Below are positions 1 through 64,000 of a stretch of 64,000 bases of DNA, piece after piece; within the stretch, counting starts at the first letter, position 1; every line of letters begins with the position of its first letter. Both the position numbers and the translations under genes were made by a program. This DNA is from an uncultured Verrucomicrobiota bacterium. GTDB taxonomy: Bacteria > Verrucomicrobiota > Verrucomicrobiia > Methylacidiphilales > CAMAQI01. The stretch spans positions 7,915 to 71,914 of the forward strand of contig CAZKRU010000001.1 of NCBI GenBank assembly GCA_964555235.1. The letters run 5' to 3'. The notes beneath the pieces were generated by a model. That model made no database searches, was not told where the DNA came from, and saw only the letters and a list, made by a program, of their open reading frames with translations.

Positions 1-1006
1 CGTGAAGCTTTTCCCTCAGTTTTTCGGCAAAATAACGATCGATCTCCACTGAGACGGTTCCTCTCTCACCGGGATCGAGAGCGATCTTTCCCCCGTTTCT
101 GTTGGATCTACCGGTCGCATTGGGATTCTCCACCCGAGCCACTAATGCAACCGACTCATCGGTATTATTGGTGAGATCAAACTCAACATTGGTATACGCG
201 GCGAGATTCCATGCCTCGGTCGGGGCTTTGAAAGTAATATTGGGATACGGATTTTTACAACCGGTCTTGACCCGAGCCACTTTAGCGCCATTTACATCAA
301 TGATCTCAAACGTTGAATCATTCGTCGTAATGAGAGATTTCACGTCGGCATTGGAAAAGTCCAATAAGAGAGGCTTCGTCCAAGGATCCCTTTTCACCGA
401 TGGCGAAACGGCAGCCCCGACTGCCGCTGACTTGGGTGATCCGAACGCCTGCAGGCTCTTCACCACCAATGAAACGGGAGACTTCGGTTGATTTAAGAAA
501 ACGTGGATGGCTTTTACCTCCGCCGGATTCAAAACATAAGAAACTTTGGCCTTACCCTCTTTCCCTTTCCCCGCATCAACGAAATCGACCTCAATCACTC
601 GTGTTCCCCCGGGTTCGATTTCTCCAGTGCCAGTGATCCACTTTTTTTCGGTTGCCGTTCCGGCATTATCCACACGAACAGCGACCTTTACCGCCGCGCT
701 TCCCGTGTTTGTAATTTCCGCACGAACTCCGCCAAATGAGCTCAAATCCCACGATCCGGTTGCAGACTCTAATGCAATATCGGGATACTTGGAGCTGGCC
801 TGAAAATCGACCTTCAGACACTTTTTCCCTTCAACATCAACCAGGCTGACTTCCGACTCTTTGGTCTTAACCTTTTTAACATCCTCTTCCCCCTCTATCA
901 CCATCAGCGACTTCGTATTCACCTCCGATTTCGTTTCCTGAGCTGAGATCATTCCCGCGAAAACCGCGAGAAACGAGATAGAGAGAGTTATTGAGATTTT
1001 TTTCAT
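1..1006 (-). CDS. Secreted GH-A-like glycoside hydrolase paralog, array copy 1 (5' 335 codons; 3' part lies beyond window edge)
   Basis: The reverse-complement ATG at 1004-1006 opens MKKISITLSISFLAVFAGMISAQETKSEVNTKSLMVIEGEEDVKKVKTKESEVSL..., colinear with ORF 1111..3804. Nt 1-1006 are ~93% identical (by eye) to 2769-3804, with one in-frame 30-nt indel. The ORF has no stop in the window, so it is absent from the ORF track. Confidence 0.8.
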   Translation of the reverse strand, partial: MKKISITLSISFLAVFAGMISAQETKSEVNTKSLMVIEGEEDVKKVKTKESEVSLVDVEGKKCLKVDFQASSKYPDIALESATGSWDLSSFGGVRAEITNTGSAAVKVAVRVDNAGTATEKKWITGTGEIEPGGTRVIEVDFVDAGKGKEGKAKVSYVLNPAEVKAIHVFLNQPKSPVSLVVKSLQAFGSPKSAAVGAAVSPSVKRDPWTKPLLLDFSNADVKSLITTNDSTFEIIDVNGAKVARVKTGCKNPYPNITFKAPTEAWNLAAYTNVEFDLTNNTDESVALVARVENPNATGRSNRNGGKIALDPGERGTVSVEIDRYFAEKLREKLH

Positions 1007-1110
1007 AGGGAGGGCATTCAATTTAACACTGAGGCTCATTCAAAGTAATTGGTAGGCGGCCGCAGCGGCTCCCCACGCAAAATATTTCGAAAAGGATGAC
1101 ATCCTCTTTT

Positions 1111-3804
1111 TCATTTTTTGGACCGAATCGGATAAATTTCGTGTGCGACCTTACGGGAAGCTTCAATCATTTCCAAATAAGGGGTATCGGTAACACTTAA
1201 AAAACCAACCCCATGATTCTCTCCATCACTGGGGCGCCCCGTCATACTTTCATCCTTTAAGCAAAACCAATGCACTCCAACAATACTCGGATTAGAGGCG
1301 GCACCCATCACATAGCGGGAAAACTTAACCGCGCGATCCTCTGCGCTCTTTGCTTTACATAAACCAGGCCCGAATACCCCCCGATCCGTGGCTCCAAAAT
1401 GAAATTCTCCGATCATCACTGGTTTATTAATCTCCACCACTGGCTTCCACGCGGCAATCGTATCTCGATAGATGTTAAACGAGACCACGTCACAATATTC
1501 AGCAGCGATTTTAACCACTTGAGCGTTATGGTCAGCAAAACGGCATCCCAGATAGAGTTTTTTAGGCGCAACCTCTTTAATGGCTTTGCTCACGCCTTGA
1601 AAATACCGGTGTGCAATTTTCGCATTGAATGCCCTCAAGTCTTTGATTCCCGCCTCCGTTTTGGGAATCTCTTTGTATCCATGCATCTCTTCCCATTTCG
1701 AAAGTTTGACGCCCCAAGCCGCATTCAACTTTTCTATCGTCCCGTAATTCTCCTCCAAATGCTTGACTAATTCCACCTTGGAAAAATTTGCCTTCGTTCC
1801 AGCCAATGCCGCCTTGGCTTGAAAAGTGTCATCACGCCAGCTCAACTCATTATCCACAAAATACCCGATACACATCGGATCATTGAGAGTATCTCTGGTA
1901 AACCGGACGGTTGCCTTTTTCACCTCCTCATCGAATTCTGGATTAAATGGATCCGGAATCGGATTGCGGGTATTTGCCTGCCATGGCAGATTTTTGACCT
2001 GAAGAAAGACCCATCCGGTGTAAGGAATGCCACCTTTTGCCAAAACCTTGGGCTCTGACCAATTTCCAATGGTGTTAAAGCCCCAGTTCATGAGTCGTTT
2101 CGGCATCAGTCCTTCCCAGGTGCTTTCCCAATCCGGCCCGTACTTCCTCAAGAGATTGGCTTCGTAGAAGTTAAAGGTTTTGAGCTTCATTCCTTTATAA
2201 TCACCGTGCCTTGATTCCTTTCCCTCATCGAGAAACGCACCAAACTCTTTTGAATTTTTCCAGGGCTCATCCGCAAACCAACCCTCTCGTTGCTCAATCG
2301 GAGTGGCATTCTTCGTCACCACAACATCCATCCCGAGCGAGAAGAAGAGTCGACCCTCTGGATCAACCAAGTGCCATTTTCCTTCGTGCTTGGCAGTATA
2401 AAAACTTCCAGTCGCCGGGAGCTGCGGGCCATCGACCCACCCTCCAAAACGATTCCAGCTCGAAGGGCGCGGATTGGTATCAATATACTTTAACTCCGCT
2501 GCTTTCTCCCGTGCAAAATCACTCTCCGCCTTTACCTTTCCTGGCCAATCTTGATGCATGTATTGGCCGTAACGATCAACAAATGGAAAAAAGGGGTCTG
2601 GAATCACCTCGCTCTTCGGATCAAAGACCCCAGTCGCCTTGATGCTATGAATGGTGACATCATAGGATCTCGCCGGATTACTCAAAAAAATGCTGACTTG
2701 AACAATATTGCCCGGATCAATCATCGCCCCATGCGTACCTCGCCCACCCCAAGGCGTGTGATGCATCCCCTTAAGGCTTTCCCTCAGTTTTTCGGCAAAA
2801 TAACGATCGATCTCCACCGATATGCCCCCTCTTTCCCCGGGATCTAAAGCGATTTTCGCCCCATTGCTGTTAGATCTACCAGTCGCATTGGGGTTATCCA
2901 CCCGTGCCGCTAATGAAATCGACTCATCAGTATTATTGGTGAGATCAAACTCAACATTGGTATAGGCGGCGAGATTCCATGCTTCTGTCGGGGCTTTGAA
3001 AGTAATATTGGGATACGGATTTTTACACCCGGTCTTGACCCGAGCCACTTTAGTCCCATTTACATCAATGATCTCAAAGGTTGAATCGTTCGTCGTAATA
3101 AGAGATTTCACGTCGGCATCGGCAAAGTCCAATAAGAGGGGCTTCGTCCAAGGATCCCTTTTCACCGCTGGCGGGCGTTCCGTTTGTTCGACCGCCGCTT
3201 GCGAAACAGCAGACCCTGCCACCGCCACTTTGGGGGCTCCAAACGCCTGCAGGCTCTTCACCACCAATGAAACGGGCGACTTCGGTTGATTTAAGAAAAC
3301 ATGGACCGCCTTGACCTCTGCCGGATTCAAAACATGGGAGGCCTTCGCCTTCCCCTCTTTGGCCTTCCCTGGATTAACAAAATCGACCTCAATCACCTGC
3401 GTCGCTCCGGGCTCAATATCCCCACTGCCGGTAATCCACTTTTTTTCAGTTGGCGTTCCGGGGTTATCCACACGAACCGCGACCTTAACCGCAGTGCTTC
3501 CTGTATTTGTAATTTCCGCACGAACCCCGCCAAATGCGCTCAAATCCCATGACCCGGTTGCGGACTCTAGTGCAATGTCCGGATACTTCGGGCTCGCTTG
3601 AAAATCAACTTTTAGACATTTTTTTCCTCCAACATCAACCAAGCTGACTTCCGACTCTTTGGTCTTAACCTTTTTAACATCCTCTTCCCCCTCTATCACC
3701 ATCAGCGACTTCGGATTCACCTCCGGTTTCGTTTCCTGAGCGGAGATCATTCCAGTGAAAAACGTGACCACCAAGAATGAGAGAGCCGTTGAGATTTGTT
3801 TCAT
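1111..3804 (-). CDS. Secreted glycoside hydrolase-like protein, array copy 2 (2 CBM-like repeats + clan GH-A-like TIM barrel)
   Basis: 897-aa ORF with signal peptide MKQISTALSFLVVTFFTGMISAQE and two ~190-aa beta-sandwich/CBM-like repeats. The C-terminal ~500 aa carry YFVDNELSW (candidate acid/base NE) and MIGEFHFG (candidate nucleophile E), as in clan GH-A enzymes. The CAZy family (GH50/GH42-like?) cannot be assigned by eye. Confidence 0.9.
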   Translation of the reverse strand: MKQISTALSFLVVTFFTGMISAQETKPEVNPKSLMVIEGEEDVKKVKTKESEVSLVDVGGKKCLKVDFQASPKYPDIALESATGSWDLSAFGGVRAEITNTGSTAVKVAVRVDNPGTPTEKKWITGSGDIEPGATQVIEVDFVNPGKAKEGKAKASHVLNPAEVKAVHVFLNQPKSPVSLVVKSLQAFGAPKVAVAGSAVSQAAVEQTERPPAVKRDPWTKPLLLDFADADVKSLITTNDSTFEIIDVNGTKVARVKTGCKNPYPNITFKAPTEAWNLAAYTNVEFDLTNNTDESISLAARVDNPNATGRSNSNGAKIALDPGERGGISVEIDRYFAEKLRESLKGMHHTPWGGRGTHGAMIDPGNIVQVSIFLSNPARSYDVTIHSIKATGVFDPKSEVIPDPFFPFVDRYGQYMHQDWPGKVKAESDFAREKAAELKYIDTNPRPSSWNRFGGWVDGPQLPATGSFYTAKHEGKWHLVDPEGRLFFSLGMDVVVTKNATPIEQREGWFADEPWKNSKEFGAFLDEGKESRHGDYKGMKLKTFNFYEANLLRKYGPDWESTWEGLMPKRLMNWGFNTIGNWSEPKVLAKGGIPYTGWVFLQVKNLPWQANTRNPIPDPFNPEFDEEVKKATVRFTRDTLNDPMCIGYFVDNELSWRDDTFQAKAALAGTKANFSKVELVKHLEENYGTIEKLNAAWGVKLSKWEEMHGYKEIPKTEAGIKDLRAFNAKIAHRYFQGVSKAIKEVAPKKLYLGCRFADHNAQVVKIAAEYCDVVSFNIYRDTIAAWKPVVEINKPVMIGEFHFGATDRGVFGPGLCKAKSAEDRAVKFSRYVMGAASNPSIVGVHWFCLKDESMTGRPSDGENHGVGFLSVTDTPYLEMIEASRKVAHEIYPIRSKK

Positions 3805-3876
3805 AGGAGGGATTATTCGATTTAAATTACCTGACGATCGTTGGGTTAGACAGCAAACAAAGAGTCAATTCGAAGC

Positions 3877-3913
3877 ATGATCACACGATAAATCTTAGCG
3901 TGTGATCTGTCAA
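3877..3913 (-). promoter_or_regulatory. Conserved promoter/operator-like motif upstream of array copy 2
   Basis: Coding strand reads TTGACA-gatcacacgctaagatt-TATCGT-gtgatcat: a -35 box, a 17-nt spacer and a TAnnnT -10-like box. A 9-bp inverted repeat GATCACACG (3879-3887) / CGTGTGATC (3899-3907) brackets the core. The motif lies 73 nt upstream of the ATG, and the same architecture recurs at 7323, 13984, 16551 and 17775. Confidence 0.5.
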
Positions 3914-3999
3914 ATTAAATTTCATCAGTCATCGAAAGAACTCTCTTTTCCCCCAACCCTTCGAACGTCAGTCCTTGAAGTCGTCGAGGTCAGATCTGT

Positions 4000-4605
4000 C
4001 TAAAATGCCTGCAAGTTTTTGACGAGAATCGTTACCGGCTCTCCAGGCTGATTCACAAACAAATGGATCGCACTCACGGTCGTCAGATCGAGCTCGTATT
4101 GAGCTGTTTTTTTGCCCTTTTTTTTGCCTCCCTCAAAGAGGACCTCGATCATTTTGGTATCCCCGGACTCAATTTGAACCGAACCGTTGATCCATTTCTT
4201 CTCATCGGGTTTGCCCGGATTATCAACCCGGATGGCCAACTTTACAGAACCTTGTCCGCTATTCGTAACCTCTGCACGAATGCCACGGAACGCGGACAAA
4301 TCCCAACTCCCCGTCTGGGGAGGAAAGTGGACATCAGGATATTTCTCACTGACCTTGAATTCGATTTTTACCGCTTTCTGGCCATTGGATTCCGCCAGAC
4401 TTACAGAGGATTCCCTTAATTTTAATCTTGAGAGGTCCGCCTCGCTTTCAATGGTGAAAAGCGACTTCGGCTCGAGCTTCGATTCCTCCGCCAAAGCCCC
4501 TCCGAAGTGGCTCATGAGGTAAAGAAATGCAATTACAGTGGCTTGGATCATCTTATTTTGAACGTGTGACATAAATCTCCTGGGCTGCTTTTCGTGAGGC
4601 TTCAA
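4000..4605 (-). CDS. Truncated array paralog: signal peptide + first CBM-like repeat only (stand-alone module or deletion remnant)
   Basis: 201-aa ORF, roughly 55-60% identical by eye to the N-terminus of 8550..11252. Its start (MSHVQNKMIQ...) overlaps the stop of 4553..7249, exactly as at the 11233/11252 junction. It ends ...LVKNLQAF*, where full-length copies continue. Confidence 0.6.
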   Translation of the reverse strand: MKPHEKQPRRFMSHVQNKMIQATVIAFLYLMSHFGGALAEESKLEPKSLFTIESEADLSRLKLRESSVSLAESNGQKAVKIEFKVSEKYPDVHFPPQTGSWDLSAFRGIRAEVTNSGQGSVKLAIRVDNPGKPDEKKWINGSVQIESGDTKMIEVLFEGGKKKGKKTAQYELDLTTVSAIHLFVNQPGEPVTILVKNLQAF

Positions 4606-7249
4606 TCATTTCAAGATAAGGAGTGTCTGTAACACTTAAAAAACCAACCCCATAGTTCTCGCCTTTGAGCGCGTTTCCGATTGCCGGTTGATCCAGCAGA
4701 CAAAACCAATGCACTCCAACAATCGAGGGATTGGATGCCGCTCCCATCACATACCGGGAAAACTTAACGGAACGGTCCACGGCGTTTTTTGCCCGTACAA
4801 GCCCGGGCCCGAAAACACCCCGGTCAGTTGCGCCAAAGTGGAACTCGCCGATCAGGATCGGCTTTTCAATTTCAACAAGAGGCTTCCAGGCTGCAATGGT
4901 TTCCCGATAGATGTTAAAGGATACCACATCGCAATACTCTGAGGCTATTTTTTCCACTTGTGCATTGTAATCGGCGAACCGACATCCCAGATAAAGTTTT
5001 TTGGGGGCAACCTCTTTAACCGCTTTGCTAACAACTTCAAAATACCGCCGGGCGATTTTGGCGTTAAATGCCCGCAAGTCTTTAATCCCCGCTTCCGTTT
5101 GGGGAATCTCCTTGTAGCTGATCATCGCTTCCCAATTCGACAGCTTGGAGCCCCAAGCCTGGTTCAATTTTTCAATCGTGCCGTAGCTGCTCTCCAAATA
5201 CTTCACGAACTCTACCTTGGCCGGATTGTCTTTGTTGCCGGCTAATGCCGCCTTGGCTTGGAAAGTGTCATCGCGCCAGGAGAGCTCATTATCGACAAAA
5301 TAGCCGATGCACATGGGATCATTCACGGAGTCCTTCGCAAACCGCTCCACCGCCTTTTTCACCTCCGCATCGAATTCTGGATTAAATGGATCCGGAATCG
5401 GATTGCGGGTATTTGCCTGCCATGGCAGGTTTTTAACTTGGAGGAATACCCAATCAGTATAAGGAATCCCCCCTTTTTTCAATACTTTGGGCTCGGACCA
5501 GTTTCCGATGGTATTAAAGCCCCAATTCATCAGCCGCCTGGGCATCAGATCCTCCCATACATTTTCATAATCCGACCCGTATTTCCTCTGAAGATTGGCT
5601 CCGTAAAAACTGAAGGTTCTCAGACTCATCCCCTTATAATCGCCATGCTTAATCCCGTTCTCCTTGGTTTTGCCCACGAACTTGCCAAACTCTTTTTCGT
5701 TTTTCCATGGCTCTTCGGAAAACCAGCCCTCCCTCCGATCGATGGGAGTGTGATTTTTCATTTGGACAACTGCCATCCCAAGGGAGAAAAAGAGCCGTCC
5801 CTCCGGATCCACCAAGTGCCATTTCCCATTGTGCTTTGCGGTATAAAAATGACCGGTCGCATTGAGCTGTGGTCCATCCGCCCATCCCCCATACCGATTC
5901 CAATTCGAAGGTCGCGGATTGGTATCAATATATTTTAATTCCGCTGTTTTCTCACGAATAAGATCACCATCCTCCTTAACCTTGCCCGGCCAATCCTGAT
6001 GGATATATTGCCCATAGCGATCAATGAACGGAAAAAAAGGCTCTGGAATAAACTCGCTCTTGGGATCAAAGACCCCCGTCGCCTTGATGCTGTGGACGGT
6101 GATATCATAAGGTCTGGAAGGGGTATTCAAAAACAGGCTGACCTGAACAACATTGGCAGGATCAATCATGGATCCCCGTTCGCTTCTCGGCCCCCATGGG
6201 GAAAAATACATCCCCTGAAGTTTTTCCCTCATTTCTTCTGCAAAATAACGATCGATCTCCACGGATGCAATTCCGCTTTCTCCAGGATCAAGACTGATCT
6301 TTCCCCCGTTGCTGTTGGCTCGACCGGTCGCATTGGGATTATCCACACGTACCGCAAGGGTGATGGACTCATTAGAATTGTTTGTTAATCCAAACTCGAC
6401 ATGAGTATAGGCCGCAAGATTCCAGGCCCCCTCGGGAGGCTTAAAGCTGATATTTGGATAGGGACTTTTGCATCCCATTTTCACACGTATTGCCTTAGCC
6501 CCATTGACATCGACGGCGTCAAATGTTGAATCGTTCGTCGAGATGAGGGATTTTGCATTGGCATCGGCAAAGTCCAATAGGAGAGGCTTTGTCCAAGGCT
6601 CATTTTTCACCACGGGCACAATCCCCATTTGCTCGGTCACTTCTGCTGCTGCAGGTTTGACCGCCGCTTCCCTAGGCGCACCAAAGGCCTGAATGCTCTT
6701 GACCATCAAGGAAACATCATTCTTGGGCTGGCTAATAAAAATATGAACTGCCGTCACTTCTGCAGGATTCAAAATATAGGTCGCTTTTTCTTTCCCTTTC
6801 TTGGATTTTTCAACTCCCGAAAAGGAGAGCTCGATCATTCGTGTTGTCCCCGGTTCTATTTCACCACCACCGGATATAAATTTCTTATCGGTTGAAGAGG
6901 CTCCCGGATTATCCGCGCGAATGGCGATCTTAACAGCCGCTTGTCCCGGGTTTATGATTTCCGCACGAATGCCGCCATAACCACTTAGATCCCATGTCCC
7001 AGACGGGGCTGAGAATTCAACGTCCGGATACTTCGGACTAGCTTTGAAATCAACCTTTAAGACTTTCTGTCCACCAGACACCGATAAGCTGACCGCCGAC
7101 TCCCGGGTTTTAACCTTTTTAACATCCTCTTCTCCCTCTAGCGCCACCAACGATTTTGTATTTAGCTCCGGCGTCGTTTCCTGAGCGGAGATCATTCCAG
7201 TAAAAAACGTGACAACCAAGAGCGAAAGAGCCATTGAGATTTGTTTCAT
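4553..7249 (-). CDS. Secreted glycoside hydrolase-like protein, array copy 3
   Basis: 898-aa ORF with signal peptide MKQISMALSLLVVTFFTGMISAQE. The domain order matches copy 2, with YFVDNELSW and LIGEFHFG motifs. Confidence 0.9.
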   Translation of the reverse strand: MKQISMALSLLVVTFFTGMISAQETTPELNTKSLVALEGEEDVKKVKTRESAVSLSVSGGQKVLKVDFKASPKYPDVEFSAPSGTWDLSGYGGIRAEIINPGQAAVKIAIRADNPGASSTDKKFISGGGEIEPGTTRMIELSFSGVEKSKKGKEKATYILNPAEVTAVHIFISQPKNDVSLMVKSIQAFGAPREAAVKPAAAEVTEQMGIVPVVKNEPWTKPLLLDFADANAKSLISTNDSTFDAVDVNGAKAIRVKMGCKSPYPNISFKPPEGAWNLAAYTHVEFGLTNNSNESITLAVRVDNPNATGRANSNGGKISLDPGESGIASVEIDRYFAEEMREKLQGMYFSPWGPRSERGSMIDPANVVQVSLFLNTPSRPYDITVHSIKATGVFDPKSEFIPEPFFPFIDRYGQYIHQDWPGKVKEDGDLIREKTAELKYIDTNPRPSNWNRYGGWADGPQLNATGHFYTAKHNGKWHLVDPEGRLFFSLGMAVVQMKNHTPIDRREGWFSEEPWKNEKEFGKFVGKTKENGIKHGDYKGMSLRTFSFYGANLQRKYGSDYENVWEDLMPRRLMNWGFNTIGNWSEPKVLKKGGIPYTDWVFLQVKNLPWQANTRNPIPDPFNPEFDAEVKKAVERFAKDSVNDPMCIGYFVDNELSWRDDTFQAKAALAGNKDNPAKVEFVKYLESSYGTIEKLNQAWGSKLSNWEAMISYKEIPQTEAGIKDLRAFNAKIARRYFEVVSKAVKEVAPKKLYLGCRFADYNAQVEKIASEYCDVVSFNIYRETIAAWKPLVEIEKPILIGEFHFGATDRGVFGPGLVRAKNAVDRSVKFSRYVMGAASNPSIVGVHWFCLLDQPAIGNALKGENYGVGFLSVTDTPYLEMIEASRKAAQEIYVTRSK

Positions 7250-7322
7250 AGGGGGGGATTATTCGATTTAAATTACCAGACGATCGTTGAGTTAGATAGC
7301 AAACAAAGAGTCAATTCTAAGC

Positions 7323-7359
7323 ATGATCACACGATAAATCTTAGCGTGTGATCTGTCAA
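7323..7359 (-). promoter_or_regulatory. Conserved promoter/operator-like motif upstream of array copy 3
   Basis: Contains GATCACACG (7325-7333), CGTGTGATC (7345-7353) and the reverse complement of TTGACA (7354-7359). The surrounding ~135 bp (7250-7383) nearly duplicate 3805-3940. The motif lies 74 nt upstream of the ATG. Confidence 0.5.
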
Positions 7360-7493
7360 ATTAAATTTCATCAGTCATCGAAAGTCCCCACTGCTTTCCA
7401 GAAAAATCAACCCAGCCCAAACCCAAAAAGAAATAACGCCGACTTTTTCAGTAGAATCGAATCGTTAGATACGTCCCCATCGCCCGTAGCGCG

Positions 7494-8267
7494 CTAGCGC
7501 GTGTGCCGTAACAGCCAAGTGTAGAGTTCCGGGTTTGCGTAGGTCTCGGTCCACGAATTGTGATTTGCCTCGGGATAGACGGTGAGCTGCACGTCGGTCA
7601 CGGCGACTCTTTTCAGCTCCTTGACCATAAGTTCCGATTCTTCGAGCGGGACCTTCGTATCCTTGGCGCCGTGGAAGGCCCAAACGCCCAGACTCGTTAG
7701 GGCGGATTTGTGTCTATTGCGGACAATATCGAGACGCTGACCCCCACCGCAGATTGGGACGACAGCCCCGAAACGCTCGGGGTACTTCATGGCGACGCTC
7801 CATGTGCCGTAGCCGCCCATGCTGAGACCCGTGAGGTAGATTCGGTGCGGGTCGACTTTGTGCTTCGCGGCGATTTCGTCCGCGAGCACCAGCACGCCGT
7901 CGTCGTCCCACCAAGCGTCTGCGGGGCACTGCGGCGAAACGACGATGAAATTCTCCGCGAGCGCCTTGCCGGCGGCGGACAGCGGCGACTCTCGCAGGAG
8001 CTTCGGAGGCCCGTGCTTCGCGACGAGAGAAGGATCACTGCCACGTTCGCCAGCTCCGTGGAGAAATACGAGCAACGGCCACGTTTTGCTCCCGGTGGCC
8101 TCGTAGCCGGTCGGTAGCGAAAGCAGGTAGGTGTAGCCGACTTTCTTGGTGATCGTGCGCTCGAAGGAGGCGACCGGCTGCGACTCGGCGGCGGAGACCG
8201 CGAGCGCGCCGGCTAGGACAAGCAGAAATAATAGGGACGTATCCCGTTTAACTTTTGAGTTCTTCAT
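7494..8267 (-). CDS. Secreted alpha/beta-hydrolase (carboxylesterase/phospholipase-type, CE1-like)
   Basis: 257-aa ORF with a signal peptide and the motifs LVFLHGAGERG, GLSMGGYG (GxSxG), FHGAKDTKVP and ANHNSW. A GAGGGG Shine-Dalgarno-like element lies 4 nt upstream. Sampled 60-mers are 55-70% GC, against ~35-45% in neighbouring sequence. Confidence 0.85.
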   Translation of the reverse strand: MKNSKVKRDTSLLFLLVLAGALAVSAAESQPVASFERTITKKVGYTYLLSLPTGYEATGSKTWPLLVFLHGAGERGSDPSLVAKHGPPKLLRESPLSAAGKALAENFIVVSPQCPADAWWDDDGVLVLADEIAAKHKVDPHRIYLTGLSMGGYGTWSVAMKYPERFGAVVPICGGGQRLDIVRNRHKSALTSLGVWAFHGAKDTKVPLEESELMVKELKRVAVTDVQLTVYPEANHNSWTETYANPELYTWLLRHTR

Positions 8268-8509
8268 AAACCCCTCTTAACTTCGCTTCTTTCTTGATTC
8301 GTTTTCGAATGCGTTTCAGTGCTGCTGTCACCGCCCTTTCTCCGCTCATTCCACATCTTCGACTCATCTCTTCAAGCGTTTCTCCACTTCGGACACCGCT
8401 TTCTCCCACTCCCATCCTCTTTCCATCCCGCGCAAAGCCGTCTGCTCCTTCCGATTCCCTTTCGCTGCCTTTTTGACTCGCGCCGTAAATTCTTCTCCGC
8501 CGAGATAAC

Positions 8510-8569
8510 TCATGAGGAAAAAACGACCATTAAACTCGCTTGAACCATCTTATTTTGAGCGTATGACAT
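8510..8569 (-). pseudogene. 5' remnant of a further array paralog (about 20-25 codons)
   Basis: The reverse complement reads MSYAQNKMVQASLMVVFSS*, homologous to the MSNVQNKLIKASSMALLFLMGHLGG and MSHVQNKMIQATVIAFLYLMSHFGG starts. It overlaps the stop of 8550..11252 as in the other junctions. After a 1-nt frameshift the homology continues to ...LMSYLGG (~8496) and then ends. Confidence 0.55.
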
Positions 8570-11252
8570 AAATCTCCTGGGCTACTTTTCGTGAGGCTTC
8601 AATCATTTCCAGATAGGGAGTGTCCGTGACACTTAAAAAGCCGTAACCGTGATTTTCGCCTTCCAGAGTGCGTCCTGCCGCATTTTCATCCACCAACGCG
8701 AACCAATGAACACCAACAAAATTAGGATTCGCTGCGGCTCCCCTGACATAGCGGGAAAATTTTACCGCGCGATCCTCCGCATTCTTCGCCTGGACCAGCC
8801 CACCCCCGAAAACACCGCGATCTGTGGAACCAAAATGAAACTCACCAACCATGCAGGGCTTGTCAATTTCAACTGGAGGTTTCCAAGCGGCGATGGTGTC
8901 CCGATAGATATTAAACGAAACCACATCGCAGTATTCAGCGGCGATTTTTACCACTTGCTCATTGTGGTCGGCAAAACGGCACCCCAAATAGAGTTTTTTA
9001 GGGGCAACCTCTTTTACAGCTTTTCTAACACCTTCAAAATACTGCCGGGCAATCATGGCGTTGAATGCTCTCAAGTCTTTAATTCCTGCTTCCGATTGGG
9101 GGATCTCCTTGTAGCTGATCATTTCCTCCCATTTCGACAGTTTGGATCCCCAAGCCTGATTCAGTTTTTCAATCGCTCCGTAGTTTCCCTCGAGATACTT
9201 GACGAACTCGACCTTCACGTAATTGTCTTTGTTGCCGGCCAGCGCCGCCTTGGCTTGAAAAGTATCATCCCGCCAGGACAATTCATTATCAACAAAATAG
9301 CCAATACACATCGGATCATTGATCGAGTCTTTTGTGAATCGAAGAGTTGCCTTTTTTACCTCTCCAACAAATTCTGGATGAAATGGATCAGGAATCGGAT
9401 TGCGGGTATTTGCCTGCCAGGGCAGATTCTTGCACTGCAGAAATACCCAATCGGTATAAGGAATTAGGCCCTTATGGATAATTTTGGGCTCAGACCAATT
9501 TCCAATGGTGTTAAAACCCCAGTTCATCAGTCGCTTAGGCATCAAACTTTCCCAAACATTTTCCCAGTCATTCCCGTATTTCCTCTGAAGGTTGGCACTG
9601 TAAAAACTGAACGTTCTGAGTTTCATTCCCTTGTATTCTCCGTGTTTGATCCCACGTTCATCCGTCGTCGTGATGAACTGACTGAACTCTTTTTCATTTT
9701 TCCAGGGCTCATCTGCAAACCAGCCCTCCCGGCGATCGATTGGAGTGGCAATGCCCTTTAATTTCACGACGTCCATTCCTAGCGAAAAAAAGAGTTTCCC
9801 CTCGGGATCAACCAAGTGCCATTTATTGTTATGCTTTGCTGTATAAAAGGAGCCGGTCGCATTAAGTTGGGGACCCTCAGCCCATCCTCCATAACGATTC
9901 CAGTTAGAGGGACGTGGATTGGAATCAATATACTTTAGTTCCGCCTCTTTTTCACGGGCGATGTCGCCGTCCGTTTTCACCTTACCTGGCCAATCCTGGT
10001 GGATGTATTGTCCGTATTTGTCAATAAATGGAAAAAAGGGCTCTGGGATCACCTCGCCCTTGGGATCAAAGGAACCAGTGGGTTTGATGCTATGGATGGT
10101 GATATCATAAGCTCTCGCCGGGTGGCTAAGAAAAAAGCTTACTTCAATAATATTACTCGGGTCAATCATAGCTCCATGGTTTCCTCTCCCCCCCCAGGGA
10201 GTTTTATGCATCCCCTCGAGTTTCTTCCTCAGATTTTCAGCAAAATAGCGATCCATCTCAATGGATACGATTCCGCTCTCTCCCGGATCAAGACTGATTT
10301 TCCCATTGTTCCTGTTGGATTTACCCGTGGCATTGGGATTATCCACTGTGGCCAACAGCTGGATGGATTCATTCGTATTGTTGGTTAATGCAAACTCAAC
10401 ATGTGTATAGGCCGAAAGATTCCAAGCGCCAGAAGGGGCTTTGAAAACTATATTGGGATAAGGGCTCTTAAATCCCGTCTTTACCCTCACCGCCTTGGCT
10501 CCGTTGATATCAGCAATTTCAAAGACAGAGTCATTGGTTGTGATGAGCGATCTCACATCAGGAGAGGAAAAATCAACCAGCAGAGGCTTTGTCCATGGCT
10601 CATTTTTGACGGTCGACACTGCCGACTTCCGCTCTTCATCCTGAGTTGCCGCTGCCGCCACTGAATTAGCGGTTCCCCCCGCAGGGACTCCGAATGCCTG
10701 AATATTTTTCACGATGAGCACCCCATCCTCTTTCGGTTGAGTGAGAAAAACGTGAATCGCAATAATCGCGGTACGATCGAGCGGATATTGAACTTGCTTC
10801 CCTTTGCTCTCACCAAAAACCACTTCGAAAACTCGCGTTTCACCAGGAGCCAGCGTATCACCTCCCACGATCCATTTTTTCTCTGCAGGAGTTCCTTGAT
10901 TATCAACACGAAGCGAAATCTTTTCCAGGTTTTTTCCCGCATTCGTAATCTCCGTACGAATCCCCGCGTATCCACTTAAATCCCAAGTCCCCGAAGGAGG
11001 TGAAAACTGAACATCGGGATATTTCTGACTTGCCTTAAAATCGATCTTTAAACACTTTTGTCCTCCCACTTCAGAAAGACTGACGTTGGCTTCGCGCGGC
11101 TTTAGTTTTGAGAGATCTGCATCACTTTCCATGTTAAACAGAGATTTCGGCTCGGGTTTCGTCTCCACCGCAAAAGCTCCTCCGAGGTGACCCATGAGGA
11201 AAAGAAGGGCCATTGAACTCGCTTTAATCAGCTTATTTTGAACGTTTGACAT
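8550..11252 (-). CDS. Secreted glycoside hydrolase-like protein, array copy 4
   Basis: 900-aa ORF with the same architecture, including YFVDNELSW and MVGEFHFG motifs. Its start overlaps the stop of 11233..13923 by 20 nt, which suggests an operon. Confidence 0.9.
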   Translation of the reverse strand: MSNVQNKLIKASSMALLFLMGHLGGAFAVETKPEPKSLFNMESDADLSKLKPREANVSLSEVGGQKCLKIDFKASQKYPDVQFSPPSGTWDLSGYAGIRTEITNAGKNLEKISLRVDNQGTPAEKKWIVGGDTLAPGETRVFEVVFGESKGKQVQYPLDRTAIIAIHVFLTQPKEDGVLIVKNIQAFGVPAGGTANSVAAAATQDEERKSAVSTVKNEPWTKPLLVDFSSPDVRSLITTNDSVFEIADINGAKAVRVKTGFKSPYPNIVFKAPSGAWNLSAYTHVEFALTNNTNESIQLLATVDNPNATGKSNRNNGKISLDPGESGIVSIEMDRYFAENLRKKLEGMHKTPWGGRGNHGAMIDPSNIIEVSFFLSHPARAYDITIHSIKPTGSFDPKGEVIPEPFFPFIDKYGQYIHQDWPGKVKTDGDIAREKEAELKYIDSNPRPSNWNRYGGWAEGPQLNATGSFYTAKHNNKWHLVDPEGKLFFSLGMDVVKLKGIATPIDRREGWFADEPWKNEKEFSQFITTTDERGIKHGEYKGMKLRTFSFYSANLQRKYGNDWENVWESLMPKRLMNWGFNTIGNWSEPKIIHKGLIPYTDWVFLQCKNLPWQANTRNPIPDPFHPEFVGEVKKATLRFTKDSINDPMCIGYFVDNELSWRDDTFQAKAALAGNKDNYVKVEFVKYLEGNYGAIEKLNQAWGSKLSKWEEMISYKEIPQSEAGIKDLRAFNAMIARQYFEGVRKAVKEVAPKKLYLGCRFADHNEQVVKIAAEYCDVVSFNIYRDTIAAWKPPVEIDKPCMVGEFHFGSTDRGVFGGGLVQAKNAEDRAVKFSRYVRGAAANPNFVGVHWFALVDENAAGRTLEGENHGYGFLSVTDTPYLEMIEASRKVAQEIYVIRSK

Positions 11253-13923
11253 AAATCTCCTGGGCTAATTTTCGAGAGGCCTCCACCATTTCAAGATAGG
11301 GCGTATCCGTAATACTTAAAAAACCGAAACCGTAATTTTCACAATCACTGACTCGACCCGACGTGGGCTCATCCACCAAAGCAAACCAATGCGCCCCCAC
11401 GATCAGAGGATTTGACGCCGCTCCCGTCACGTAGCGCGCAAACTTCACGGCACGATCCGCGGCATCTTTTGCTTTAGCAAGACCTGGCCCGAAAACCCCT
11501 CGATCTGTGGCACCAAAATGAAACTCTCCGATTATCACTGGCTTATCAATCTCAGCGACCGGCTTCCATCCGGCAACCGTGTCGCGGTAGATGTTGAATG
11601 AAACGACATCACAGTACTCGGCCGAAATCTTAACCACCTGGGCATTGTGATCGGCAAAGCGACAGCCCAGATATAGCTTCTTGGGAGCGACTTCTTTCAT
11701 CACCTTACTGACAATCTCGAAATATTTCCGGGCGATTTTTGCATTAAAATCTCTCAAATCCTTGACCGCCGCATCCGTGGTTGGAATCTCTTTGGCTCCG
11801 AGCATTTTTTCCCATTGGGAATACGATGTTCCCCATGCCGCATTTAATTTTTCGATCTTGCCGTAGCTCGCCTGAAGTTCCTTGATCAGCTCTACTTTGA
11901 CCGGTTTTGAAGCGTCACCCACCATGGCTGCCTTCGCCTGAAACGTGTCATCGCGCCAAGAAAGTTCGTTATCAACAAAGTACCCGATACAGAATGGATC
12001 CTCGAGACTTTCACTGGTGAATTGAACCGCATTTTTTCTGATTTCTTCCTCAAATGTCGGATGAAACGGATCCGCGATGGGATTACGGGTATTCGCCTGC
12101 CATGGAAGGCTTGGCGAACGATGAAAGACCCAATGAGTGTAAGGAATTCCCCCTTTTTTCAGAATTTTCGGATCAGACCAATTTCCAATCGTATTAAAAC
12201 CCCAATTCATGAGCCGTTTGGGCATCAGGTCGCACCAAGTGTTCTCCCAATCTGCCCCATATTTTCTTTGGAGATTGGCACCGAAAAAATTAAACGAACG
12301 GATCTTCTGCCCTTTATATTCTCCATGCTGAACCGCCGTTTCTTTAACCGTCGTCACTAATTCACTAAATCCCTTTTCATGCTCCCAAGGGGCATCCGCA
12401 AACCATCCATCTCTATGATCAATTGGCGTCCCATTCTTCGTCTGCACCACATCAATCCCCATGGAAAAGAATAAACGACCTTCGGGGTCGACAAGGTGCC
12501 ACTTTCCTTCGTGCTTCGCCGTGTAGAAATGTCCGGTCGCTTTCAATTGCGGGCCATCCGCCCAACCTCCGTAACGATTCCAGCTCGAAGGGCGAGGATT
12601 CGTATTGATATATTTTAATTCAAGTGCTTTCTCACGAGCAAAATCGTCGTTCGACTTCACCTTCCCCAGCCAATCCTTGTGAATGTATTGTCCGTAACGA
12701 TCAATGAAGGGGAAAAAGGGCTCGGGAATGACCTGAGTGGATGCATCAAAAGCGCCCACCGCTTTAATGCTGTTGACCGTGAATTCGTAAGGCTTTGCAG
12801 GAGTATTTAAAAAGAGACTGACTTGCACGATATTCGAAGGATCAATCATCGGGCCGTATTGAGAACGAACGCCCCACGGGGTGTAGCGCATTCCGGCGAG
12901 CTTCTCTCTCAATTTCTCAGCAAAGTAACGATTGAAGGTAACCGTGAGTGTTCCACTCTCACCCGGATCGAGACTCAGCTTCCCTCCATTGGAGTTGGAT
13001 TTTCCTGTGGCTCCCGGATTATCGACTCGTCCATTTATCTGAAGCGACTCTTGGCTCTTGTTCGTAATACCAATCTCAATTTGATTGTAAGCTTCGAGAT
13101 TCCAACTGCCATTCGCTGCGTTGAACGCGACGTTCGGAAAAGGCTTCGCGAAGCCGGTCGTGACCCGAAGCGCCTTCTGACCATTCACCTCAATAAATTC
13201 CTGCTTTGAATCGAGACCGGTAATGCGAGAGATGGCATCAGGTTCAGCGAAATTAAAGAGCTCAGGTTTCGTCCAAGGCTCATTTTTTACGGTCGGCCCC
13301 ACTGCGGCACCCGTCCCCTTAGGCTCGGAAGCCGCTTTGACAATCGGCGCCCCCTTCTCTGCGGTGGAACCTCCGAATGCCTGAATACTTTTCACGATGA
13401 GCACCCCATCCTCTTTCGGTTGAGCGAGAAAAACGTGAATCGCAATAATCGCCGCACGGTCGAGGGCATATTGAGCTTGCTTCCCTTTGCTCTCACCAAA
13501 AATCACTTCGAAAACTCGCGTTTCTCCAGGAGCCAGCTTATCACCTCCCGTGATCCATTTTTTCTCAGCAGGAGTCCCTTGATTATCAACACGAATCGAA
13601 ATTTTTTCCAGGTTTTTGCCCGCATTCGTAATCTCCGCACGGATCCCGGCGTATCCGCTTAAATCCCAAGTCCCGGAAGGAGGCGAAAACTGAACATCGG
13701 GGTACTTCTCACTTGCCTTAAAATCGATCTTTAAATATTTTTGTCCACTCCCTTCAGAAAGACTGACACTGGCTTCACGCGGCTTTAATTTTGAGAGATC
13801 CGTATCACTTTCAACCGCGAAAAGAGATTTAATGTTGCCTTCGGGTTTCCCCTCCTGCGCTGAAACTTGAATGTCATATCCTCCCAAGAGAAGGAGTGAG
13901 AAGAGTAAGGATTTTAATTTCAT
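11233..13923 (-). CDS. Secreted glycoside hydrolase-like protein, array copy 5
   Basis: 896-aa ORF with signal peptide MKLKSLLFSLLLLGG. The first CBM-like repeat is ~88% identical to that of copy 4, while the rest is ~60-65% identical. YFVDNELSW and IIGEFHFG motifs are present. Confidence 0.9.
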   Translation of the reverse strand: MKLKSLLFSLLLLGGYDIQVSAQEGKPEGNIKSLFAVESDTDLSKLKPREASVSLSEGSGQKYLKIDFKASEKYPDVQFSPPSGTWDLSGYAGIRAEITNAGKNLEKISIRVDNQGTPAEKKWITGGDKLAPGETRVFEVIFGESKGKQAQYALDRAAIIAIHVFLAQPKEDGVLIVKSIQAFGGSTAEKGAPIVKAASEPKGTGAAVGPTVKNEPWTKPELFNFAEPDAISRITGLDSKQEFIEVNGQKALRVTTGFAKPFPNVAFNAANGSWNLEAYNQIEIGITNKSQESLQINGRVDNPGATGKSNSNGGKLSLDPGESGTLTVTFNRYFAEKLREKLAGMRYTPWGVRSQYGPMIDPSNIVQVSLFLNTPAKPYEFTVNSIKAVGAFDASTQVIPEPFFPFIDRYGQYIHKDWLGKVKSNDDFAREKALELKYINTNPRPSSWNRYGGWADGPQLKATGHFYTAKHEGKWHLVDPEGRLFFSMGIDVVQTKNGTPIDHRDGWFADAPWEHEKGFSELVTTVKETAVQHGEYKGQKIRSFNFFGANLQRKYGADWENTWCDLMPKRLMNWGFNTIGNWSDPKILKKGGIPYTHWVFHRSPSLPWQANTRNPIADPFHPTFEEEIRKNAVQFTSESLEDPFCIGYFVDNELSWRDDTFQAKAAMVGDASKPVKVELIKELQASYGKIEKLNAAWGTSYSQWEKMLGAKEIPTTDAAVKDLRDFNAKIARKYFEIVSKVMKEVAPKKLYLGCRFADHNAQVVKISAEYCDVVSFNIYRDTVAGWKPVAEIDKPVIIGEFHFGATDRGVFGPGLAKAKDAADRAVKFARYVTGAASNPLIVGAHWFALVDEPTSGRVSDCENYGFGFLSITDTPYLEMVEASRKLAQEIYVKRSK

Positions 13924-13983
13924 TGGGAGGGATTCTGTTAAGTGTTGGTAGATCGAAAAGCCATTTACTCTGCAAATTGGATT

Positions 13984-14020
13984 ATGATTACACGTTAAAT
14001 CTTTAAATGTGATCTGTCAA
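13984..14020 (-). promoter_or_regulatory. Conserved promoter/operator-like motif upstream of copy 5/copy 4 operon
   Basis: Coding strand reads TTGACA-gatcacatttaaagatt-TAACGT-gtaatcat, 61 nt upstream of the ATG at 13923. Confidence 0.5.
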
Positions 14021-14164
14021 ATCGAACGATTGGAAACTTCAAAGAATCTTTTTTGAATCGGAAAAGTGCACGTGGTTCTCGCTCCATCCTGACCTGACAC
14101 TGATGCGCCCGTGATTCTAATCATAGAGGAAGTTCTCAATCCTCCCCGATTCGATGTAAGATAG

Positions 14165-14206
14165 CAACAAAATGCAACCCGCGCCCTCTTGTGAGGACGC
14201 GGGTTG
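14165..14206 (-). terminator. Rho-independent terminator-like hairpin downstream of S8 protease gene
   Basis: The stem is CAACCCGCG / CGCGGGTTG (14175-14206) with inner CCTC/GAGG pairing. On the minus strand it is followed by CATTTTGTTG. Confidence 0.55.
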
Positions 14207-14269
14207 ATCAAGTTTGTTAGAATTTAAGGAGAGCAGCTGAATGCCCACTCACGCCTTCAAACTCACTCT

Positions 14270-16492
14270 TTATTTCAGAGGAACTGCTCCCTCCGGATAG
14301 ACCCGAAGGAAGGTACTCCCCACGGCGCCATTCCACCCATCGACTGAGATTTGGTAGGTAGTCCCCATGACAACAGGAATCGTCACCAGTGACTTCCGAT
14401 CTGTAGGTGCCGACGACGTCCCTCGATCGTCATTGCTCCCCTTTTCGATCAAGGTCGTTAACTGATCTCCCTCATAGACTCCCAGCATCGTGTCAAATCC
14501 CTTAAGACCTCCATAAGTCTCAAAGAGATAGGTTCCCGTACTCGGAGCAACCCACGAAAACCAAATCGATCTCGCCGATGGAAATCCTGCTTTATCCGGT
14601 TCTCCCACTTCCACCGATGCCCCCGAATTATCAACCGCAATCTTGATGTTCGCTCCTGAGATCAACTGACGATTTGAGAAATCGTCATTGGGAGGAGGCA
14701 GATCGACGTGAACCGCAACGGTTCCAGTCTCACCGCTTTTACCATCAACTGCAATCAGGTAGCCCTTCCCTGATTGAACCGGAATGGTGACGTAACTGGT
14801 CTTTTTGCCATTCGCGTCATCATTACTTCCCAAAGGTAAGCCTTTGGGATTGCTCGCAGAATAGACTGCCATCACCGTATCCACCGCACTTCCTTCGGTA
14901 GAGATTCTGACGTTCCCACTTGCTTTCGCTACCCATCTAAACCAAACCGAGTGACCTCCCGCCACCCCCGCATGATCCAACTCCCCAACTTCTTTGGTCG
15001 CCCCTTGATTGGAAGCACGACCCGTTGCTGAGTTCTTCGTCAGCACAATCGCTTCAGCGATATCATCTCCCAACGGCCGTGTGTTCGTGCAAACTAATGC
15101 CTTCGCCACATTTAATCGTCCTTTCGATTGAACCTGGGCCCCATACCTTGCTTGAAGAGCAGCATCCGTCGATGTCTCGACCCCTCGACACAACCGATTG
15201 ATCAATTGGCTATAACTGTCAGCGGGGAAATGCGCCTTCATCAATGCCAACGCTCCTGCGACCTGAGGAGTCGCCATCGAGGTTCCACTCCATGCCGCAT
15301 ACGCCGTGTCAGAGCTTTTGATACAAGAAACAATTTCGTTTCCGGGAGCAAACAAATTCACGGTTCCCGAACCGTAATTGCTCCAGCTCGGCCTGGTCCC
15401 ATCACGAGAGATGGCTCCCACGGCAACGATGTTATCGAGCAAATACGATGACGGATAATGAGCCGCCACATCAATGTTCTGACCATTGTTTCCAGCCGCG
15501 GCAACAAAGATGATTCCAACCTGCCGCGCAGATTCAATTGAATCACGAAGTGCTTGAGAATAACCACCTCCACCCCAACTGTTACTCATGATATGGGCGC
15601 CCATTTTGCGAGCATACTCCACACACTCAATTGCATCAGAGGTAGTTCCACTACCCGATGCACTCAAAAACTTACAGCCCATGAGCTTCACCTTCGGCGC
15701 AATCCCTGTCATCCCTAACCCATCATTCGAAGAAGCCCCGATGACTCCGGCACAATGACTCCCGTGGCCATGATCGTCTTTCGGGTCTCCGTTCTTGCTT
15801 TTGATGGAGTTAATTCCATAAACGTCATCGATATATCCGTTCCCATCATCATCGACTTTGTTCGTCGCCTTGTCTCTCCCTTGAGCATCTAATCCCGTCT
15901 CGCCCGGATTCTTCCACATGCTGTTTTTGAGATCCTGATGCGTGTAGCGAATCCCCGTATCAATCACCGCCACAATAATATTCTCAGCAGAGGGCTGAAT
16001 ATCCCATGCTTCAGACGCATGAATATCCACACCGAAAACCCCGACCTTCGGATCGTTTTTTCCAGCCTGACCGGTATTCCGCAATGCCCATTGGCTCCCA
16101 TCCAAAAAGAGAGGATCATTGGGTGTCGCATTCAGTGAAATTTCAAAATCGGGCTCTGCAAAATCAACCGCGCCGCTCTTCCGATACTTCTCAATCATAC
16201 TCTCGACCGATTCCCCTGCCGGTACCTCAACCAAATGCGCATTCATTCGTTGAGAGAGAACTTTTTTAGATTGAGTCCTCAGCTTTTTATTGAGCGAATC
16301 AATTTCACCCAACTGCTTCCCTTTTTTAAATTTAACAATCAGCTGATTTTCCTTGAAAACAGGAGGCGACGGAGGCGTCGCCAAGTCGCTTGCTTCTTCT
16401 TGAGCTTGGAGTGGCATCCCAATCAGGAGGCTACATCCGATGGCTGCCAGCCAGGATTTCACGGTCTTTCGGTTCAATTTGAGCTTTTTCAT
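14270..16492 (-). CDS. Secreted subtilisin-like serine protease (peptidase S8) with C-terminal PPC-like domains
   Basis: 740 aa with a signal peptide and an I9-like propeptide. Triad motifs are VAVIDTGI (D), HGHGSHCAG (H) and SGTSMATPQVAG (S). Two C-terminal beta-domain repeats follow. Confidence 0.92.
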   Translation of the reverse strand: MKKLKLNRKTVKSWLAAIGCSLLIGMPLQAQEEASDLATPPSPPVFKENQLIVKFKKGKQLGEIDSLNKKLRTQSKKVLSQRMNAHLVEVPAGESVESMIEKYRKSGAVDFAEPDFEISLNATPNDPLFLDGSQWALRNTGQAGKNDPKVGVFGVDIHASEAWDIQPSAENIIVAVIDTGIRYTHQDLKNSMWKNPGETGLDAQGRDKATNKVDDDGNGYIDDVYGINSIKSKNGDPKDDHGHGSHCAGVIGASSNDGLGMTGIAPKVKLMGCKFLSASGSGTTSDAIECVEYARKMGAHIMSNSWGGGGYSQALRDSIESARQVGIIFVAAAGNNGQNIDVAAHYPSSYLLDNIVAVGAISRDGTRPSWSNYGSGTVNLFAPGNEIVSCIKSSDTAYAAWSGTSMATPQVAGALALMKAHFPADSYSQLINRLCRGVETSTDAALQARYGAQVQSKGRLNVAKALVCTNTRPLGDDIAEAIVLTKNSATGRASNQGATKEVGELDHAGVAGGHSVWFRWVAKASGNVRISTEGSAVDTVMAVYSASNPKGLPLGSNDDANGKKTSYVTIPVQSGKGYLIAVDGKSGETGTVAVHVDLPPPNDDFSNRQLISGANIKIAVDNSGASVEVGEPDKAGFPSARSIWFSWVAPSTGTYLFETYGGLKGFDTMLGVYEGDQLTTLIEKGSNDDRGTSSAPTDRKSLVTIPVVMGTTYQISVDGWNGAVGSTFLRVYPEGAVPLK

Positions 16493-16550
16493 CGTTCCTA
16501 TCTCCTTTTATTATTTCAACTGACTTTTTACTTTCAATTCCGATAAATGA

Positions 16551-16584
16551 ATGATCACAGGTTAAATCATTTAATCGTTCAAAG
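16551..16584 (-). promoter_or_regulatory. Conserved promoter-like motif upstream of S8 protease gene
   Basis: Coding strand reads ...gattaaatGATTTAACCTGTGATCAT, 59 nt upstream of the ATG at 16492. It shares the GATTTAACnTGTGATC core with the 17775 site and overlaps the 3' end of the SGNH gene. Confidence 0.4.
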
Positions 16585-17670
16585 ATTCGGCAAAATGCGC
16601 GTATAAAGGCCGTCCGCAAAGATTTGAGCGCCCTTGGGAGTCAGATGGACCGCATCCACTAAACTTTTTTCGGTCGTAGCAGTGATGATCTCCTCCCCAT
16701 TGACGACAAAGATATTGGCGTCACCTGCTGCTTTTCGTGCCGTTACGATCTCGGTGACCGCATTTCGATAAGGCTCAATCGTCACTCCATTTCCATTCAC
16801 AACCGTCTTCGTGTAAGTTTGGCGAATCAAAAAGATCTTCGCATCCGGATGACTCGTCCGAATCGTTCGAACATCCTCATCCAATCCCTTTTTGTAATCA
16901 GCCACACTCTTCTCCCCCTGCCAATCATTGTAGCCAATCAGATAGGTGATCATGTCAACTTTGGTCCAGTTGTTTACCAATGCGGTGATCCGGGGAGCAA
17001 TCTTACTTCCCCCACTGGCAAGATTGAAAAGCTCATATCCCAGCTTTTCCGATAAGAGAAAGGCGTAGGTCTTGTAGGCTGCCGATGACTGACCTGTTCC
17101 ATGCGTAATCGAATCCCCCAGCGCGAGGTAAACCTTCTTCTGAGGCACCACCAGCGGCACCAAAGGTTTTCCTGGGACCAGATCAATTCCTGTCAGAAAC
17201 GGATTCGACCAGCTCGGCAATACAATGTCATAGGTCGACTCACCCGCCACCGCACTTGTCAGCGACACGGTCATCTCATGCTGTGTGTTGGGAAAGTTGA
17301 ATGCTTGGAGCCAGACGCCATTCACATAAACCCCAAAACTTGAACCTTTATTCACTTCGCCAGCGATCGTCTTAAAATTGACGTTGATCGTCGGACTGGC
17401 AGTGCGAAAGAGAATCCGAACCCCCGAGGTCGTTCTCGCACGGGTTCCAAATGCCTGAAGCTGTCCAACCGGGATCGAAAGAATCTCTTCGGGCATCCGA
17501 AGAAACTCGACCCCCAAGGCGTCATTGACTGCAAACTTCGAACCCTGAATCAAAATGTTGGGATCCGTCGGTGCGACAGAGACCAAACTCTGAGCCATCC
17601 CGTAAAACGGGGTCAATGCTAAAAAGAGAATCGCTACCATACTACGTTTAAGGATCGATTGTATTTTCAT
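16579..17670 (-). CDS. Secreted SGNH/GDSL hydrolase (CE2-like esterase architecture)
   Basis: 363 aa with a signal peptide and an N-terminal beta-sandwich. LALGDSITHG supplies the block I Ser and DAVHLTPKG the block V DxxH. Confidence 0.85.
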   Translation of the reverse strand: MKIQSILKRSMVAILFLALTPFYGMAQSLVSVAPTDPNILIQGSKFAVNDALGVEFLRMPEEILSIPVGQLQAFGTRARTTSGVRILFRTASPTINVNFKTIAGEVNKGSSFGVYVNGVWLQAFNFPNTQHEMTVSLTSAVAGESTYDIVLPSWSNPFLTGIDLVPGKPLVPLVVPQKKVYLALGDSITHGTGQSSAAYKTYAFLLSEKLGYELFNLASGGSKIAPRITALVNNWTKVDMITYLIGYNDWQGEKSVADYKKGLDEDVRTIRTSHPDAKIFLIRQTYTKTVVNGNGVTIEPYRNAVTEIVTARKAAGDANIFVVNGEEIITATTEKSLVDAVHLTPKGAQIFADGLYTRILPNL

Positions 17671-17774
17671 AGGATTTGGATTGAGTTCTAATTTATCGAA
17701 CTGTTTTTCTGATGATTGCCCCTCGAACTTGCGGACAGATTTCCCTCATGAGCTTCAATAAAGGTAAATTCATA

Positions 17775-17811
17775 ACGATCACAGGTTAAATCATTAAATA
17801 ATCTTCGTCAA
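17775..17811 (-). promoter_or_regulatory. Conserved promoter-like motif upstream of SGNH hydrolase gene
   Basis: Coding strand reads TTGACG-aagattatttaatgatt-TAACCT-gtgatcgt, 105 nt upstream of the ATG at 17670. Confidence 0.45.
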
Positions 17812-17850
17812 CACTAAAATATTGTAATTGTGATTTATTTTTAAAATGTG

Positions 17851-18156
17851 GATACCCCTTTCTGGATTAGCGACACGTGAGGCCCAGGCGGCATATCACC
17901 GGGTATCTTAAAGCTTCCGAGCGACGATCTTAACTTGGGAAACGCAAAGTACGATTTCTCCGGAAGTGTGGTTAATGAGTATTTTTAAAGCTACGCTCGA
18001 CGATATAGGCCGGCGGAAGGGATGCTCAAAGAGTTCCTTCATGAACTTCCCGTCAGGGGCCGATTGCTCTCAAGGCGGCGAATGCTGCCGCCATGGCAAT
18101 CGCTGTCACCGCAAGAGAACGGTACGAGATTGAGTCCGCCACTAAGGGGGCTCAAG
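17851..18156. other. Structured non-coding segment of unknown identity (possible ncRNA or decayed element end)
   Basis: No convincing ORF. Nested stems include GATACCC 17851-57 / GGGTATC 17901-07, CGATTGC 18061-67 / GCAATCG 18096-102 and an inner GGCGGC 18074-79 / GCCGCC 18087-92. The segment abuts the 42-bp arm-like repeat. Confidence 0.25.
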
Positions 18157-18198
18157 AAATTCCAAAAACGATCCCCCGTACTGGCAATTCTACTGGCA
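18157..18198. repeat. 42-bp repeat shared with the integrase-proximal arm of the island (contains TACTGGCA-N4-TACTGGCA)
   Basis: aaattccaaaaacgatcccccgtactggcaattctactggca matches 58136-58177 at 40/42 positions. The flanks are unrelated on both sides. Confidence 0.65.
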
Positions 18199-18261
18199 CG
18201 AGCCCGATACCGTAGGAGTTACAAAAAATCATTATTTCCGTCAGCACCATAAGTTCAGATA

Positions 18262-18870
18262 TCAACTCTTCAAGCCTTCACTAATCGTTTTTGCTCGAAA
18301 ATAAAGTGCATCATTACCAATGGCTCGCATCCACTCAAGCGCTTTGGATATTTCTGAAGTAGTCGCATCCAGCGCAATCAAGTCTTGGACGTGACGCCGC
18401 CCCTTTTGTCCCTCACAAGCCGCATACAATTTCAAACTGATTAGATCCTGACGACTGGCAAAACATATCGTTAAACAAGGGCCATAATCGACCCTCTTTG
18501 CTCGAAATTGAATTCCCTCGGGAAGCGGCAAATCCAAAAGCGACATCGCTTGATGATTCACCCAATCGGACTGGGCGTTCAAATCCCGGGCAGTTTCCGT
18601 GACAAGATGACAAAAACCTTCAGGCAACGGATTGCGTGTGATTTCCCCTTGATCAAGAACCGCGATAACATCCACATCACGGGTCGTCCTTGAAATTCCA
18701 TGTTGAAGAATCAAATCCGCACCACCCACCACCAGTAATGAAAGCGGAGAATGATCCACAAGTGCCATCTTTCGACCCAAACGAATCAGGAGAGCCTCGA
18801 TCTCCTCCCTGGAATGAACCTCCCGCATTGACTCAAACCCGTTCCACAGGCTTGAACGAACCATCAACAT
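18262..18870 (-). CDS. Nucleotidyltransferase-fold protein (AbiEii/DUF6036-like), cassette copy A
   Basis: 202 aa with the polymerase-beta NTase signature LLVVGGADLILQHGISRTTRDVDVIAV (hGG...DxD). The downstream SRQDLISLKLYA...HVQDLIAL region resembles AbiEii/DUF6036-type NTases. The likelier start is M15 (18828), 4 nt after the stop of the upstream ORF. Confidence 0.75.
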   Translation of the reverse strand: MLMVRSSLWNGFESMREVHSREEIEALLIRLGRKMALVDHSPLSLLVVGGADLILQHGISRTTRDVDVIAVLDQGEITRNPLPEGFCHLVTETARDLNAQSDWVNHQAMSLLDLPLPEGIQFRAKRVDYGPCLTICFASRQDLISLKLYAACEGQKGRRHVQDLIALDATTSEISKALEWMRAIGNDALYFRAKTISEGLKS

Positions 18871-19072
18871 CCCAATGTTTTTCTTGCTTCATACGCACCT
18901 GTCGAGTAGGCGCCTCAGGAAACCGCTTGGGATTTGGAAAATCATTAAGGGCAATCACCCAAAAAGCAGAGGACTGGCGATCCCACAATCCAATATGGGA
19001 ATTGCGCCCTTCCCCTCGATACCAAACTCCATCCTCCAGAGCTTCCATCGAAAAATATGTCTCGGTTGCCAT
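18833..19072 (-). CDS. Small protein of unknown function coupled to NTase gene, copy A
   Basis: 79-aa ORF (MATETYFSMEALEDGVWYRGEGRNSHIGLWD...) tightly coupled to the downstream NTase gene. Both cassette copies are identical at nucleotide level. No family is recognisable by eye. Confidence 0.6.
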   Translation of the reverse strand: MATETYFSMEALEDGVWYRGEGRNSHIGLWDRQSSAFWVIALNDFPNPKRFPEAPTRQVRMKQEKHWDVDGSFKPVERV

Positions 19073-19466
19073 ACTCAGACTCTAACATAGCCTTTGAGAA
19101 GTGTCGAGCCGATCAAAAACATCTTCAACCCAATCGATTATACGTCTGCCGAAGTGCCAAAGTCTCTTTCTGGTAACTCCGGGAGTTTCATTTTGAACGC
19201 ACGAAAGGTGATTTTCGGTGAGAAGCATACTGCCACACGTGAGATCCGCATTCCGAAAATAACCTTCACGGATGAAGATTAAGATAAAATTCGCCCGCCC
19301 GATTATTTTAAATCCAAGTCGATTTTTGGCCTTTGAAAGCCATTTTCAGAAGAAAATCCATTGATCATAGCGATTTTCACGGACCCCTTCCTTATTCAAA
19401 ATAAGGTCGGCGCGATCTAAGATTTGTTATGGCTTTTGTTATGACTTTTCTATTTTTAGAGACTCA

Positions 19467-19484
19467 AAATGACGCAAGTCATTT
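19467..19484 (-). terminator. Hairpin that may be the displaced original tRNA-Cys terminator
   Basis: On the minus strand, directly after the tRNA-3'-end repeat, the sequence reads TTTTTTATTTAC-AAATGAC-TTGC-GTCATTT-TGAG. The stem is 7 bp and the T-run is weak. Confidence 0.35.
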
Positions 19485-19496
19485 GTAAATAAAAAA

Positions 19497-19516
19497 AGGC
19501 GGGAGCCGGAATCGAA
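19497..19516. repeat. Distal att-like direct repeat (copy of tRNA-Cys 3' end)
   Basis: aggcgggagccggaatcgaa is identical (20/20) to 58221-58240, i.e. the T-loop through the discriminator of the tRNA. Identity stops at 19517. Confidence 0.75.
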
Positions 19517-19609
19517 AGATCTTGCTTAATTTTTTGTTACTATAAACTATTTTTGAGAGGAGAACAAGCCATATAGTACGCTTAACAAAACTTAAAATCA
19601 CATAGCCAA

Positions 19610-19629
19610 TACTGGCAAATTTACTGGCA
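19610..19629. repeat. TACTGGCA-N4-TACTGGCA arm-like site at distal island end
   Basis: tactggcaaatttactggca lies 94 bp inside the distal att repeat. Related copies are at 18179-18198 and 58158-58177. Confidence 0.55.
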
Positions 19630-19692
19630 CGAACCCGATGCCGCAGGAGTTACGAAAAATTATTATTCCAGTCATCACCATAAGTTCAGAGA

Positions 19693-20301
19693 TCAACTCT
19701 TCAAGCCTTCACTAATCGCTTTTGCTCGAGAATAAAGCGCATCATTACCAATGACCCGTATCCACTTAAGTGCCTCGGATATTTCCGAAGTAGTCGCATC
19801 CAGCGCAATCAAGTCTTGGACATGACGCCGCCCCTTTTGTCCCTCGCAAGCTGCATACAATTTCAAACTGATGAGATCCTGACGACTGGCAAAACATATC
19901 GTTAAACAAGGACCATAATCGACCCTCTTTGCTCGAAGTTGAATTCCCTCAGGAAGCGGCAAATCCAAAAGCGGCATCGCTTGATGATTCACCCAATCGG
20001 ACTGGGCGTTCAAATCCCGGGCCGTTTCCGTAACCAGATGGCAAAAACCTTCAGGCAGCGGATTGCGTGTGATTTCCCCCTGATCAAGAACCGCAACAAC
20101 ATCCACATCACGGGTCGTCCTTGAAATTCCATGTTGAAGAATCAAATCCGCACCACCCACCACCAGTAATGAAAGCGGAGAATGATCCACAAGTGCCATC
20201 TTTCGACCCAAACGAATCAGGAGAGCCTCGATCTCCTCCCTGGAATGAACCTCCCGCATTGACTCAAACCCGTTCCACAGGCTTGAACGAACCATCAACA
20301 T
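19693..20301 (-). CDS. Nucleotidyltransferase-fold protein (AbiEii/DUF6036-like), cassette copy B
   Basis: 202 aa with 9 substitutions relative to copy A, all from residue 69 onward. The hGG...DxD signature is the same. Confidence 0.75.
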   Translation of the reverse strand: MLMVRSSLWNGFESMREVHSREEIEALLIRLGRKMALVDHSPLSLLVVGGADLILQHGISRTTRDVDVVAVLDQGEITRNPLPEGFCHLVTETARDLNAQSDWVNHQAMPLLDLPLPEGIQLRAKRVDYGPCLTICFASRQDLISLKLYAACEGQKGRRHVQDLIALDATTSEISEALKWIRVIGNDALYSRAKAISEGLKS

Positions 20302-20503
20302 CCCAATGTTTTTCTTGCTTCATACGCACCTGTCGAGTAGGCGCCTCAGGAAACCGCTTGGGATTTGGAAAATCATTAAGGGCAATCACCCAAAAAGCAG
20401 AGGACTGGCGATCCCACAATCCAATATGGGAATTGCGCCCTTCCCCTCGATACCAAACTCCATCCTCCAGAGCTTCCATCGAAAAATATGTCTCGGTTGC
20501 CAT
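20264..20503 (-). CDS. Small protein of unknown function coupled to NTase gene, copy B
   Basis: 79 aa, identical to 18833..19072. Confidence 0.6.
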   Translation of the reverse strand: MATETYFSMEALEDGVWYRGEGRNSHIGLWDRQSSAFWVIALNDFPNPKRFPEAPTRQVRMKQEKHWDVDGSFKPVERV

Positions 20504-20790
20504 ACTCGAACTCTAGCATAGCCTTTGAGAAGTGTCGAGCCGATCAAAAACATCTTCAAGTCAGTGTGGATATGATCCGGCGAGTGCTGAAAGGCCTTCA
20601 AAAAGAAAAATCCGTGATCTGCATCGAAAAAGGACAGCAGGCTAAATGGAAAAAGGCCAATTAGGTAATGAATTGGGTAATGAGCAAGAAGAATCCCGAG
20701 CCTTTAAGGATTTTTCGACTGAAGGATTGATTTTGATTTAACGGAATGCCCGAGAAACATTTGACGAGGGGAGATCTCATCCATCACAAT

Positions 20791-20878
20791 ACGTAGCAGG
20801 CCATGACCTGCGGAGTTTTCCTTTTTTGAGGAGCTTGCCGACGAGATCGTAAAAATGGGCCCCATTTTTACTATGCTC
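20791..20878. repeat. Left arm of ~88-bp imperfect inverted repeat
   Basis: acgtagcaggcc...gtaaaaatgggccccatttttactatgctc matches the reverse complement of 21694-21778 at ~75-80% by eye. It contains the palindrome GTAAAAATGGGCCCCATTTTTAC (20849-20871). Confidence 0.6.
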
Positions 20879-21140
20879 ATTGTTGACAAAATGGGGCATT
20901 TTTTGACCCATTTAGCAGGCTTCCGGTTCCTGTTCCACACCTCTCTCCGAAGCCAAAACGGGCAACTTGCCCGCTCCCTCCACCTCGGCCGCAAGAGGCG
21001 AGACGGAGCGGTTGCCAATCATCCGCAACAGGGCAATACCTCGAATTCACTCTTTTTCAGCCTTGTGAAAGACTGATAAAAAATCCTCAGACGTCTCTCC
21101 TAAGCTCCCGCTTGAGGGGCGGAACCACATCCACAAAAGA

Positions 21141-21221
21141 CTTCGAACAGAGATCGAACGAACTTCGAACACCGTTCGAGCTTCGTTCGAAGCTTGTTCG
21201 ATCTTCCCGGAAAAGTCCGGG
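21141..21221. repeat. TTCGAAC-rich imperfect palindrome cluster plus CCCGG/CCGGG hairpin
   Basis: cttcgaacagagatcgaacgaacttcgaac-acc-gttcgagcttcgttcgaagcttgttcgatc has about 22/30 arm complementarity. It is followed by cccggaaaagtccggg (21206-21221). Confidence 0.5.
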
Positions 21222-21693
21222 ATTGAGAATTTTCATCACCCTGAAAATCGACGCCGCAAGCAATTGACACCGGGAGTTGGTTCGCTTTTCTAAGTGATTC
21301 TAACGATGTCAAAATATCACGTACCATCCCGATCACTCACTTGAAAACCACCCTCCATCCCGACCCTGGCATTGAATCACGACATCTCCGGTCGGGAAAG
21401 AACCTGCCGACCCAACCCCTCTGGAAGGAGTTTTCCACCAACCCTCTTCCCCTTGAAATTCCAACCGCCAAGGAATGGAACGAGGATCTCGTTCATCGCG
21501 TTGGCATGAAAAAGAAGCTCTTTGTAAGCCACTCACCCTGCCCGGCATTCCAGCCCGCGCCTTCATCCATGAACCCTTTCCCCCTTGCCATCAACCACGC
21601 CCCCATCCGGGCAAATACCTATTTATCCCGTGTCGGTTCCATACGTCAGGACTCGGCTCAAAACCAAGAAATGGTCACCATTTCTTTTGAAAT

Positions 21694-21778
21694 GAGCATA
21701 GCAAAAATGGGCGCCATTTTTGCCTTCTCGTCATTCCTCCTCAAAAAACCGGACTCCACAGGTCTGGGCCTGCTACGT
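21694..21778. repeat. Right arm of ~88-bp imperfect inverted repeat
   Basis: Contains GCAAAAATGG-gcg-CCATTTTTGC (21701-21723). AGAAATGGT-c-ACCATTTCT lies just upstream (21667-21685). Confidence 0.6.
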
Positions 21779-21927
21779 CCACAACTTAAAAATCCAATGA
21801 AAACCAAACGCTATAACATCACTTTTGATACGTCCGAAAAGATCCCAGCAGCCATCCGGGCTCGGGAAATCAAAGCCAAGCTCAAACTTTTTCACGAAAA
21901 TTTTTCCAAAAAGTTTGAGTTAAATCC

Positions 21928-22614
21928 CTAGCCAACCGCTAATTCTTGTAATCGATCGAGGACCATCGGAATCCGATTTTGATTGCCGGGCCCCGCCGGA
22001 AAATGTCCCGGCAGAGCTTCACGAAAAGCATTGTTCTTCAACAAAATTGAAAATTCCGCCGCCAAATAGAGCCTTAAATCGGCGGGACCTTGACGGACTT
22101 CGGCAACAATTCCTGAGCGACCATCGACAACAGCCAAGAGATCTTCCAGATCATGACTGGCAAAATAGTCTCCCTCGCCGCGATCTTTGAACGCCTCCAG
22201 TTTTGTCGCCAGAAAGTATTTCGCTTCAATAATTGGAGCCATTTGGTCCGGGCTCACCTGTTTATTTGAAGCACTTGCCAATGCTTCCCGAAACCAGCGA
22301 GACCGTAATCCCAAAACAGTGGAATCAATCGGCATCACATCCACTTTGCAATTTTCGATCAGGTAACGGCAAATCGGAGCCCCTTCAGAAGTGTCGTTCA
22401 CGAAGCCATCCCTCCTCAATCGCGATTCAAGTTTGGCGTAGCTCGCCTGCGTTGTGACTTCGACAATTGCATCCACATCTTTGGTTGGACGAATCTCGTG
22501 CAGTTCCGGATGATCCATCAGCAACGGAACAATGCTACCACCCAAAAAGCCATGAGGAACCTCGAGCCGTTGCAAACGGCGGGTAACAATGGCAATGGAT
22601 TCAACCGGACTCAT
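21928..22614 (-). CDS. Nucleotidyltransferase-fold protein, AbiEii-like toxin candidate
   Basis: 228 aa with the NTase motif FLGGSIVPLL...RPTKDVDAIVEV and KLEAFKDRGEGDYFASHDLEDLL near the C-terminus. A 4-nt ATGA overlap links it to the upstream gene. Confidence 0.8.
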   Translation of the reverse strand: MSPVESIAIVTRRLQRLEVPHGFLGGSIVPLLMDHPELHEIRPTKDVDAIVEVTTQASYAKLESRLRRDGFVNDTSEGAPICRYLIENCKVDVMPIDSTVLGLRSRWFREALASASNKQVSPDQMAPIIEAKYFLATKLEAFKDRGEGDYFASHDLEDLLAVVDGRSGIVAEVRQGPADLRLYLAAEFSILLKNNAFREALPGHFPAGPGNQNRIPMVLDRLQELAVG

Positions 22615-23162
22615 TCAGACACCGTCTGGGCTTCTCCTAACGATTCCAATCGTTGGCGCAATTCCGAAGCAGCCATGTTCCGTTCACGCGCTCGACCCTC
22701 CCTCAAGGCATCCACTAAGGCCAATAATTCATAAAGCTTTGAATCTCGACGGGCGGCATAAGGTACATTCGAGAAGAGCGGTTCCAAGGCATAACCACGA
22801 ACCTTGCCTTCCGCATCAGGCCAAACAGGGGACAGATCTTTTCCTTTCTCTTGCTGAAGCTGGTCACATAAGGGTGGAGCGGCATAGGAGGTCGGCATTC
22901 CTCGGGTGGGAGCGCCACGACGCGCCGGGAAAGCATATTTGACCCCGTGAAGTAGATATTCGAGGAGCGCACTGACTCGAGGCCTTTTTGCCTTTAAATC
23001 AAACAACCCGGCCTCAGAAGCCCTGCGGCTAGCTCCATGAACTTCTCCCACGCTCATTCCCAATTCTCCTGCCATTTCGGCATAGGTTCGCAACGTGGGC
23101 ATCGAGAGCCACTTGAGCAGAACTACCACATCTTGAGATTTCGCAGTCACACTTATATTCAT
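22611..23162 (-). CDS. Winged-HTH-like partner protein, AbiEi-like antitoxin/regulator candidate
   Basis: 183 aa. The N-terminal segment TYAEMAGELGMSVGEVHGASRRASEAGL looks like an HTH. The gene is translationally coupled to the NTase gene. Confidence 0.65.
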   Translation of the reverse strand: MNISVTAKSQDVVVLLKWLSMPTLRTYAEMAGELGMSVGEVHGASRRASEAGLFDLKAKRPRVSALLEYLLHGVKYAFPARRGAPTRGMPTSYAAPPLCDQLQQEKGKDLSPVWPDAEGKVRGYALEPLFSNVPYAARRDSKLYELLALVDALREGRARERNMAASELRQRLESLGEAQTVSE

Positions 23163-23183
23163 AATTCATGAATTGTGAATATA
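23154..23183. promoter_or_regulatory. 30-bp near-perfect palindrome over the start of the wHTH gene (candidate autoregulatory operator)
   Basis: tatattcataattcatgaattgtgaatata is 28/30 self-complementary and includes the start codon at 23160-23162. Confidence 0.55.
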
Positions 23184-23225
23184 CAAGGCATTTCTATCAC
23201 TTTTTGCCCCCTTCAGGACATTCAA

Positions 23226-26200
23226 CTAAAACCGACTGGTAACGCCCAAATCCAACTGATGAGAACAAGACTCTAAGTTGACGCGGGCTTCATAGCCAAA
23301 GTTGAGTGTTGTCGTTTCGCTAAATCTGAGTTGGAATCCGGCTCCCGGAATGATCATCTCCCGCCCTGCTCCTTCTGGATGCACGGTAAAGGCATCGCCT
23401 CCTGCGGCAAACTGGGCGCGAATCTCGTTTGGTTTCTCCCATTGATGCGAACCCATCAGTCTAAGTTCCGGGATCCATTTCCAGCCGTTGTAGTTAAACG
23501 GACGACTCACTCGCATTCCGGCTCCCGTCTCTGCGGAGGCTCCCGCTTGAGAACCAAGATTCAATCGCGCTGCGGAGCCCCGCTCCTTGTATTTCTCAAT
23601 CCATTGATACCCGTAGTCTAGTTTTGCGATTGGGCCCCAGACCCATTCCTCCGCCTGAAAATCGACTCCTCCGACGATTTGTCCTGATAAATCATACCCT
23701 TGCGTTGAGCCTGATGCGGTCTCTCCGATAAATCCAATATTTCGTTTCGTATCAAAGCTCGTTGTTCCTGCTCCGAGACTTCCATTCAAATAATACCCGT
23801 TCTTGTGGTACCCTCCGTAGATTCCGATTCTTCCGGAATTTGCCTCCACCGATCCTCCGCCCCCTCCAAGTTTCGTGTCGGCGTACCCTTGACCTGCAAA
23901 GAACCCGGCCGTTACTTCTTTCGTTAGTTCCTGATCAATCCCTGCCGTGATTCCTCCCAATCGGTTCTCATACCCGATCCTTCTTTCATCCGAATCGACA
24001 TCCGAGTAGCTCCCGGTCGTATTCACAAAGAATCCGGTCTTTCCTGAAAACTTCTTCTTCGGGATCAGGATTGCTCCCTTTTCGACGGCGAGCAGTTCAT
24101 TTTCATAATCTCCATCGAGCGTTTGAAGGGTGATTCCATTCAGACTGACTCCTCGATCTCCCCATCGGATCTGACTTAGTCTTTGGTTTGTTCCGCTGTT
24201 ACTGATGCTTCCGAACTGTTTCACCGTCGCACTCATCGCCGTTAACTTTTCAGGACTCAATTGATCGTAGGCCGTCTTTAATCCGCTGTTGTCTTGCCGC
24301 ATCAATCCATTGAAGATCTTTCCGACATCACTCGTTGCGGTGACTCCCGAACTTCCTGCTACCGTTCTGGCATCAATCGCTGCCGGACGAAAACTTTGCA
24401 AGGCTCGACCGACGGAGTTCTGGTTTGAATTGAATCCGGAGACATTTCCAAAATCTGCAGGAACTGCGAAGAGATTCACTTCCGTGTTCCGATACTCCGG
24501 CATCCAGCTCACTCCGTTGCCATTGCCTGAAAAGTCATACGACTGAAACGAGCCTGTCACCGAGGAGGCCGTCAGGAAGGTGACTTTCGTTCCGAACTGA
24601 GGAACGAAGTTTGTTGAACCAGAGAAGATCGTGAACCCTTGCAAGGTTCCTCCATTGATGACAGCAGCTCCTCCGACTTGCGTTTGATCGTAAAAACCAC
24701 TTCCGTTTCCAGCGGTCGCTCCGTCGATTTCAATCAGAAGCGAGCCTCCGGGATTGATGGTGAGAGAACCGACTTGTTGGATCCCGGGGGAATTTCCCGG
24801 ACTGTACAGTGCTCCGCTATTAATCACGAGATCTCCGGAGATCGTTCCACGTCCCTTCAGGGTTCCTCCGTTCGCCACGACGTTCCCTGCCCAATTCCCA
24901 CCCGCTGACGTTCCGATCGTGAGCGTTCCTGAGTTGACCGTCGCCATCCCCGTTGAGGTGTTTGCTCCAATGAGCGTTTGAGATCCCGTTCCGGTTTGCG
25001 TAATTCCAGTGGTACCCCCATAAGCGGTCGCGTCAGGCGCGAGCTCCAAGTTATTCGCCGACAAACTTACGGTTAGACTGATCGTATTTGCATTGTACAC
25101 CAGTGCACCCGAAAATCCTCCTCCCGCGATTGTGACCGCCCCCAGTTCATTGGTAAATCCATGTGCAGTTGCCGTGGTTCCAGAATCACTGAAAAAATCG
25201 TAAAGGGTAAAACTCCCGGCAGCAAAACCAGCTCCTTGATTGATCGTGATCGCATTACTGTTCAATACGACTTCGCCATTACTGTAATTAAAGAAGCGAA
25301 CTTTATCGCTCGTCGTTCCCAACGTGAAAACAAAGGTGGAGCCTGAATCAAAGGTCGTTGATCCTGCCAGCGCCGCTGCAGCATTATCGAAAACGAGCGA
25401 CTGATTTCCATTCCCCGGGGTTACGGTTCCTGAAAAATGCAACTGCCCAGTACTCCCATTCGCTACCGTGATCGTGCGACTTGTGTTACCGGTCGAAAGA
25501 TTGCCCAAGGTCATATTCGCTCCTGTTAAAGTAAAGGTCGGATTACCGGTGAGTGTGGTTGCGCCAAAAATAAGCCCGGCGGTTCCTGAAGTGACATTCG
25601 CTCCTTTGTTCACCGTCAACGGATTGGTGCCGACGGAGAGCGTCCCCATCGTGTGATTAATTCCGGCTCCTGCAGTGGCCCGATCAATGGTAATCGTGGT
25701 ATCTCCTGAGCTTGCCGCATTGACGGTAGTATTATTCCCAAAAGTCGTCGCCGTATCATTCGTTAAAGTTAACGTCCCCTTATTCAGAGTGAGTACCCCT
25801 TTCGTCCCCGTTTGCCCGAGTGAGTTTCCATCCCGAAGATCGATTTGATCCCCGGTATTCACTCCATTCAGCACGAGTGTCCCCGTAAAACCGGTATTGG
25901 CGGCGCCAATCAACATCTTCACGGTATTTGTCCCATTCGTCGACCCGCTAAAGGTCAAGGTATTGCCGCCCACCAATTGCCCGGCGGTGTTCAATTGAAA
26001 GACCGTTCCCGCGAGAGAGGTAATTTGAATCTCTCCATTGCCCCCTGAAAAATCGAGCACACGACTCGCCCCCAAAGTAAAGTTGTTCGCGCGAAATCTT
26101 CCCCCACCAAAAATCAAATCATTGGCGGCATCTCCCAACCGGCCATCATTCAGAGTAACTAGCGTCCCCCCATTGAGGAGCCAGTTTCCGGTGAACGTAT

Positions 26201-26690
26201 GCACGGCCGCTGTCGTAATTAACCTCGCGGTTGAGGTCCCTTGAATGGTCACATTGGCCGCATTCGATAGAATCCCACCAATATTGACATTCCCAGTCCC
26301 CGTACTGTTAAAAGTGACATTCCCTAAAAGCGAAATGGCTTGGTTAATTTGAAAAGTACCAGCGGTATTGCTCACCACGCTCCCTCCGCTCGCGAGCGAG
26401 AAGGTGTTGCCCGTTAAAGTAAGCCCTCCACCGGTTGAGAGCGTGAGACTATTCAAAGTAAGTCCAACAAGATCCTGTGATGTCGGATCAAACGTTGCCG
26501 CACTTGAATCCAAGGTAACATCATCCCCATTCGCCGGCACACCGCCCGTCCAGTTTCCACCCGTCGACCAAAGGGAATCAGTGGAAACTAAAGGATTCCA
26601 AGTTACCGAAGCCGCATTCATTGGAACATTAAACCCTATGAGGCAGAAAACAGACCAAAAAAGGGGCTTACAGCTTCGATACGTGATCAT
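23226..26690 (-). CDS. Autotransporter adhesin-like protein (beta-strand-repeat passenger + C-terminal beta-barrel)
   Basis: 1154 aa with a signal peptide. The passenger carries many G/T/N-rich repeats of autotransporter-associated beta-strand type (e.g. TGNWLLNGGTLVTL, GGTLKGRGTISGDLVINSG). The C-terminal ~280 aa have alternating-residue barrel character and end ...LDLGVTSRF. Confidence 0.9.
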   Translation of the reverse strand: MITYRSCKPLFWSVFCLIGFNVPMNAASVTWNPLVSTDSLWSTGGNWTGGVPANGDDVTLDSSAATFDPTSQDLVGLTLNSLTLSTGGGLTLTGNTFSLASGGSVVSNTAGTFQINQAISLLGNVTFNSTGTGNVNIGGILSNAANVTIQGTSTARLITTAAVHTFTGNWLLNGGTLVTLNDGRLGDAANDLIFGGGRFRANNFTLGASRVLDFSGGNGEIQITSLAGTVFQLNTAGQLVGGNTLTFSGSTNGTNTVKMLIGAANTGFTGTLVLNGVNTGDQIDLRDGNSLGQTGTKGVLTLNKGTLTLTNDTATTFGNNTTVNAASSGDTTITIDRATAGAGINHTMGTLSVGTNPLTVNKGANVTSGTAGLIFGATTLTGNPTFTLTGANMTLGNLSTGNTSRTITVANGSTGQLHFSGTVTPGNGNQSLVFDNAAAALAGSTTFDSGSTFVFTLGTTSDKVRFFNYSNGEVVLNSNAITINQGAGFAAGSFTLYDFFSDSGTTATAHGFTNELGAVTIAGGGFSGALVYNANTISLTVSLSANNLELAPDATAYGGTTGITQTGTGSQTLIGANTSTGMATVNSGTLTIGTSAGGNWAGNVVANGGTLKGRGTISGDLVINSGALYSPGNSPGIQQVGSLTINPGGSLLIEIDGATAGNGSGFYDQTQVGGAAVINGGTLQGFTIFSGSTNFVPQFGTKVTFLTASSVTGSFQSYDFSGNGNGVSWMPEYRNTEVNLFAVPADFGNVSGFNSNQNSVGRALQSFRPAAIDARTVAGSSGVTATSDVGKIFNGLMRQDNSGLKTAYDQLSPEKLTAMSATVKQFGSISNSGTNQRLSQIRWGDRGVSLNGITLQTLDGDYENELLAVEKGAILIPKKKFSGKTGFFVNTTGSYSDVDSDERRIGYENRLGGITAGIDQELTKEVTAGFFAGQGYADTKLGGGGGSVEANSGRIGIYGGYHKNGYYLNGSLGAGTTSFDTKRNIGFIGETASGSTQGYDLSGQIVGGVDFQAEEWVWGPIAKLDYGYQWIEKYKERGSAARLNLGSQAGASAETGAGMRVSRPFNYNGWKWIPELRLMGSHQWEKPNEIRAQFAAGGDAFTVHPEGAGREMIIPGAGFQLRFSETTTLNFGYEARVNLESCSHQLDLGVTSRF

Positions 26691-26846
26691 TGTGGTGGCT
26701 TTCTACAGCTTAACCGATACTAACCTAAGCCTTTATCTCAGCACTTTCAAGCCATTCAAATTATCTTCCCCCAGCCCGCAGCCTCCCCCCCCCTCATCAT
26801 GAATACTTGCGAAGTTGATGGCACTTACACCAATGAAAAAAGATCA

Positions 26847-27485
26847 CTACCGCCGAAATGAGCGAATATTTCCAGTAAGGGAGTCGATCTGTATGGTAAA
26901 AAAATTAACGAGTGTCGATGCCCGCTTATCGCGATCCACCACCAACGTCACATAGTTTTCATTGCTCCCCAAGTCCGTTGAGCCATTGGGATTGAAGGAA
27001 AAACTCCGATAGCGATAGTTGCTCCCATAAACCCCTACATTGGGCGAATTCCGATCAGGAAACATCTCAGGATGGAGATTAGAAAAAAGGAGCGGCGACG
27101 CTTCCTCCCAAAGAGCGATGATCACTGGAGGGGGGAAATATTCCACTTTGGTCAGTGGCGTCGGCCGCTTCTCTTCCGAAAGAAAAAGCTGAAATGCAGC
27201 GTAGCCGGCCGGAGGAGCTGAGACCGCCTTTCCTGACTCAGGAAGCATGTAAAATCGCACTTCCACCGGCAAGCCGCGAGCCACTGCCGTTTGATGCGCC
27301 AAGTTGAGCTGATCGAACAAACGACGCCCACTCTGATTTAATTGATATGCCCTCATGACCCCTCCGATTGAAGGAACTGTCACTGCGGCAATCACTCCAA
27401 TAATCACCAGTACCACCAGCAATTCAATTAACGTGAAGGCGCTCCTGCATCGCCCTCCTGCCTGTTTTTGAGAAATCCGATTCAT
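26847..27485 (-). CDS. Prepilin-type N-terminal methylation-domain protein (GspH/FimT-like minor pseudopilin)
   Basis: 212 aa with RSAFTLIELLVVLVIIGVIAAV, followed by QLNLAHQTAVARGLPVEVRF. Confidence 0.8.
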   Translation of the reverse strand: MNRISQKQAGGRCRSAFTLIELLVVLVIIGVIAAVTVPSIGGVMRAYQLNQSGRRLFDQLNLAHQTAVARGLPVEVRFYMLPESGKAVSAPPAGYAAFQLFLSEEKRPTPLTKVEYFPPPVIIALWEEASPLLFSNLHPEMFPDRNSPNVGVYGSNYRYRSFSFNPNGSTDLGSNENYVTLVVDRDKRASTLVNFFTIQIDSLTGNIRSFRR

Positions 27486-27488
27486 TGC

Positions 27489-30400
27489 TTACTGAGTAAA
27501 TCGTTTCGTGGAAACCGTCCTAAACTTGTAGAACCGACTAATCGGAAGCGGAGTCGATTGATTAGGGTCGGCGTAGTCAGGAATAGAAGTATTGCTTAAA
27601 TCTAAATAGCGTTCCACCGTTTGACAGCCTCGATATTCTGCTTGAATCAGATCCTCGCCATCGACCCAAATCGAAGGATTTCCCTTCTTCTGTTTCTGCA
27701 GAGACTGCACCCTCGCATAAATCGTAAACGTATTCGACTTCGTCGTCAGTCGAGGATAAATCGTCGCGTAGGGCCGCTCACGGGAGTTATCTCCGGTCAC
27801 CCGTTTATCATTCCAATACGTGGACATCGACGAGTACGTTGCCCCTCCCTCTTGAGGAACAATCGGAAGGGTACAGATTTCACTCGCTGAACGGAAAATA
27901 TCCTTTGTTGTAAATCGATTTTTGAAGCCTTTGAGGGTTTCATCCATGTTAACAGGATATCGAAATTCCGTTGACGTCAATGCGGCCGCCTGCCCCTTCT
28001 GCTTATATTCATGCGCCAACGATTCGGGAATCGAAATCACTTTTTCAGATTTTAAGATCGAACGTATCCCCGTCTCGCGGGTAATGTAGGTAAACGGAAC
28101 AATCTGATAATTCATATTAATACGACCGCCCGTCGAAAGCGGCTCACTAATGGCATAAGGCTCCACGACAGGCATATTGAATAACTCCAGAAGCAAGTGA
28201 TCCGCTGGCGCTCCAGTACTGGCGACACCACTCCCGTTTCGATCCTTATTCCCGGGATGTGTTCCACTCGGGTCTGGACGAAACAAGAGCGTCTGCCAGG
28301 GCCGAAACGACCAGACGCCCGTCGGCAGCGACCCTAACATCACAGGTGATGGCATAATTCGATTCGGAGAAAAACGCGCACTCCCCACCAAGGTATTTGC
28401 TGTATAATAAGGAGTCGCCCCGTCGGCCCCCTCGTCCGGCTTGTTGATGTACGGACCATCCGGATACCACGATACTCCGTTATCCCAGTCACCTGGCAGG
28501 TCCGTCGCAGCGTTATAGGCAGTCGTTTTCCCCATCGCCACCCCAGTCGTAAACGTATCCGGAACCACCGAAGAATCACGAGGCGCTAAGTTGTCGATTT
28601 TGTTTTTTAGAATTGCCTGATTGAAGCGTGCCTTACACTCACTATACGTTCCGTTTCCGGTATTCGGCAAGCCGACCAATTTCCCGACAGTCGATTGATA
28701 GAAAGGGTGATTCTGCCCGGCCCTCATGTTGTGAGCCCAAAAATCCGTGGATGTAGAATAGAGACTGTGAGGCATATACATTAAATTATAATTGGCATCC
28801 GAAACCTGAACCGTTTCGCGCACCGCAATCAAGCGCATGTCTCCCACCGCAGGAACGATCGCTCGGACACGATCCTCCTCTTGAACCCATGTCGGCTCCT
28901 GATTTCCATCCGTACAACTCAATCGACAGTTTGAGCCGATTAACTTTCGATAATTGAGTGGCGCGGACACTCCCGCTTTGGTCTCAATCGAGAGCAGGGG
29001 CACTGGAAAAGTCGCTGTCGGAAATTTCAATTCTATCGATTGCAACAACACTTCAGGGGTTGCTGAGCTCCAAAGTTCAAATTTAACAATTCCATTTGCT
29101 GACGGATTGAAAGGGAATGTCGGCGGCGCCGCTGATTTGTCCATGTTGATTGGAATACTGATCAGTGGATAAGCGGTATTTTTGGCCGCTGCCGAAACGG
29201 CTCCGATCCCTCCGCCATAAGGGTGATCACCGAACATCCGATTCGGTGAAGGTTGTCCGGCGGTTCCTGATCCGTTCATGGTGACCGTTGCGGCATCCGA
29301 TTTAAACATTGGCACTTCTCCCACGATCCCTGTCCACTTCATGCTCAATAATCCACTGACTTTGACGGTGTATTCAGGAAAATTTCCAGGAAACCCATGG
29401 GAGGGGTCAAAAAATTGAGGAATCAATACCGCCATCACTGTTTGCTGTTGTCCCACCGGATCTGCCACAGTTGGAAATCCATTGGCAATCAGATCCGCAT
29501 TATTAAGATTGGTTCGGTTCGCAATCAAGGGAGCATCACCTGAGGCAACCCCTACAAATAAAAGGGTTGCTCCTTGGAGCGTCGGAAACCGTCCAAAGCC
29601 TCGAGTTCCCGTGGTTGAGTCCTTGATGGGAACCACCTGCCCGGACCGTTTAATCAACTGCTGATTCACAAAATCATACGGCGTATAGGTCGTCATTCTT
29701 GCCACAGAGGTATCAATGAGATTCACACAGCGAATATAATCAAAAATCTCTGTTAAAATCTGATCCCGGTCCGTTCCACCGGCAGGATTCGTGGTGGAAT
29801 ATTTTTCAGAAAACTTGCCACCAAACCCAGGAATTCTCTGAGAGGTCAACTGACGAAGGTATTCCAGAAGCTGCCGATTCCGTCCCAAGCCCGTGACGGA
29901 GCCAGTGACCGGAAGATCCGTGCTCGGGCTGTTCGCATTCTCGCGTTGAAAATAATAGAGCTTTCCATTCACCGTAGAACAGAGCGCAATCAATTGATCC
30001 AACGTCGTTCGATATTCTTTCGAATTCGTAAGCGAAATGGGCCACATTGAAACGCGAGGCTGGTTAAAAAGATTCACATCCGGCGCTCGACTAAACGCCG
30101 TTAAAAAGAATTTGGCCTTTTCCAACGTTTCTCCCGTCAACTTCACCGTGTCATTTTCGAGTCGGGTTGATTCATCAATCGATTCCTCAATGATGGGGCT
30201 GAACGCCAATTCATCAACACTGGCGAAAAGTCGATCTGAGTCCGGTGTCACTCCACTTCCCGCCACCGTCCCTCCCAGCGAGGTTCCGGTTCCCCCTTTG
30301 ACACGGGGAAGGATTTGATAAAGCTTCTCCCTCCATTGATCGTCTGAAAAGCCCTGCGGTTTTTTTAAGACTGTCGAGAGCGAGGTCATCGACGGATGTC

Positions 30401-31304
30401 CAGGATACCGCTGAAACTCATGCTGTCCTGGCTGACGACTTCCGTAGTACGAATCCTGATTGCTACTCAAAAGCGGCGTGCTCCAATATGTCCCCTCGGA
30501 AGCCGTATTGATATTCACCTTGCACGTTTCGTCATCCGCCCAAAATGCAATACGACCAATGATCGGATTCGATGCCGTTGCGGATTTGATAATTGCCTCT
30601 CCGGGATTCGAGCCTGCTTCGGCTTGCACAATCCGCCCATCCGCGAGAACATAAAGCCATCGCACTGGCATCGGAATCTCATTATTCGAAGAAATCGGAG
30701 CATCTTTTGCCACGGAAAAACCATCAATATCAGGAACCTTGTCGCCATCGGAATCGTAGGTTTTGACCCCATTCATTTCCACCAAATGATTGGCATCGAG
30801 GATCGGATAATAAGATTTACCATTCACTCGATAAGGCTGATTGAGATCCGTAAATAAAGCACTCTGGTCCTTCCAGCTCTCAGGAACTCGCTCCAATTCA
30901 TGGCTCGGATCAAATCCTCCTTTTTGACTCATGGTGCTCCAAGAATAGAGCTTGTAGCAAGTAGCGACCGCGCCACTCTGGTCGTAAGTTCGAATCATCC
31001 CCGGCTGTGAAGCCCAGGCCAAAGGGGCGTCCCCCTCCTCCGTTACTCCACGCGTCGCTTGAGTAATTTGGGAGATGCAGAAATGATAAGCTGATTGAGT
31101 GAGCAACTCAGCACGGGCCCCCTCCGAATATCGCTTGGAGGACTGCATTTCCGTGGAAACACTTCCAACAAAGGCCATCACCAAGGCCACCAAAAAGACC
31201 AAGCTGGAGAGAACAATCAGTAGCGCCATCCCGCGACGATCAGAAAACGTTCTCCTTGGAAAAAGCGAAAAGACCTTGTTCCATTTTTTCACAACGGACT
31301 CCAT
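27489..31304 (-). CDS. Giant pseudopilin-operon protein with GspK-like N-terminal anchor
   Basis: 1271 aa. The N-terminus RRGMALLIVLSSLVFLVALVMAFVGS resembles minor pseudopilin K. The remaining ~1200 aa match no family recognisable by eye. A 16-nt overlap links it to the upstream gene. Confidence 0.8.
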   Translation of the reverse strand: MESVVKKWNKVFSLFPRRTFSDRRGMALLIVLSSLVFLVALVMAFVGSVSTEMQSSKRYSEGARAELLTQSAYHFCISQITQATRGVTEEGDAPLAWASQPGMIRTYDQSGAVATCYKLYSWSTMSQKGGFDPSHELERVPESWKDQSALFTDLNQPYRVNGKSYYPILDANHLVEMNGVKTYDSDGDKVPDIDGFSVAKDAPISSNNEIPMPVRWLYVLADGRIVQAEAGSNPGEAIIKSATASNPIIGRIAFWADDETCKVNINTASEGTYWSTPLLSSNQDSYYGSRQPGQHEFQRYPGHPSMTSLSTVLKKPQGFSDDQWREKLYQILPRVKGGTGTSLGGTVAGSGVTPDSDRLFASVDELAFSPIIEESIDESTRLENDTVKLTGETLEKAKFFLTAFSRAPDVNLFNQPRVSMWPISLTNSKEYRTTLDQLIALCSTVNGKLYYFQRENANSPSTDLPVTGSVTGLGRNRQLLEYLRQLTSQRIPGFGGKFSEKYSTTNPAGGTDRDQILTEIFDYIRCVNLIDTSVARMTTYTPYDFVNQQLIKRSGQVVPIKDSTTGTRGFGRFPTLQGATLLFVGVASGDAPLIANRTNLNNADLIANGFPTVADPVGQQQTVMAVLIPQFFDPSHGFPGNFPEYTVKVSGLLSMKWTGIVGEVPMFKSDAATVTMNGSGTAGQPSPNRMFGDHPYGGGIGAVSAAAKNTAYPLISIPINMDKSAAPPTFPFNPSANGIVKFELWSSATPEVLLQSIELKFPTATFPVPLLSIETKAGVSAPLNYRKLIGSNCRLSCTDGNQEPTWVQEEDRVRAIVPAVGDMRLIAVRETVQVSDANYNLMYMPHSLYSTSTDFWAHNMRAGQNHPFYQSTVGKLVGLPNTGNGTYSECKARFNQAILKNKIDNLAPRDSSVVPDTFTTGVAMGKTTAYNAATDLPGDWDNGVSWYPDGPYINKPDEGADGATPYYTANTLVGSARFSPNRIMPSPVMLGSLPTGVWSFRPWQTLLFRPDPSGTHPGNKDRNGSGVASTGAPADHLLLELFNMPVVEPYAISEPLSTGGRINMNYQIVPFTYITRETGIRSILKSEKVISIPESLAHEYKQKGQAAALTSTEFRYPVNMDETLKGFKNRFTTKDIFRSASEICTLPIVPQEGGATYSSMSTYWNDKRVTGDNSRERPYATIYPRLTTKSNTFTIYARVQSLQKQKKGNPSIWVDGEDLIQAEYRGCQTVERYLDLSNTSIPDYADPNQSTPLPISRFYKFRTVSTKRFTQ

Positions 31305-32311
31305 TTCGAGTTTTTCAACGAAATCACCGTTCTAAAAATCCGGTAGGAAATCTTTCTTTGGGTCAAATTTTCGCCAAATCGTTTCACGTCCTCATCCAAT
31401 TTTAATGCATCTTGAAAAAAACCATCATTCAATCCGATCTCGGGAGGAGTTTCACTCTCACCCAATCTCACAATCGAAGCTTCATCCACGGCCACCAGAA
31501 CCACCTCAATCGTCGGAGGTAATTGATTCTCCGTCACCTGCGGCGGCGTGCTCGATCCAGGAACCGGACGCGTATCGTATTGATAGTTGCGAGTCAGCGG
31601 AGCTCCCGCACTACCATCGGACGAAGCCAAACGAGGTAACACGATCAAGGCAACAATATTCTCGGCGAGCTCACGCACTGGAGGATGCGATTCCTCAAAG
31701 GGCTTACTGAGCCAGAGATTATTCGCTCCACGGACTTTGTCATAAATGGCCAAACTCTCTGACGGCTGTATGAATTGCATCAACCGATAGCGGTATTGAT
31801 GAGGAAACGGTTTGGATAATTTATCCAAAAAAGTGGGCCTTAGCAAATCCTTATCATATTTTACATAAAATCCACAAACATTCAGGAGTGACTCCATGTG
31901 TTTGTATCGACTGTTGTTAGAGACCCCAAGAGTTGTCTGAAAAAAAATCGAGTGAGTCATTTGATCGGGAACCAACCCCTTTCCCGAGACGAGACAGAGA
32001 TCGGATTTCCTCACGTAACCCTCAACCTCTCCGGAGAAAGAATTATATCGATAGTCATAATAGGTATTGAGCGTGGCATTCCCCAAAGTCGCCGTAATCA
32101 CATCAAAAGAATTGCGCGCCGCCTGAAAGGCTTCGATTTGCGTCGTGCACCGCTTCCAGACCGTGGAGACTTGCTGCGTAATTTGAAAAATGATCCCCAT
32201 GATCACAACCAGAATCGTCGTCGCCACAAGCATCTCGACCATTGTAAAGCCACGATGCCCTGGAGAACTTCCAATCCTTGCACTCCCGACTAAAATCATC
32301 TTAAAGCTCAT
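31289..32311 (-). CDS. Prepilin-type N-terminal methylation-domain protein (GspJ-like position)
   Basis: 340 aa with HRGFTMVEMLVATTILVVIMGIIF. Confidence 0.8.
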   Translation of the reverse strand: MSFKMILVGSARIGSSPGHRGFTMVEMLVATTILVVIMGIIFQITQQVSTVWKRCTTQIEAFQAARNSFDVITATLGNATLNTYYDYRYNSFSGEVEGYVRKSDLCLVSGKGLVPDQMTHSIFFQTTLGVSNNSRYKHMESLLNVCGFYVKYDKDLLRPTFLDKLSKPFPHQYRYRLMQFIQPSESLAIYDKVRGANNLWLSKPFEESHPPVRELAENIVALIVLPRLASSDGSAGAPLTRNYQYDTRPVPGSSTPPQVTENQLPPTIEVVLVAVDEASIVRLGESETPPEIGLNDGFFQDALKLDEDVKRFGENLTQRKISYRIFRTVISLKNSKWSPL

Positions 32312-32321
32312 CGAGTCACGA

Positions 32322-32780
32322 TTATTCCCGGGAAACGATCAGAGGATAGGACCTCTCTCCCGTCCTGCCTAGCTCTTTGATCTTAATAAAAACCGTTTTA
32401 CCGGCGGTTGGTGAGACTCCCCCTTCCACATTAAAATCGCCAATCTCAATCTGGACGGTAAAAATACACTGCGGATTCCCCGCCTCAACCCGCATTCCTT
32501 GATGATCAAAATAAGCAGAGTAAGCCCTCAACTGGTCATAACTCGTTCGACCAATGTCATTCGACAGCGCTTTGATAATATTGGACTCAGAAGTGAGCGA
32601 CGTCGCCTTGCGAAAATGACCCAAGCCGACCGGCACCATTCCGACAATTCCAACGAGAGCAAAGCCGACAATTCCGAGAGCAATGGCGGTTTCGACCAAG
32701 CTGAAGCCCGCAATTTTTCGATTTCTCCGTTGGAGGAGCCCCTTAAACTTGGAACTTCGAGTGGCATTCAAATGATTCAT
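32322..32780 (-). CDS. Prepilin-type N-terminal methylation-domain protein (GspI-like size)
   Basis: 152 aa with IAGFSLVETAIALGIVGFAL. Confidence 0.8.
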   Translation of the reverse strand: MNHLNATRSSKFKGLLQRRNRKIAGFSLVETAIALGIVGFALVGIVGMVPVGLGHFRKATSLTSESNIIKALSNDIGRTSYDQLRAYSAYFDHQGMRVEAGNPQCIFTVQIEIGDFNVEGGVSPTAGKTVFIKIKELGRTGERSYPLIVSRE

Positions 32781-32853
32781 GGCTTTTTCCTAAACCCAAC
32801 ACTTCGCTTGCTTTCCAAAAACTAGCAAAGATTCAACTTGCTGACAAGATAAA

Positions 32854-32868
32854 TTTATCATATACTAT
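32854..32868. promoter_or_regulatory. Weak copy of TTATCATATGATAAT palindrome in the divergent pseudopilin/sulfatase intergenic region
   Basis: tttatcatatactat is essentially the left half-site only (11/15). Confidence 0.3.
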
Positions 32869-33124
32869 ATTTTATGAAATCAAAATATTCTCAGATTTAC
32901 ATTCTTAATTACAAGTCAATTACAACCCAAGGCGAAACTCATTCCGATCATTATTTATCCTATGCGAATTAATTGTAAAATTGGCAGCCAACCCTTGCGG
33001 AGTCTTCTTTGAAGACGAGATCCCCCTTCCATGAAGCCATGATTCTGGAGCCTTTACGAGGAGTAATTTACAGAATTGCCTTACCAACTTTACCCACCCA
33101 GACTTCAACGTCAACCGAACCCTC

Positions 33125-34447
33125 ATGAACCCTCCCCTTGTTACACGCCCCAATCTCATTTTCTTTTTTACCGATCAGCAGCGCTGGGATTCCACAGGCC
33201 TCCACGGGAATCCACTCGACCTCACTCCCAATTTGGACCGGATTGCTCGAGCTAACACTCACCTGAGTCACTGCTTTACTCCTCAACCGGTTTGCGGCCC
33301 CGCACGCGCCTGCCTTCAAACCGGCATGTACGCCTCCTCTCATGGATGCATCAGCAATGGCGTCCCCCTCCCCGACAACCTACCCCTTCTGGCAAACTCC
33401 TTTCGCGAAGGCGGCTATGAAACGGCTTATATTGGAAAATGGCATTTAGCAGGACGCCAAAATCCACGAGGACCGGTCCCCGTCGAAAAACGGGGCGGCT
33501 ACGAATATTGGCTCGGCGCAGAAGCGATCGAACTAGTCACCGAGCCGTACCGCTGCAACGTTTATAATCAGGAAAATCAGGAGGTCATTCTTCCCGGCTA
33601 TCGCGTCGACGCACTCACAGATGCCGCGATCCGCTATGTCTCCACCCCAAAAGAAAAACCGTTCTTTCTATTTTTCTCTCTCTTGGAGCCACACCATCAA
33701 AACAACACCGATGACTACCCTGCCCCCACCGGATACGCAGATCGTTATCAAGGAAGATGGACTCCTCCCGATCTCCAAGCACTTGGAGGCACTTCTCCGC
33801 AACACCTCGGAGGCTATTGGGGAATGGTCCGGCGCATTGACGAAGCCTACGGACGACTGATGGACTCCCTCCAAAGCCTAAACCTTCTGGAGAAGACCGT
33901 CGTGGTCTTTACCTCCGATCATGGCTGTCACTTTAAGACGCGAAACAGCGAATACAAACGCTCGTGCCACGACGCCTCCCTCCGGGTTCCCGGAGTGATT
34001 AGCGGCCCCGGATTTTCGGGGGGCGGACAAATCGACAAACTCATCTCTCTCGTCGACCTCCCTCCCACCCTGCTAGAAGCCGCCGGACTTAAAGTTCCCG
34101 AGACCATGCAAGGCCGCTCACTCCTTCCCCTCCTTCGAGGAAATGCCGCTCCATGGCCGGAAGAAGTTTTCTTTCAAATCAGCGAGGCCTCTTTGGGTCG
34201 GGGAATTCGCACGCGGCGTTGGAAATACGCCGTCACAGCCCCCGCCCACATCAATACCCGTGATCGCGATTCCTCACTTTATCTGGAAACCGAGCTCTAC
34301 GATTTGAACTCCGATCCTTACGAACTCACGAACTTGATTGATAAATCAGGAATGGAACCGATCCTTTCTCCGTTACGCGAAACCTTACTCAAAAGAATGC
34401 GCGAAATTGGCGAACCCGAAGCAGTCATTCAAACCCGAGTGAAATAA
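33125..34447 (+). CDS. Sulfatase (formylglycine-dependent, S1 family)
   Basis: 440 aa with LIFFFTDQQRWD, CGPARACLQTGMY (the C-x-P-x-R motif) and VVFTSDHG. Confidence 0.9.
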   Translation: MNPPLVTRPNLIFFFTDQQRWDSTGLHGNPLDLTPNLDRIARANTHLSHCFTPQPVCGPARACLQTGMYASSHGCISNGVPLPDNLPLLANSFREGGYETAYIGKWHLAGRQNPRGPVPVEKRGGYEYWLGAEAIELVTEPYRCNVYNQENQEVILPGYRVDALTDAAIRYVSTPKEKPFFLFFSLLEPHHQNNTDDYPAPTGYADRYQGRWTPPDLQALGGTSPQHLGGYWGMVRRIDEAYGRLMDSLQSLNLLEKTVVVFTSDHGCHFKTRNSEYKRSCHDASLRVPGVISGPGFSGGGQIDKLISLVDLPPTLLEAAGLKVPETMQGRSLLPLLRGNAAPWPEEVFFQISEASLGRGIRTRRWKYAVTAPAHINTRDRDSSLYLETELYDLNSDPYELTNLIDKSGMEPILSPLRETLLKRMREIGEPEAVIQTRVK

Positions 34448-34459
34448 CGAGAATCAACC

Positions 34460-35491
34460 ATGAATCCCTCTCAAAACCGTGCTTTCGCTTTTCTTAAAAG
34501 ATGGACCGCTTTTTTTTGTTTTCTCCCTGGACTCGCCATCTCGCAGGAGGCCCCATCCTCCGAAAAAAACACCAACAGCCCTTATGTCCCAACGGACTAT
34601 ACCCAGGTTTTTGCGGATGAATTCAACGAGTCCAAGCTCGATCTCACGCAATGGTGGACGCGCTACATTTATAAAAACGGAATGCAGGACACCTTGAACA
34701 ACGAAAAGCAGCGCTACCGGGAAAACGAGAACCATCAAATGACCGGAAGCGCTCTTAAGCTCATAACCAAAAAAGCGACTGCCGATTCGACCCCAGAAGC
34801 GCCTTATGACTCCGGCATGATCCGTTCGAAAAAAACCTTCAAATATGGTTATTACGAATCCCGAGCAAAGATCCCGGAGTTTCTGGGCGTCCGAGCCTCC
34901 ATGTGGCTGACGAGCGACGCCACTCCTGACGGGGTTACCAGCTGGCCACCGGAGATCAACATCTTCTCCGTCGTCATCAATGTCAAAGAGGATATGGGGC
35001 CGCAAAAAAATGATTCTCCCAATATGGTTTTCACGGGAGTCGCCAATCGCAACAAGCAATATCCGAACCTCTGTCCGTGGGGCGTTACCAATCTCTTTCT
35101 GGATCCAAGTTATTCCGTCGCTCCCAAAGATCCCGGGGCCGGCTCCTACCATGCCCCCTTCAAGTTCACCGAGGACTTTCATGTTTTTGGAGCCCTATGG
35201 GAAGAGGATGACACGGTCACTGTTTTTATCGACGGCAAAAAGATCGTAAAACGAAGTTACCGCTGGGTGAATAAAGAAGGAATTGAAGCTCCTTTCGCAC
35301 ACCTCATGTTTACCCTTGCCGTCGGTGGATCGTGGGCTGGACGTTTCGGAATTGAAGATGCCAGCTTTCCTCAATCCATGGAAATTGATTATGTCCGGGT
35401 CTATCAGAGGAAAGATAAAATTCTGACCGGACAAAGCACGATTGGACGTGATCTTCTTTATCTTCTAAAATCAAGTAATCCCGCTCCATGA
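34460..35491 (+). CDS. GH16-like protein lacking the catalytic E-x-D-x-x-E motif
   Basis: 343 aa with a signal peptide, ~55% identical by eye to the next gene. The position of the catalytic motif reads SWPPEINIFSV. Confidence 0.8.
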   Translation: MNPSQNRAFAFLKRWTAFFCFLPGLAISQEAPSSEKNTNSPYVPTDYTQVFADEFNESKLDLTQWWTRYIYKNGMQDTLNNEKQRYRENENHQMTGSALKLITKKATADSTPEAPYDSGMIRSKKTFKYGYYESRAKIPEFLGVRASMWLTSDATPDGVTSWPPEINIFSVVINVKEDMGPQKNDSPNMVFTGVANRNKQYPNLCPWGVTNLFLDPSYSVAPKDPGAGSYHAPFKFTEDFHVFGALWEEDDTVTVFIDGKKIVKRSYRWVNKEGIEAPFAHLMFTLAVGGSWAGRFGIEDASFPQSMEIDYVRVYQRKDKILTGQSTIGRDLLYLLKSSNPAP

Positions 35492-36501
35492 AATCCATTC
35501 GACATTCCCTCACCCGAATCATCCTCGGCTTTCTCCTTCTGACAAACTTCATCCTGGGTGATGAAACGCCGACCGACAGCCTGTACATTCCTGAAGGATA
35601 TCTCAAAGTCTTCGAGGACAACTTTAGTGAATCCAAATTGAATACCGCCAAATGGTGGACCCGCTACATTTATAAAAATGGAATGCTGGCAACGCTCAAT
35701 CAGGAGCGTCAACTCTTTCGTGACAACGAGAATCATCTCTTCACCGGCAAATCACTCCAACTCACCGCTCGAAAAGTGAAAAATGAAAAAAATCCGTATT
35801 TTCTTTATGAATCCGGAATGATTCGATCGAAGATGACGTTCAAATATGGCTATTACGAATCCCGCGTCAAAATGCCGGGTGGCTTGGGTGTCTGGCCTGC
35901 CTTCTGGCTCAACAGTGATTCGGATTCAAACGGGAAGGCGGAGTGGCCTCCGGAAATTGACATCTTCGAGTTCGTGATCGATGGAAAAACGGAGCTACCC
36001 AACATGGTTCACACCGGGGTGATCAACAATACGCACAAGGATAAAAAATCACATCCCTGGAAGGCTGAAAATCTCTATGTCGACCCCGATTACAAACCCG
36101 GGAAGTCCCTCTCTGGAGGCGCCTACACCGCTCCGTTTAAATTCCCCGACGACTTCCATACCTTCGGTGCCTTGTGGGATACGGATGATACCGTGACCAT
36201 TTTTATTGATGGAAAGAAGATCGTGCAACGGCGTTATCTTTGGATCCATAAGGACGGCCGCGAGGCCCCGTACGCCCACGTACTACTAAATCTTTCCATT
36301 GGCGGAAACTGGGCCGGTCGCAATGGAATTGACGACTCCGCTTTTCCGCAATCCTTGGAAGTTGATTATGTTCGGGTCTATCAGAAAAAGGATCAGATCA
36401 AAACCGGCCAAAGCACGATTGGACATGATTTGATTTATAAACCTCCTCAAGAGGAAGAGGTTCCCGCCCCTTCAAAAGCGAATAGCGTCACTGAGGATTA
36501 A
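35488..36501 (+). CDS. Glycoside hydrolase family 16-like enzyme
   Basis: 337 aa with a signal peptide, GVWPAFWL and EWPPEIDIFEF (the GH16 E-x-D-x-x-E motif). An ATGA overlap links it to the upstream paralog. Confidence 0.85.
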   Translation: MKSIRHSLTRIILGFLLLTNFILGDETPTDSLYIPEGYLKVFEDNFSESKLNTAKWWTRYIYKNGMLATLNQERQLFRDNENHLFTGKSLQLTARKVKNEKNPYFLYESGMIRSKMTFKYGYYESRVKMPGGLGVWPAFWLNSDSDSNGKAEWPPEIDIFEFVIDGKTELPNMVHTGVINNTHKDKKSHPWKAENLYVDPDYKPGKSLSGGAYTAPFKFPDDFHTFGALWDTDDTVTIFIDGKKIVQRRYLWIHKDGREAPYAHVLLNLSIGGNWAGRNGIDDSAFPQSLEVDYVRVYQKKDQIKTGQSTIGHDLIYKPPQEEEVPAPSKANSVTED

Positions 36502-36513
36502 CTCAGCAACGTC

Positions 36514-37311
36514 ATGTATCCCCTCACCATCTCCCGCCTGATCGAGCAGATCCAACAGCAAATGCCGCCTCCGTTGGAAAAGACAAGCGTCGACTCCTTT
36601 AAATGCGGAGATCCGACACAACCCCTTCGAGGCATTGTAATAACCTTTCTGGCAACCTACGCCGTATTGGAGCAAGCCGTCTCACTCAATGCTAATCTCA
36701 TCATTACGCACGAACCCACATTTTTTTCGGGTCGCGATGCCTCCGATTGGCTTGAAAGCGATTCGACCTATCAAGCGAAGCGGGAGTTTTTAATAAAACA
36801 TCAACTCACGGTTTGGCGCAATCACGACGGAATTCATTACCGTCGACCGGATGGAATTTTCACCGGAATGATCGAAAAGCTCGGATGGAAGAATCGAATG
36901 ATTCCCGAAGACCACTCCTTGATCGAAATTCCGTCCCTCACCCTTGAGCAGCTTGCCCACCACTGCAAGGAGCGGCTTGGAATTCAAAAAATTAAAATCG
37001 CGGGAAATCCCCTCCAACCGTGCGAGACCCTCGCCCTTCTTCCGGGAGCCAGCGGAGGAAAATCGCAAATTGAGCAACTCCGCCGAAAAAATGTCGATGC
37101 CGTCATTTGTGGGGAGAGCCCGGAATGGGAAACCTGCGAGTACGTCCGGGATGCCACACGCCTTGGAAAACGAAAGGCACTCATTGTGCTCGGTCACGCG
37201 AATAGCGAAGAAGCCGGAATGGAATGGTTTGCGAACTGGTTAAGACCGCAGGTTCCCAAGGAAATCCCAATCACCCATATCCCCACAACCGATCCGTTTC
37301 AATTCATTTAA
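36514..37311 (+). CDS. NIF3/YbgI-family dinuclear metal-centre protein
   Basis: 265 aa with LIITHEPTFF, WRNHDGIH and LGHANSEEAG motifs. Confidence 0.75.
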   Translation: MYPLTISRLIEQIQQQMPPPLEKTSVDSFKCGDPTQPLRGIVITFLATYAVLEQAVSLNANLIITHEPTFFSGRDASDWLESDSTYQAKREFLIKHQLTVWRNHDGIHYRRPDGIFTGMIEKLGWKNRMIPEDHSLIEIPSLTLEQLAHHCKERLGIQKIKIAGNPLQPCETLALLPGASGGKSQIEQLRRKNVDAVICGESPEWETCEYVRDATRLGKRKALIVLGHANSEEAGMEWFANWLRPQVPKEIPITHIPTTDPFQFI

Positions 37312-38381
37312 GACGTTCGTCCTTGAAAAATTGCGGTAGATCCCCGCTGAATCAACTGCACAGGAAGCGTATAATGCCGGGGCTGACCGGTCAAAAGGCC
37401 GCTTCCGCGCTCCATATTAATTTGCGCCGCCTTTTGTCCCATCTCATACCCATTTTGCTCAATGGTTGTTAAGGGCGGAACCATCACCTCGGCATTACTG
37501 GAATTTCCGACACCGACCACACTCAAATCGCGTGGCAACGAAAGGTTCAAACGCTTTGCCGCACGATAAACTTGTTGCGCCAATCCATCGGTGCAGGCGA
37601 TAACGGCGCTGATGGAAGCGTCTTGACGAAGCGACTCCAATATCTGCTCCGTCACATCCGAGTCAATCGGCACGCGCATTAAACGAACCACTGTATTGGG
37701 AATTGGCTTGACCTCACTAAGCAATGCCTCACTTCGATGATCGGCCCATCCGAGATTTTCTGGACCCGAAACCACTAAGAAATTCCGATGATTCAAAGCC
37801 GCAAGATGCGAGACGATCAACTTGGCGATCATGAATTCGTCCGAAGCGAGTGTATCCGCAGACAACTGAGGCATCGCATGATCAATGGAGACCAATGGAA
37901 TCTGTCGGCTCTCAAACTCCTTCAAACAGTCTGCATAAAGCGAGGTGAAACGAGGCCAGAGAATCACTCCATCCACCCAGTGATCCAACAACCGATGAAT
38001 CTGCTGAATCGCGTAATCCTCACTTTTGATTTCAGGGCGAATACTATCCCACAAAAAGATTGGAAGATGATCCGCCTCTATGAGGCGATCGTGAATTCCG
38101 TGAACCACCGCCGTCCAAAATGATCCTTGAGGATGAACCAAAACTCCTATCATCCGGCTTTTACCACTGCGAATTCCACGGACCAGCGCATTGGGACGAT
38201 AGCCCATTTTTTTAGCCATCTCAATTACTTTGGCCTGCGTCTTCAAGGCGGCCCCCTTGTCCCCTCTCAAAATAAGAGAAACCGTCGCCCGGGAAACCCC
38301 TAGAGCTTTCCCAATGGCTGCCTGACTGACTCTCTTGGGGCGAAGTCCCTGCCACGATTTTGAAGGCTTAATTTTACTCAA
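37308..38381 (-). CDS. LacI-family transcriptional regulator
   Basis: 357 aa. The N-terminal HTH is VSQAAIGKALGVSRATVSLILRG, and the rest is a periplasmic-binding-protein-like core. Confidence 0.88.
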   Translation of the reverse strand: MSKIKPSKSWQGLRPKRVSQAAIGKALGVSRATVSLILRGDKGAALKTQAKVIEMAKKMGYRPNALVRGIRSGKSRMIGVLVHPQGSFWTAVVHGIHDRLIEADHLPIFLWDSIRPEIKSEDYAIQQIHRLLDHWVDGVILWPRFTSLYADCLKEFESRQIPLVSIDHAMPQLSADTLASDEFMIAKLIVSHLAALNHRNFLVVSGPENLGWADHRSEALLSEVKPIPNTVVRLMRVPIDSDVTEQILESLRQDASISAVIACTDGLAQQVYRAAKRLNLSLPRDLSVVGVGNSSNAEVMVPPLTTIEQNGYEMGQKAAQINMERGSGLLTGQPRHYTLPVQLIQRGSTAIFQGRTS

Positions 38382-38413
38382 GTTTAATACTCCATTTTCA
38401 ATAATTTAGCTTA

Positions 38414-38428
38414 CTATCAGATGATAAT
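38414..38428. promoter_or_regulatory. TTATCATATGATAAT-type palindrome, copy in LacI/GH130 divergent region
   Basis: ctatcagatgataat (13/15), 33 nt upstream of the LacI-family start. Confidence 0.45.
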
Positions 38429-38528
38429 TTTTTTACAACGTTTTTGTTCAAAAAATTAAAAAATGGATCAAACATTGATTGCTTTCTATCAAAAATAATC
38501 GCTTTGATTATTTGGCTAAATTACAAAT

Positions 38529-38556
38529 TTGACATATGATAATTTTTTGCTTTAAT
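38529..38556 (+). promoter_or_regulatory. Near-consensus sigma70-type promoter overlapping a TTATCATATGATAAT-type palindrome
   Basis: TTGACA (38529-34), a 16-nt spacer and TTTAAT (38551-56) end 6 nt before the ATG at 38563. The palindrome ttgacatatgataat (38529-38543, 13/15) covers the -35 box and spacer. Confidence 0.5.
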
Positions 38557-38562
38557 TGTAAC

Positions 38563-39561
38563 ATGAATTCATCCAATTCAAAAATCCAGATTGTCAGCAA
38601 CTCAATCCCCAATATCCCTTGGCAGGAACGTCCTATCGGAGACATCTCGGTTGTATGGCGCTACTCAAGCAACCCAGTGATCCCGAGAAACCCCTTTCCA
38701 ACAGCCAACAGCGTCTTTAACAGCGCAGTGGTTCCCTTCAATGGGAAATTCGCCGGCGTCTTCCGCTGTGATGACACCTCCCGACTTCAGAACCTCCACG
38801 CGGGCTTTAGCGATAACGCCATCGACTGGAAGATCAACCCGGAGCCCATCCGATTTATCGGAGCGGATTCGGAAATCGCAAAATGGAACTTCGGCTACGA
38901 TCCCCGCGTTGTATGGCTCGAGGATCGATTCTATATCACCTGGTGCAATGATTATCATGGTCCCACCATTGGTGTGGCGTGGACCCAGGATTTCAAAACC
39001 TTCCACCAGATTGAGAATTCATTTCTCCCTTACAACCGAAACGGCGTTCTCTTTCCTCGCAAGATCAACGGAAAGTATCATCTCCTCAGCCGCCCCAGCG
39101 ACGGAGGACACACCGCATTCGGGGATATTTTTGTCAGCAGCAGCACCGACATGGTTCACTGGGGCTGCCACCGTCACGTCATGTCGAAAGGGGGAACTCC
39201 CTGGCAGGGAACCAAAATCGGCGCTGGCCCAATTCCCATTGAAACTACCGAGGGCTGGCTGATGTTTTATCACGGCGTTCTCAGTTCCTGCAATGGCATG
39301 GTTTATGCCTGGAGCGCAGCACTGCTGGATCTCGAAAAGCCCTGGAAGGTGATACACCGCCCAAAACCCTATCTTCTCGCACCCTGGGAAATTTATGAGT
39401 GCGTGGGAGATGTCCCAAATGTCACCTTCCCCACTTCCGCCCTGACGGATGCAACAACCGGTAGAATCGCCATCTATTATGGCTGCGCAGATACCGTAAC
39501 GGGAATAGCATTCTGCCAAGTAGATGAAGTAATCGCTTGGCTGAAATCAAATTCCCTTTAG
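38563..39561 (+). CDS. GH130-like glycoside phosphorylase/hydrolase (beta-mannoside type)
   Basis: Motifs FGYDPRVVWL, YNRNGVLFPRKINGKY, WLMFYHGV and IYYGCADT are typical of GH130 five-bladed propellers. The ORF-track start at 38536 lies inside the promoter palindrome, so M10 (38563) is preferred. Confidence 0.82.
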   Translation: MNSSNSKIQIVSNSIPNIPWQERPIGDISVVWRYSSNPVIPRNPFPTANSVFNSAVVPFNGKFAGVFRCDDTSRLQNLHAGFSDNAIDWKINPEPIRFIGADSEIAKWNFGYDPRVVWLEDRFYITWCNDYHGPTIGVAWTQDFKTFHQIENSFLPYNRNGVLFPRKINGKYHLLSRPSDGGHTAFGDIFVSSSTDMVHWGCHRHVMSKGGTPWQGTKIGAGPIPIETTEGWLMFYHGVLSSCNGMVYAWSAALLDLEKPWKVIHRPKPYLLAPWEIYECVGDVPNVTFPTSALTDATTGRIAIYYGCADTVTGIAFCQVDEVIAWLKSNSL

Positions 39562-39636
39562 TAGCCTTTGGACTTGCTAAGCCCTACAGACTGCTAGGCT
39601 TTTTCTACAAGAAAAAGCTCCCAACCCGAACACCTC

Positions 39637-41184
39637 ATGAGAATTCTCTACATTGATATTGATAGCCTGCGCCCAGATCATCTGGGCTGCTACGGATACC
39701 ATCGCAACACCAGTCCGTCGATCGATCAGATCGCTCGTGACGGAGTGATCTTTCGAAAAACATACACCGTCGACTCCCCCTGTCTTCCTTCCCGTTCCGC
39801 ACTCTATTCCGGACGTTTTGGAATTCAAACTGGTGTCGTCGGACACGGCGGAATCTCCTCACAGCCAAAAATCCAAGATATGAATACCCGCCGCTTTCGT
39901 GACACTTTTGTGGAGCAAGGCTTCATCCGAGAGCTTACCCGCAAAGGCTGGCACACGGCGATGATCAGTCCTTTTGGCCAACGTCACGCCGCCCACTGGT
40001 TCTACGCCGGCTTTTTGGAGATTCATAACACCGGCCACGAAGGAATGGAATCCGCAGAACAAATCCAGCCCTACGTCGACAAATGGATGCATGAAAATGC
40101 AAAGCATGACAATTGGTACTTGCACGTGAATTACTGGGATCCGCACACTCCTTACCGGGTTCCCCTTGAATATGGGGATCCCTTCGCCAACGATCCGCTT
40201 CCAGCCTGGCTCACCGACGAGAAGCTCATTGAGCGACACTCAAAAAAAGTCGGCCCTCACACTGCCCAGGATATCGGAGGCATGTACGATGACCGCGAAG
40301 ATCCCCGCTACCCGCGTCACCTCGGAAAAATCTCCAACCTGAATGATGTTCGCCGCTTGATTGACGGCTACGACACCGGCATCCGATACGCCGATGATCA
40401 CATCGCCAAGATCATCGCGACCCTCAAAGCCGCAGGCGTTTACGAAGAGACCGCCATCATTATTTCCGGGGATCACGGAGAAAGCTTCGGAGAACTCGGG
40501 ATCTACGGCGAACACGCCACCGCGGATGAATCCGTCAACCACATCCCGATGATCATCAAATGGCCCGGAGGAAGAAAAGGAGCGGAGGAAAATGGGCTTC
40601 ACTACAATATCGATCTCGTTCCCACTCTCATGGACCTGACGGAAACCAGAAAACACGAAATTTGGGACGGAAAATCCTTCGCTGAATCCATCACCAAGGA
40701 GAGCGAAACCGGGCGGAACGAGTTGATCCTGAGTCACTGCGCCATGACCTGTCAGCGCTCGGTTCGCTGGAGCCAATGGCTCTACATCCGCACCTATCAT
40801 GACGGATTCCATCTCTACCCCCAGGAGATGCTCTTTGATATCGAACGTGACCCCTACGAACAAAATGATCTCACCGCGCAGCATCCCGAACTGTGCAAGG
40901 AAGGAGCATGGCGGCTCCTTCGCTGGCATGATGAGCAGATGCAGAAAATGGCAAAGTATTCTACGGACTCCGTGGATCCGCTCTGGAGCGTCATGCGAGA
41001 AGGCGGCCCTTTTCACGCCAACCTTCAAGAGCAGACCCGCGACCCCGGCGGCATCGACGGCTTTCTTAAATACCTGAAGCGCCTAGATGAAACCGGCCGC
41101 AAAGAGGGAAGCGACGCTCTGCGCAAAAAATACGCCGCATTCCTCCCTTCTGAAAAAATTAATCCCCGTCGATCGGATTCCTGA
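39637..41184 (+). CDS. Sulfatase (formylglycine-dependent, S1 family)
   Basis: 515 aa with ILYIDIDSLRPDHLGCYG, SPCLPSRSALYSG (C-x-P-S-R) and IISGDHGE. Confidence 0.9.
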   Translation: MRILYIDIDSLRPDHLGCYGYHRNTSPSIDQIARDGVIFRKTYTVDSPCLPSRSALYSGRFGIQTGVVGHGGISSQPKIQDMNTRRFRDTFVEQGFIRELTRKGWHTAMISPFGQRHAAHWFYAGFLEIHNTGHEGMESAEQIQPYVDKWMHENAKHDNWYLHVNYWDPHTPYRVPLEYGDPFANDPLPAWLTDEKLIERHSKKVGPHTAQDIGGMYDDREDPRYPRHLGKISNLNDVRRLIDGYDTGIRYADDHIAKIIATLKAAGVYEETAIIISGDHGESFGELGIYGEHATADESVNHIPMIIKWPGGRKGAEENGLHYNIDLVPTLMDLTETRKHEIWDGKSFAESITKESETGRNELILSHCAMTCQRSVRWSQWLYIRTYHDGFHLYPQEMLFDIERDPYEQNDLTAQHPELCKEGAWRLLRWHDEQMQKMAKYSTDSVDPLWSVMREGGPFHANLQEQTRDPGGIDGFLKYLKRLDETGRKEGSDALRKKYAAFLPSEKINPRRSDS

Positions 41185-41225
41185 CCCTCCCTTCACTCTG
41201 GAGTGATTCGAGCGGAACGAAGTGG

Positions 41226-42566
41226 TCACACCGATTCCTTTTCTTTTAAAAGCCGGGCGGGAACTCCGACAATTAAAGTGATTGCTCCAAGGAGAAGGAT
41301 TCCTCCAATCACCGCAAAGCCCGCATAGTAACTTCCCGTAGCCGCTTTGACTTGTCCAATAATCACCGGACTAGCGAATCCACCGAGCCCGCCGAGACTG
41401 CTCACCAACGCAATCCCTGCCGCCGCAGCCGAGCCAGACAAATAGGCCGGAGGAATTGTCCAAAAAACCGCAAATCCGCTGTAAATTCCTGAAGCCCCAA
41501 CCACGACAAGAAGAAACGCCAGTCGCGCATCATACGCCGCCGTCCAACCGAGCAATCCGAAGCAGAGCGCTCCCACCACCATCCCCGTCGCTACATGCCA
41601 TCGGCGCTCCATCGTTCGATCCGAATGTCGTCCCACGAAGTACATCGCCACCGCTGCAGCGGCGTAAGGAATCGCTGAAAGCCAGCCAATATTCCCAACA
41701 CTCTGCACTCCCATCGTTTGAATCAGCGACGGCATCCACAGGGTCATAGAATTGTTTCCGCAAAGAATTGCAAAATAGACAACAACGACGACATAGACCT
41801 TCGGATCCAAAAATGCCTGACTCAGTCCGCCCCCTGAACGACGGTTCACTTTCTTTCGATGATCTGCCTCAATCTCCGATAAAACCATCCGCCGCTCCCG
41901 CTCCGTCAGCCAATTCACTTCTTCCGGACGATCATGCAGATAAAAATAGGCGTAAATTCCAAGCGCAACCGTCGGAAGTCCTTCCAACAAAAAAAGCCAC
42001 TGCCAGCTTTTGAGAATTGTCACGCCGGACATCCCCTCCATGATCCATCCGGAGAGAGGGCCGCCAATGACTGCCGCCAGAGTGTTCCCAATTAAAAAGA
42101 GCGAAGTGATTCTTGCCCGACGACTCGCCGGAAACCAGTAGGTCAGATAAAGAATCAACCCCGGAAAAAAACCGGCCTCCGCAGCTCCGAGCAAAAAACG
42201 GGCGACATAAAATTGCATCGGAATCGTCACAAAAGCCATCCCCGCAGAAATCGTCCCCCAAATCACCATGATTCGAGTAAACGTAATCCGTGCCCCGACT
42301 TTTTGCAGATAGAGATTGCTCGGCACCTCAAAAAACATGTAGCCTATAAAAAAGAGCCCAGCCCCCAAACCATAAGCCGCATCCCCAAGACCGAGATCCC
42401 GCATAAATTCGAGCTTCGCAAAACTCACATTGATCCGGTCGAGATGACTGAAGAGATAGCAGACAAAAAGCAGTGGAAAGATTTTGAAAGTAATCTTGCG
42501 AAAGACCAGATCTGCCTCACGAGGAGTATGGGCCAATTCCATCGATGAATGAGAAACAGCCTTCAT
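41226..42566 (-). CDS. MFS transporter (anionic sugar/sugar-acid type, ACS-like)
   Basis: 446 aa with about 12 predicted TM helices and a composition like hexuronate/galactonate transporters. An ATGA overlap links it to the upstream gene. Confidence 0.8.
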   Translation of the reverse strand: MKAVSHSSMELAHTPREADLVFRKITFKIFPLLFVCYLFSHLDRINVSFAKLEFMRDLGLGDAAYGLGAGLFFIGYMFFEVPSNLYLQKVGARITFTRIMVIWGTISAGMAFVTIPMQFYVARFLLGAAEAGFFPGLILYLTYWFPASRRARITSLFLIGNTLAAVIGGPLSGWIMEGMSGVTILKSWQWLFLLEGLPTVALGIYAYFYLHDRPEEVNWLTERERRMVLSEIEADHRKKVNRRSGGGLSQAFLDPKVYVVVVVYFAILCGNNSMTLWMPSLIQTMGVQSVGNIGWLSAIPYAAAAVAMYFVGRHSDRTMERRWHVATGMVVGALCFGLLGWTAAYDARLAFLLVVVGASGIYSGFAVFWTIPPAYLSGSAAAAGIALVSSLGGLGGFASPVIIGQVKAATGSYYAGFAVIGGILLLGAITLIVGVPARLLKEKESV

Positions 42567-43723
42567 GATGAGACTCCGTATCGATGTCCGACTTGAAAGG
42601 ATTTCAACCTCTTCAGGTCCGGAGCCACCCCCAGTCCCGCCTCATCGGAAAGCTGAATGCCCCCTTCCTTTAACGTTGAGATTGCCGGAGCTAGCAAATC
42701 CCGCAGCGGATTCGGGTTTGCATCCACCTCCACAAAGCCATTTCCGCCAAGGGCCGCTTTCAAATGAAGTGACGCCATCAATCCCATCCCGCTACCGAGC
42801 CAATGCGGACAAAAAAGTCGCCCCGCTTCCAGCACCGCTTTTCCCACCGGAAGACATCCACTAAATCCTCCCCACTTTGCCAAATCCGGCTGAATCACGG
42901 ACAACGCCCCCGCCTCTGTCGCCTCTCTGAAATTTTCAGCACCTCGAAGATTCTCACCCGCCGCCAAAGGAATCGGAGAGTGGCTTGAAAGTTTTTTCCA
43001 CTCATCGATCGTAGAATCCGCCGCAATCGGTTCTTCAAGCCAGAAGAGGTTAAATTCCTCCAAAACGCGACTCATTTCTTTCGCCTCTTCCAGAGTCCAT
43101 CCTTGATTCGCATCCGCCAATACTCGCGTCTCCGCTCCGAGTTCACGACGCAATCCCTGCAAATTGGCTGAATCGCGATCCACTCCAAAACCGATTTTTA
43201 ATTTAAAGGCACGATACCCCTCCTCATATTTCAAGGCCGCCAGTTTTTCCGGCTGAGTCGGATTCAATCCCGAGGCATAGACGCCGATCTCCGGACTGCC
43301 GCCGAACAATTTCCACAACGGCATTTTCATCCGTTTCCCCACCATATCCCACAAAGCGATATCCACTCCGGCGATGACCTGCGCCATGGTCCCCGGCTCT
43401 CCACATTGAATTCCCAAAATTCTCAACCGTTTTGAAAGCTCCTCGAAAACTTCCCGGGGCCCGCTCCACTCACGGCTCAATAAAAACGGGGCCACATTCG
43501 ATTCGAAAACCCGCGCCCGATGCTCTGCGCCAACCCCTGGAAAATTACACCAGACTTCCCCCCACCCGAAACACCCCTCTGAATCCTCCACCCGAACCAA
43601 AACCGCAGGGCGGTCCGTCATGATTCCAAATGACGTCTGCACGGGCGTTTCAATCGGCGCCCTGAAAACCAGCGCTTCAACCCGGCTCAGCCGGAACGGA
43701 AACTGTCCTTCAAATCCACTCAT
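42563..43723 (-). CDS. Enolase-superfamily enzyme (mandelate racemase/muconate lactonizing family; sugar-acid dehydratase or cycloisomerase)
   Basis: 386 aa with AFKLKIG (KxK), ADANQGWTLEEA, LFWLEEPI and VIQPDLAKWGG. Confidence 0.85.
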   Translation of the reverse strand: MSGFEGQFPFRLSRVEALVFRAPIETPVQTSFGIMTDRPAVLVRVEDSEGCFGWGEVWCNFPGVGAEHRARVFESNVAPFLLSREWSGPREVFEELSKRLRILGIQCGEPGTMAQVIAGVDIALWDMVGKRMKMPLWKLFGGSPEIGVYASGLNPTQPEKLAALKYEEGYRAFKLKIGFGVDRDSANLQGLRRELGAETRVLADANQGWTLEEAKEMSRVLEEFNLFWLEEPIAADSTIDEWKKLSSHSPIPLAAGENLRGAENFREATEAGALSVIQPDLAKWGGFSGCLPVGKAVLEAGRLFCPHWLGSGMGLMASLHLKAALGGNGFVEVDANPNPLRDLLAPAISTLKEGGIQLSDEAGLGVAPDLKRLKSFQVGHRYGVSS

Positions 43724-43730
43724 TCATCCC

Positions 43731-44543
43731 TTACTGAATCAAGTTGATGGATTTTAGAAATTTCTCCATTTGATCCATCGTCCTGGGTTTTTCCTGCGCA
43801 TAATTGAAAAACCCGTGTTTTTTGTTTTCATAAGAAAAAAGCTCGCACCGATTTCCACTCGCCTTCATTTTTTCACCAAAAGACTGCGCGGTTGCATAGG
43901 GAACCACTTGATCCGCCGTCCCATGAAAAACTGCAGTCGGAGGCAGTCCAGCAATCACCTGGTGGATCGGAGAGTATCGGCGGGCAACGTCCTCCTCCCC
44001 AAAAATAGACACCTTCTTCGTCACATCTAGCGCAGGGTTAAACAATATCATCGCCCGTGGAATTTTATAAATCTCCTGCGGATCGATTTCAGCCTCCCGG
44101 AGCATCACCGTGCAAGCCGCAAGATGGCCGCCGGCGGAACCTCCCGCCACCACAATTTTTTCCGGATCGATTCCCAGTTCGTCCGCGTGTTCTTTCGTCC
44201 ACAGAACGGCCGCTTTCGCATCGGCGACCGCATCCATGCCGTTGGTTTTGTGTCGGCTGGAGACGCGATATTCAGGGGTCAGACCCACGACCCCCTTTTC
44301 TGAGAGAAACTCACATTGATCTTTGAACTGCTCCCGGCTTCCCCCTACCCACCCTCCTCCAAAAAAGAATATGACTGTTGTTCTCTTGTCCCCCGGCTTC
44401 CATTCTTTTGGCTTATAAACCGACATCGGAAGCTGGATTCCATTCACCTCGCGATAATTGATGTCGGAGCTGGTAGCGTCGGCTTTCGACGCGACACACC
44501 CCAATCCCATCAGCATCAACATGGCCAGCGCCGGTATTGTCAC
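43731..44543 (-). CDS. Secreted alpha/beta-hydrolase fold-3 esterase
   Basis: 270 aa with IFFFGGGWVGG (oxyanion region), AGGSAGGHLA (GxSxG) and FHGTADQVVP. Confidence 0.82.
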   Translation of the reverse strand: MTIPALAMLMLMGLGCVASKADATSSDINYREVNGIQLPMSVYKPKEWKPGDKRTTVIFFFGGGWVGGSREQFKDQCEFLSEKGVVGLTPEYRVSSRHKTNGMDAVADAKAAVLWTKEHADELGIDPEKIVVAGGSAGGHLAACTVMLREAEIDPQEIYKIPRAMILFNPALDVTKKVSIFGEEDVARRYSPIHQVIAGLPPTAVFHGTADQVVPYATAQSFGEKMKASGNRCELFSYENKKHGFFNYAQEKPRTMDQMEKFLKSINLIQ

Positions 44544-44558
44544 AGTAATGATACTCCT

Positions 44559-46541
44559 TTAGAATTCGTAAATCCGGACATCAAATTTTTTGAAAGTATC
44601 CTTGAATACATTGCCGGTTGGCTGAAGACTTCTTCCCTCGGCAGGCACCAAAACCTGCAGCACTGGATTCCCTCCAATCGTGAAGGTGGCTTCCCCTTCT
44701 GCATCTCCATTGTTAGCCACAAACAGATACCGCTTCGTTCCCACCCGCTTGACCAGCAGATGCAGCCATTCCGGATTTTCAGGAATGCAATCCACCGTTA
44801 CTTGTGGCGTTGAAAGCTGAGAAAGTAAGGCCGGCGCCGCCTGATCAATCTCTGCGGCAATCGCCTTGAGGTCCTCCCACTCCTGCTGCTTTTGAGCCAT
44901 CGTGGCACCCTTTTGATTCCAAACATCAAACCATGAATAAAACAGAATGCCTGTCGCCCCTTCACAAATCGCCTGCCAGGACATACTTCTCATTTCCGCA
45001 TAGGTGGGAGGACGCGAATTGGTTCCGCCAATCCCATAGTTGGCCAAATTAAACGCCTGGATCACCTGCCACATCGGCCGGGCTTTGCCCACCTGCTTAA
45101 ACGTCTCGATCGTCCAATCGGCCGCCATCGACGCCGGCTTGGTGGTCACCGGATAGGGATCCGATCCGATCACATCAAACGCTTTGATATAATCCGCCGT
45201 TGCCGGAGGATTGGTTAATACCATCCAGCTCGGATGATCCGGGTCATCTTCCATCACCCAGCGCTGATGGGCTTCCATTGCCGGTATAAACGATTCCGTC
45301 AGTTCATCATTCAAATACCAGGTCAACAGCGCGGGGTGCGACCGGAAATTCCGGATCAGCTGCCGAACCACCGTTTCCTCCGTCGCCTTGCTCGTAATGG
45401 TCTTCGGGCACCACGGAGAGCCAAAATAATGATCTTTCAGCGAAAAGATCACCTTGATCCCGTAGCTCTGCGCCGCATCCAACTGTGTCTGTCCCGGAAC
45501 CCAGTAAGGCATCAGACAGTTGAATTTGCTGTCCGCATAGAGCCTTAAATCATCCGTGATTCCATTTCCTTCATTAATGCCATTGCAATACATCCCGATC
45601 GGAAAAAAAGGCTTTCCATCCACCTGCAGACGTCGGTTGACATCAATGGCCACCTTCGGCGCAAAGGTATCCGCCATCCGCACCACTTCATGTCGGCTTT
45701 CCGATAAAATATTTCCTGCCGTATCTTTCAGATAGACAACCGCCGTGTAATTTCCAGGGGTCAGATCCGTCGAGGGCATCACGACGTGATATTCATTCTG
45801 GATGGCTTTGACACCGGGCGCCGTCGCCGGATGCAACAATCCCCCGGAGTCATCGAGCAGTTCCCCGGAGAGCCTGACCCCCGAAGCCTTGAGGTTGTAG
45901 TCCGCTAAATTCAAAAGGGCGCGCACCCGGATTTTTTCAGGTCCGCTGGCGGTAATTCGGCCTCGATACATCGGAGCCGTCATCAAGGTCTGCAACACAG
46001 GTTCAACCCGTCTCACCAGCTGAACATCATCAAACCAGGCCACTCCCACCCCCCCTTTTTGCACATAGCAAGTCACCGAGCATCCATTGGCCTCCACCGG
46101 CAAGCGCACCAATCCCGATACATACGTCCAATTTTTGGTTCCCTTGACTCCATCAAGATAAACCCCATTCATATAGTTTCCCGCCCGATCCCTCCACTCG
46201 ACGCAAATGGTGGCATTCTTATACAGAAGCCCCTCGGTTTTGATCCATCCCCCCACCTGGTAGGTCACCCCGCCGGGAACATCCACAAACTGGGAGCAAA
46301 GCTCATAGCGTGTTTTGAGTGTGTTGGAATATTTGAGCGATCCGGATCCCGCATGAGAGACCCCGTCATCCCGAGAATAAACCACGTTGGATCCCGTCCA
46401 ACTCAGAGGAATCGGACCTCCGTTTTCAAAACTATGATTAAGCAGACTGTTGGGAACAACAGGAGCCGGTAATTCCGCTAAGGCAAAAAGGGCAAACATT
46501 TGAAGAAATACAAGAACTCGAACGCATCTTCCGGGAATCAT
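44559..46541 (-). CDS. Secreted putative glycoside hydrolase with N-terminal CBM4/9-like domain
   Basis: The ORF runs 44559..46613. The preferred start is M25 (46541), which gives signal peptide MIPGRCVRVLVFLQMFALFALA with AGGA 8 nt upstream. Other elements are LLNHSFENGG..., WYLNDELTE and DVIGSDPYP. The family is unassigned. Confidence 0.78.
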   Translation of the reverse strand: MIPGRCVRVLVFLQMFALFALAELPAPVVPNSLLNHSFENGGPIPLSWTGSNVVYSRDDGVSHAGSGSLKYSNTLKTRYELCSQFVDVPGGVTYQVGGWIKTEGLLYKNATICVEWRDRAGNYMNGVYLDGVKGTKNWTYVSGLVRLPVEANGCSVTCYVQKGGVGVAWFDDVQLVRRVEPVLQTLMTAPMYRGRITASGPEKIRVRALLNLADYNLKASGVRLSGELLDDSGGLLHPATAPGVKAIQNEYHVVMPSTDLTPGNYTAVVYLKDTAGNILSESRHEVVRMADTFAPKVAIDVNRRLQVDGKPFFPIGMYCNGINEGNGITDDLRLYADSKFNCLMPYWVPGQTQLDAAQSYGIKVIFSLKDHYFGSPWCPKTITSKATEETVVRQLIRNFRSHPALLTWYLNDELTESFIPAMEAHQRWVMEDDPDHPSWMVLTNPPATADYIKAFDVIGSDPYPVTTKPASMAADWTIETFKQVGKARPMWQVIQAFNLANYGIGGTNSRPPTYAEMRSMSWQAICEGATGILFYSWFDVWNQKGATMAQKQQEWEDLKAIAAEIDQAAPALLSQLSTPQVTVDCIPENPEWLHLLVKRVGTKRYLFVANNGDAEGEATFTIGGNPVLQVLVPAEGRSLQPTGNVFKDTFKKFDVRIYEF

Positions 46542-46607
46542 AGAGGAGTCCTTTTGTTGCAACTTAAGATGAGTTTGCGAGAAAAACCCAACGCAGTCAA
46601 TATTAAC

Positions 46608-46622
46608 TATCATATGATAATT
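46608..46622. promoter_or_regulatory. TTATCATATGATAAT-type palindrome upstream of the GH/esterase/dehydratase/MFS operon
   Basis: ctatcatatgataat (14/15), ~70 nt upstream of the preferred start at 46541. A TTGACT lies 6 nt downstream on the coding strand. Confidence 0.5.
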
Positions 46623-46643
46623 TATTCTGTTTTTCGTGATTAT

Positions 46644-46682
46644 CCCCGGCCTTGACGGTTTTTTAACCGTGCAAGACCGGGG
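46644..46682. terminator. Long imperfect hairpin between S8 protease gene end and next operon
   Basis: The structure is CCCCGG-c-CTTG-a-CGGTT-tttt-AACCG-tg-CAAG-a-CCGGGG. A T-rich tract follows on the plus side only. Confidence 0.4.
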
Positions 46683-46720
46683 AGGATTGTTTGTTTTGAC
46701 TTACTATTGGATTTCCAATT

Positions 46721-49576
46721 TTACTGGGTCAAAGAGAACCCGTCCACCGTGGTCGTGAACGTATTGGTAATCGCTGGCGTCCAATCGGGATCATCATAGT
46801 GAACCAACCCCGAGCCACAGGTCGCCACCCCAACAAAGATCTTGTTGGAGAGATCAACCGTAACCGTTTCACCCACTTGCTTCCAAGTCACTCCATCTAC
46901 GGACAGGTAAGAGGTGAATTGATTTCCCTCACGCACCAACCGGAGCCATTGAGGCTCGACATCCACCGGTCTGAATGTTTTGCCATTAGCCACCTGCTGA
47001 TCCGCACCCCAGACGCTGCGATGAAACATCCGCCCGCCCATATAGCCACTCCAGCTGGACCCCAAATAACGGGCTGAGCTTTTGATCGCCACGCCAACGC
47101 ATTTATCGAGCCCAAGAGCGGATTCCCGCGCCATCAGACCAACGTTACCGTAATTATCCGTACGGATTCCACTCGATGTATTAACCGTTTTCCAGCTGGT
47201 CACTCGAACTTTCATGTCAAAGTTGCCCTCAATATACCGGCAGTTGAAGTAGAAGTCATCGCCACTTCCTCCACTCGAATTGGTATATCCGCCGCCCATC
47301 GTGGAGAGGGTGCCGGAGCCTGTTGATTCATTCATGACTCCCGAAACATCGCCAATCTGCCCAACATTCAGGGCATTCCATCCGTAGATGCGATAAACGG
47401 AAAGATTGATGTTCCCAGCTTCACCGCCGTAACCATCCACGGCAATCTGGTAGGTGACTCCCCCTTGAAGTGAAACAATTAACTGACTCTGACGTAACAC
47501 TCCATCCTGGATATCATCATTCTCCGCGACCAGTTGCAGAGCCGAGAGACTCCCGCCGGTATAGATCGAAAGAAGCGTATCGAAATTCGATCCGTTCGTA
47601 TCGATGATATAGTCGCCCGAAACCGGAGCTGTCCAAGAATACCAGACCGAATGAATTCCCCCTCCACCAGGGAACTGGGGCTCACCGGCTTCCGTAGTTG
47701 CCGCTGCATTGGTCCCGGTGGTCGCAAATCGATCTCCACTCAGAATCATTCGATTCGCAAAGCTGTCATTCGCCGGAGGAACCCCAACGGTCACCAAAGC
47801 CATCCCTGTCACCCCTCCCACCCCATCCACTGCGATTTTGTAGATCGTATCCTTAACCGCATTGAAGTTCACAGAGCTGGTCACCCCACCGCTCGGGTCG
47901 TTATCGTTGGCCGCGATGAGCTGATACGGTCTGCTCGCGGTTCCTTTTTTGTAAAGGCCGAGAACGGTATCAAAGGTACTCCCCTTGGTGTTAACATAAG
48001 CAACCCCCGTTGCCGGCGCTTTCCAGAGGAACCAGACCGAGTGACCCCCGGCTTGACCCGCAATCGCCGGCTCACCCGATTCCTTGGTCGCCTCGCCTGT
48101 CGCCACGCGTGTCGTGATCCCGTTCACCGAACCGAGATTCATTGGAGCATTATGGTCATCATTGATCGGACGAAAATCCGTGGATTTCAGTGCGTTCAAG
48201 ACATTCAGCTCCCCCGTCTGACAATAGCGATCGAGATAACCGGAGGGGACCGCGCCACGAAGCATCCGGTTGATCAGCTTCTGATAGGACTCATTCGGAA
48301 ACTGCGCTTTCATCAACGCAAAGGTTCCCGTGACATGAGGGGCAGCCATCGAACTTCCACTGCAGAACAGATAGGCGGAATCCGATGCCGTTCCTGTCGA
48401 ATAGATATTTTCGCCCGGAGCAAAGAGATTCACCGCTCCCATGCCGTAATTCGAAAAATAGGATTTCTGACCCTTGAGATTCATGGATCCCACCGTCACA
48501 ATATTTTCCAGCATATAGTCGCCTGGATACGATCTCCGAAGATCGAGATTTGTCTCACTATTCCCCGCGGCAACGACCACAATAATCCCTTGATCACGAC
48601 AAGCCCCGATCGCATCGCGCAGAGCCTGAGAGTAACCGGCACCACCCCAACTGCAATTGATCGCTTGAGCTCCCATTTTTCGAGCATATTCGATTCCCTC
48701 AATATTATCAGAAACATAAGACCTTCCATTCGAATCAAAGGTCTTTACCGCCATCAGCTGTACCTTCCAGGCCACGCCAGCAATCCCTACTCCGTTATTG
48801 GCCACCGCACCAATGATTCCCGCGCAATGGGTTCCATGGAAATGATCTCCCATACAATTCCCGGCATTTGGACTCTTCGGGTCCACCAGACAATTGACCC
48901 CATAAAAGTCATCCACATAGCCATTCCCGTCATCATCAACCCCATTCCCAGGAATTTCCTTTGTATTTTTCCACATGTTGCCCGCCAGATCCTGGTGTGT
49001 GTAGCGAATCCCGGTATCCACCACCGCCACCACCACGGATTCTGCCGAGTTACGAATATCCCAAGCTTCGGGAGCATCGACATCTCGATCCACAATTCCA
49101 GTCCGACTTTCTCCACTTCCCTCGTCAAACACCGTTTGTCCGATGTTATGGAGGCCCCACTGCTTCAGATATTCACCATCGTTCGGAATGGCGCTCAAAG
49201 AGATCGCATAGTCCACCTCCGCATACTCCACCGATGGATCCTTACGCAGACGGGCTAGAACCACTTCAGGCTTTTCTCCCTTTGCCGTCTCCAACAGCTG
49301 AATTCCCAGACGACGTGAAAGCATTTTCTTGCTTTTGGTTTGATGGCGCGCATTCACAGACGCCACCTTGGCATCGGTCGCCTGAGCCGTTTCCCCCGCC
49401 ACCCGCTTATACTTCACAATGAAGTGATTTTCACGAAGTGGCATAGGAGCCTCGGATTCGGCCGAAAGACCTTCAATTGGGGACCCCGAATTCGCCAATT
49501 GGGCAGAAAGCGGCATCGCCAGCATTAGCCATCCCATCAAGACTCCTGAAATTATCATATGGTAATTAATCTTCAT
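46721..49576 (-). CDS. Secreted subtilisin-like serine protease (peptidase S8), long paralog with extra C-terminal lectin-like domain
   Basis: 951 aa. Triad motifs are VAVVDTGI (D), HFHGTHCAG (H) and SGSSMAAPHVTG (S). PPC-like repeats are followed by a ~220-aa beta-sandwich-like tail. Confidence 0.92.
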   Translation of the reverse strand: MKINYHMIISGVLMGWLMLAMPLSAQLANSGSPIEGLSAESEAPMPLRENHFIVKYKRVAGETAQATDAKVASVNARHQTKSKKMLSRRLGIQLLETAKGEKPEVVLARLRKDPSVEYAEVDYAISLSAIPNDGEYLKQWGLHNIGQTVFDEGSGESRTGIVDRDVDAPEAWDIRNSAESVVVAVVDTGIRYTHQDLAGNMWKNTKEIPGNGVDDDGNGYVDDFYGVNCLVDPKSPNAGNCMGDHFHGTHCAGIIGAVANNGVGIAGVAWKVQLMAVKTFDSNGRSYVSDNIEGIEYARKMGAQAINCSWGGAGYSQALRDAIGACRDQGIIVVVAAGNSETNLDLRRSYPGDYMLENIVTVGSMNLKGQKSYFSNYGMGAVNLFAPGENIYSTGTASDSAYLFCSGSSMAAPHVTGTFALMKAQFPNESYQKLINRMLRGAVPSGYLDRYCQTGELNVLNALKSTDFRPINDDHNAPMNLGSVNGITTRVATGEATKESGEPAIAGQAGGHSVWFLWKAPATGVAYVNTKGSTFDTVLGLYKKGTASRPYQLIAANDNDPSGGVTSSVNFNAVKDTIYKIAVDGVGGVTGMALVTVGVPPANDSFANRMILSGDRFATTGTNAAATTEAGEPQFPGGGGIHSVWYSWTAPVSGDYIIDTNGSNFDTLLSIYTGGSLSALQLVAENDDIQDGVLRQSQLIVSLQGGVTYQIAVDGYGGEAGNINLSVYRIYGWNALNVGQIGDVSGVMNESTGSGTLSTMGGGYTNSSGGSGDDFYFNCRYIEGNFDMKVRVTSWKTVNTSSGIRTDNYGNVGLMARESALGLDKCVGVAIKSSARYLGSSWSGYMGGRMFHRSVWGADQQVANGKTFRPVDVEPQWLRLVREGNQFTSYLSVDGVTWKQVGETVTVDLSNKIFVGVATCGSGLVHYDDPDWTPAITNTFTTTVDGFSLTQ
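49552..49566. promoter_or_regulatory. TTATCATATGATAAT-type palindrome overlapping 5' end of S8 protease ORF
   Basis: ttatcatatggtaat (14/15). It lies within codons 4-8 of the annotated ORF and contains an alternative ATG (M7). Confidence 0.35.
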
Positions 49577-49672
49577 ACTTTTGTCCTATTTTTGTTGCTT
49601 GGGTTTTTAAAATTGCAATGACTTCGTTCAAGAAATAACAAAAAAACGGATTCGGTCAATAAATATATTTTT

Positions 49673-49687
49673 TTATCATATAGTAAT
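49673..49687. promoter_or_regulatory. TTATCATATGATAAT-type palindrome in S8/GH36 divergent intergenic region
   Basis: ttatcatatagtaat (13/15). Confidence 0.4.
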
Positions 49688-49877
49688 GAAGCCCTCCCTC
49701 AACTCCTCCCAGCGCCCCTGCGAGATTTAAAAAATCAGGAACGAGGAGCCCCTCAAAAAACGACGGAGGAAGCGAGAACTCCGGATTTGGCGAGAGAAAA
49801 GATCCACCGATCATCCCGCCGACTCGAAAGAAATGGTGAGATAAAAAATCTTTTCTAAGCTGCATTATCTGATATTG

Positions 49878-49892
49878 TTTTCATATGGTAAA
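49878..49892. promoter_or_regulatory. Degenerate TTATCATATGATAAT-type site at GH36 gene start
   Basis: ttttcatatggtaaa (12/15). It contains the ORF-track ATG at 49885. Confidence 0.3.
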
Positions 49893-51858
49893 TTCCTCCC
49901 ACTTTCCTTTCCTCGCACTCAACCGCAACAGCCAAACCCGACGACAGCGCGCCCCCCAGGGCGACTGGATCCATGTTCGGAAGGATTTCAACTCAACAAA
50001 AACCTCCCGACTTTTTTCTCTTCCCCCCTCCTGTCGTTGGATGGCGCTGCGACGAACCAATCTCTACTGGATGCAACCCGCATTTGGCTCCGCCCTCGAT
50101 ACAATCCCCCCAGAGACTCAATTTCTTCTTTTCCAACAAAAGAAGACCTACACCCTTTTTTTGCCGCTCATCGAAGGAGATCTGCGCGCGACCCTGAAAG
50201 GAAATGGCCCTCACGTGGAGATCGCCTTTGACGGGGCACTTCCCGACTCAGTACCAAAATCAATGCGCGCCCTCTACATGGCCTCCGGTCGCGAGCCTTT
50301 TACACTGATCCGCGACTCCATGAGCACGCTTTCGAGAGAGATGAAGTCATTCCGGCTCCGTGAAGAGAAGCCGGCTCCGGAATTTCAAGATTACTTCGGC
50401 TGGTGTACCTGGAACGCCTTCTACGACAAAGTCGATGAGCGAAAAATGGACGCCGGACTTCAATCGTGGAAAAAGGGCCGTTTCATTCCCAGCCTCGTTC
50501 TCCTCGATGACGGATGGCTCGATCGCAAGGTCGATCTCCTCAACGATTTTCCCGCCGACAAAAAAAAGTTTCCCCGAGGCCTCGCTTCGCCCGCCCGAAT
50601 GCTAAAAGAGAAATATGGAGTCAAGCGATTCGGAATCTGGCACGCCTTTCAGGGCTACTGGGCCGGATTAAATCCAGACGGGGCCCTGGCCAAACGCTAC
50701 CGGACGACCCCCAATCAGGGAAAAATGCGACCGTGGGAGAAAGAAAATGAGAAAGTCATGGAATTAAACCTCGTTCATCCCGACGAGATCTATCGCTTTT
50801 ATCATGAATTTTATCGTTACCTCAAAAGTCAGGGCGTAGAGATGGTTAAAGTCGACGGACAATCGTCACTTGAAGTTTTTTGTCGAAATGTTCTAGGGCG
50901 AGTCAGCGCCATGCGCGCCTATCAGGAGGCATTCCAAAGCGCCGGCGCTTCCGCTTTCGGATCAAACCTCCTTCACTGTATGTCCCACAGCAGCGACGTG
51001 ATTTATCACTCAAATCTCTCCAACTGCATCCGCAATTCAGACGATTATTTTCCCCAAAAAGAGAATTCCGCACAACAGCTTCACCTTCAAATAAACGCCT
51101 ACAATGCCCTCTGGATCAGCCAAGTGGCAGTTCCGGATTGGGATATGTTTCAAAGCCATCATCCTCATTCCTCCTACCATGCTGCCGCCCGCGCCATCAG
51201 CGGCGGACCGATTTATGTCTCAGATAAACCAGGAAAACAGAACTTCCGCCTCCTCGAAAAACTCGTCTGGTTTGAAAATGGAGACACCCGAACCCTCCAA
51301 TGCCCTAATCCGGCATTGGTCACTCGCGATCGACTGATGACCGATTGCACCCAAGAGCCCAAGCTCTTAAAAATCTTTAATCAGGTCCACGGAATCGGAC
51401 TCCTCGGATTTTTTCACACAAATAAATCGGGAGACCGAATTCAGGACTCATTCAAACCGACGGATGTCGAGAATCTCAAGGGAGCTCTGTTTGCCGTCTG
51501 GCGACATCGGGCTGAGACCTTGGAAATCCTCACTCGCCGACAAGCCTCCAAGCAAATTTTAAAAAATACCGAGTGGGAACTTGCCATCATCTCCCCAATC
51601 CATCACCAGACCGCAATCCTGGGGCTTTTGGACAAATATAATAGCCCCGCTGGAATTGAAAAAGTCGAGTCGTCCAAAAGCTGTCTTAAATTCGAAACGA
51701 AAGACGGAGGAAGAGTCGGCATTTATTGTCGCCATAAACCCCTCCAATTGATGCTTAACGGCTGTAAAACAACGTTCAACTATCATCCCAAAACAGGACT
51801 TCTTGTCATTTCACTTCCTAAGCGAAAATCATCCACGGTAGTCGTGATACTAAAATAA
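49885..51858 (+). CDS. GH36-clan raffinose synthase/Sip1-like alpha-galactosidase
   Basis: 657 aa with YFGWCTWNAFY, VLLDDGW, MVKVDGQ, RNSDDYFP and VPDWDMFQS, all characteristic of the raffinose-synthase/Sip1 branch. The exact start is uncertain. Confidence 0.85.
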   Translation: MVNSSHFPFLALNRNSQTRRQRAPQGDWIHVRKDFNSTKTSRLFSLPPSCRWMALRRTNLYWMQPAFGSALDTIPPETQFLLFQQKKTYTLFLPLIEGDLRATLKGNGPHVEIAFDGALPDSVPKSMRALYMASGREPFTLIRDSMSTLSREMKSFRLREEKPAPEFQDYFGWCTWNAFYDKVDERKMDAGLQSWKKGRFIPSLVLLDDGWLDRKVDLLNDFPADKKKFPRGLASPARMLKEKYGVKRFGIWHAFQGYWAGLNPDGALAKRYRTTPNQGKMRPWEKENEKVMELNLVHPDEIYRFYHEFYRYLKSQGVEMVKVDGQSSLEVFCRNVLGRVSAMRAYQEAFQSAGASAFGSNLLHCMSHSSDVIYHSNLSNCIRNSDDYFPQKENSAQQLHLQINAYNALWISQVAVPDWDMFQSHHPHSSYHAAARAISGGPIYVSDKPGKQNFRLLEKLVWFENGDTRTLQCPNPALVTRDRLMTDCTQEPKLLKIFNQVHGIGLLGFFHTNKSGDRIQDSFKPTDVENLKGALFAVWRHRAETLEILTRRQASKQILKNTEWELAIISPIHHQTAILGLLDKYNSPAGIEKVESSKSCLKFETKDGGRVGIYCRHKPLQLMLNGCKTTFNYHPKTGLLVISLPKRKSSTVVVILK

Positions 51859-52101
51859 ACGCGATTGGAACTTGAAGCCATTCCTTGCAAACGGATAGAC
51901 CAAGAAAAGAAGGGCTCAAGAGATAATATTAGGAGTTGGAGTCCCCGTTACAAAAGCGACGAAAGAAACACTCCCGCGTTCAAAATGACGAATAAAAATC
52001 GGTGTTTTAAAACCTCACTCATTGACTCTTAGTGTAACACGCAAGCCAATGATGGCAATTGCGCTATGATTGAAAATCCGAGTCCTCTTCCTACCTCCCT
52101 C

Positions 52102-52881
52102 TCAGCTTCCACCCCTATTCAATGGCTCCATAGGCGTCTCATCCGCAATTTTCTGCAACCGCTCCGCTTCTTCCTTTTTCAAGTCCGGCAATACCCCTTT
52201 TTTATTGATCTTCGGCCCCACAATCTGATGGGGCATTCCGACACTGGGCTGTCCAAAGAACGAACGGTAAAAAACACAGGCCGCCAAATATCCCCCATGC
52301 GTCGTTGGATGATGGCTATCCCGATACAACTGAAACGGAGGATTCTTCCCCGGCCCCATAAAAGCCAGCCAAGCGGGCCCCACTGGCACCACTCCCACAT
52401 TCAACTCTTTTCCGAGCGAGGTGTAGGCCTCCTGAAGGGGAGCCATCTCCTCCTGCTTAATTTCCGTCGGCACCTGATTATAGACCGGCCAGGTCATATA
52501 TAAAACCGTCTGAGCCCCGGCTTTTTTAATTTCTGCATCAAACATCCGGACATATTTGTTCATATCCTCCCGATGATCCTTCGGGTAGGTCGCCTTCTCC
52601 TGCAATACCACGTAATCCCATTTCTCACTCTTGATTTTCGCCAACGCCTCCCCTTTCTCCCAATGCTGCTGCAAACAGGATGCCCCGATTAAACTTGTAA
52701 AAAACTCAAACTCTCGCCCGGAGGATTTCGCCATCGCCGCAATGATCGGAGGAATCTCCCCCGCGCCAATGAGACTGTTCCCAATAAACATCACCTTGAG
52801 TTTTTTGGGAGCGGAATCCTCAGAATATCCCGAGAGCGGAAGAAGCCACAGGAGAAGCAATACGAACGATGTTATTTTCAT
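52102..52881 (-). CDS. Secreted SGNH-like hydrolase (DUF4886-like)
   Basis: 259 aa with a signal peptide, KVMFIGNSLIG (GNS in place of GDS) and YRDSHHPTTHGGYLAA (DxxH region). Confidence 0.7.
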   Translation of the reverse strand: MKITSFVLLLLWLLPLSGYSEDSAPKKLKVMFIGNSLIGAGEIPPIIAAMAKSSGREFEFFTSLIGASCLQQHWEKGEALAKIKSEKWDYVVLQEKATYPKDHREDMNKYVRMFDAEIKKAGAQTVLYMTWPVYNQVPTEIKQEEMAPLQEAYTSLGKELNVGVVPVGPAWLAFMGPGKNPPFQLYRDSHHPTTHGGYLAACVFYRSFFGQPSVGMPHQIVGPKINKKGVLPDLKKEEAERLQKIADETPMEPLNRGGS

Positions 52882-52908
52882 GAATGTGATTTCGCCTAAA
52901 GTGAACGG

Positions 52909-53505
52909 TTATTCTGAAAAATCGACCGTGAACTGGGAGTTCGCAGGATTTTTTACAAAGTCACAACGCATCTGATAGACGAATTTTTTAGATCCCTTTG
53001 TCCGACTATCTTGCAGCCCAAACCAAGCAGCTGAGGTCTGAATACTGAAATGCGCTCCCATGGCGTCCGTAATCGTAATCCGACGAGGCTTGCCCTGTTC
53101 CAAATACTGATCATTACTCTCAATCGGAAAGGGAACCGCCTCTTTGCCAGCAATCGAATATTTTCCACCGAGATTAAATTTGGAGGGAAGATTGACCTGC
53201 CACTTAAAAGCCTTCGATCCTTCCGGAACGCCAGAGTAGGTAAAAGTGATTCTAGCACCATCAATTTTGGCATTGAGTTTCGCTCCACACGGATAAGTGG
53301 CGTCACCCGTCGAAGGATCAAATGCGGGTTGCTCGATCTTCGTCTCCCCCAACATCAAATTAGGAACCGTCATCAGAAACTCTCCCATTCCTGGAGCACT
53401 CAAAACGATTCCTTTTCCTCCGAATGAGAGCTGGGGAGATTCTGCAAAAAGAGAGCTTACCATTAAAGTAAAGCCGCCGATGACTGCCAGTAGTATTTGC
53501 TTCAT
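52909..53505 (-). CDS. Secreted hypothetical protein
   Basis: 198 aa with signal peptide MKQILLAVIGGFTLMVSSLFA. It sits in an operon position between a GH gene and the SGNH-like gene. Confidence 0.6.
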   Translation of the reverse strand: MKQILLAVIGGFTLMVSSLFAESPQLSFGGKGIVLSAPGMGEFLMTVPNLMLGETKIEQPAFDPSTGDATYPCGAKLNAKIDGARITFTYSGVPEGSKAFKWQVNLPSKFNLGGKYSIAGKEAVPFPIESNDQYLEQGKPRRITITDAMGAHFSIQTSAAWFGLQDSRTKGSKKFVYQMRCDFVKNPANSQFTVDFSE

Positions 53506-53557
53506 TTTATTTTCCTTGATTGTAATTGAGCTGTTATCTGACCTCGATCAAAACCGA

Positions 53558-55804
53558 TTAATTCGTTGCCAACTTTGCCCGCCCCCATTTACCTCGATCC
53601 ACTGAATTCTTTCCCGTTCCATTCCAAACCAAAGCCTGTTTGCGGCGCTCCCCATCGTCACTATTATTCACCGCCACATCAAAGAGGAGTTCCTTCCCAT
53701 CCGCAGGAGTGATCCCCATCACTTTCCACGGAATCGTCGCCACCAGTGTATATCCGTCACCGGAGACTTCCCTCACCACCAAAGCACTGCAGTCTCCTGC
53801 ACCTGCCTCATTTCCTGCAACGAAGATCTCAGGTTTCTCACCGCTTGCGCTGATGCTAATATGCCGATCCGTAAATAACATCGGCCCCCCTTCATCGGGT
53901 TTCTGGTCGCCGACAAAGATTTCAATTCCATCGCCCAGCCAAAGCTTCTTCCCCTTTTGTTGATTCTTCATCGGGATCGGATCCTTAACCAGAATATGAA
54001 GATATAAATTCGTCACATCCCAACATAAACGAAAATCCGCTCTAAAATCATCGGATGGCTTTCCTTCAACAATACGAGTCCCATCAATGGAATCCGCCGG
54101 ACGTCCCGGCCAATTTGCCGTGGTTCCATCCAGTTTGATCCCAGGAAGCGATTGCGCAATGGAAAGCACCTTCCTGGAAGTCCCCATCTCCTTGGCAGTA
54201 AACCGCGGATCATCAAAATGAAACGGCGCCTTCTCCCCCATCATAATTGCATAAATCTGATCATTCGACAGCTTCGCTTGGGATACCAGCTCTTCATAGG
54301 GACGATCCACCACATTAATCAGTCCGATATTATTCCCCTCTCCATTAAATCCCTCAAAAAAGCGTCCTGTGATTGATTGATCCATATAGCTGAACCATTC
54401 GGAACCGACGACATAAGGAAGTGCAGCGGAAGATTCCAAATAATTGCGATAGGCCAGTCCACGCTCATTCTGATTTCTAACTTCCTTGCGCGCCAGCAAC
54501 CCCTGATCATCCGCACAGAAATGCCACTCACTCAAAATAATCGGCTTTCCCCCACTACGCTCGTGAACCTTCTTTAAAAACGATTCCTCAATCGCATAGG
54601 TATAATAATTAATACTCAGCACATCCAAATATTTCCCTCCCGCACGAACCACAATCTCACTCCCCGCCGTTCCCGCCGTCCAGCGACTTCCAATCAGCAA
54701 ATGATTCGAATCGTGCTTGCGGTAAACCCGATGAATCAATGAGTAGTAAGTCTCCATGAAAAGCTCAAAGAATTCCTTCATGTCCTGAGCCCCTGCCTCC
54801 GTACGAATGAACAACGGCTGATCTTTTAATTCATCAAAGCTTGCAAACGGTTTCGCTGGATTCCATGCCTCGTTAAATTTTTGGATCTCTCCATATTTTT
54901 TCTGGAGCAACTCAACCAACCGTAACTTTGATGCACAGGTGCTTTTGTAAGTCGGAATCAACTTCGGAATATTTTCAAAATGCTGTTCATTTCCCAAAAA
55001 GTATCCGATGAGCAGCGGATCCGAAGCACCGGGAGCAAGGGCCTTGGCAAAGGCGTCATCCAGCGCTTTTTCATTCCCGGGCGCAAACGGATCTAATAAT
55101 TTGGACGCCCCGATCTTATCCGGAAACAACTGAATCCCTGGAATTTTTCCCGACGGCAAATGCGCCACGTACGGAAAGTTAAGACCCTGCATCACTCCAG
55201 GCGAATAGCGGGAAAAGGCCCCCGCGCTGTTAAATCCCCAGGCACGAAGCCGTTCTACCGTTTGACGGCCAAATTCCTCGGGGTCATACGATTTCCCAAA
55301 TTTACGAATCCAATTCGCAATATAAAATGACATCACTCCCGCAGGACCTTCCGGTCGCCAGACCCTCGCAAACTCCCCCTTCTTTTCCGGAATCCACTCG
55401 TACGTCGTCTCCCGACCATCAACCAGCGTGTAATCATCAATATTGGCATTCACTCCACACGGTCCAAGGTGAAAGAACACATTCCCTTCGGGAGTCACCA
55501 AAACCAGACGCTCTCCTGCCTTTTCAACATGAAAAAAACCGGTCTTTTTTAGCTTATACTTTTCACCGCTCCCAGAGAGCCCACCAAACTTATCCAATGC
55601 CGTCGGTCCTGCCTTGGGGAGCTCTCGCTTCTGCTTCTCCACATCCGCTTTTAATTCCTCCTCACTCGTAATCTTATCAGGATAATTTTTCCTGACGCTC
55701 TGACCAAAGCGATCCACAATAAAGCTACCACTTGGAGCGGATTGCGCGAATTCCGCACCCAAAATAAGCCCGACGACCCCCAAAAGGAGCGCATTATTTA
55801 TCAT
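53558..55804 (-). CDS. Secreted GH-A-like glycoside hydrolase (same catalytic family as the tandem array) with C-terminal CBM9-like domain
   Basis: 748 aa. LIGYFLGNEQHF and PIILSEWHF are colinear with the NE and E motifs of the array paralogs. The C-terminus has FRLCWDVTNLYLHILVKD...GDGIEIFVG. Confidence 0.88.
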   Translation of the reverse strand: MINNALLLGVVGLILGAEFAQSAPSGSFIVDRFGQSVRKNYPDKITSEEELKADVEKQKRELPKAGPTALDKFGGLSGSGEKYKLKKTGFFHVEKAGERLVLVTPEGNVFFHLGPCGVNANIDDYTLVDGRETTYEWIPEKKGEFARVWRPEGPAGVMSFYIANWIRKFGKSYDPEEFGRQTVERLRAWGFNSAGAFSRYSPGVMQGLNFPYVAHLPSGKIPGIQLFPDKIGASKLLDPFAPGNEKALDDAFAKALAPGASDPLLIGYFLGNEQHFENIPKLIPTYKSTCASKLRLVELLQKKYGEIQKFNEAWNPAKPFASFDELKDQPLFIRTEAGAQDMKEFFELFMETYYSLIHRVYRKHDSNHLLIGSRWTAGTAGSEIVVRAGGKYLDVLSINYYTYAIEESFLKKVHERSGGKPIILSEWHFCADDQGLLARKEVRNQNERGLAYRNYLESSAALPYVVGSEWFSYMDQSITGRFFEGFNGEGNNIGLINVVDRPYEELVSQAKLSNDQIYAIMMGEKAPFHFDDPRFTAKEMGTSRKVLSIAQSLPGIKLDGTTANWPGRPADSIDGTRIVEGKPSDDFRADFRLCWDVTNLYLHILVKDPIPMKNQQKGKKLWLGDGIEIFVGDQKPDEGGPMLFTDRHISISASGEKPEIFVAGNEAGAGDCSALVVREVSGDGYTLVATIPWKVMGITPADGKELLFDVAVNNSDDGERRKQALVWNGTGKNSVDRGKWGRAKLATN

Positions 55805-55812
55805 ATGATAAT
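55798..55812. promoter_or_regulatory. Perfect TTATCATATGATAAT palindrome containing the start codon of 53558..55804
   Basis: ttatcatatgataat (15/15). Upstream on the coding strand are TTGACA (reverse complement of 55835-55840), 16 nt, TAAGTT, 8 nt and then the ATG. Confidence 0.5.
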
Positions 55813-55917
55813 AACTTATCTAAAAGACTGATTCTGTCAAATTGAATTGTGACTCAAAACTTCGTCGTCACCCCTAAATCCCAGTGAAACAGCTAAATCG
55901 GCATATTACAGTCTCAA

Positions 55918-56163
55918 CTATTGAAGCACAATCGTGGCCAAGACGCCGCCAGATTCATTCAAAAATTCGGGTTTATTTTTTGAATTACGGAGTGTGAATA
56001 AAATATTTTTCCCTCTCAATGCCCTCACAACAGCCTTTACCGCCTTGCTCTTGTTCGAATGGGTAAGCTGTTTCAATCCCCATTCGGAAGACGCATAAAC
56101 TGGCACTTGTATTTTGTACACTTTGACATTCATATTAGTTGAACCACTCCTCGATTCTTTCAT
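55918..56163 (-). CDS. Small hypothetical protein (weak call)
   Basis: 81-aa ORF, or 71 aa from MNVKVYKIQ.... It has no recognisable motif and lies between the island cargo and the excisionase-like gene. Confidence 0.3.
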   Translation of the reverse strand: MKESRSGSTNMNVKVYKIQVPVYASSEWGLKQLTHSNKSKAVKAVVRALRGKNILFTLRNSKNKPEFLNESGGVLATIVLQ

Positions 56164-56634
56164 TTCCCGTCATCGTATTTTCCTAGCGGGCCTAGGCAGA
56201 TGTTACCCTCATGTAACTCAACCTGTAGCGGGAAGATTATGTGTCAACGATATTATCCAGCGCGATTCATTCCCTTTCGCTCCTCAAAATCCTCAAGGCA
56301 TTTCTAAATCTCTTCCAATTCACCTTTGATGATCAGCAAATTATTTTTATGCCCTTTACTCAAGTGATGTTTCGAGGTCAAGAAGCCGTGTTGATCCTCG
56401 GCTTGAAATGAAATAATTTTCTTCCGTCATACAAAAATTTTACATAAATCATCTTGATTGCCGACGTAATGCCTTTGAAGACATGAATCCACGCATCTCT
56501 TCGTTGACAATCTACTCGTTTAAGTTACCAGTAGCTATAGATACAAAGCGAAGTCACGCTTTCCTCCTCGAAAAATCAAGTTTTTCGCGGGTATTCCAAC
56601 CAACTACATTACAAATTAAAAATCGAGCAATCGC

Positions 56635-56964
56635 ATGTCAAAACAGTACGAAATTGAAGCCCACACCTTATTGACGGCGCAGCGATTGCCTGCCCAGCTT
56701 TATGCAAAAGAAGCCGCGTTTTTTCTTCGCATTAGTCCGGAAGATCTGAATCATCTTGCTGTAAATAAACTCATCAAACCGGTTGGGAAACCGACTCCGA
56801 ATGCGCCAAAGTACTATCTGACACAGGAAGTTCTCAGTAAATCCAACGATTCTGAATGGATGAATAAAATGAACGTCTTTTTAAGTAAACACCGTAGAGA
56901 CAAGAATCTCAAATATCGGAAAGACGAGCCCCAAGACGTAACTTCCGCAGAGCTTCCTCAATAG
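56635..56964 (+). CDS. Excisionase/AlpA-like HTH DNA-binding protein
   Basis: 109 aa. LYAKEAAFFLRISPEDLNHLAVNKLIKPVG resembles HTH_17/excisionase-type motifs. The gene is convergent with and abuts the integrase gene. Confidence 0.6.
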   Translation: MSKQYEIEAHTLLTAQRLPAQLYAKEAAFFLRISPEDLNHLAVNKLIKPVGKPTPNAPKYYLTQEVLSKSNDSEWMNKMNVFLSKHRRDKNLKYRKDEPQDVTSAELPQ

Positions 56965-56965
56965 C

Positions 56966-58060
56966 TTACATTGCCTCCACGATTCTCGTTGAAGCCGAGG
57001 GCTCTACTACACTCAAAAATGGAATGATTTTGGAGTTACCATTCTTTTCCCACTCCTCCAATGAGGGACAGATCACCTCCGCTCCTTCAGAATAGGCACG
57101 ATGAACGGCTTTTGAGCCGTGTCCCAGATTTGACATCGCCATTCGCTCTGGATACCCCGAAGTCTTGGCTCGCTGCGCCCAAGCATAGCGATATGAGTGA
57201 AGCGAAACCCCTTGAATTCCAAGTCCGGCGCAGCGCTGTTTAAATTCCGTGGAACGATCCCCGGCGCGGACTGAATTCAAATACGGGAAGAAATACCCTT
57301 GCGCGGGCAGTTTCCTCACAATTCCTTCCAAACGGGGCCCTATGCGGACTTTGGCCGGAGGCTGATCCTGCCCCGCGAGCTTCTTCCGATAAATAACCAA
57401 TATGTTCTCCCTCCAATCAATCGCCTCAGCGCTTAAACGGGCCGCGTCTCCTTGCGATGCTCCAGTCTCCCAAAGAAAATCGTAATACAACCGACGCTCT
57501 GAATTTCTTTCTCGATCGATAATACGAAAATGTTCGTCCAAAGTAATGGCTCGCCTCTTCTGGTGGCGAACCTTAGGCCATAGTTTCTTGGGCAAAACAA
57601 TCTTGGGAAGCCAATCCATATCGAGAGCAAAGTTATGGATTTTTCGCAAAAACATATTCGTGGAAATTCCGCCAAGACCCAAAACCTTGAGAATGTCCTC
57701 GCCCGTCGTATCGATTAATTTTTTGTGGCGAATCAGGTCAAACGCTGCGTCTTTCATGGCCGACTTTTTTCTCATCAGTGTCAATGGACCCCCGCTTTGA
57801 GCAAACGCATCCATGACCGTCTGCCAATTCCTTTGAGTCATCTCCGGATCGGAAACGCTCAGATAGGCAATGGCAATTTTCCGATTGATGATCGGATTGG
57901 CGTGCGCTTCGTTGTGAGAATGTAAAAGACGTTTGGCTTCTTCCTTGTCGGAAGTTTCCAAACTAAATTGCTTTCGAGTCAGGCAATCCTCCAAGTAGAA
58001 ACGTCCTGACGCTCTGCGGCGATATAACCGATATTTCGACATGATGCTCCCTCTTGTCAT
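56966..58060 (-). CDS. Tyrosine recombinase/integrase
   Basis: 364 aa with box II LHSYRYAWAQRA (HxxR) and LGHGSKAVHRAY (H...Y). The box I region reads WETGASQGDAARL, so the expected Arg appears to be substituted. The gene lies 160 bp from the 3' end of tRNA-Cys. Confidence 0.85.
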   Translation of the reverse strand: MTRGSIMSKYRLYRRRASGRFYLEDCLTRKQFSLETSDKEEAKRLLHSHNEAHANPIINRKIAIAYLSVSDPEMTQRNWQTVMDAFAQSGGPLTLMRKKSAMKDAAFDLIRHKKLIDTTGEDILKVLGLGGISTNMFLRKIHNFALDMDWLPKIVLPKKLWPKVRHQKRRAITLDEHFRIIDRERNSERRLYYDFLWETGASQGDAARLSAEAIDWRENILVIYRKKLAGQDQPPAKVRIGPRLEGIVRKLPAQGYFFPYLNSVRAGDRSTEFKQRCAGLGIQGVSLHSYRYAWAQRAKTSGYPERMAMSNLGHGSKAVHRAYSEGAEVICPSLEEWEKNGNSKIIPFLSVVEPSASTRIVEAM

Positions 58061-58135
58061 AAGCTAGAGCGATCACAGAAAAGCCCTTCATGGCTTCTGG
58101 CCGGTTAAACGCCGTTTGTGGGTGGTTTTATGGAA

Positions 58136-58177
58136 AAATTCCAAAACCGATCCCACGTACTGGCAATTCTACTGGCA
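58136..58177. repeat. 42-bp arm-like repeat between integrase gene and tRNA (contains TACTGGCA-N4-TACTGGCA)
   Basis: aaattccaaaaccgatcccacgtactggcaattctactggca matches 18157-18198 at 40/42 positions. Confidence 0.65.
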
Positions 58178-58220
58178 AACCAGCTCTTGGGGGCCATTTT
58201 TCCCTCTGGATCAGAGGGAG

Positions 58221-58292
58221 AGGCGGGAGCCGGAATCGAACCGGCGCATAGGGCTTTTGCAGAGCCCGGCCTTACCACTTGGCAATCCCGCC
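58221..58292 (-). tRNA. tRNA-Cys (anticodon GCA)
   Basis: The reverse complement is GGCGGGATTGCCAAGTGGTAAGGCCGGGCTCTGCAAAAGCCCTATGCGCCGGTTCGATTCCGGCTCCCGCC plus discriminator T. It has a 7-bp acceptor stem, anticodon loop CTGCAAA and T-loop TTCGATT. CCA is not encoded. Confidence 0.9.
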
Positions 58293-58424
58293 GTGAAAAG
58301 GGAGCGACAGATTCTCCTGATCCTTGAATTCTGGCAAGTCAGAAATCATATAATTCACTTGTCACGTGTTTGACATCTAATTGAAACAATTCACCATTAC
58401 AAAGCAATCTTAGGAGAAAAAATT

Positions 58425-58928
58425 ATGTCACAACGCCCCAAAATTCTATTTCTTTGTACTGGTAATTCTGCCCGTAGTATCATGGGTGAATATCTCATCC
58501 GTCAAGTGGCCCCCGGGCGATTTGACTCCTGCAGCGCCGGCTCTCAGCCGAGTGGCAAAGTCAATCCATGGGTTCAACGCTGCCTCAAAGAAAAATTCAA
58601 GATCGATACCTCCGATGCACGAAGCAAGTCTTGGAGTGAATTTAAGGATACCCATTTTGACTTTGTGATTACGGTTTGCGACAACGCCAAAGAGAGCTGC
58701 CCGATCTGGCCCGGTCAACCGATTATCGCCCATTGGGGCTCTCCAGATCCCGCTGATTTTCAAGGGACGGATGAAGAAAAGATTCACAAAATCTACGATG
58801 TCGCCCTCCAGATTCGGCGCCGCATTGAGTTGTTCTGCAGCCTCCCCATTGAAAAAATGGAACGTCTCAAACTTCAAAAAGCCATGAGTGATATTGGCAC
58901 GCCGCAGCCGCAGCCCGTGAACGCATGA
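58425..58928 (+). CDS. arsC: Arsenate reductase, LMW-PTP/thioredoxin-coupled type
   Basis: 167 aa with KILFLCTGNSARS (the CX5R P-loop) and a downstream Cys pair in VCDNAKESCP. AGGAG lies 9 nt upstream. Confidence 0.85.
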   Translation: MSQRPKILFLCTGNSARSIMGEYLIRQVAPGRFDSCSAGSQPSGKVNPWVQRCLKEKFKIDTSDARSKSWSEFKDTHFDFVITVCDNAKESCPIWPGQPIIAHWGSPDPADFQGTDEEKIHKIYDVALQIRRRIELFCSLPIEKMERLKLQKAMSDIGTPQPQPVNA

Positions 58929-59716
58929 AGCGAATGCTTCTGGGTGAATTTCTCGGCACCGCGCTTCTGGTTTTCTTTGGATGCGGATCCGTCGCTGCTG
59001 CGGTCACCACCGGAGCTCAAGTCGGAATTTTCGAAGTCGCCATTGTTTGGGGACTTGGAATTGCAATTGCGATCGGTCTCACCGCACCCCTCAGCGGAGC
59101 GCATTTAAATCCTGCCGTCACACTCGCTGCGGCGATTTGGAAGAAATTCCCTTCGCGCCTTCTCCTCCCGTATTGGTTCGCCCAGCTGACTGGGGCCTTT
59201 TTCGCGGCCATTCTCCTACATCTCATCTTTTCTGATTCGATTCATACGTTTGAAAAGAGACAGGGAGTGATTCGAGGAACTCCTGGAAGCGAAGCCAGCG
59301 CGATGGTTTACGGTGAATACTTTCCCAATCCCGAAGGAAAAGCACTGACTCCTGACTCCCGTGAACGAATGACGGCGTCACGCGCTTTTTTTGCCGAAGT
59401 CGTTGGAACGGCGCTGTTGGTTCTGGTGATTTTCGGCCTCGAATCCGGATCCCCTCCGGTCTATCCACCCGGATTTCGACCCGTCCTGATTGGACTCACG
59501 GTAACCCTTTTGATTTCCCTCTTGGGACCACTGACAATGTGTTGTCTCAATCCCGCTCGAGATCTCGGACCGCGCCTCTTTTCGAGTCTGGCTGGATGGG
59601 GATCCATTCCATTCACCGTCAATGGAAGCGGATGGCTCACTGTTTACCTGATCGCCCCGCTTTTGGGTGGAGTTTTGGGAGGAGCAATTTTCCAAAGACT
59701 CCTCGCTGAAAAGTAA
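58925..59716 (+). CDS. MIP-family aquaglyceroporin (arsenite channel candidate)
   Basis: 263 aa with two NPA boxes (HLNPAVTLA and CLNPARDLGPR). A 4-nt overlap links it to arsC. Confidence 0.88.
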   Translation: MKRMLLGEFLGTALLVFFGCGSVAAAVTTGAQVGIFEVAIVWGLGIAIAIGLTAPLSGAHLNPAVTLAAAIWKKFPSRLLLPYWFAQLTGAFFAAILLHLIFSDSIHTFEKRQGVIRGTPGSEASAMVYGEYFPNPEGKALTPDSRERMTASRAFFAEVVGTALLVLVIFGLESGSPPVYPPGFRPVLIGLTVTLLISLLGPLTMCCLNPARDLGPRLFSSLAGWGSIPFTVNGSGWLTVYLIAPLLGGVLGGAIFQRLLAEK

Positions 59717-59723
59717 TGCTGCG

Positions 59724-60113
59724 TCAAATCAACTGAAACGCGGCCTCTCTTAGTTCATTTAATGCCATCCGCATCCTCTCCAAATCCTTCAGCTCTCCTC
59801 TTGGAGTTTCACTCTCAGCACCATCAATCAACGCTCGAATGGTTTTTTGAAGACTCGCAATGTCGAGTTCCAGATGTGCATAGAAAATATAAAAAATCTC
59901 CTGCGTCCTCGGAACATCATCAGGTCGAATGGAGTCATCAACAAGAACTTGAATCTGGTCAACCGTCGTGATGATAAACCTTAAATGAGCTTCACGATTA
60001 CTGTTCGCCTCAGCATCTTCCAAGAGAAGCTCGGAAAACCCTCGAATGATTCCCAAAAAATTTCTCAACTGATGACGCCCCCGTCGATACTTCAGTTTCA
60101 ACTCCTCGCTCAT
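59724..60113 (-). CDS. Small HisKA-like (H-box) domain protein
   Basis: 129 aa. RHQLRNFLGIIRGFSELLLEDA resembles the histidine-kinase dimerisation/phosphoacceptor H-box. There is no ATPase domain. Confidence 0.45.
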   Translation of the reverse strand: MSEELKLKYRRGRHQLRNFLGIIRGFSELLLEDAEANSNREAHLRFIITTVDQIQVLVDDSIRPDDVPRTQEIFYIFYAHLELDIASLQKTIRALIDGAESETPRGELKDLERMRMALNELREAAFQLI

Positions 60114-60248
60114 TGAGCGTCACTATGCCGAGCCCTCCGCCTCGAGCAAGAAGATAGCCTCCAAAAAATTCCGAAAACTTGGCGTGAGAGGCATTCTTCC
60201 AAAGTCCTGGATTGATTCTGATTCAACTCCTGCTTAGGATACGCTCCC

Positions 60249-60863
60249 GTGATCGAACCGCCACCGGCCCCCTCCTCTCCGGAACAGGATCCCCCGGATG
60301 CGGAGCTCGTTCAACGAGCCCAGCAAGGGGATCCCTCGGCATTTGACGACCTCGTCCGTCGCTATCAGAAGCGTCTCTACAGCGTCATCCACAACATGAC
60401 ACATCACCATGCAGACACAGAGGACATCCTTTACGAAACCTTTCAGAAGGCTTACCAAAACATTCACGGATTCAAGGCCCAATCCGGATTTCACACCTGG
60501 CTCTACCGGATCGCCATTAACCGGAGTCTCAATTTTATTCGCTCCCGAAAGAATAAAATTCATATCAGCTTAAATGACGACGAAAGCGATACCGCTCCCC
60601 CTTTGGAAATCCAGGATGAAACGGCCGCTCAAGACCCGGAACAGCAGCTTGCCCTTCAAGAATTACAAAATAAATTGAACGAATCGCTCCAGAAACTGTC
60701 TGAAGAGCATAGAGCTGTGGTAAATCTTTTCGACATACAAGGCCTGAGTCACGCGGAAATCGCCAAAATTATGGACTGTTCCGAAGGAACCGTTCGCTCC
60801 CGACTCTTTTATGCACACAAACAGTTGCAAAAATCTCTCAAATCGTATATAAATCAGGACTAA
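60249..60863 (+). CDS. ECF-type sigma-70 family sigma factor
   Basis: 204 aa with a GTG start. Region 2 is FDDLVRRYQKRLYSVIHNMT...TWLYRIAINRSLNFIR. Region 4 is LSEEHRAVVNLFDIQGLSHAEIAKIMDCSEGTVRSRLFYA. Confidence 0.9.
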   Translation: MIEPPPAPSSPEQDPPDAELVQRAQQGDPSAFDDLVRRYQKRLYSVIHNMTHHHADTEDILYETFQKAYQNIHGFKAQSGFHTWLYRIAINRSLNFIRSRKNKIHISLNDDESDTAPPLEIQDETAAQDPEQQLALQELQNKLNESLQKLSEEHRAVVNLFDIQGLSHAEIAKIMDCSEGTVRSRLFYAHKQLQKSLKSYINQD

Positions 60864-60867
60864 ATCA

Positions 60868-61344
60868 ATGAACCAACCAGAATCCACCCCTTCGCTTCAG
60901 AAATTATTGGCTTACAAGCGCTTGGATATGCCAAGTTCTGCTTATTTTAACGGGGTTGTTTCCGAGTTTCATCGTCGCCAACGCGCGAATTTCCTTCAAC
61001 CAAAGTCCACTTGGTCCACTTGGATGGAATCTCTCTCAGATATAATCTTCTTTCAACCGGCCCGATGCCTTCAGATGGCGAGCGTGACCTGCGCTTTGAT
61101 CACTCTGACAGTGGTTGGACTTTCTCATGCGTGGAACTCTCCCACGGGCGACCTCTTTGCCACTCACATCCCATCGATTTCTGAAGAACACTATCTCGTT
61201 TCAAACGCTTCGGAGACCTTGGCCACTCTAGAGCTCAGCCCGAAGCTCGAAATGGTCGCCTCCCTTCAAGACTCCGATTTGGAGCGGGCTCAATACGTCT
61301 TGAACGAAGCGCCTGCCGCCTACGATGCGGTCATGGCGTTTTAA
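60868..61344 (+). CDS. Putative membrane anti-sigma factor
   Basis: 158 aa, starting 4 nt after the sigma gene, with a single TM segment (MASVTCALITLTVVGLS). No zinc-binding anti-sigma motif was seen. Confidence 0.45.
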   Translation: MNQPESTPSLQKLLAYKRLDMPSSAYFNGVVSEFHRRQRANFLQPKSTWSTWMESLSDIIFFQPARCLQMASVTCALITLTVVGLSHAWNSPTGDLFATHIPSISEEHYLVSNASETLATLELSPKLEMVASLQDSDLERAQYVLNEAPAAYDAVMAF

Positions 61345-61351
61345 TCACCGC

Positions 61352-62404
61352 ATGATCCTCTCCTTCTCACGCTCCTCGATGGTTTTAGGGGCGTGGTTTT
61401 GTCTCGGTTTCTCCGCACTCACCGCTCAAGGCGTCTTCGAGTCGATCGGGCAGGAAGTTAATAACCTCTTTGAAAAAGTAAAACCCTCCATCGTCAAAAT
61501 TCGCTCCGATAACGGTCTTCTCACGCTCGTCGGCAGCGGTTTTTATATTGATCAAAAGGGGACGATTTTAACCAGTGCCATGATTGTGGCTGACGATACC
61601 GCAACATCGGTGGAATTGGATGGAGTCAAGTTGGATGCACAGGTCATTGGAAAAGATGTTCGCAGCGGACTTGCCCTGCTCCGCGTTTATAATGATGGCA
61701 AAACTCCGTTTCTGACGTTTGGGAATTCCTCACAACTCAAACCGGCCACTGCCGTGGTCGGAGTCGGGTATCCCTACAATCTTCCCGTCGCCCCCAGCTT
61801 CGGACTCGTCGGCGGCTTTGATGTTCAATATCTCAACCGATTTTTTGCAACCACCCATATCCGCGTCAATCTCCCCATCAGCCCCGGTCAGGTCGGCGGC
61901 CCGCTCCTCAACACCAAGGGAGAAGTCATTGGGATTATGGTGATGTCCGTCGAAAATGGAAAATCCTGTTACGCCCTCCCTTCGCTCGCCGCACAAAAAA
62001 TTATCAACGAGCTCCAAACGACCGGAGCCGCACGGCAAGGCTGGGTCGGTGTCGGTGTTGCGGATCGGAACCCGGCGGAACCGAACCAAGGCGTCATGAT
62101 TTCAAAACTCTTCGATCACTCTCCTGCCCCGCAAAGCGGCCTTCAAATCGGTGACGTGCTTCTACGCATTGGCACCAAAGAAATCCGTCACCCATCCGAT
62201 GTCATCGATGTTTCATTCTTCAGTAAAGTTGGCGAGACCCTTCCAGTGGTCGTCTCTCGAAGTGGCAAGGTCATGAACTTCAAACTGGCCGTCCACGAAC
62301 GCCCGACCTCCCTCCCTGCGGTCATTCGCACGGAAAACCCGACTCCCGCCCCCTCCACGACTTCTCCGATCATTCGTCTGAATGACTCCACCCTCTCGCA
62401 CTAA
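61352..62404 (+). CDS. HtrA/DegS-like protein with PDZ domain, catalytic triad absent (pseudoprotease)
   Basis: The ORF runs 61325..62404. The preferred start is M10 (61352), giving signal peptide MILSFSRSSMVLGAWFCLGFSALTA. The trypsin-fold motifs read GSGFYIDQKGTILTSAMIV (His to Met), SGLALLRV (Asp to Gly) and ISPGQVGGPLL (Ser to Val). The PDZ region contains GLQIGDVLLRIG. Confidence 0.8.
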   Translation: MILSFSRSSMVLGAWFCLGFSALTAQGVFESIGQEVNNLFEKVKPSIVKIRSDNGLLTLVGSGFYIDQKGTILTSAMIVADDTATSVELDGVKLDAQVIGKDVRSGLALLRVYNDGKTPFLTFGNSSQLKPATAVVGVGYPYNLPVAPSFGLVGGFDVQYLNRFFATTHIRVNLPISPGQVGGPLLNTKGEVIGIMVMSVENGKSCYALPSLAAQKIINELQTTGAARQGWVGVGVADRNPAEPNQGVMISKLFDHSPAPQSGLQIGDVLLRIGTKEIRHPSDVIDVSFFSKVGETLPVVVSRSGKVMNFKLAVHERPTSLPAVIRTENPTPAPSTTSPIIRLNDSTLSH

Positions 62405-62471
62405 TCAAGACTGAAATTAAAAACCCTCTGTCTTCTCTGCGAACTCTGCGCGAGTAAAAGCATCGGGAGAT

Positions 62472-63014
62472 TTACGACATTCCGAGACGCTTTTTTCCCT
62501 CGGGAGAAATCATCGAAGGATTCCAGGCCGGCTCCCAAACGACTTCGACCTGTGCCTCCACAATTCCCGGCAACGTCAAAATTTTCTCGCGCGCATCCGC
62601 CGCAATCGCAGGCCCCATACCACACCCTTGCGCCGTCAGGGTCATCTTGACGTTCACTTGAATTCCTTTGTCTCCCGGATTCAACTCCAAACTGTAAATC
62701 AATCCGAGATCGACAATATTGACCGGAATTTCCGGATCGTAACAACTTTTCAACTGCTCCCAAATATCTTCTTCCTTCACCGCACCACTGGCGACGGGTG
62801 TCGAAGCGGAAACCTTTTCTTTTCCCAATGCATCTGCGTCCTGCCCGCTAATCCGATAAAGCCCCGGCTGCGTCGGAACCGTCACCGTATAGGAACCGCC
62901 AAGTCCTTGGGTAATCGTAACCGATGTTCCCGCAGGAAGTATCAACTTTTGACCGCTCGGAATTTGAATTACTTCAATTTCCCGACTCAACGCAATGGAT
63001 TCACCTGATGACAT
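62472..63014 (-). CDS. DUF59/MIP18-family Fe-S assembly protein (SufT-like)
   Basis: 180 aa with CYDPEIPVNIVDLGLIY and TLTAQGCGMG motifs. Confidence 0.8.
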   Translation of the reverse strand: MSSGESIALSREIEVIQIPSGQKLILPAGTSVTITQGLGGSYTVTVPTQPGLYRISGQDADALGKEKVSASTPVASGAVKEEDIWEQLKSCYDPEIPVNIVDLGLIYSLELNPGDKGIQVNVKMTLTAQGCGMGPAIAADAREKILTLPGIVEAQVEVVWEPAWNPSMISPEGKKRLGMS

Positions 63015-63169
63015 AAATCAATTCTCCTTGGCAGCGACCCTAACGGGCCTTGAAAACAAATGCAATGCGAACCCTTGAAGGAACTGTGGTTAAAAACTCA
63101 AAAATCACTCTCTATCAAAAACTTTGAACATTTTCTCTCCCCCTCCTGTCTAACCTTTTGTCTATTATT

Positions 63170-63239
63170 AGCGGATGCCTGTTTTCCTCCTTGGGGCTTG
63201 GTGGCCTCATCCTCCTTAAACAGGCATCCGCTCTTTTTT
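63170..63239 (+). terminator. Orphan intrinsic-terminator-like hairpin (15-bp perfect stem + T6) just upstream of the last ORF
   Basis: AGCGGATGCCTGTTT (63170-84) pairs with AAACAGGCATCCGCT (63218-32) and is followed by CTTTTTT. The 33-nt loop carries two TCCTCCTT repeats. No plus-strand gene lies upstream. Confidence 0.45.
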
Positions 63240-63278
63240 ACCATGGCACTTTTAAAATTCTGCGCTAAGTTTATCTCC

Positions 63279-64000
63279 ATGAGGGACTTCCTTCTTTTAC
63301 TACTTCTCAGTTCCAGCCTTGCCTGGAGCGCGGATGAGTCCTCCAAAGCCACCCCTTCGGAAAAGTCCGAAAAAGAGAAAAACTGGCTTCAAGAGACCCT
63401 CAAAGACCAACAACAAATGAGGGAGTCCCGTCAGGCTACTATGGACGAAAAGAAAAACCCGTACGAATCCCTGAGTAATACCAAAGAAGAGGGCCGACCG
63501 GTTTCGCTGTTAGATCGAAAAGAAAAAGCCCCTGCTCCAAAAACTCTCCCTACAAAATCTTCTGAGACAAGCCTCCGCGCGGATCCGCGAACTCCGAGCA
63601 CCTACCGTCCAGCCATTTCTGGTTTCTCCAAGTTTTCGTCCGCCCCCCTACACGACTCACCCGATCGAAAAGAATCCAATCCTCCAAGAAGCTCCGATTT
63701 AGCCAACGATCCATCCAACTCCGCACTCGATCCCCAAAATCCCTTCCAAATCCGGAAACCCCAGGAACTTTCCAATCAACTCAATACCCGGCGCGATAAT
63801 TTGAAGTTAGAAAATGCAGTGAATGTTCCACCTCCCACCCAGAATCTAGATCCCAACAATCCCTACACCCGCAATCCGCTTGATCCGAAAGAGCGACAAA
63901 ACTCCGGAAATTTTAATAGTGATCGATTCACTTCCGTCAACATTACCCCGAGCACGCTCCCCAACCAGCATTCCATCAATTCTCCCTCAGCCCCCAAACC
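63279..64000 (+). CDS. Secreted low-complexity (P/S/N/K-rich) protein, 5' part (continues beyond window)
   Basis: The frame is open from 63243 to the window end. The preferred start at 63279 gives signal peptide MRDFLLLLLLSSSLAWSA. The ORF has no stop in the window, so it is absent from the ORF track. Confidence 0.6.
   Translation, partial: MRDFLLLLLLSSSLAWSADESSKATPSEKSEKEKNWLQETLKDQQQMRESRQATMDEKKNPYESLSNTKEEGRPVSLLDRKEKAPAPKTLPTKSSETSLRADPRTPSTYRPAISGFSKFSSAPLHDSPDRKESNPPRSSDLANDPSNSALDPQNPFQIRKPQELSNQLNTRRDNLKLENAVNVPPPTQNLDPNNPYTRNPLDPKERQNSGNFNSDRFTSVNITPSTLPNQHSINSPSAPK

Follow-up and report, generated by a model that had tools for sequence, protein, structure and literature searches.

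The window, a stretch of 64,000 nucleotides analysed at its full length, carries a head-to-tail array of GH50 genes on the minus strand, with four complete open reading frames and a fifth that runs past the window edge. The features of the array and the associated genes are listed below.

1..1006, minus strand, copy c0: first 335 codons, 5' part of an 887-aa GH50 gene running past the window edge
1040..1102, minus strand, 5' relic of a GH1 gene: 20 codons (MSSFSKYFAWGAAAAAYQLL*), in the c1-c0 spacer
1111..3804, minus strand, copy c1: 897-aa secreted GH50
3879..3913, minus strand, promoter-like TTGACA-N17-TATCGT upstream of c1, its -10 hexamer covered by the 16-bp palindrome GATTTATCGTGTGATC
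4000..4572, minus strand, truncated copy tr: 190 aa, signal peptide and CBM-like domain a only
4553..7249, minus strand, copy c2: 898-aa GH50
7325..7359, minus strand, promoter-like site and palindrome upstream of c2, identical to those of c1
7494..8267, minus strand, secreted esterase-like alpha/beta-hydrolase, 257 aa (Pfam Peptidase_S9/Abhydrolase_2/DLH), between the stub and the c2 promoter
8510..8569, minus strand, stub of a further copy: exact 19-codon open reading frame MSYAQNKMVQASLMVVFSS*, overlapping the end of c3
8550..11252, minus strand, copy c3: 900-aa GH50, without a promoter of its own
11233..13923, minus strand, copy c4: 896-aa GH50, the most divergent copy
13986..14020, minus strand, promoter-like TTGACA with palindrome GATTTAACGTGTAATC, upstream of c4
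14175..14206, minus strand, strong hairpin resembling a terminator, with 14 base pairs (10 G-C) followed by a T-rich stretch, separating the S8 gene from the c4 promoter
14270..16568, minus strand, S8 subtilase gene (14270-16492), preceded at 16553-16568 by the same 16-bp palindrome
16579..17792, minus strand, GDSL/SGNH esterase gene (16579-17670) with TTGACG and palindrome (17777-17792)
53558..55804, minus strand, distant paralog of 748 aa, also GH50, carrying a CBM9 at its C-terminus, outside the array

Five long minus-strand paralogs had been listed in the initial annotation, and all were confirmed with the same boundaries. The 335-aa N-terminal frame of c0 is identical to the start of the 887-aa protein P0002, encoded on the same 122,088-bp source contig, so that the intact copies number five. 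The three other copies that are complete within the window are 75, 71 and 64% identical to c1 in amino acid sequence (64% for c4); for c0 the value is 86% over the 335-aa fragment and 88-89% with full-length P0002. The 201-aa reading frame previously marked at 4000-4605 is real, with the homologous start at the ATG at 4572, and the claimed 5' stub at 8510-8569 is present; it is homologous to the starts of c3 and tr. The match of tr to PF17992 (E 1.7e-5, 24.9 bits) lies below the curated cut-off of 26.3 bits, and a stand-alone 172-aa homolog occurs in the related locus L004; tr is either a relic or a stand-alone CBM-like protein. The gene at 53558-55804, earlier counted as an eighth relative, is indeed a GH50 (6xj9, E 1.6e-47) but a distant paralog and not part of the array: it is about 27% identical to the catalytic domain of c1 and has the CBM9 instead of the N-terminal sandwiches. 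The alpha/beta-hydrolase at 7494..8267 has a signal-peptide-like N-terminus and is not of the esterase type that adjoins GH50 in relatives; the GDSL gene at 16579-17670 shares 42% identity along its entire length with the one near GH50 in L008.

Domain architecture, family and catalytic residues

As noted before, a signal-peptide-like N-terminus, a pair of beta-sandwich repeats and the motifs YFVDNELSW and IGEFHFG occur in all full copies. In c1 the signal peptide covers residues ~1-22, CBM-like domain a ~28-192 and, after a linker, CBM-like domain b ~216-396, followed by the (beta/alpha)8 barrel at ~400-897; the leader would be of Sec type. The two sandwiches are mutually homologous (hhalign probability 99.7%, E 1.6e-26), and the first is missing from homologs of ~700 aa. 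All GH50 agarase structures have the second sandwich; the first is an extra internal duplicate.

Aga50D (4bq2) was matched at E 5e-93 (phmmer against the PDB), AgWH50C (5z6p) and PfGH50B (6xj9) matched as well, and Pfam Agarase_CBM matches were found in the array proteins. The AlphaFold (AF2) model reached a pLDDT of 91.4, and the top 15 Foldseek matches were all GH50 agarases (E about 1e-52 to 1e-56). By sequence and predicted structure, the array proteins belong to GH50, clan GH-A, bearing out the earlier designation as a GH-A polysaccharidase.

The NE glutamate E653 (c1 numbering throughout) lies just past strand 645-650 of the model and aligns with the sole E-to-Q difference between the deposited Aga50D sequences 4bq2 and 4bq4, which we take to be the E534Q acid/base mutant. 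The GEFH glutamate E800, at the end of strand 796-801, matches by manual residue count on the alignment the position of Glu695, which with Glu534 forms the catalytic pair of Aga50D (PMC11079163). N652, E653 and E800 are invariant across 71 homologs. The NE and E pair postulated earlier thus aligns with the catalytic positions of Aga50D, and on alignment and model E653, after strand 4, is assigned as putative acid/base and E800, after strand 7, as putative nucleophile.

Growth, maintenance and regulation of the array

In each of the three domains the copies form a single clade, and the five related loci (L003, L004, L008/L009, L014 and L015) hold one GH50 copy each. Both results support the lineage-specific amplification first proposed. 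The nearest named homologs are from Chthoniobacterales and Opitutaceae MAGs (Verrucomicrobiota). The array probably grew in place by successive unequal-recombination duplications of a single ancestral unit that would have comprised promoter/operator, GH50 gene and downstream genes. Relics at the junctions are the truncated copy, the 19-codon stub, the GH1 5' fragment and three joints in which a stop overlaps the next ATG (c4 to c3, c3 to stub and c2 to tr). The ATG of c3 overlaps the last 20 nt of c4, that of tr overlaps the end of c2, and each has AGGAG 5 nt upstream; c3 and tr appear to be translationally coupled to the gene ahead. The tr frame stops exactly where CBM-like domain a ends.

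Four Logan contigs of the same organism (L016-L019) begin with a sequence that agrees with bases 1049-1088 at 39 of 40 positions; in them, sulfatase P0253 follows a complete GH1 gene (PF00232, E 4e-143). P0253, an ortholog of the sulfatase of the related loci, is also on the source contig, where it would lie behind a GH1 gene whose 5' end is the sequence of the c1-c0 spacer relic. The relic gives the position of the right-hand c1/c0 duplication breakpoint, and from the other assemblies the order would be c0, then GH1 and sulfatases.

That the copy number is an artefact of metagenome assembly, through collapsed or expanded repeats or chimeric joins, is highly improbable. The source looks like a draft contig, and the four short-read Logan assemblies all break at one point beside the repeated GH1 5' sequence, so the region is hard to assemble. 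However, divergence between copies is 11-36% at the protein level and mostly 25-40% in DNA, with a longest near-identical stretch of ~130 nt, and assemblers would not confuse them; besides, each copy is an intact reading frame under purifying selection and the junctions carry distinct, biologically sensible relics.

Synonymous divergence (dS) was above 1.2 or saturated for most copy pairs and 0.3-0.6 for c0 against c1. The dN/dS ratio was 0.06-0.27 over the three structural domains, with higher values only in very short leader and linker segments. Saturated synonymous sites together with such ratios indicate that the duplications are old and the genes maintained. The amplification, with dS mostly saturated, is not a recent one. 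Purifying selection acts on all five full genes, the CBM-like domains evolving about twice as fast as the barrel.

Loss does occur, as the truncated copy and two short stubs indicate, and single copies depart from the family consensus: c2 has Asn at Arg857, present in 98% of homologs and corresponding by manual residue count on the alignment to Arg752 of Aga50D, and c3 has T in place of R301, an Arg of CBM-like domain b that is invariant outside the array. These observations could be read as one working gene accompanied by four redundant, drifting duplicates, a reading that we regard as very unlikely, since the five frames are intact despite saturated dS, dN/dS is low in the structural domains, and only 13 deviations at positions conserved in at least 90% of the family were counted over the five proteins. 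The locus holds five intact, old GH50 copies still under selection and two remnants.

Two tracts stand out by their identity. Bases 10680-11132 of c3 (CBM-like domain a) are 90% identical to 13363-13815 of c4, a 453-nt tract against 55-65% elsewhere. Between c1 (3572-3949) and c2 (7017-7395) mean identity is 85%, and 90-100% in the upstream part, against ~65-75% elsewhere; this tract spans the upstream region and about the first 230 nt of coding sequence. Occasional gene conversion has probably homogenised the c1/c2 promoter-leader segment and the one c3/c4 CBM-like domain.

The palindrome motif was found five times, always on the minus strand and intergenic, and in four of the five cases at a constant 13 nt behind TTGACR. 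By our own estimate ~0.1 matches to the loose palindrome pattern are expected by chance, and the longer promoter-plus-palindrome pattern had no match in any shuffle. In L003 and L004 the single GH50 gene is likewise preceded by TTGACA and a similar palindrome, and LacI-family genes are found at most a few genes away from GH50 in L004, L007, L008 and L014. Transcription would start at the three near-identical promoter-like sites, each overlapped by the palindrome. From its position, the palindrome, which also precedes the GDSL esterase and S8 protease genes, is a putative LacI-type repressor site.

Substrate of the array enzymes

In four of five relatives an ortholog of the S1_8-type sulfatase lies directly downstream of GH50, and the fifth has one within the locus; the GDSL and BD-FAE esterase partners are conserved. 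The sugar substrate is probably a sulfated polysaccharide. The least certain part of our reading is that the enzymes would hydrolyse the beta-linkages of an extracellular polysaccharide of galactan type, sulfated and possibly acetylated, whose structural variants the paralogs probably cover through their diverged binding domains.

The initial suggestion of agarase-like proteins holds for fold and family, but not as a safe statement on substrate in this polyspecific family. True exo- or endo-beta-agarases, releasing neoagaro-oligosaccharides from agarose or porphyran with the array as agarolytic core, would fit several data: all strong PDB matches by sequence and fold are characterised agarases, Agarase_CBM is matched, sulfatases, which sulfated agars would require, are nearby, and the tandem GH50 arrays published so far are agarases (PMC7326809). 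The residues at N533, E534, E695, F742, R752 and E757 of Aga50D are also kept in four of the five copies (list from PMC11079163, correspondence by manual count); however, the same six are kept in the GH50 beta-1,3-glucanase Fsa16295Glu (PMC11079163) and thus have no discriminating power. Against an agarase stands the beta3-alpha3 loop on the catalytic face of the barrel, where the clade of the array (P0001-P0025 and P0027) has KLPWQxGTRNxxxDPF in place of GSxGYWGKFxDVF; the Aga50D stretch at this position is GADFWGAMPDVFDP. GH117, GH86, agarase-type GH16 and a cycloisomerase-type enolase were not found in the window: the two GH16 genes are closest to laminarinases, and the enolase-superfamily gene matches 3ddm at E 1.7e-129 against E 1e-32 for 3,6-anhydro-L-galactonate cycloisomerase, so that an agar pathway is not evident. 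Sulfation of agar and porphyran is mainly 6-O. The partner sulfatase is of S1_8 type, and known S1_8 sulfatases remove 2-O- or N-linked sulfate (PMC12549532). On balance an agarase function is doubtful and is not established.

GH50 also holds beta-1,3-glucanases, a beta-galactosidase and beta-glucuronidases (PMC11079163; bioRxiv 10.64898/2026.05.19.726164), which leaves room for non-agarase activities. One of these specificities (endo-beta-1,3-glucanase, beta-galactosidase or beta-glucuronidase) would suit the altered active-site loop, the laminarinase-like GH16 genes and the GH1 gene located after the array in the organism's other assemblies; still, the GH16 genes are ~20 kb from the array and without the palindrome, and the tight, conserved sulfatase pairing is not expected for laminarin or curdlan. 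We hold this alternative to be just as doubtful as the agarase one. The explanation that we consider likely overall is an old tandem GH50 family of secreted retaining beta-glycoside hydrolases, with growth, selection, regulation and substrate as set out above.

Comparison with known GH50 systems

The GH50 exo-beta-agarase Aga50D of Saccharophagus degradans (PDB 4BQ2-4BQ5), AgWH50C (5Z6P) and PfGH50B (6XJ9) share the fold of the array proteins, a CBM-like beta-sandwich packed on a (beta/alpha)8 barrel (Foldseek E ~1e-56, TM ~0.70 on target, ~27% identity over the structural alignment). Besides the NE and GEFH glutamates, the equivalents of Aga50D N533, F742, R752 and E757 are kept in four of five copies. 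The array proteins differ in the additional N-terminal CBM-like domain, the beta3-alpha3 loop and the genomic partners, which are an S1_8-type sulfatase, esterases and GH1, not GH117, GH86 or an anhydrogalactose pathway.

The beta-1,3-glucanases PaBglu50A and Fsa16295Glu, the beta-galactosidase VadG925 and the GH50 beta-glucuronidases (PMC11079163; bioRxiv 10.64898/2026.05.19.726164), compared by description, share family and catalytic residues with the array, and their existence means that GH50 membership leaves the substrate unfixed. Fsa16295Glu is without any CBM-like domain, unlike the array proteins.

Closest in organization are the single-copy genes of Chthoniobacterales-like MAGs (P0006-P0011; L003, L004, L008, L014, L015), with the same architecture and loop variant at 50-59% identity, similar TTGACA-plus-palindrome sites upstream in L003 and L004, and an S1_8-type sulfatase, BD-FAE and GDSL esterases and a LacI-family regulator in their loci. 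These loci have one copy each, whereas in the lineage of the window the gene was multiplied at least seven times.

Tandem GH50 arrays have already been published for agarolytic Vibrio, where V. astriarenae HN897 has an array of four genes and Vibrio sp. EJY3 one of three (PMC7326809), likewise secreted paralogs head to tail and read as gene duplication; the "unusual scale" first ascribed to the present array was therefore overstated. In comparison with them, it has five intact copies and two remnants, 64-89% identity between copies against 34-48% (PMC7326809), monophyly, two CBM-like domains, conversion tracts, duplicated putative promoter/operator modules and Verrucomicrobiota MAGs as nearest named homologs. 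The array is a genuine but fairly ordinary gene-family expansion.

Composition of the array and its assignment to GH50

Taking at least three adjacent, same-strand duplicated GH50 genes as a tandem array, the minus strand of the window was found to carry one of five intact genes and two relics within 14 kb. The five head-to-tail paralogs (c0 to c4), the truncated copy (tr) and the 5' stub reported in the initial annotation were all recovered from the ORF list, the translations and the homology search, as follows.

1-1006, minus strand: c0 fragment, open frame encoding 335 aa
1111-3804, minus strand: c1, ORF of 897 aa
4000-4605, minus strand: tr, 201 aa as an open frame, with the homologous start (MSHVQNK...) at 4572
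4553-7249, minus strand: c2, ORF of 898 aa
8510-8569, minus strand: stub, exact 19-codon ORF, MSYAQNKMVQASLMVVFSS followed by a stop
8550-11252, minus strand: c3, ORF of 900 aa
11233-13923, minus strand: c4, ORF of 896 aa

The c0 fragment was identified in the homology search as the exact N-terminus of P0002, a database protein of 887 aa, and exact protein matches for c1-c4 were retrieved (P0001, P0003, P0004 and P0005). P0001-P0005 are all encoded on a single 122,088-bp NCBI contig, and thus c0, which runs off the window, is counted among the five intact genes. Amino acid identity to c1 was 75% for c2, 71% for c3, 64% for c4 and 86% for the c0 fragment (88-89% for full-length P0002). The tr frame terminates precisely where the first beta-sandwich ends, and homology of the stub to the other copies ends ~75 nt past its ATG. 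Given the divergence between the copies, as judged from their sequences, an assembly artefact is very unlikely to be the source of the copy number.

The closest PDB matches in phmmer searches were the GH50 agarases Aga50D of Saccharophagus degradans (4bq2, E 4.7e-93), AgWH50C (5z6p, 3.7e-91) and PfGH50B (6xj9, 6.1e-90), covering residues 403-894, with BpGH50 (5t3b) far below these three. Pfam scans of the full copies gave Agarase_CBM (PF17992; E 1.5e-10 to 3.7e-9 in c1-c3 and sub-threshold in c4) and a weak GH42 match, and no NCBIfam match was obtained for the GH50 proteins.

Residues N652, E653 and E800 (c1 numbering) were invariant across an alignment of 71 homologs. The Glu of the YFVDNELSW motif (E653) aligned with the single position at which the deposited 4bq2 and 4bq4 sequences are not identical (E to Q), a difference which we take to be the E534Q acid/base mutant of Aga50D; the Glu of IGEFHFG (E800) aligned, by residue count from the phmmer alignment, with the position equivalent to Glu695. 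The catalytic pair of Aga50D is Glu534 and Glu695 (PMC11079163). The NE and E residues that had been proposed as acid/base and nucleophile both align with these catalytic positions.

The AlphaFold2 model of c1 (pLDDT 91.4, pTM 0.79) was poorly defined only in the signal peptide, loop 147-155 and the inter-domain linker 194-207. In this model E653 is placed just after strand 645-650 and E800 at the end of strand 796-801, the predicted strand-4/strand-7 arrangement of clan GH-A. When the model was compared with the PDB using Foldseek, ranks 1-17 were all GH50 structures (4bq2-5, 5z6p, 6xj9, 5t3b; E 2e-56 and TM 0.70 on target for Aga50D), and the next matches were GH2 proteins (E about 1e-13). 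Sequence matches, invariant residues and fold all support the clan GH-A reading made initially, and the assignment of the array proteins to GH50 is firm.

Beyond the catalytic pair, the GH50 active-site residues of Aga50D are Asn533, Phe742, Arg752 and Glu757 (PMC11079163), and their equivalents, located by residue count from the alignment, are all present in c0, c1, c3 and c4. Only c2 has Asn at its residue 859 (Arg857 in c1 numbering, equivalent to Arg752 of Aga50D by count), a position occupied by Arg in 98% of other homologs. In the second sandwich, c3 alone has Thr for R301 (c1 numbering), a residue kept as Arg by all non-array homologs. Homology between the two N-terminal sandwiches was detected with hhalign (probability 99.7%, E 1.6e-26, 24% identity); most homologs are about 700 aa long (75% query coverage) and are devoid of the first sandwich. 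The N-termini, as read from the sequence, resemble Sec signal peptides in their succession of charged, hydrophobic and A-x-A parts, and a lipobox cysteine is absent.

The additional GH50 paralog at 53558-55804 was matched in the PDB by phmmer with E 1.6e-47. A weak phage-integrase-family gene (56966-58060, minus strand) adjoins a tRNA-Cys gene (58220-58292), and this site may mark the border of an integrated island that includes the GH50-CBM9 gene 53558-55804.

Origin of the array

Neighbour-joining trees were constructed for each of the three domains, and in all of them the five copies formed one clade, apart from their nearest double-sandwich relatives (P0006-P0011, 50-59% identical). The relatives' loci L003 (from a Chthoniobacterales MAG), L004, L008/L009, L014 and L015 were fetched and their copy number was checked by tblastn, with one double-sandwich GH50 copy in each of the five. 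The lineage-specific amplification inferred initially is thus borne out by the monophyly of the copies and by the single-copy state of 5/5 relatives' loci. In another genome (L007), two single-sandwich GH50 genes are present in tandem. Genome and metagenome scans with c1 retrieved distant relatives only (36-39% identity).

Values of dS, calculated by the Nei-Gojobori method, were above 1.2 or saturated for most copy pairs, and 0.3-0.6 for the youngest pair, c0/c1; the duplications are old. The dN/dS ratio was 0.06-0.27 across the three structural domains, with higher values confined to the leader and linker, both very short segments, and the dN of the sandwiches was about twice that of the barrel. 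Tree topology differed between domains. In a sliding-window comparison, c3 (10680-11132) and c4 (13363-13815) were 90% identical over 453 nt, against 55-65% elsewhere. A second tract, between c1 (3572-3949) and c2 (7017-7395), comprises the upstream region and about the first 230 nt of coding sequence, with 90-100% identity in its upstream part against about 65-75% elsewhere. Both tracts are read as putative gene conversion from these identity profiles, and promoter selection could add to the similarity of the c1/c2 tract.

Three junctions (c4 to c3, c3 to stub, and c2 to tr) have in common the sequence ATTTATGTCAnACGyTCAAAATAA, the stop of the upstream gene overlapping the ATG of the next copy, and AGGAG is located 5 nt before the junction ATG, within conserved codons for AQEIY. 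The c1-c0 spacer holds a relic of another kind.

1040-1102, minus strand: 20-codon ORF after c1, MSSFSKYFAWGAAAAAYQLL followed by a stop; relic of a GH1 gene start

In four independent Logan contigs (L016-L019), the initial 40 nt agree with window positions 1049-1088 at 39/40 positions, and on these contigs the sequence starts a complete GH1 gene (PF00232, E 4e-143), followed by the sulfatase P0253 and then by two further sulfatases. All four contigs break at one same base. Since the NIF3-like protein in SRR12816580, SRR12816583 and SRR12822860 is identical to that of the window (best foreign matches about 54% identical, from mixed phyla), the Logan samples contain the same organism. P0253 is also recorded on the 122,088-bp contig of the array. 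The c0 and c1 ATGs are preceded by similar sequences over the last ~25 nt, which together with the GH1 relic suggests that the c1/c0 duplication unit would have begun a short distance upstream of the start codon and ended about 24 codons inside GH1. Judging from the Logan assemblies, c0 would be followed by GH1 and then by the sulfatases.

The array is a clean, well-preserved example of a carbohydrate-active gene family growing in place, in which the duplication joints, a promoter probably homogenised by conversion, and one truncated and two stub relics are still readable. As such it is a paralog expansion of an ordinary kind, and no long-standing question is answered by it.

Upstream palindromes, probable transcription units and other features of the window

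Upstream of c1, c2 and c4, TTGACA is followed, after 13 nt, by a 16-bp imperfect palindrome, GATTTAWCGTGTRATC; this long promoter-plus-palindrome pattern had 0 matches in 100 shuffles. The palindrome GATTTAACCTGTGATC is also found before a GDSL esterase gene and an S8 protease gene, and the five sites of the imperfect palindrome GATTTAWCSTGTRATC are the following.

3879-3894, minus strand: palindrome of c1, promoter-like site
7325-7340, minus strand: palindrome of c2, promoter-like site
13986-14001, minus strand: palindrome of c4, promoter-like site
16553-16568, minus strand: palindrome of the S8 protease gene, promoter-like site
17777-17792, minus strand: palindrome of the GDSL esterase gene, same register, after TTGACG

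All five are intergenic and on the minus strand, four of them exactly 13 nt after TTGACR, and the chance expectation of the loose pattern is, by our own estimate, about 0.1. Similar GATTWAA..TTWAATC palindromes are located after TTGACA upstream of the single GH50 gene in L003 and L004, and a similar one, with no clear TTGACA, upstream of that of L008. The window has a LacI-family gene at 37308-38381, at which the palindrome itself is not present, and other LacI-family genes are found near GH50 in several relatives. The palindrome may be a candidate LacI-type operator of a small regulon. A strong terminator-like hairpin between the S8 gene and the c4 promoter suggests, as likely transcription units, c4-c3 (perhaps into the esterase gene 7494-8267), c2-tr, and c1 with read-through into c0.

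Two genes among the carbohydrate genes, at 14270-16492 and 46721-49576 (minus strand), encode S8 subtilases whose prodomains are of the fervidolysin type. One of these S8 genes shares the GH50-type upstream palindrome, a hint that the target material may contain protein besides glycan.

A ~950-bp segment at about 18170-19120 occurs again 1431 bp further on (19601-20551) with 84-100% identity. Each copy holds a 202-aa DUF6036 nucleotidyltransferase-like gene whose start is overlapped by a 79-aa ORF identical in both, and the two genes may be a duplicated toxin-antitoxin-like pair. The gene 44559-46613 (minus strand) adjoins a BD-FAE esterase gene of the GH50-partner type and encodes a 684-aa protein in which a CBM4_9 domain is accompanied by a weak match to a GH42/DUF4434-like barrel. 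It was rejected as another GH50, having neither a significant sequence match in the PDB nor a tblastn match to c1; its product may represent an undescribed clan GH-A family. Genes related to secretion and surface functions form a run at 23226-32780 (minus strand), including those of a 1154-aa autotransporter, three prepilin-type N-methyl proteins and, at 27489-31304 (minus strand), a 1271-aa protein without Pfam match.

Substrate and comparison with known tandem GH50 loci

Unlike the family assignment, the substrate of the array enzymes is not firm. Our best guess is a sulfated, possibly acetylated, beta-linked polysaccharide, an agar-type galactan being one candidate among several. GH50, long treated as an agarase family, also has the beta-1,3-glucanases PaBglu50A and Fsa16295Glu, VadG925 (a beta-galactosidase) as well as beta-glucuronidases (PMC11079163; bioRxiv 10.64898/2026.05.19.726164). 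The Asn533/Phe742/Arg752/Glu757 set is conserved in Fsa16295Glu too (PMC11079163), and thus these residues do not discriminate an agarase from a glucanase.

P0001-P0025 and P0027, which comprise the window proteins and relatives with identities as low as about 46%, have a loop KLPWQxGTRNxxxDPF. The same position is occupied by GSxGYWGKFxDVF in more distant GH50 proteins and by GADFWGAMPDVFDP in Aga50D. In the c1 model the KLPWQxGTRN loop lies between strand 595-599 and helix 624-636, which would place the altered loop on the catalytic face of the barrel.

With respect to gene context, Pfam scans of 31 further long ORFs in the 64-kb window detected neither a GH117- nor a GH86-like gene, the two GH16 genes of the window are closest to laminarinases, and the enolase-superfamily gene at 42563-43723 is closest to 3ddm. 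On these grounds the context does not look agarolytic, and companion genes of agar catabolism were not found within the 64-kb window. A role of 42563-43723 as the agar-pathway cycloisomerase (3,6-anhydro-L-galactonate) is unsupported, 5xd7 being matched only with E 1e-32. The initial description of the enzymes as possibly agarase-like holds for family and fold, for which GH50 agarases are the closest PDB matches, and does not carry over to the substrate, given the polyspecificity of GH50, the different loop and the lack of GH117 and GH86 among the window ORFs scanned.

An orthologous sulfatase is encoded directly after the GH50 gene in 4/5 relatives' loci and nearby in the fifth (55-71% identity among relatives). 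In the PDB it is closest to S1_8 sulfatases from the lambda-carrageenan pathway (E 8e-65), and those S1_8 members that have been characterised act as 2-O-sulfatases or as N-sulfoglucosamine sulfohydrolases (PMC12549532). Esterases of the GDSL and BD-FAE types are common to the window and the relatives (42% identity each), the BD-FAE partner type being located at 43731-44543 in the window (42% identity). The esterase gene 7494-8267, inside the array, was rejected as the conserved GH50 partner because no significant similarity was obtained (E 0.86).

A more specific reading, possible but put forward tentatively, is that the double-CBM GH50 clade has a new, non-agarase specificity for a 2-O-sulfated, acetylated beta-glycan, with the paralogs split by polymer variant and tr as a binding protein. 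This clade would be marked by the KLPWQxGTRN loop, by constant S1_8-type sulfatase and acetyl-esterase-like partners and by its occurrence in Verrucomicrobiota-like genomes. If the non-agarase reading were true, the five paralogs would divide polymer variants among them by means of fast-evolving binding domains, changes such as the Arg-to-Asn of c2 would also contribute, and tr would persist as a secreted binding protein in its own right. In the single-copy locus L004, the first CBM-like domain has a homolog that stands alone, encoded by a 172-aa gene without Pfam match (19313-19831, minus strand; tblastn E 4e-11), which suggests that tr (4000-4572) could be a working stand-alone binding protein.

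The array points to an uncharacterised GH50 branch, widespread in Planctomycetota, Verrucomicrobiota and related groups, in which the active-site loop is altered and a sulfatase partner is conserved. The relevance of this branch lies in the routine annotation of genomic and metagenomic GH50 genes as agarase or beta-galactosidase, which may mislead carbon-cycle inferences.

Tandem GH50 arrays have been published for Vibrio astriarenae HN897 (four genes) and Vibrio sp. EJY3 (three genes) (PMC7326809), so that the unusual scale first attributed to the amplification has to be tempered, and agarolytic clusters with three GH50 genes are described in Cellvibrio (PMC6535462). Compared with these Vibrio and Cellvibrio loci, the window array has more copies, which are more alike and in which the binding domain is doubled; its conversion tracts and junction relics are readable, and its clade is uncharacterised, with Verrucomicrobiota MAGs as the nearest named relatives.

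Follow-up and report, generated by a model that had tools for sequence, protein, structure and literature searches.

A 16-bp sequence, GATTTAnCnTGTnATC, is found in five copies in the window, i.e. the whole 64-kb (64,000 nt) stretch of DNA that was analysed, where 0.07 copies would be expected by chance. All five copies are intergenic, and each precedes a start codon by 60–106 nt; the units downstream of them encode GH50 beta-agarases (three units), an S8 protease and an SGNH esterase. As judged from sequence comparisons, the conserved core is probably the operator of a dimeric factor, most likely a LacI/GalR-family repressor that would control an agar/porphyran utilisation regulon in Verrucomicrobiota. 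The earlier note on this DNA had taken the core for the promoter and an outer inverted repeat for the operator. These assignments appear to be reversed: the core is a conserved palindrome in related organisms, where the outer arm is missing.

The core motif and its target genes

A search of the 64-kb window with GATTTANCNTGTNATC, in which up to one mismatch was allowed, yields exactly five matches. All have 0 mismatches and are on the minus strand, at positions 3879–3894, 7325–7340, 13986–14001, 16553–16568 and 17777–17792 (termed S1 to S5, in this order). Shuffled controls gave a mean of 0.07 matches and no shuffle reached five. The five sites with a shared core reported in the earlier note are thus confirmed as exact matches, and the distances of 59–105 nt given there, which were taken from the site ends, agree with those from the 16-bp core. 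The distance from the core end to the start codon is 74 nt in S1, 75 nt in S2, 62 nt in S3, 60 nt in S4 and 106 nt in S5.

The genes and transcription units of the region are:

2–1006, minus strand: GH50e (first 335 aa of P0050), 88% identical to GH50a; it runs off the window
1111–3804, minus strand: GH50a beta-agarase, 897 aa, target of S1; matches GH50 agarase chains of known structure (4bq2/4bq4, E = 5e-93)
4553–7249, minus strand: GH50b beta-agarase, 898 aa, target of S2
8550–13923, minus strand: GH50d (11233–13923) and GH50c (8550–11252), targets of S3
14175–14206, minus strand: intrinsic terminator-like hairpin of 14 pairs (10 G-C), followed by a T-rich tail
14270–16492, minus strand: S8 subtilase with a fervidolysin-like prodomain, 740 aa, target of S4
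16579–17670, minus strand: SGNH/GDSL esterase, 363 aa, target of S5

Every window target of the motif is a secreted hydrolase gene. GH50e is probably co-transcribed from S1, since the 104-nt gap between GH50e and GH50a (1007–1110) has no motif. GH50d and GH50c are considered to be one operon transcribed from S3 because their open reading frames overlap. The strong terminator (14206–14175) lies at the end of the S8 unit, with 154 nt between it and the S3 -35 hexamer downstream, and sets this unit apart from the S3 promoter. Homologues of the SGNH esterase are present within the GH50 operon in three related contigs (L026, L029 and L045), and by its gene context the esterase is a real functional partner of the GH50 genes. 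A further SGNH homologue, P0003 (contigs L042 and L043), was set aside; no motif accompanies it, and the adjoining gene encodes an AraC-type hybrid regulator.

A PWM scan of both strands of the 64 kb gave scores of 33–37 bits for S1–S5, and no other site in the window exceeded 12 bits. Thus the motif is not dispersed in coding DNA, the outcome that the earlier note had named as a refutation. A dispersed repeat or mobile-element end (REP/MITE) was rejected as well: there are no further copies in the window, just 16–18 bp are common to different species, and the cross-species matches are always upstream of functionally related genes. A scan of a genome collection without the source genome, using AWGATTTAWCSTGTRATCRT, gave 20 single hits in unrelated taxa, which is about the chance estimate. 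A metagenome scan with TTGACA-N12-18-WGATTWMASSTKWAATCA gave 10 hits, also at chance level; these are mostly AT-rich and apparently coding, and none adjoins GH50-like genes. Neither scan adds members to the regulon.

The five sites represent approximately two to three independent examples, since S1 and S2 are duplicates with the entire 5′ UTR and promoter near-identical, S3 precedes a GH50 paralogue, and S4 and S5 are alike across about 55 nt. Two independent 2.4-kb Logan contigs from this organism (L001 and L002) have S4 and S5 with the identical sequence; therefore these sites are not an assembly artefact.

Position of the sites relative to promoter hexamers

The predicted operators and the adjoining promoter elements are:

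3878–3895, minus strand: S1 predicted operator, 18-bp form AGATTTATCGTGTGATCA (16-bp core at 3879–3894), 19.1 bits, upstream of GH50a; overlaps the -10 hexamer TATCGT (3885–3890) and the expected start site
3899–3913, minus strand: S1 -35 hexamer TTGACA (3908–3913), then the extra half-site GATCACACG (3899–3907) in the spacer
7324–7341, minus strand: S2 predicted operator, same sequence as S1; -10 hexamer at 7331–7336; upstream of GH50b
7345–7359, minus strand: S2 -35 hexamer TTGACA (7354–7359) and extra half-site GATCACACG (7345–7353)
13985–14002, minus strand: S3 predicted operator, AGATTTAACGTGTAATCA; -10 hexamer TAACGT (13992–13997); 25.4 bits; upstream of the GH50d-GH50c operon
14008–14020, minus strand: S3 -35 hexamer TTGACA (14015–14020) and extra half-site GATCACA (14008–14014)
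16552–16569, minus strand: S4 predicted operator, TGATTTAACCTGTGATCA; -10-like TAACCT (16559–16564); 24.5 bits
17776–17811, minus strand: S5 predicted promoter and operator; -35 TTGACG (17806–17811), -10 TAACCT (17783–17788), operator TGATTTAACCTGTGATCG (17776–17793), 21.0 bits; upstream of the SGNH esterase gene

The pattern TTGACR-N17-TAWCSTGT has four matches (S1, S2, S3 and S5), with 0.00 expected. The sigma70-like pair TTGAC(A/G)-N17 noted previously for four of the five sites is therefore upheld, as is the absence of a correctly spaced -35 at the site beginning at 16551. These four sites fit the definition of a sigma70-type promoter (TTGACA-like -35 and TAnnnT -10, 17 ± 1 nt apart), and S4 does not. 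The SGNH stop codon and the S8 start are 86 nt apart, with S4 between them; the TTGAAC of S4, separated from the -10 by 12 nt, overlaps that stop codon. Generic promoter-like matches in positions 1–20000 number 23 against 21, i.e. they are overall at chance level.

Symmetry is poor in the window sites, where about half of the half-site positions match; the length and the ends (GAT...ATC) are as in the relatives described below. The left (upstream) half, GATTTAA/T, doubles as the -10 (TAnCnT), and the right (downstream) half is TGT(G/A)ATC.

Conservation in related Verrucomicrobiota

Seven related contigs with GH50 orthologues of 52–58% aa identity were compared: L023, L024, L025, L026, L028, L029 and L045, the last of which was reached via the regulator. 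In all seven a 16–18 bp element is located 20–106 nt upstream of the start of the GH50 orthologue, as a perfect or near-perfect palindrome, TGATTTAAGCTTAAATCA. Examples are GATTTAAGCTTAAATC in L024 (16/16 positions symmetric), GATTTCACCTGAAATC in L028, and GATTTAAGCTTTAATC. The palindrome extends to 18 bp as T...A. Its centre consists of G/C in every site and is not fixed: CG in S1–S3 and L026 (2783), CC/GG in S4, S5, L023, L028 and L029, and GC in L024 and L025. The pentamer TGTGA is not found in the relatives' sites. As a near-perfectly palindromic form of this element occupies the corresponding position in the relatives, the conserved “core promoter” is itself considered to be the operator.

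A PWM trained solely on sites upstream of GH50 genes detected nine further sites in the related contigs. Eight are intergenic and upstream of sulfatase, PATR-repeat and GH50 genes, and the ninth is inside a PATR gene, 57 nt from its 5′ end as called. At a threshold of at least 11 bits, 18 plus 4 sites were observed, against 0–3 in shuffles, per 176 kb. Most sites in the relatives are 20–174 nt (mostly 30–140 nt) upstream of a called start; the exceptions are at 0 and 13 nt, in addition to the site within the PATR gene. This conservation across species supports the proposal made earlier of a shared operator and a regulon comprising the GH array, the S8 protease and the SGNH esterase.

The distance between the operator and TTGACA/TTGACC in the relatives is 4, 14, 17–18, 23 or 30 nt, or there is no such hexamer nearby. 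With a distance that varies from 4 to 30 nt, the operator forms a module separate from the promoter, as repressor sites typically do, and the promoter hexamers, with which the shared core had been equated, are not the conserved part.

A candidate LacI-family regulator

A gene for a LacI-family regulator is present in the same-strand cluster downstream of the operator in five of the seven contigs (L023, L024, L026, L029 and L045). The encoded proteins are 71–80% identical between contigs. They display a helix-turn-helix, the hinge motif FRPNRLALALKG and a periplasmic-binding-protein-like sensor domain, and align over the full length with the structures of CcpA, PurR and LacI. As the regulator gene is inside the regulated cluster, autoregulation is implied. 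The repressor had been left unnamed in the earlier note; the presence of a LacI-type gene in operator-controlled clusters of five of the seven relatives makes the LacI type a candidate family and supports the LacI assignment of the site. The assignment is weakened by the window, where a tblastn search detected no orthologue of the regulator, and by L025 and L028, which have none within 10 kb.

Several other genes were considered. The sole LacI-family gene of the window (37308–38381) was rejected as the regulator, with 22% identity to the conserved group and no motif in its upstream region. Second LacI-like genes in L023 and L045 are 24% identical to each other and are not a conserved partner. 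P0200, a 43%-identical homologue, was rejected as the regulator of the source organism; it was found in other samples, and the palindrome beside it, ATATTACTCGTGTAATAT, is not the same. The recognition helix of this homologue is SRVLNN, as compared with SCVASG. The difference gives a weak hint that regulator and operator may change together.

Comparison with known regulatory systems

LacI-family sites are even palindromes, typically located 30–140 nt before the start codon, and autoregulation is common to the family pattern (PMC4052901). The 16/18-bp even palindrome, its position and the autoregulation implied here fit such sites and thus support a LacI-type factor. Palindromes of 16–18 bp with inverted half-sites, within the 16–22 bp of LacI/GalR operators, are found in the relatives, the window sites being about half symmetric, and the window sites lie at 60–106 nt before the start, within the range typical of such operators. 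As in the local repressors E. coli LacI, GalR and PurR and Bacillus CcpA, the palindrome overlaps the core promoter, the regulator is (in five of the seven relatives) within the regulated cluster, and the targets are carbohydrate-active enzymes, transporters and sulfatases. There are also differences. The half-site here is GATTTAA with outer TGA...TCA and a variable G/C centre, whereas the common pattern is TG-AA-CG-TT-CA; the recognition helix of the candidate, SHTLVSCVASGR, is atypical; the window sites are strongly asymmetric and three carry a third half-site. A central CG is found in about 90% of LacI-family motifs, and 78 of 1303 regulators have a different or degenerate motif centre (PMC4052901). 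A palindrome centre of CG, GC or CC/GG, together with the poor symmetry of the window sites, weakens the assignment. The compilation of LacI-family regulogs makes no mention of Verrucomicrobiota (PMC4052901).

The placement of the window sites is that of the lac and gal systems. In these E. coli systems an operator over -10 to +1 of a sigma70-type promoter represses by exclusion or trapping of RNA polymerase. Unlike lac and gal, the 64-kb window has no auxiliary full operators for looping, and S4 is between two genes without a -35. The same idea of LacI-type control of agarolytic genes was put forward in an unrelated phylum for DagR, which was reported to repress agarase genes in Streptomyces coelicolor (PMC8055832). 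The publication was retracted because of a fabricated figure (PMC9178413), so DagR is not usable as a precedent.

The window sites have the TGTGA and TCACA pentamers in common with CRP/FNR sites (TGTGA-N6-TCACA). A site of this type was rejected: the halves here are TCACA...TGTGA, 15 nt apart, confirming the opposite arrangement remarked on previously. In the five sites no TCACA follows TGTGA by 6 nt, and neither TGTGA-N6-TCACA nor TTGAT-N4-ATCAA is present.

Alternative explanations

The core might be a mere -10 region of a shared strong promoter, with the outer repeat, GATCACAcg...cgTGTGATC, as an operator bracketing that promoter. In S1 and S2 the inverted repeat has perfect arms of 9 nt, which extend to 13 nt (12/13 matching) and are 3 nt apart; the resulting 29-bp near-perfect palindrome spans 3879–3907 in S1 and has the GATCACACG half-site as its left arm. 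The GATCACA arm is also kept between S1 and S3 despite changes in the remaining spacer. The inverted repeat had been described for three sites, and this holds well for S1 and S2, but in S3 it is just GATCACA versus GATTACA (6/7) and was not picked up at seed 6. The left arm is limited to the paralogous GH50 promoters S1, S2 and S3. S4, S5 and the seven related contigs lack this arm but all have the core, which is palindromic in the relatives. S1–S3 descend from one duplicated GH50 promoter and thus constitute one observation, and the distance of the core to the -35 is variable in the relatives, whereas a -10 element would need fixed spacing. We regard an outer-repeat operator as improbable. 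The likeness of the sites could also reflect history without a dedicated regulator, the promoters having been duplicated with tandem genes and S5 copied locally to S4. The near-identical 5′ regions of S1 and S2, the similarity of S4 to S5 and the location of all five sites within 14 kb agree with this. However, the GH50a and GH50d proteins are 64% identical, and yet 33 of 39 promoter/operator positions are kept; upstream of the two genes only the segment from TTTGACA to ATCAT and the ribosome-binding region align, the flanks being unalignable. The element is also common to non-homologous genes (GH50, S8, SGNH), and the palindrome is upstream of orthologues, sulfatase and PATR genes in seven other organisms. 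History alone is a very unlikely explanation.

An activator or dual regulator that binds the site and recruits RNA polymerase would account for S4, which is the best match to the window motif yet has no -35. Some LacI-family proteins, e.g. CcpA and Cra, are able to activate. This has little likelihood here: four of the five elements cover the -10 and start site of a good -35/-10 pair with the optimal 17-nt spacer, which is the position of a repressor, and the element is not upstream of the -35 but ranges in the relatives from inside the spacer to downstream of the -10. Finally, the block is long, takes in the -10 region and shares the window with an ECF sigma gene (60249–60863), and S1 and S2 can form a stable hairpin (-13.5 kcal/mol, z = -3.5). 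It might thus be an alternative sigma promoter, or a transcribed RNA hairpin or structured element. Palindromic symmetry, as seen in the relatives, is however not a property of sigma recognition, there is no pair of the GAAC...CGT(C) type at fixed spacing, and the region upstream of the ECF sigma gene has no copy of the motif. A shared RNA hairpin was rejected since only S1 and S2 fold better than shuffles (S3, S4 and S5: z = -0.4 to -1.0). In addition, just half of the element would be transcribed from the predicted start site, and Rfam gave no match in positions 1–20000, the sole match in the window being a tRNA (58221–58292). Both forms of this explanation are extremely improbable.

Proposed mechanism and significance

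The preferred reading remains a LacI/GalR-type repressor at the core palindrome. The motif, its positions, the palindrome in other species and the co-occurring LacI-family gene are read directly from the sequences, and from these we infer the identity of the binding protein, repression and an inducer. Each predicted operator in the window covers the -10 hexamer of a sigma70-type promoter, together with the expected start site. Without inducer, the repressor would occupy the site and keep RNA polymerase off the -10 and start site; at S4, which lacks a -35, it may instead stop read-through from S5. A polysaccharide breakdown product (an agar-derived sugar) would release the repressor, and release would jointly switch on the five GH50 agarases, the SGNH esterase and the S8 protease.

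To our knowledge, there is hardly any work on gene regulation in Verrucomicrobiota that break down algal polysaccharides. The operator motif and the candidate LacI-type regulator offer a handle to predict which enzymes are co-induced in agar/porphyran degradation. The predicted co-switched set comprises GH50 agarases, sulfatases, SGNH and other esterases, PATR-repeat surface proteins and the S8 protease. The promoter/operator pair could also serve for inducible expression in these bacteria. No concept is changed by these results; local sugar-responsive repression is to be expected and is an ordinary bacterial gene switch.

The extra half-site of the agarase promoters

GATCACA in the spacers of the GH50 promoters is an additional upstream copy of the downstream half-site, and may stabilise binding. 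Its distance from the right half, 22 bp, is too great for a LacI-type dimer, and thus part of the architecture is left unexplained by a LacI-type repressor. A broader scheme, which we consider unlikely, is that the half-site preference of the regulator shifted here from GATTTAA to GATCACA, that the agarase promoters evolved a 29-bp palindrome with three half-sites, and that the S8 protease was recruited into the agarolytic regulon. Under the same unlikely scheme the architecture would extend across the entire spacer and on through the -10 and start site, and binding would take more than a single LacI-type dimer, for instance a pair of dimers, a higher oligomer or a second protein. GATC is contained in both outer arms, and binding could, as an equally doubtful part of this scheme, be methylation-sensitive (phase-variable). 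The observed/expected ratio of GATC, considered as a possible sign of Dam methylation, is 0.96 and does not point either way.

Shared sites in the window

A search of the window for GATTTANCNTGTNATC, with up to one mismatch permitted, yields exactly five matches, each with no mismatches, versus an average of 0.07 in shuffles. The sites (S1–S5) precede genes for beta-agarases (GH50a, b and d of the paralogues GH50a–e), a subtilase with a fervidolysin-like prodomain (S8) and an SGNH/GDSL esterase (SGNH).

Cores matching GATTTANCNTGTNATC (all minus strand) and distance from the end of the 16-bp core to the start codon
3879–3894, S1, GH50a, 74 nt
7325–7340, S2, GH50b, 75 nt
13986–14001, S3, GH50d, 62 nt
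16553–16568, S4, S8, 60 nt
17777–17792, S5, SGNH, 106 nt

Target genes and their neighbors (all minus strand)
2–1006, GH50e, first 335 aa of its protein P0050, continuing past the window edge
1111–3804, GH50a, matching solved GH50 agarase chains 4bq2/4bq4 (E = 5e-93)
4553–7249, GH50b
8550–11252, GH50c, overlapping GH50d
11233–13923, GH50d
14270–16492, S8 subtilase
16579–17670, SGNH/GDSL esterase

With their own weight matrix the five sites score 33–37 bits and everything else in the 64 kb scores 12 bits or less, with no copies found in coding DNA. Thus the five shared sites claimed in an earlier note are confirmed, and the motif is not the generic repeat scattered in coding DNA that the note had considered. 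The sequences of S4 and S5 recur without change on a pair of short Logan contigs that stem from other sequencing runs. The note's sigma70-like −35/−10 pair is also present: TTGACR-N17-TAWCSTGT describes S1, S2, S3 and S5 (0.00 expected). At S4, as stated there, no suitably spaced −35 is present, and the TTGAAC of this site overlaps the stop codon of SGNH.

Because the motif is not found in the 104-nt gap preceding GH50e nor before GH50c, both genes are probably co-transcribed with the gene upstream. A strong terminator-like hairpin (14206..14175) ends the S8 unit shortly before the S3 promoter. Directly after GH50b, at 4003–4533 (minus strand), is a remnant of a GH50 N-terminus, 47% identical to P0050 residues 10–188 and lacking a promoter motif; at one time the tandem array comprised six or more copies. 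In addition, a 748-aa CBM9-domain protein (53558–55804, minus strand) is 27% identical to the GH50 catalytic part (P0050 residues 399–883); this distant GH50-like enzyme lacks the operator.

The five sites represent two or three independent examples, since S1 and S2 are copies of each other across the entire 5′ UTR, S3 is the promoter of a paralogue (protein 64% identical to GH50a), and S4 and S5 are alike. The S1 and S3 upstream regions can be aligned only from TTTGACA to ATCAT (33/39 positions) and at the ribosome-binding region, the flanks being unalignable; the conserved block is a footprint of selection. S4 (16534–16604) and S5 (17758–17860) are similar for about 55 nt, past the operator on both sides, which suggests that a whole regulatory region was locally copied between two non-homologous genes.

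The element in related species

Outside the source contig, the closest GH50 relatives have 52%–58% identity. Six contigs of Verrucomicrobiota relatives were obtained via GH50 (L023, L024, L025, L026, L028, L029) and a seventh (L045) via the regulator discussed below. The 16-bp element is upstream of GH50 in all seven, where it is a near-perfect palindrome, of 18 bp when the flanking T and A are included.

Element upstream of GH50 in the relatives
L024, GATTTAAGCTTAAATC
L025, GATTTAAGCTTTAATC
L023, GATTAAACCTTAAATC
L028, GATTTCACCTGAAATC
L029, GATTTAAGGTGAAATC
L026, GATTACAGGTTTAATC
L045, GATTGAAGGATAAATC

The window's GATTTAACCTGTGATC differs from GATTTCACCTGAAATC of L028 at three positions, and the two are the same element. 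Scanning these contigs with a symmetric matrix derived from the sites upstream of GH50 gave nine additional sites, eight of them intergenic: between divergent sulfatase genes, upstream of other sulfatase genes and upstream of PATR-repeat (autotransporter-associated) genes. The ninth falls within a PATR gene, 57 nt from its called 5′ end. At the same threshold, shuffling gave 0–3 matches per 176 kb. The window has a cluster at 23226–32780 (minus strand) whose products are an autotransporter of 1154 aa, a pair of proteins bearing prepilin-type N-terminal methylation motifs, and a protein of 1271 aa that has no Pfam hits; the window scan shows no motif copy before it, whereas PATR-repeat genes of the relatives carry the operator.

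Operator and promoter

In the relatives the element is located 4, 14, 17–18, 23 or 30 nt after TTGACA/TTGACC, or has neither nearby. Since this distance varies, the conserved unit is not a fixed-distance promoter hexamer; it is a separate palindromic module in or beside the core promoter, which is what characterizes an operator bound by a transcription factor. In the window, the upstream half holds the −10 (GATT-TAACCT) and the downstream half is over the expected start site, a position that would allow repression by occlusion; an activator role is possible but disfavored by this same position. The consistent asymmetry of the window sites may reflect an upstream half that must keep functioning as a −10 (TAnnnT), with the organism's own half-site, TGT(G/A)ATC, represented by the downstream half. 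In L026 GATTACA serves as a valid half-site, and it is a single step away from GATCACA.

Other explanations do not fit. A pure history of duplication cannot account for conservation in seven other organisms and across non-homologous genes. A shared RNA hairpin is excluded, since folding beats that of shuffles in S1 and S2 only, and Rfam has no match at 1–20000. CRP-type and ECF-type readings both fail on arrangement and spacing.

The earlier note placed the operator in an outer inverted repeat at three sites. In S1 and S2 this repeat is longer than claimed (13-nt arms, 12/13, together a 29-bp palindrome), and in S3 it is 6/7. Its right arm is the right half of the operator. Its left arm, GATCACA, is in the −35/−10 spacer; it constitutes a third half-site, oriented like the left half of the operator and located 13 nt upstream of that half. 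The left arm cannot be the shared operator, because it is absent from S4, S5 and all seven relatives and its three bearers share ancestry; a LacI-type dimer could not span the 22 bp to the extra half-site. It may nevertheless be of functional importance, as it is kept between S1 and S3 although adjacent spacer bases changed. S4 and S5 also have GATTA-type repeats, which are weaker and lie 8 and 11 nt before the operator; these are given no weight. The proposal of promoters, operator and regulon holds in spirit with parts misassigned: the operator is the core itself, and the outer arm is an accessory peculiar to GH50 promoters. Concerning the proposed regulon of the GH array, S8 and SGNH, SGNH gains support from sharing an operon with GH50 in three relatives, and S8 is backed only by its window site.

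A candidate regulator

In L023, L024, L026, L029 and L045 a LacI-family regulator gene is in a same-strand cluster downstream of an operator, typically in the order sulfatase-regulator-sulfatase-GH50-SGNH or GH50-sulfatase-SGNH-regulator. These proteins are 71%–80% identical to each other, share the reading head LGVSHTLVSCVASGRMG, the hinge FRPNRLALALKG and a sugar-binding-protein-like domain, and align end to end with the CcpA, PurR and LacI structures. Named homologues are from Opitutaceae, Chthoniobacterales, Methylacidiphilales and Cerasicoccus, and the lineage is therefore Verrucomicrobiota. The window has no orthologue (the LacI gene at 37308–38381 is just 22% identical and has no motif copy upstream), and so the regulator is a candidate, assigned to the operator by association in relatives.

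The properties found here fit those compiled for 1303 LacI-family regulators: even palindromes of 16–22 nt, more than 75% of sites at 30–140 nt before the start codon, and 72% of regulators autoregulated (PMC4052901). One feature fits poorly: the center is G/C here, not fixed as CG. DagR, reported as a LacI-type agarase repressor, was set aside as a precedent because the reporting paper was retracted. The operator motif and candidate regulator group are new, of a well-known kind, and come from a phylum with little-studied regulation.

Contig L040 has a LacI homologue that shares 43% identity with the candidate regulator and has another recognition helix; beside it is a different 18-bp palindrome, ATATTACTCGTGTAATAT (8062–8079), upstream of a gene for a 1615-aa CBM9 protein. 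Helix and palindrome both differ, a weak indication of co-variation, and the locus is possibly a sister regulon.

Other observations

Directly before the ATG of GH50a, b, d and e is AAT(C/G)CCCTCC instead of a Shine-Dalgarno sequence.

C-rich tracts before GH50 start codons (all minus strand)
3805–3818, GH50a
7250–7264, GH50b
13924–13936, GH50d
1007–1020, GH50e

Such tracts also precede GH50 start codons in L023, L024, L026 and L028, and two sulfatases and one GH16 in the window; the S8 gene has a normal AAGGAG. CCUCC and the anti-Shine-Dalgarno sequence are of the same sense and unable to pair, so the tract may act as another kind of translation-initiation signal.

The minus-strand genes at 18262–18870 and 19693–20301 each encode a 202-aa DUF6036 nucleotidyltransferase-like protein. 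Their 30-nt upstream sequences are identical, and the pair is a tandem duplication located just upstream of the S5 promoter region. In 56966–58292 (minus strand), a tRNA gene (58221–58292) is adjacent to a gene for a tyrosine recombinase of the phage integrase family; this probably marks an integration boundary of the island mentioned in the earlier note.

Follow-up and report, generated by a model that had tools for sequence, protein, structure and literature searches.

Paired direct repeats of TACTGGCA at 58158 and 19610, in the 64,000-nucleotide stretch of DNA from an uncultured Verrucomicrobiota bacterium that was analyzed here (the window), are probably the accessory arm-type sites of the lambda-type integrase of a genomic island inserted at a tRNA-Cys gene. 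An earlier note on this DNA had proposed that the repeats are arm sites, and the proposal gains computational support from the positions of the pairs flanking the att cores, from the resemblance of the modeled integrase to lambda Int, and from the retention of the same layout in related islands. Insertion and excision of the island at tRNA-Cys through such sites would most likely constitute an ordinary mechanism operating in a little-studied bacterial group.

Since att repeats are found at both ends and an integrase gene lies beside an intact tRNA gene, the window holds a 38.7-kb island. The integration target is tRNA-Cys(GCA) at 58220-58292 on the minus strand, and the tRNA-proximal att core is a 20-bp identity block at 58221-58240 that runs from the 3' end of tRNA-Cys through the T-loop. 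The core sequence, AGGCGGGAGCCGGAATCGAA, is present in exactly two copies, the second of which (19497-19516) forms the distal att core and represents the displaced tRNA 3' end, followed by a T-run on the minus strand; no third core was found in the 64-kb window when up to 3 mismatches were allowed. Within the core lies the T-arm inverted repeat GCCGG-AATCGAA-CCGGC. Tyrosine integrases that target tRNA genes can cross over in the T-loop, and a core identity block extending from the T-loop to the 3' end is consistent with crossover at that place. The island thereby displays the features of a tRNA island: the tRNA 3' end is directly repeated at its two termini, and one terminus retains the intact tRNA gene with an integrase gene (int) adjoining it.

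The junction between int and the tRNA gene is identical in three independent assemblies. Logan contigs encoding an identical integrase display only this known junction and stop short of the far end of the island. A metagenome scan with a 19-nt core returned 90 loci, all of them unrelated tRNA genes and none accompanied by a homologous integrase; among these loci neither an attB nor an attP of the window island was found, the tRNA-Cys genes recovered being unrelated ones.

The arrangement TACTGGCA-N4-TACTGGCA occurs three times in the window, always on the plus strand. With up to 2 mismatches allowed, a pattern search with TACTGGCAAnTnTACTGGCA recovers only 18179-18198, 19610-19629 and 58158-58177, which confirms the three positions and the single orientation given in the earlier note. 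The pattern is absent from 100 dinucleotide-preserving shuffles of the sequence, so that no match is expected by chance, and the 8-mer TACTGGCA alone is found seven times in the window (0.66 expected), six of these seven occurrences being accounted for by the three pairs.

The first of the two pairs that flank the cores, the P-arm pair (58158-58177, minus strand), reads TTGCCAGTA-GAA-TTGCCAGTA in the orientation of int, with a 12-bp period, and is located 116 bp upstream of the int start at 58042; the second, the P'-arm pair (19610-19629, minus strand), reads TACTGGCA-AATT-TACTGGCA on the plus strand and has the same orientation as the first. These pairs had been placed 44 and 94 bp inside the proximal and distal att repeats, respectively, values that correspond to 43 and 93 bp of intervening sequence. 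On the int side, the P-arm pair is flanked by a 22-bp segment (58136-58157) that matches 18178 and the 21 positions preceding it (18157-18178) at 20/22 positions and is ~50% identical to the flank of the 19610 pair. In sequence the pairs are unrelated to the att core, and they lie on both sides of it in one orientation; a motif distinct from the core is thus present on both arms. No further degenerate copies of the pairs were found near the att cores.

In the excised circle the two pairs would be brought to within ~176 bp of each other in a single attP of ~220 bp, in the order int, 22 bp, pair, 43 bp, core, 93 bp, pair, cargo. The small N-terminal domain of the integrase is proposed to bind two phased 8-9-bp repeats on each arm, with the core-binding and catalytic domains acting at the T-arm of tRNA-Cys. 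Through its two DNA-binding specificities the integrase would bridge arm pairs and core, and these bridges would assemble the intasome and set the direction of integration and excision. We infer both that the integrase binds the pairs and that recombination requires them.

The integrase ORF occupies 56966-58060 on the minus strand, and initiation at 58042 yields the 358-aa protein of the public assemblies (P0001; 56966-58042), a tyrosine integrase with N-terminal, core-binding and catalytic domains. It matches Pfam PF00589 at an E-value of 4e-5, which is below the gathering score, and the PHROG_1 integrase at 5e-14. The catalytic motif ...LHSYRY... is kept in 34 homologues, and an AlphaFold2 model built on the alignment of these homologues (pLDDT 86) retrieved lambda Int, Tn1549 Int and XerA in Foldseek searches at E-values of 1e-9 to 1e-6. 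The top PDB matches are full-length lambda Int structures (1z1g, 1z1b and 5j0n; E 2e-9 to 5e-8), and the alignment with lambda Int spans 342-359 columns and therefore includes the N-terminal arm-binding domain.

In the model, the N-terminus folds into three β-strands (residues 4-9, 14-19 and 25-27) and a helix (33-48), a β-β-β-α arrangement predicted with a pLDDT of 88-95, and is followed by a helical domain and then by the catalytic domain. When a profile of the first 64 residues was searched against 177,635 PDB sequences, the sole match was 1kjk/2wcc, the arm-binding domain of lambda Int, at a weak E-value of 1.2. The N-terminal domain modeled alone (pLDDT 81) likewise returned lambda Int (5j0n_F) as its top Foldseek match, over 44 columns with an rmsd of 3.3 Å, 27% identity, a probability of 0.85 and an E-value of 0.37. 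In Pfam the domain gave only weak matches, to DUF6538 and AP2, and none to a named arm-binding family. Singly, the matches to lambda Int are non-significant (E 0.37 and 1.2), yet they mutually agree, and together they indicate that the integrase carries the domain that reads arm sites in lambda-type integrases.

The integrase belongs to a family of 5,098 proteins at E ≤ 1e-10, in which P0003 is its closest homologue (61% identity). The layout around int was compared across ~17 related Verrucomicrobial islands with integrases 43-61% identical to that of the window; 14 loci (integrases 43-53% identical) were fetched from Verrucomicrobial MAGs. At most of the fetched loci a tRNA gene (Cys, Phe, Asn, Thr or Ala) ends ~190 bp upstream of int. 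The spacer between tRNA and int in nearly all relatives harbors two direct repeats of 7-12 nt with a 12-bp period (in one case 11 bp), located 45-75 bp away from where the tRNA gene ends and 110-170 bp away from where int starts. In 13 of 16 loci an exact pair (≥7 nt, 11-12-bp period) is present 110-170 bp upstream of int, and the frequency of such pairs is 5.1 per kb in this zone vs 0.26 per kb elsewhere in the same loci. The relatives thus share the layout of the window, a phased pair between tRNA and int, with a sequence that changes with the clade.

The sequence of the P-arm repeat is clade-specific, and the repeat of the window, TTGCCAGTA, is of the commonest type. Examples are TTGCCAGTG, TTTCAGTG and GGGCACCAAAA, and individual loci carry TTGCCAGTGAA (L001, L002 and L014), TGTGTATG (L004-L006), ACTGTCAGA (L007), CTCCAGTA (L008 and L013), TT(T/C)CAGTG (L009-L011), CGGGCACCAAAA (L012), GAATCTTCACC (L229) or AAGTGTCCCT (L237). 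Homologous elements thus preserve the layout, and the motif varies along with the integrase. The integrases of L001 and L014 are 91% identical over residues 1-153 and 57% identical over residues 152-353, and these two loci share the same pair at different tRNA genes (Cys and Ala, respectively), indicating that the pair tracks the N-terminal part of the integrase rather than its catalytic half or its target. A prediction made on this basis was borne out by P0027 and P0113, which have an N-terminal sequence of the L001 type and both carry TGCCAGTG pairs; P0094 carries AGTGCCAGC twice, and P0007 carries AACTGTCAGTA twice. Co-variation of the repeat with the integrase N-terminus is what arm sites would be expected to show, but linkage alone could also give rise to it, since the pair and the 5' end of int are only ~120 bp apart. 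A recognition rule based on one residue, in which TRKQ would go with CCAGT and TGxQ with GTCAGT, was considered and rejected, as it is contradicted by P0007, which has TRKQ and a TGTCAGT pair.

The att site beside int is a partial tRNA end in many relatives, which identifies the island concerned as the outer member of a tandem array. On the far side of the partial core in these arrays, phased pairs or triplets in the same orientation are found 110-205 bp away: ACTGTCAGTGAA twice at ~130 bp from the core (L229), CGGACACCAA(AA) two to three times at ~110-115 bp (L259/L262 and L265-267), and AGTGCCAGTGAA twice at ~205 bp (L004/L006 and L254-263). These P'-side motifs match the P-arm motifs of other family members (L012, L014 and L001), and at L229 the integrase of the neighboring island (L227) is 69% identical to that of L014. 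In many contigs the P' repeats of a neighboring island abut the partial core upstream of int, and stacking of islands with differing arm specificities at one core is common in the family. Pairs on both sides of a core therefore recur in the tandem arrays of the family, and both ends of one and the same island are seen in the window only.

Other functions for the pairs have to be weighed against this evidence. As the chief competing reading, an island-encoded RDF or winged-helix regulator, perhaps the product of a 109-aa ORF that converges on int (56635-56964, plus strand), might occupy the pairs in a head-to-tail stack, leaving the integrase unbound. Such a regulator would bend the arm and/or control transcription of int. 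Direct repeats with an 11-12-bp period, spaced by one helical turn, are indeed the substrate of the head-to-tail wHTH oligomers RdfS and BldC (PMC11963761), the P-arm pair lies 116 bp upstream of int, as described above, and the small ORF is conserved, with homologues in the same place in L008, L010, L011, L227 and L228. The same pair, however, is present on both arms of the island instead of being confined to one. In lambda, L5 and P2, RDF sites usually lie on one arm. The pairs also persist in L001, L002, L004, L006, L007 and L014, in which no homologue of the 109-aa ORF was detectable, and the lambda-like N-terminal DNA-binding domain of the integrase itself needs a target. We accordingly regard a regulator as the sole ligand of the pairs as unlikely. 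An assignment of the 109-aa ORF as the excisionase was set aside, as searches of Pfam, PHROG, NCBIfam and PDB returned no match for it, and it is listed here as a candidate excision factor by position only.

Were the repeats instead operators or promoter elements of int, with the 19610 and 18179 copies passive duplicates carried along with a cassette, the constant position of the pair 110-170 bp upstream of int in all relatives would be explained, as would the fact that the pair travels with the cassette duplication. This is, in our judgment, very unlikely, given that no sigma-70-like promoter was found at 57950-58350 and that a promoter and terminator scan of the P arm came back empty, that the pairs at 19610 and 18179 lie downstream of convergent genes where there is nothing to control, and that P'-side pairs sit by partial cores in unrelated islands with quite different cargo. 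Least credible of all is the view that the three copies represent a short repeat, of chance or selfish origin, that plays no part in recombination. When relaxed to 15 bases, the motif is indeed frequent in IMG/VR, roughly as often as chance would give, but none of at least 119 such matches lies beside a homologous integrase, and these matches are consequently unrelated noise and not part of the family. Moreover, zero copies are expected in the window, all copies are found at island ends, and the architecture is kept in ~17 related islands. Arm-type sites of the integrase thus remain the reading that we prefer.

Lambda-type integrases bind direct-repeat arm sites that flank the core, and the closest comparison is with lambda Int and its attP. 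Both systems have a heterobivalent tyrosine recombinase, the model being closest to full-length lambda Int including the N-terminal sheet and helix, and in both, each arm bears short direct repeats that have no relation to the core. The predicted attP is also of similar size, ~220 bp as opposed to ~240 bp in lambda. The differences are that lambda has the sites P1, P2 and P'1-P'3, whereas the island has 2 + 2 sites in two 12-bp-phased pairs of one orientation, that the integrase is only 16-17% identical to lambda Int, and that the integrase here targets a tRNA gene, at its T-arm and 3' end. In the attP sites of mycobacteriophage L5 and phage P2, arm-type sites likewise occur as adjacent pairs, L5 having seven sites. 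The likeness lies in the close direct-repeat pairs on each arm, and the integrase subfamilies and the hosts differ.

ICEMlSymR7A, the symbiosis island of Mesorhizobium, is similarly a large genomic island at a tRNA gene. Its integrase, IntS, uses a 283-bp attP with five arm-type motifs, all of which are required for integration, and the targets of its RDF are the int-proximal arm and the transcription of int (PMC11963761). Its motif is TGKTGGTATC, the number and layout of its sites differ from those of the window island, and the integrase described here belongs to a separate, uncharacterised Verrucomicrobial clade, with an RDF that is a candidate by position. The attP of the window island thus appears to be functionally of the lambda/ICEMlSymR7A type and to be set apart by its minimal number of sites and their regular spacing (2 + 2, with a 12-bp phase and a single orientation).

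These results define a putative functional attP for the 38.7-kb island, of ~220 bp, with 2 + 2 arm sites and crossover in the T-arm of tRNA-Cys, and the same layout would extend to a very large uncharacterised family of Verrucomicrobial integrases (>5,000 relatives). Because the repeat varies by clade within a simple, strongly conserved layout, the family provides a handy natural data set from which to learn about DNA recognition by arm-binding domains and to predict where islands end in metagenome bins. Nothing in these results changes the way site-specific recombination is currently understood.

The third copy of the pair, at 18.2 kb, is associated with a duplicated cassette. Cassette copy 2 (19630-20558, minus strand) is the first cargo of the island and encodes a DUF6036 nucleotidyltransferase (19693-20301, minus strand; Pfam E 1.6e-7), which also matches AbiEii weakly, and a 79-aa ORF that overlaps it (20264-20503, minus strand), and copy 1 (18199-19127, minus strand) lies outside the present island; both ORFs are intact in both copies. 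The protein family is rare, with six relatives found, and an exact look-up of the two 202-aa cassette proteins for contigs with alternative junctions found none on record. Together with the pairs that precede them, the copies form a shared segment of 949 bp (18179-19127 and 19610-20558), in keeping with the earlier observation that the 18179 and 19610 pairs run on into a cassette of ~950 bp. The two cassettes are 92.3% identical over 18199-18668 and 100% identical over the 408 bp at 18669-19076; beyond 19076 there are three differences and then a sharp end of identity at 19127/20558. Since a half that is 92.3% identical adjoins an identical 408-bp tract, copy 1 is not a recent duplicate of copy 2. 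Copy 1 therefore derives from a diverged relative and was converted later with the resident copy.

The pair itself belongs to what we interpret as an orphan arm module (18157-18198, minus strand), in which a 22-bp flank of the P-arm type and the pair are joined directly to cassette copy 1. The 40/42 identity between 18157-18198 and 58136-58177 that had been noted earlier was reproduced. The spacer of the 18.2-kb copy is ATTC, as in the 58158 copy, and the next bases are CGA, as in the 19610 copy, which places the switch from P-arm-like to cassette-like sequence within or just past the second TACTGGCA. The description of this copy as a chimera of the two island ends devoid of an att core accordingly holds, with sequence of the P type on the left, sequence of the P' type on the right, and no core. 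In the 500 bp to the left of 18157, core searches and local alignment revealed neither an att core nor a degenerate form of it. No integrase remnant was found near the 18.2-kb copy by tblastn, blastn-short, six-frame reading or local alignment vs shuffles, and to the left of 18157 nothing resembles the integrase or the region upstream of it. Lacking a core, the 18.2-kb copy is unable to recombine. Except in the 408-bp conversion tract, it has diverged from the live copies by 5-8%.

The earlier note had attributed the 18.2-kb junction to a past recombination or to an older tandem element, an attribution that agrees with the flanks, with the divergence and with the commonness of tandem arrays in the family. 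The copy is best read as an orphan arm module derived from earlier or tandem islands at the same tRNA-Cys gene, and it most likely arose by a deletion, either from the P pair of one element to the P' pair of the adjacent one or across an attP junction. Such a deletion would have removed the core and fused the int-side flank to the cassette, to be followed by decay and by gene conversion against the resident island. Recombination or slippage between the P and P' pairs would yield such a junction. The pairs are only 176 bp apart across attP or across the junction of a tandem of the same arm type, and short direct repeats close together are prone to RecA-independent deletion. A simple tandem of two islands with one deletion was considered and rejected, as there is no int to the left of 18157 and the sequence at 19128-19496 is not the P arm of the island; this scheme fails to account for the observed order, and several events must be assumed.

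For this third copy alone, 18157-19127 might instead be the P' end, never recombined, of an older island with the same arm type, whose P' flank by coincidence looked like the present P-arm flank; the core and the remainder of that island would since have been lost. The order of cassette and then pair is that of the far end of the living island, the 22-bp flank of the 19610 pair, with its ~50% identity, shares A-tracts with the other two flanks, and the divergence of copy 1 (92%) is what an older relative would show. The 22-bp flank at 18157, however, matches the P-arm flank at 20/22 positions and the resident P' flank at only ~11/22, and, as stated above, the 500 bp to its left contain no degenerate core. 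We hold this alternative to be possible but doubtful, and continue to favor an orphan module generated by deletion.

ICE tandem arrays are unstable and yield deletions and hybrids, and several islands may stack at one att site (PMC5812530). The SXT/R391 arrays, ICESt1/ICESt3 and CIMEs resemble the window in that an int-less remnant lies beside a live island. The remnant in the window differs from a CIME in that it is not bounded by att sites on both sides and in that it is joined at the arm repeats instead of at a core; as the second att core is missing (there being two cores in the 64 kb at ≤3 mismatches), it is not a strict CIME. The orphan copies suggest that the tRNA-Cys locus has hosted several islands in succession.

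A more far-reaching proposal is that arm-site pairs are preferred breakpoints at which islands fuse, lose the internal att core and swap cargo modules. The proposal would explain the junction of the chimera at 18157 inside the second 8-mer, the fact that homology among the otherwise differing contigs L004, L006 and L254 starts exactly at the pair, and a core-pair-core scar in L229. Should such events be promoted by the integrase or by a partner protein, arm sites would constitute a second, unrecognised class of recombination sites that drives accretion. We consider this improbable.

Cassette copy 1 and the distal core are separated by 369 bp (19128-19496) that are unique in the window and show no match to the P arm of the island. 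This stretch contains a second possible orphan pair at 19423-19443, TTTGTTATG-GCT-TTTGTTATG, which has a 12-bp period and another specificity and is located 53 bp outside the distal core, a position at which the P-arm pair of an older neighbor with a different specificity would lie. In view of this second exact phased pair, we interpret 17800-19496 as a graveyard in which two or more earlier islands have left remains. Only three pairs in the window are 9 nt or longer, and those at 19423 and 58158, which are among them, both lie beside an att core.

The integrase genes of two of the fetched loci, L001 (4007-5068) and L014 (3992-5057), form a mosaic pair, the encoded proteins sharing 91% identity over residues 1-153 and 57% over residues 152-353. 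The arm pair, that is, the two phased direct repeats taken as candidate integrase arm-type sites, is identical in the two loci, while the target tRNA is not (Cys vs. Ala). Judged by sequence comparison, L001 and L014 are a natural domain swap in which arm specificity has been split from core specificity; the L014 integrase gene harbors an apparent frameshift.

In loci L254-L263, the integrase P0094 and the start of its island, whose cargo includes a TrwC relaxase, are identical in different metagenomes. The left-hand neighbours of this island are of two kinds, likewise found in different metagenomes, with AGTGCCAGT x2 at the end of one kind and CGGACACCAAAA x3 at the end of the second. The occurrence of an identical island behind two different neighbours suggests, at the sequence level, that P0094 marks a mobilisable element that has repeatedly become the outer member of tandem arrays.

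A conserved module lies upstream of the partial tRNA-Cys core, the tRNA-end fragment beside the integrase gene, in L004 (1300-1500), L006 (3660-3850) and L254 (9615-9840), and consists of a AGTGCCAGTGAA x2 pair, a promoter-like box (TTGACA) and a tRNA-like sequence that has decayed and terminates in the core. The three contigs are otherwise different, with homology starting at the AGTGCCAGTGAA pair. ARAGORN called the decayed sequence as tRNA-Phe in L004, and no tRNA was called for it in L006 and L254. At L229 9590-9640, a 13-nt core-like stretch, CCGACCCTCGCCT, is located 10 bp upstream of a ACTGTCAGTGAA pair, and the genuine partial core follows ~130 bp downstream of the pair. This arrangement may be a scar of the core-pair-core type, generated as the reciprocal product when a pair x pair deletion took place.

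Within the window, an exact phased pair, TTTGTTATG-GCT-TTTGTTATG, is situated at 19423-19443, 53 bp outward of the distal att core. The window has only one copy of it, and none of the 263 fetched loci contains it. If an older island of different arm specificity once adjoined this one, its P-arm (integrase-side) pair would be expected at this position.

The orphan cassette outside the island and the resident cassette within it are identical over 408 bp (18669-19076 vs. 20100-20507; zero differences), whereas the adjoining 470 bp show only 92.3% identity, a juxtaposition that indicates, from the alignment, a recent gene-conversion tract between the two copies. Near the cassette, a second pair of overlapping minus-strand genes (21928-23162), which encode 228 and 183 aa and share 4 bp, has no match in Pfam; in its arrangement it is reminiscent of a further toxin-antitoxin or nucleotidyltransferase-type module.

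Further left, positions 1111-13923 hold a tandem array of four paralogous genes of ~897-900 aa each, with 60-90% DNA identity in blocks (repeat families D1-D9); a fifth copy apparently crosses the left window edge. A conserved motif of 26-50 nt containing TGATCACAnGTTAAATC (3866-3915, 7312-7361, 13973-14022, 16550-16575 and 17774-17799) is located upstream of several genes on the minus strand, at a distance of 60-100 bp, namely the ~897-aa paralogues, an S8 protease and a GDSL esterase, and may be a common regulator-binding site or a promoter element.
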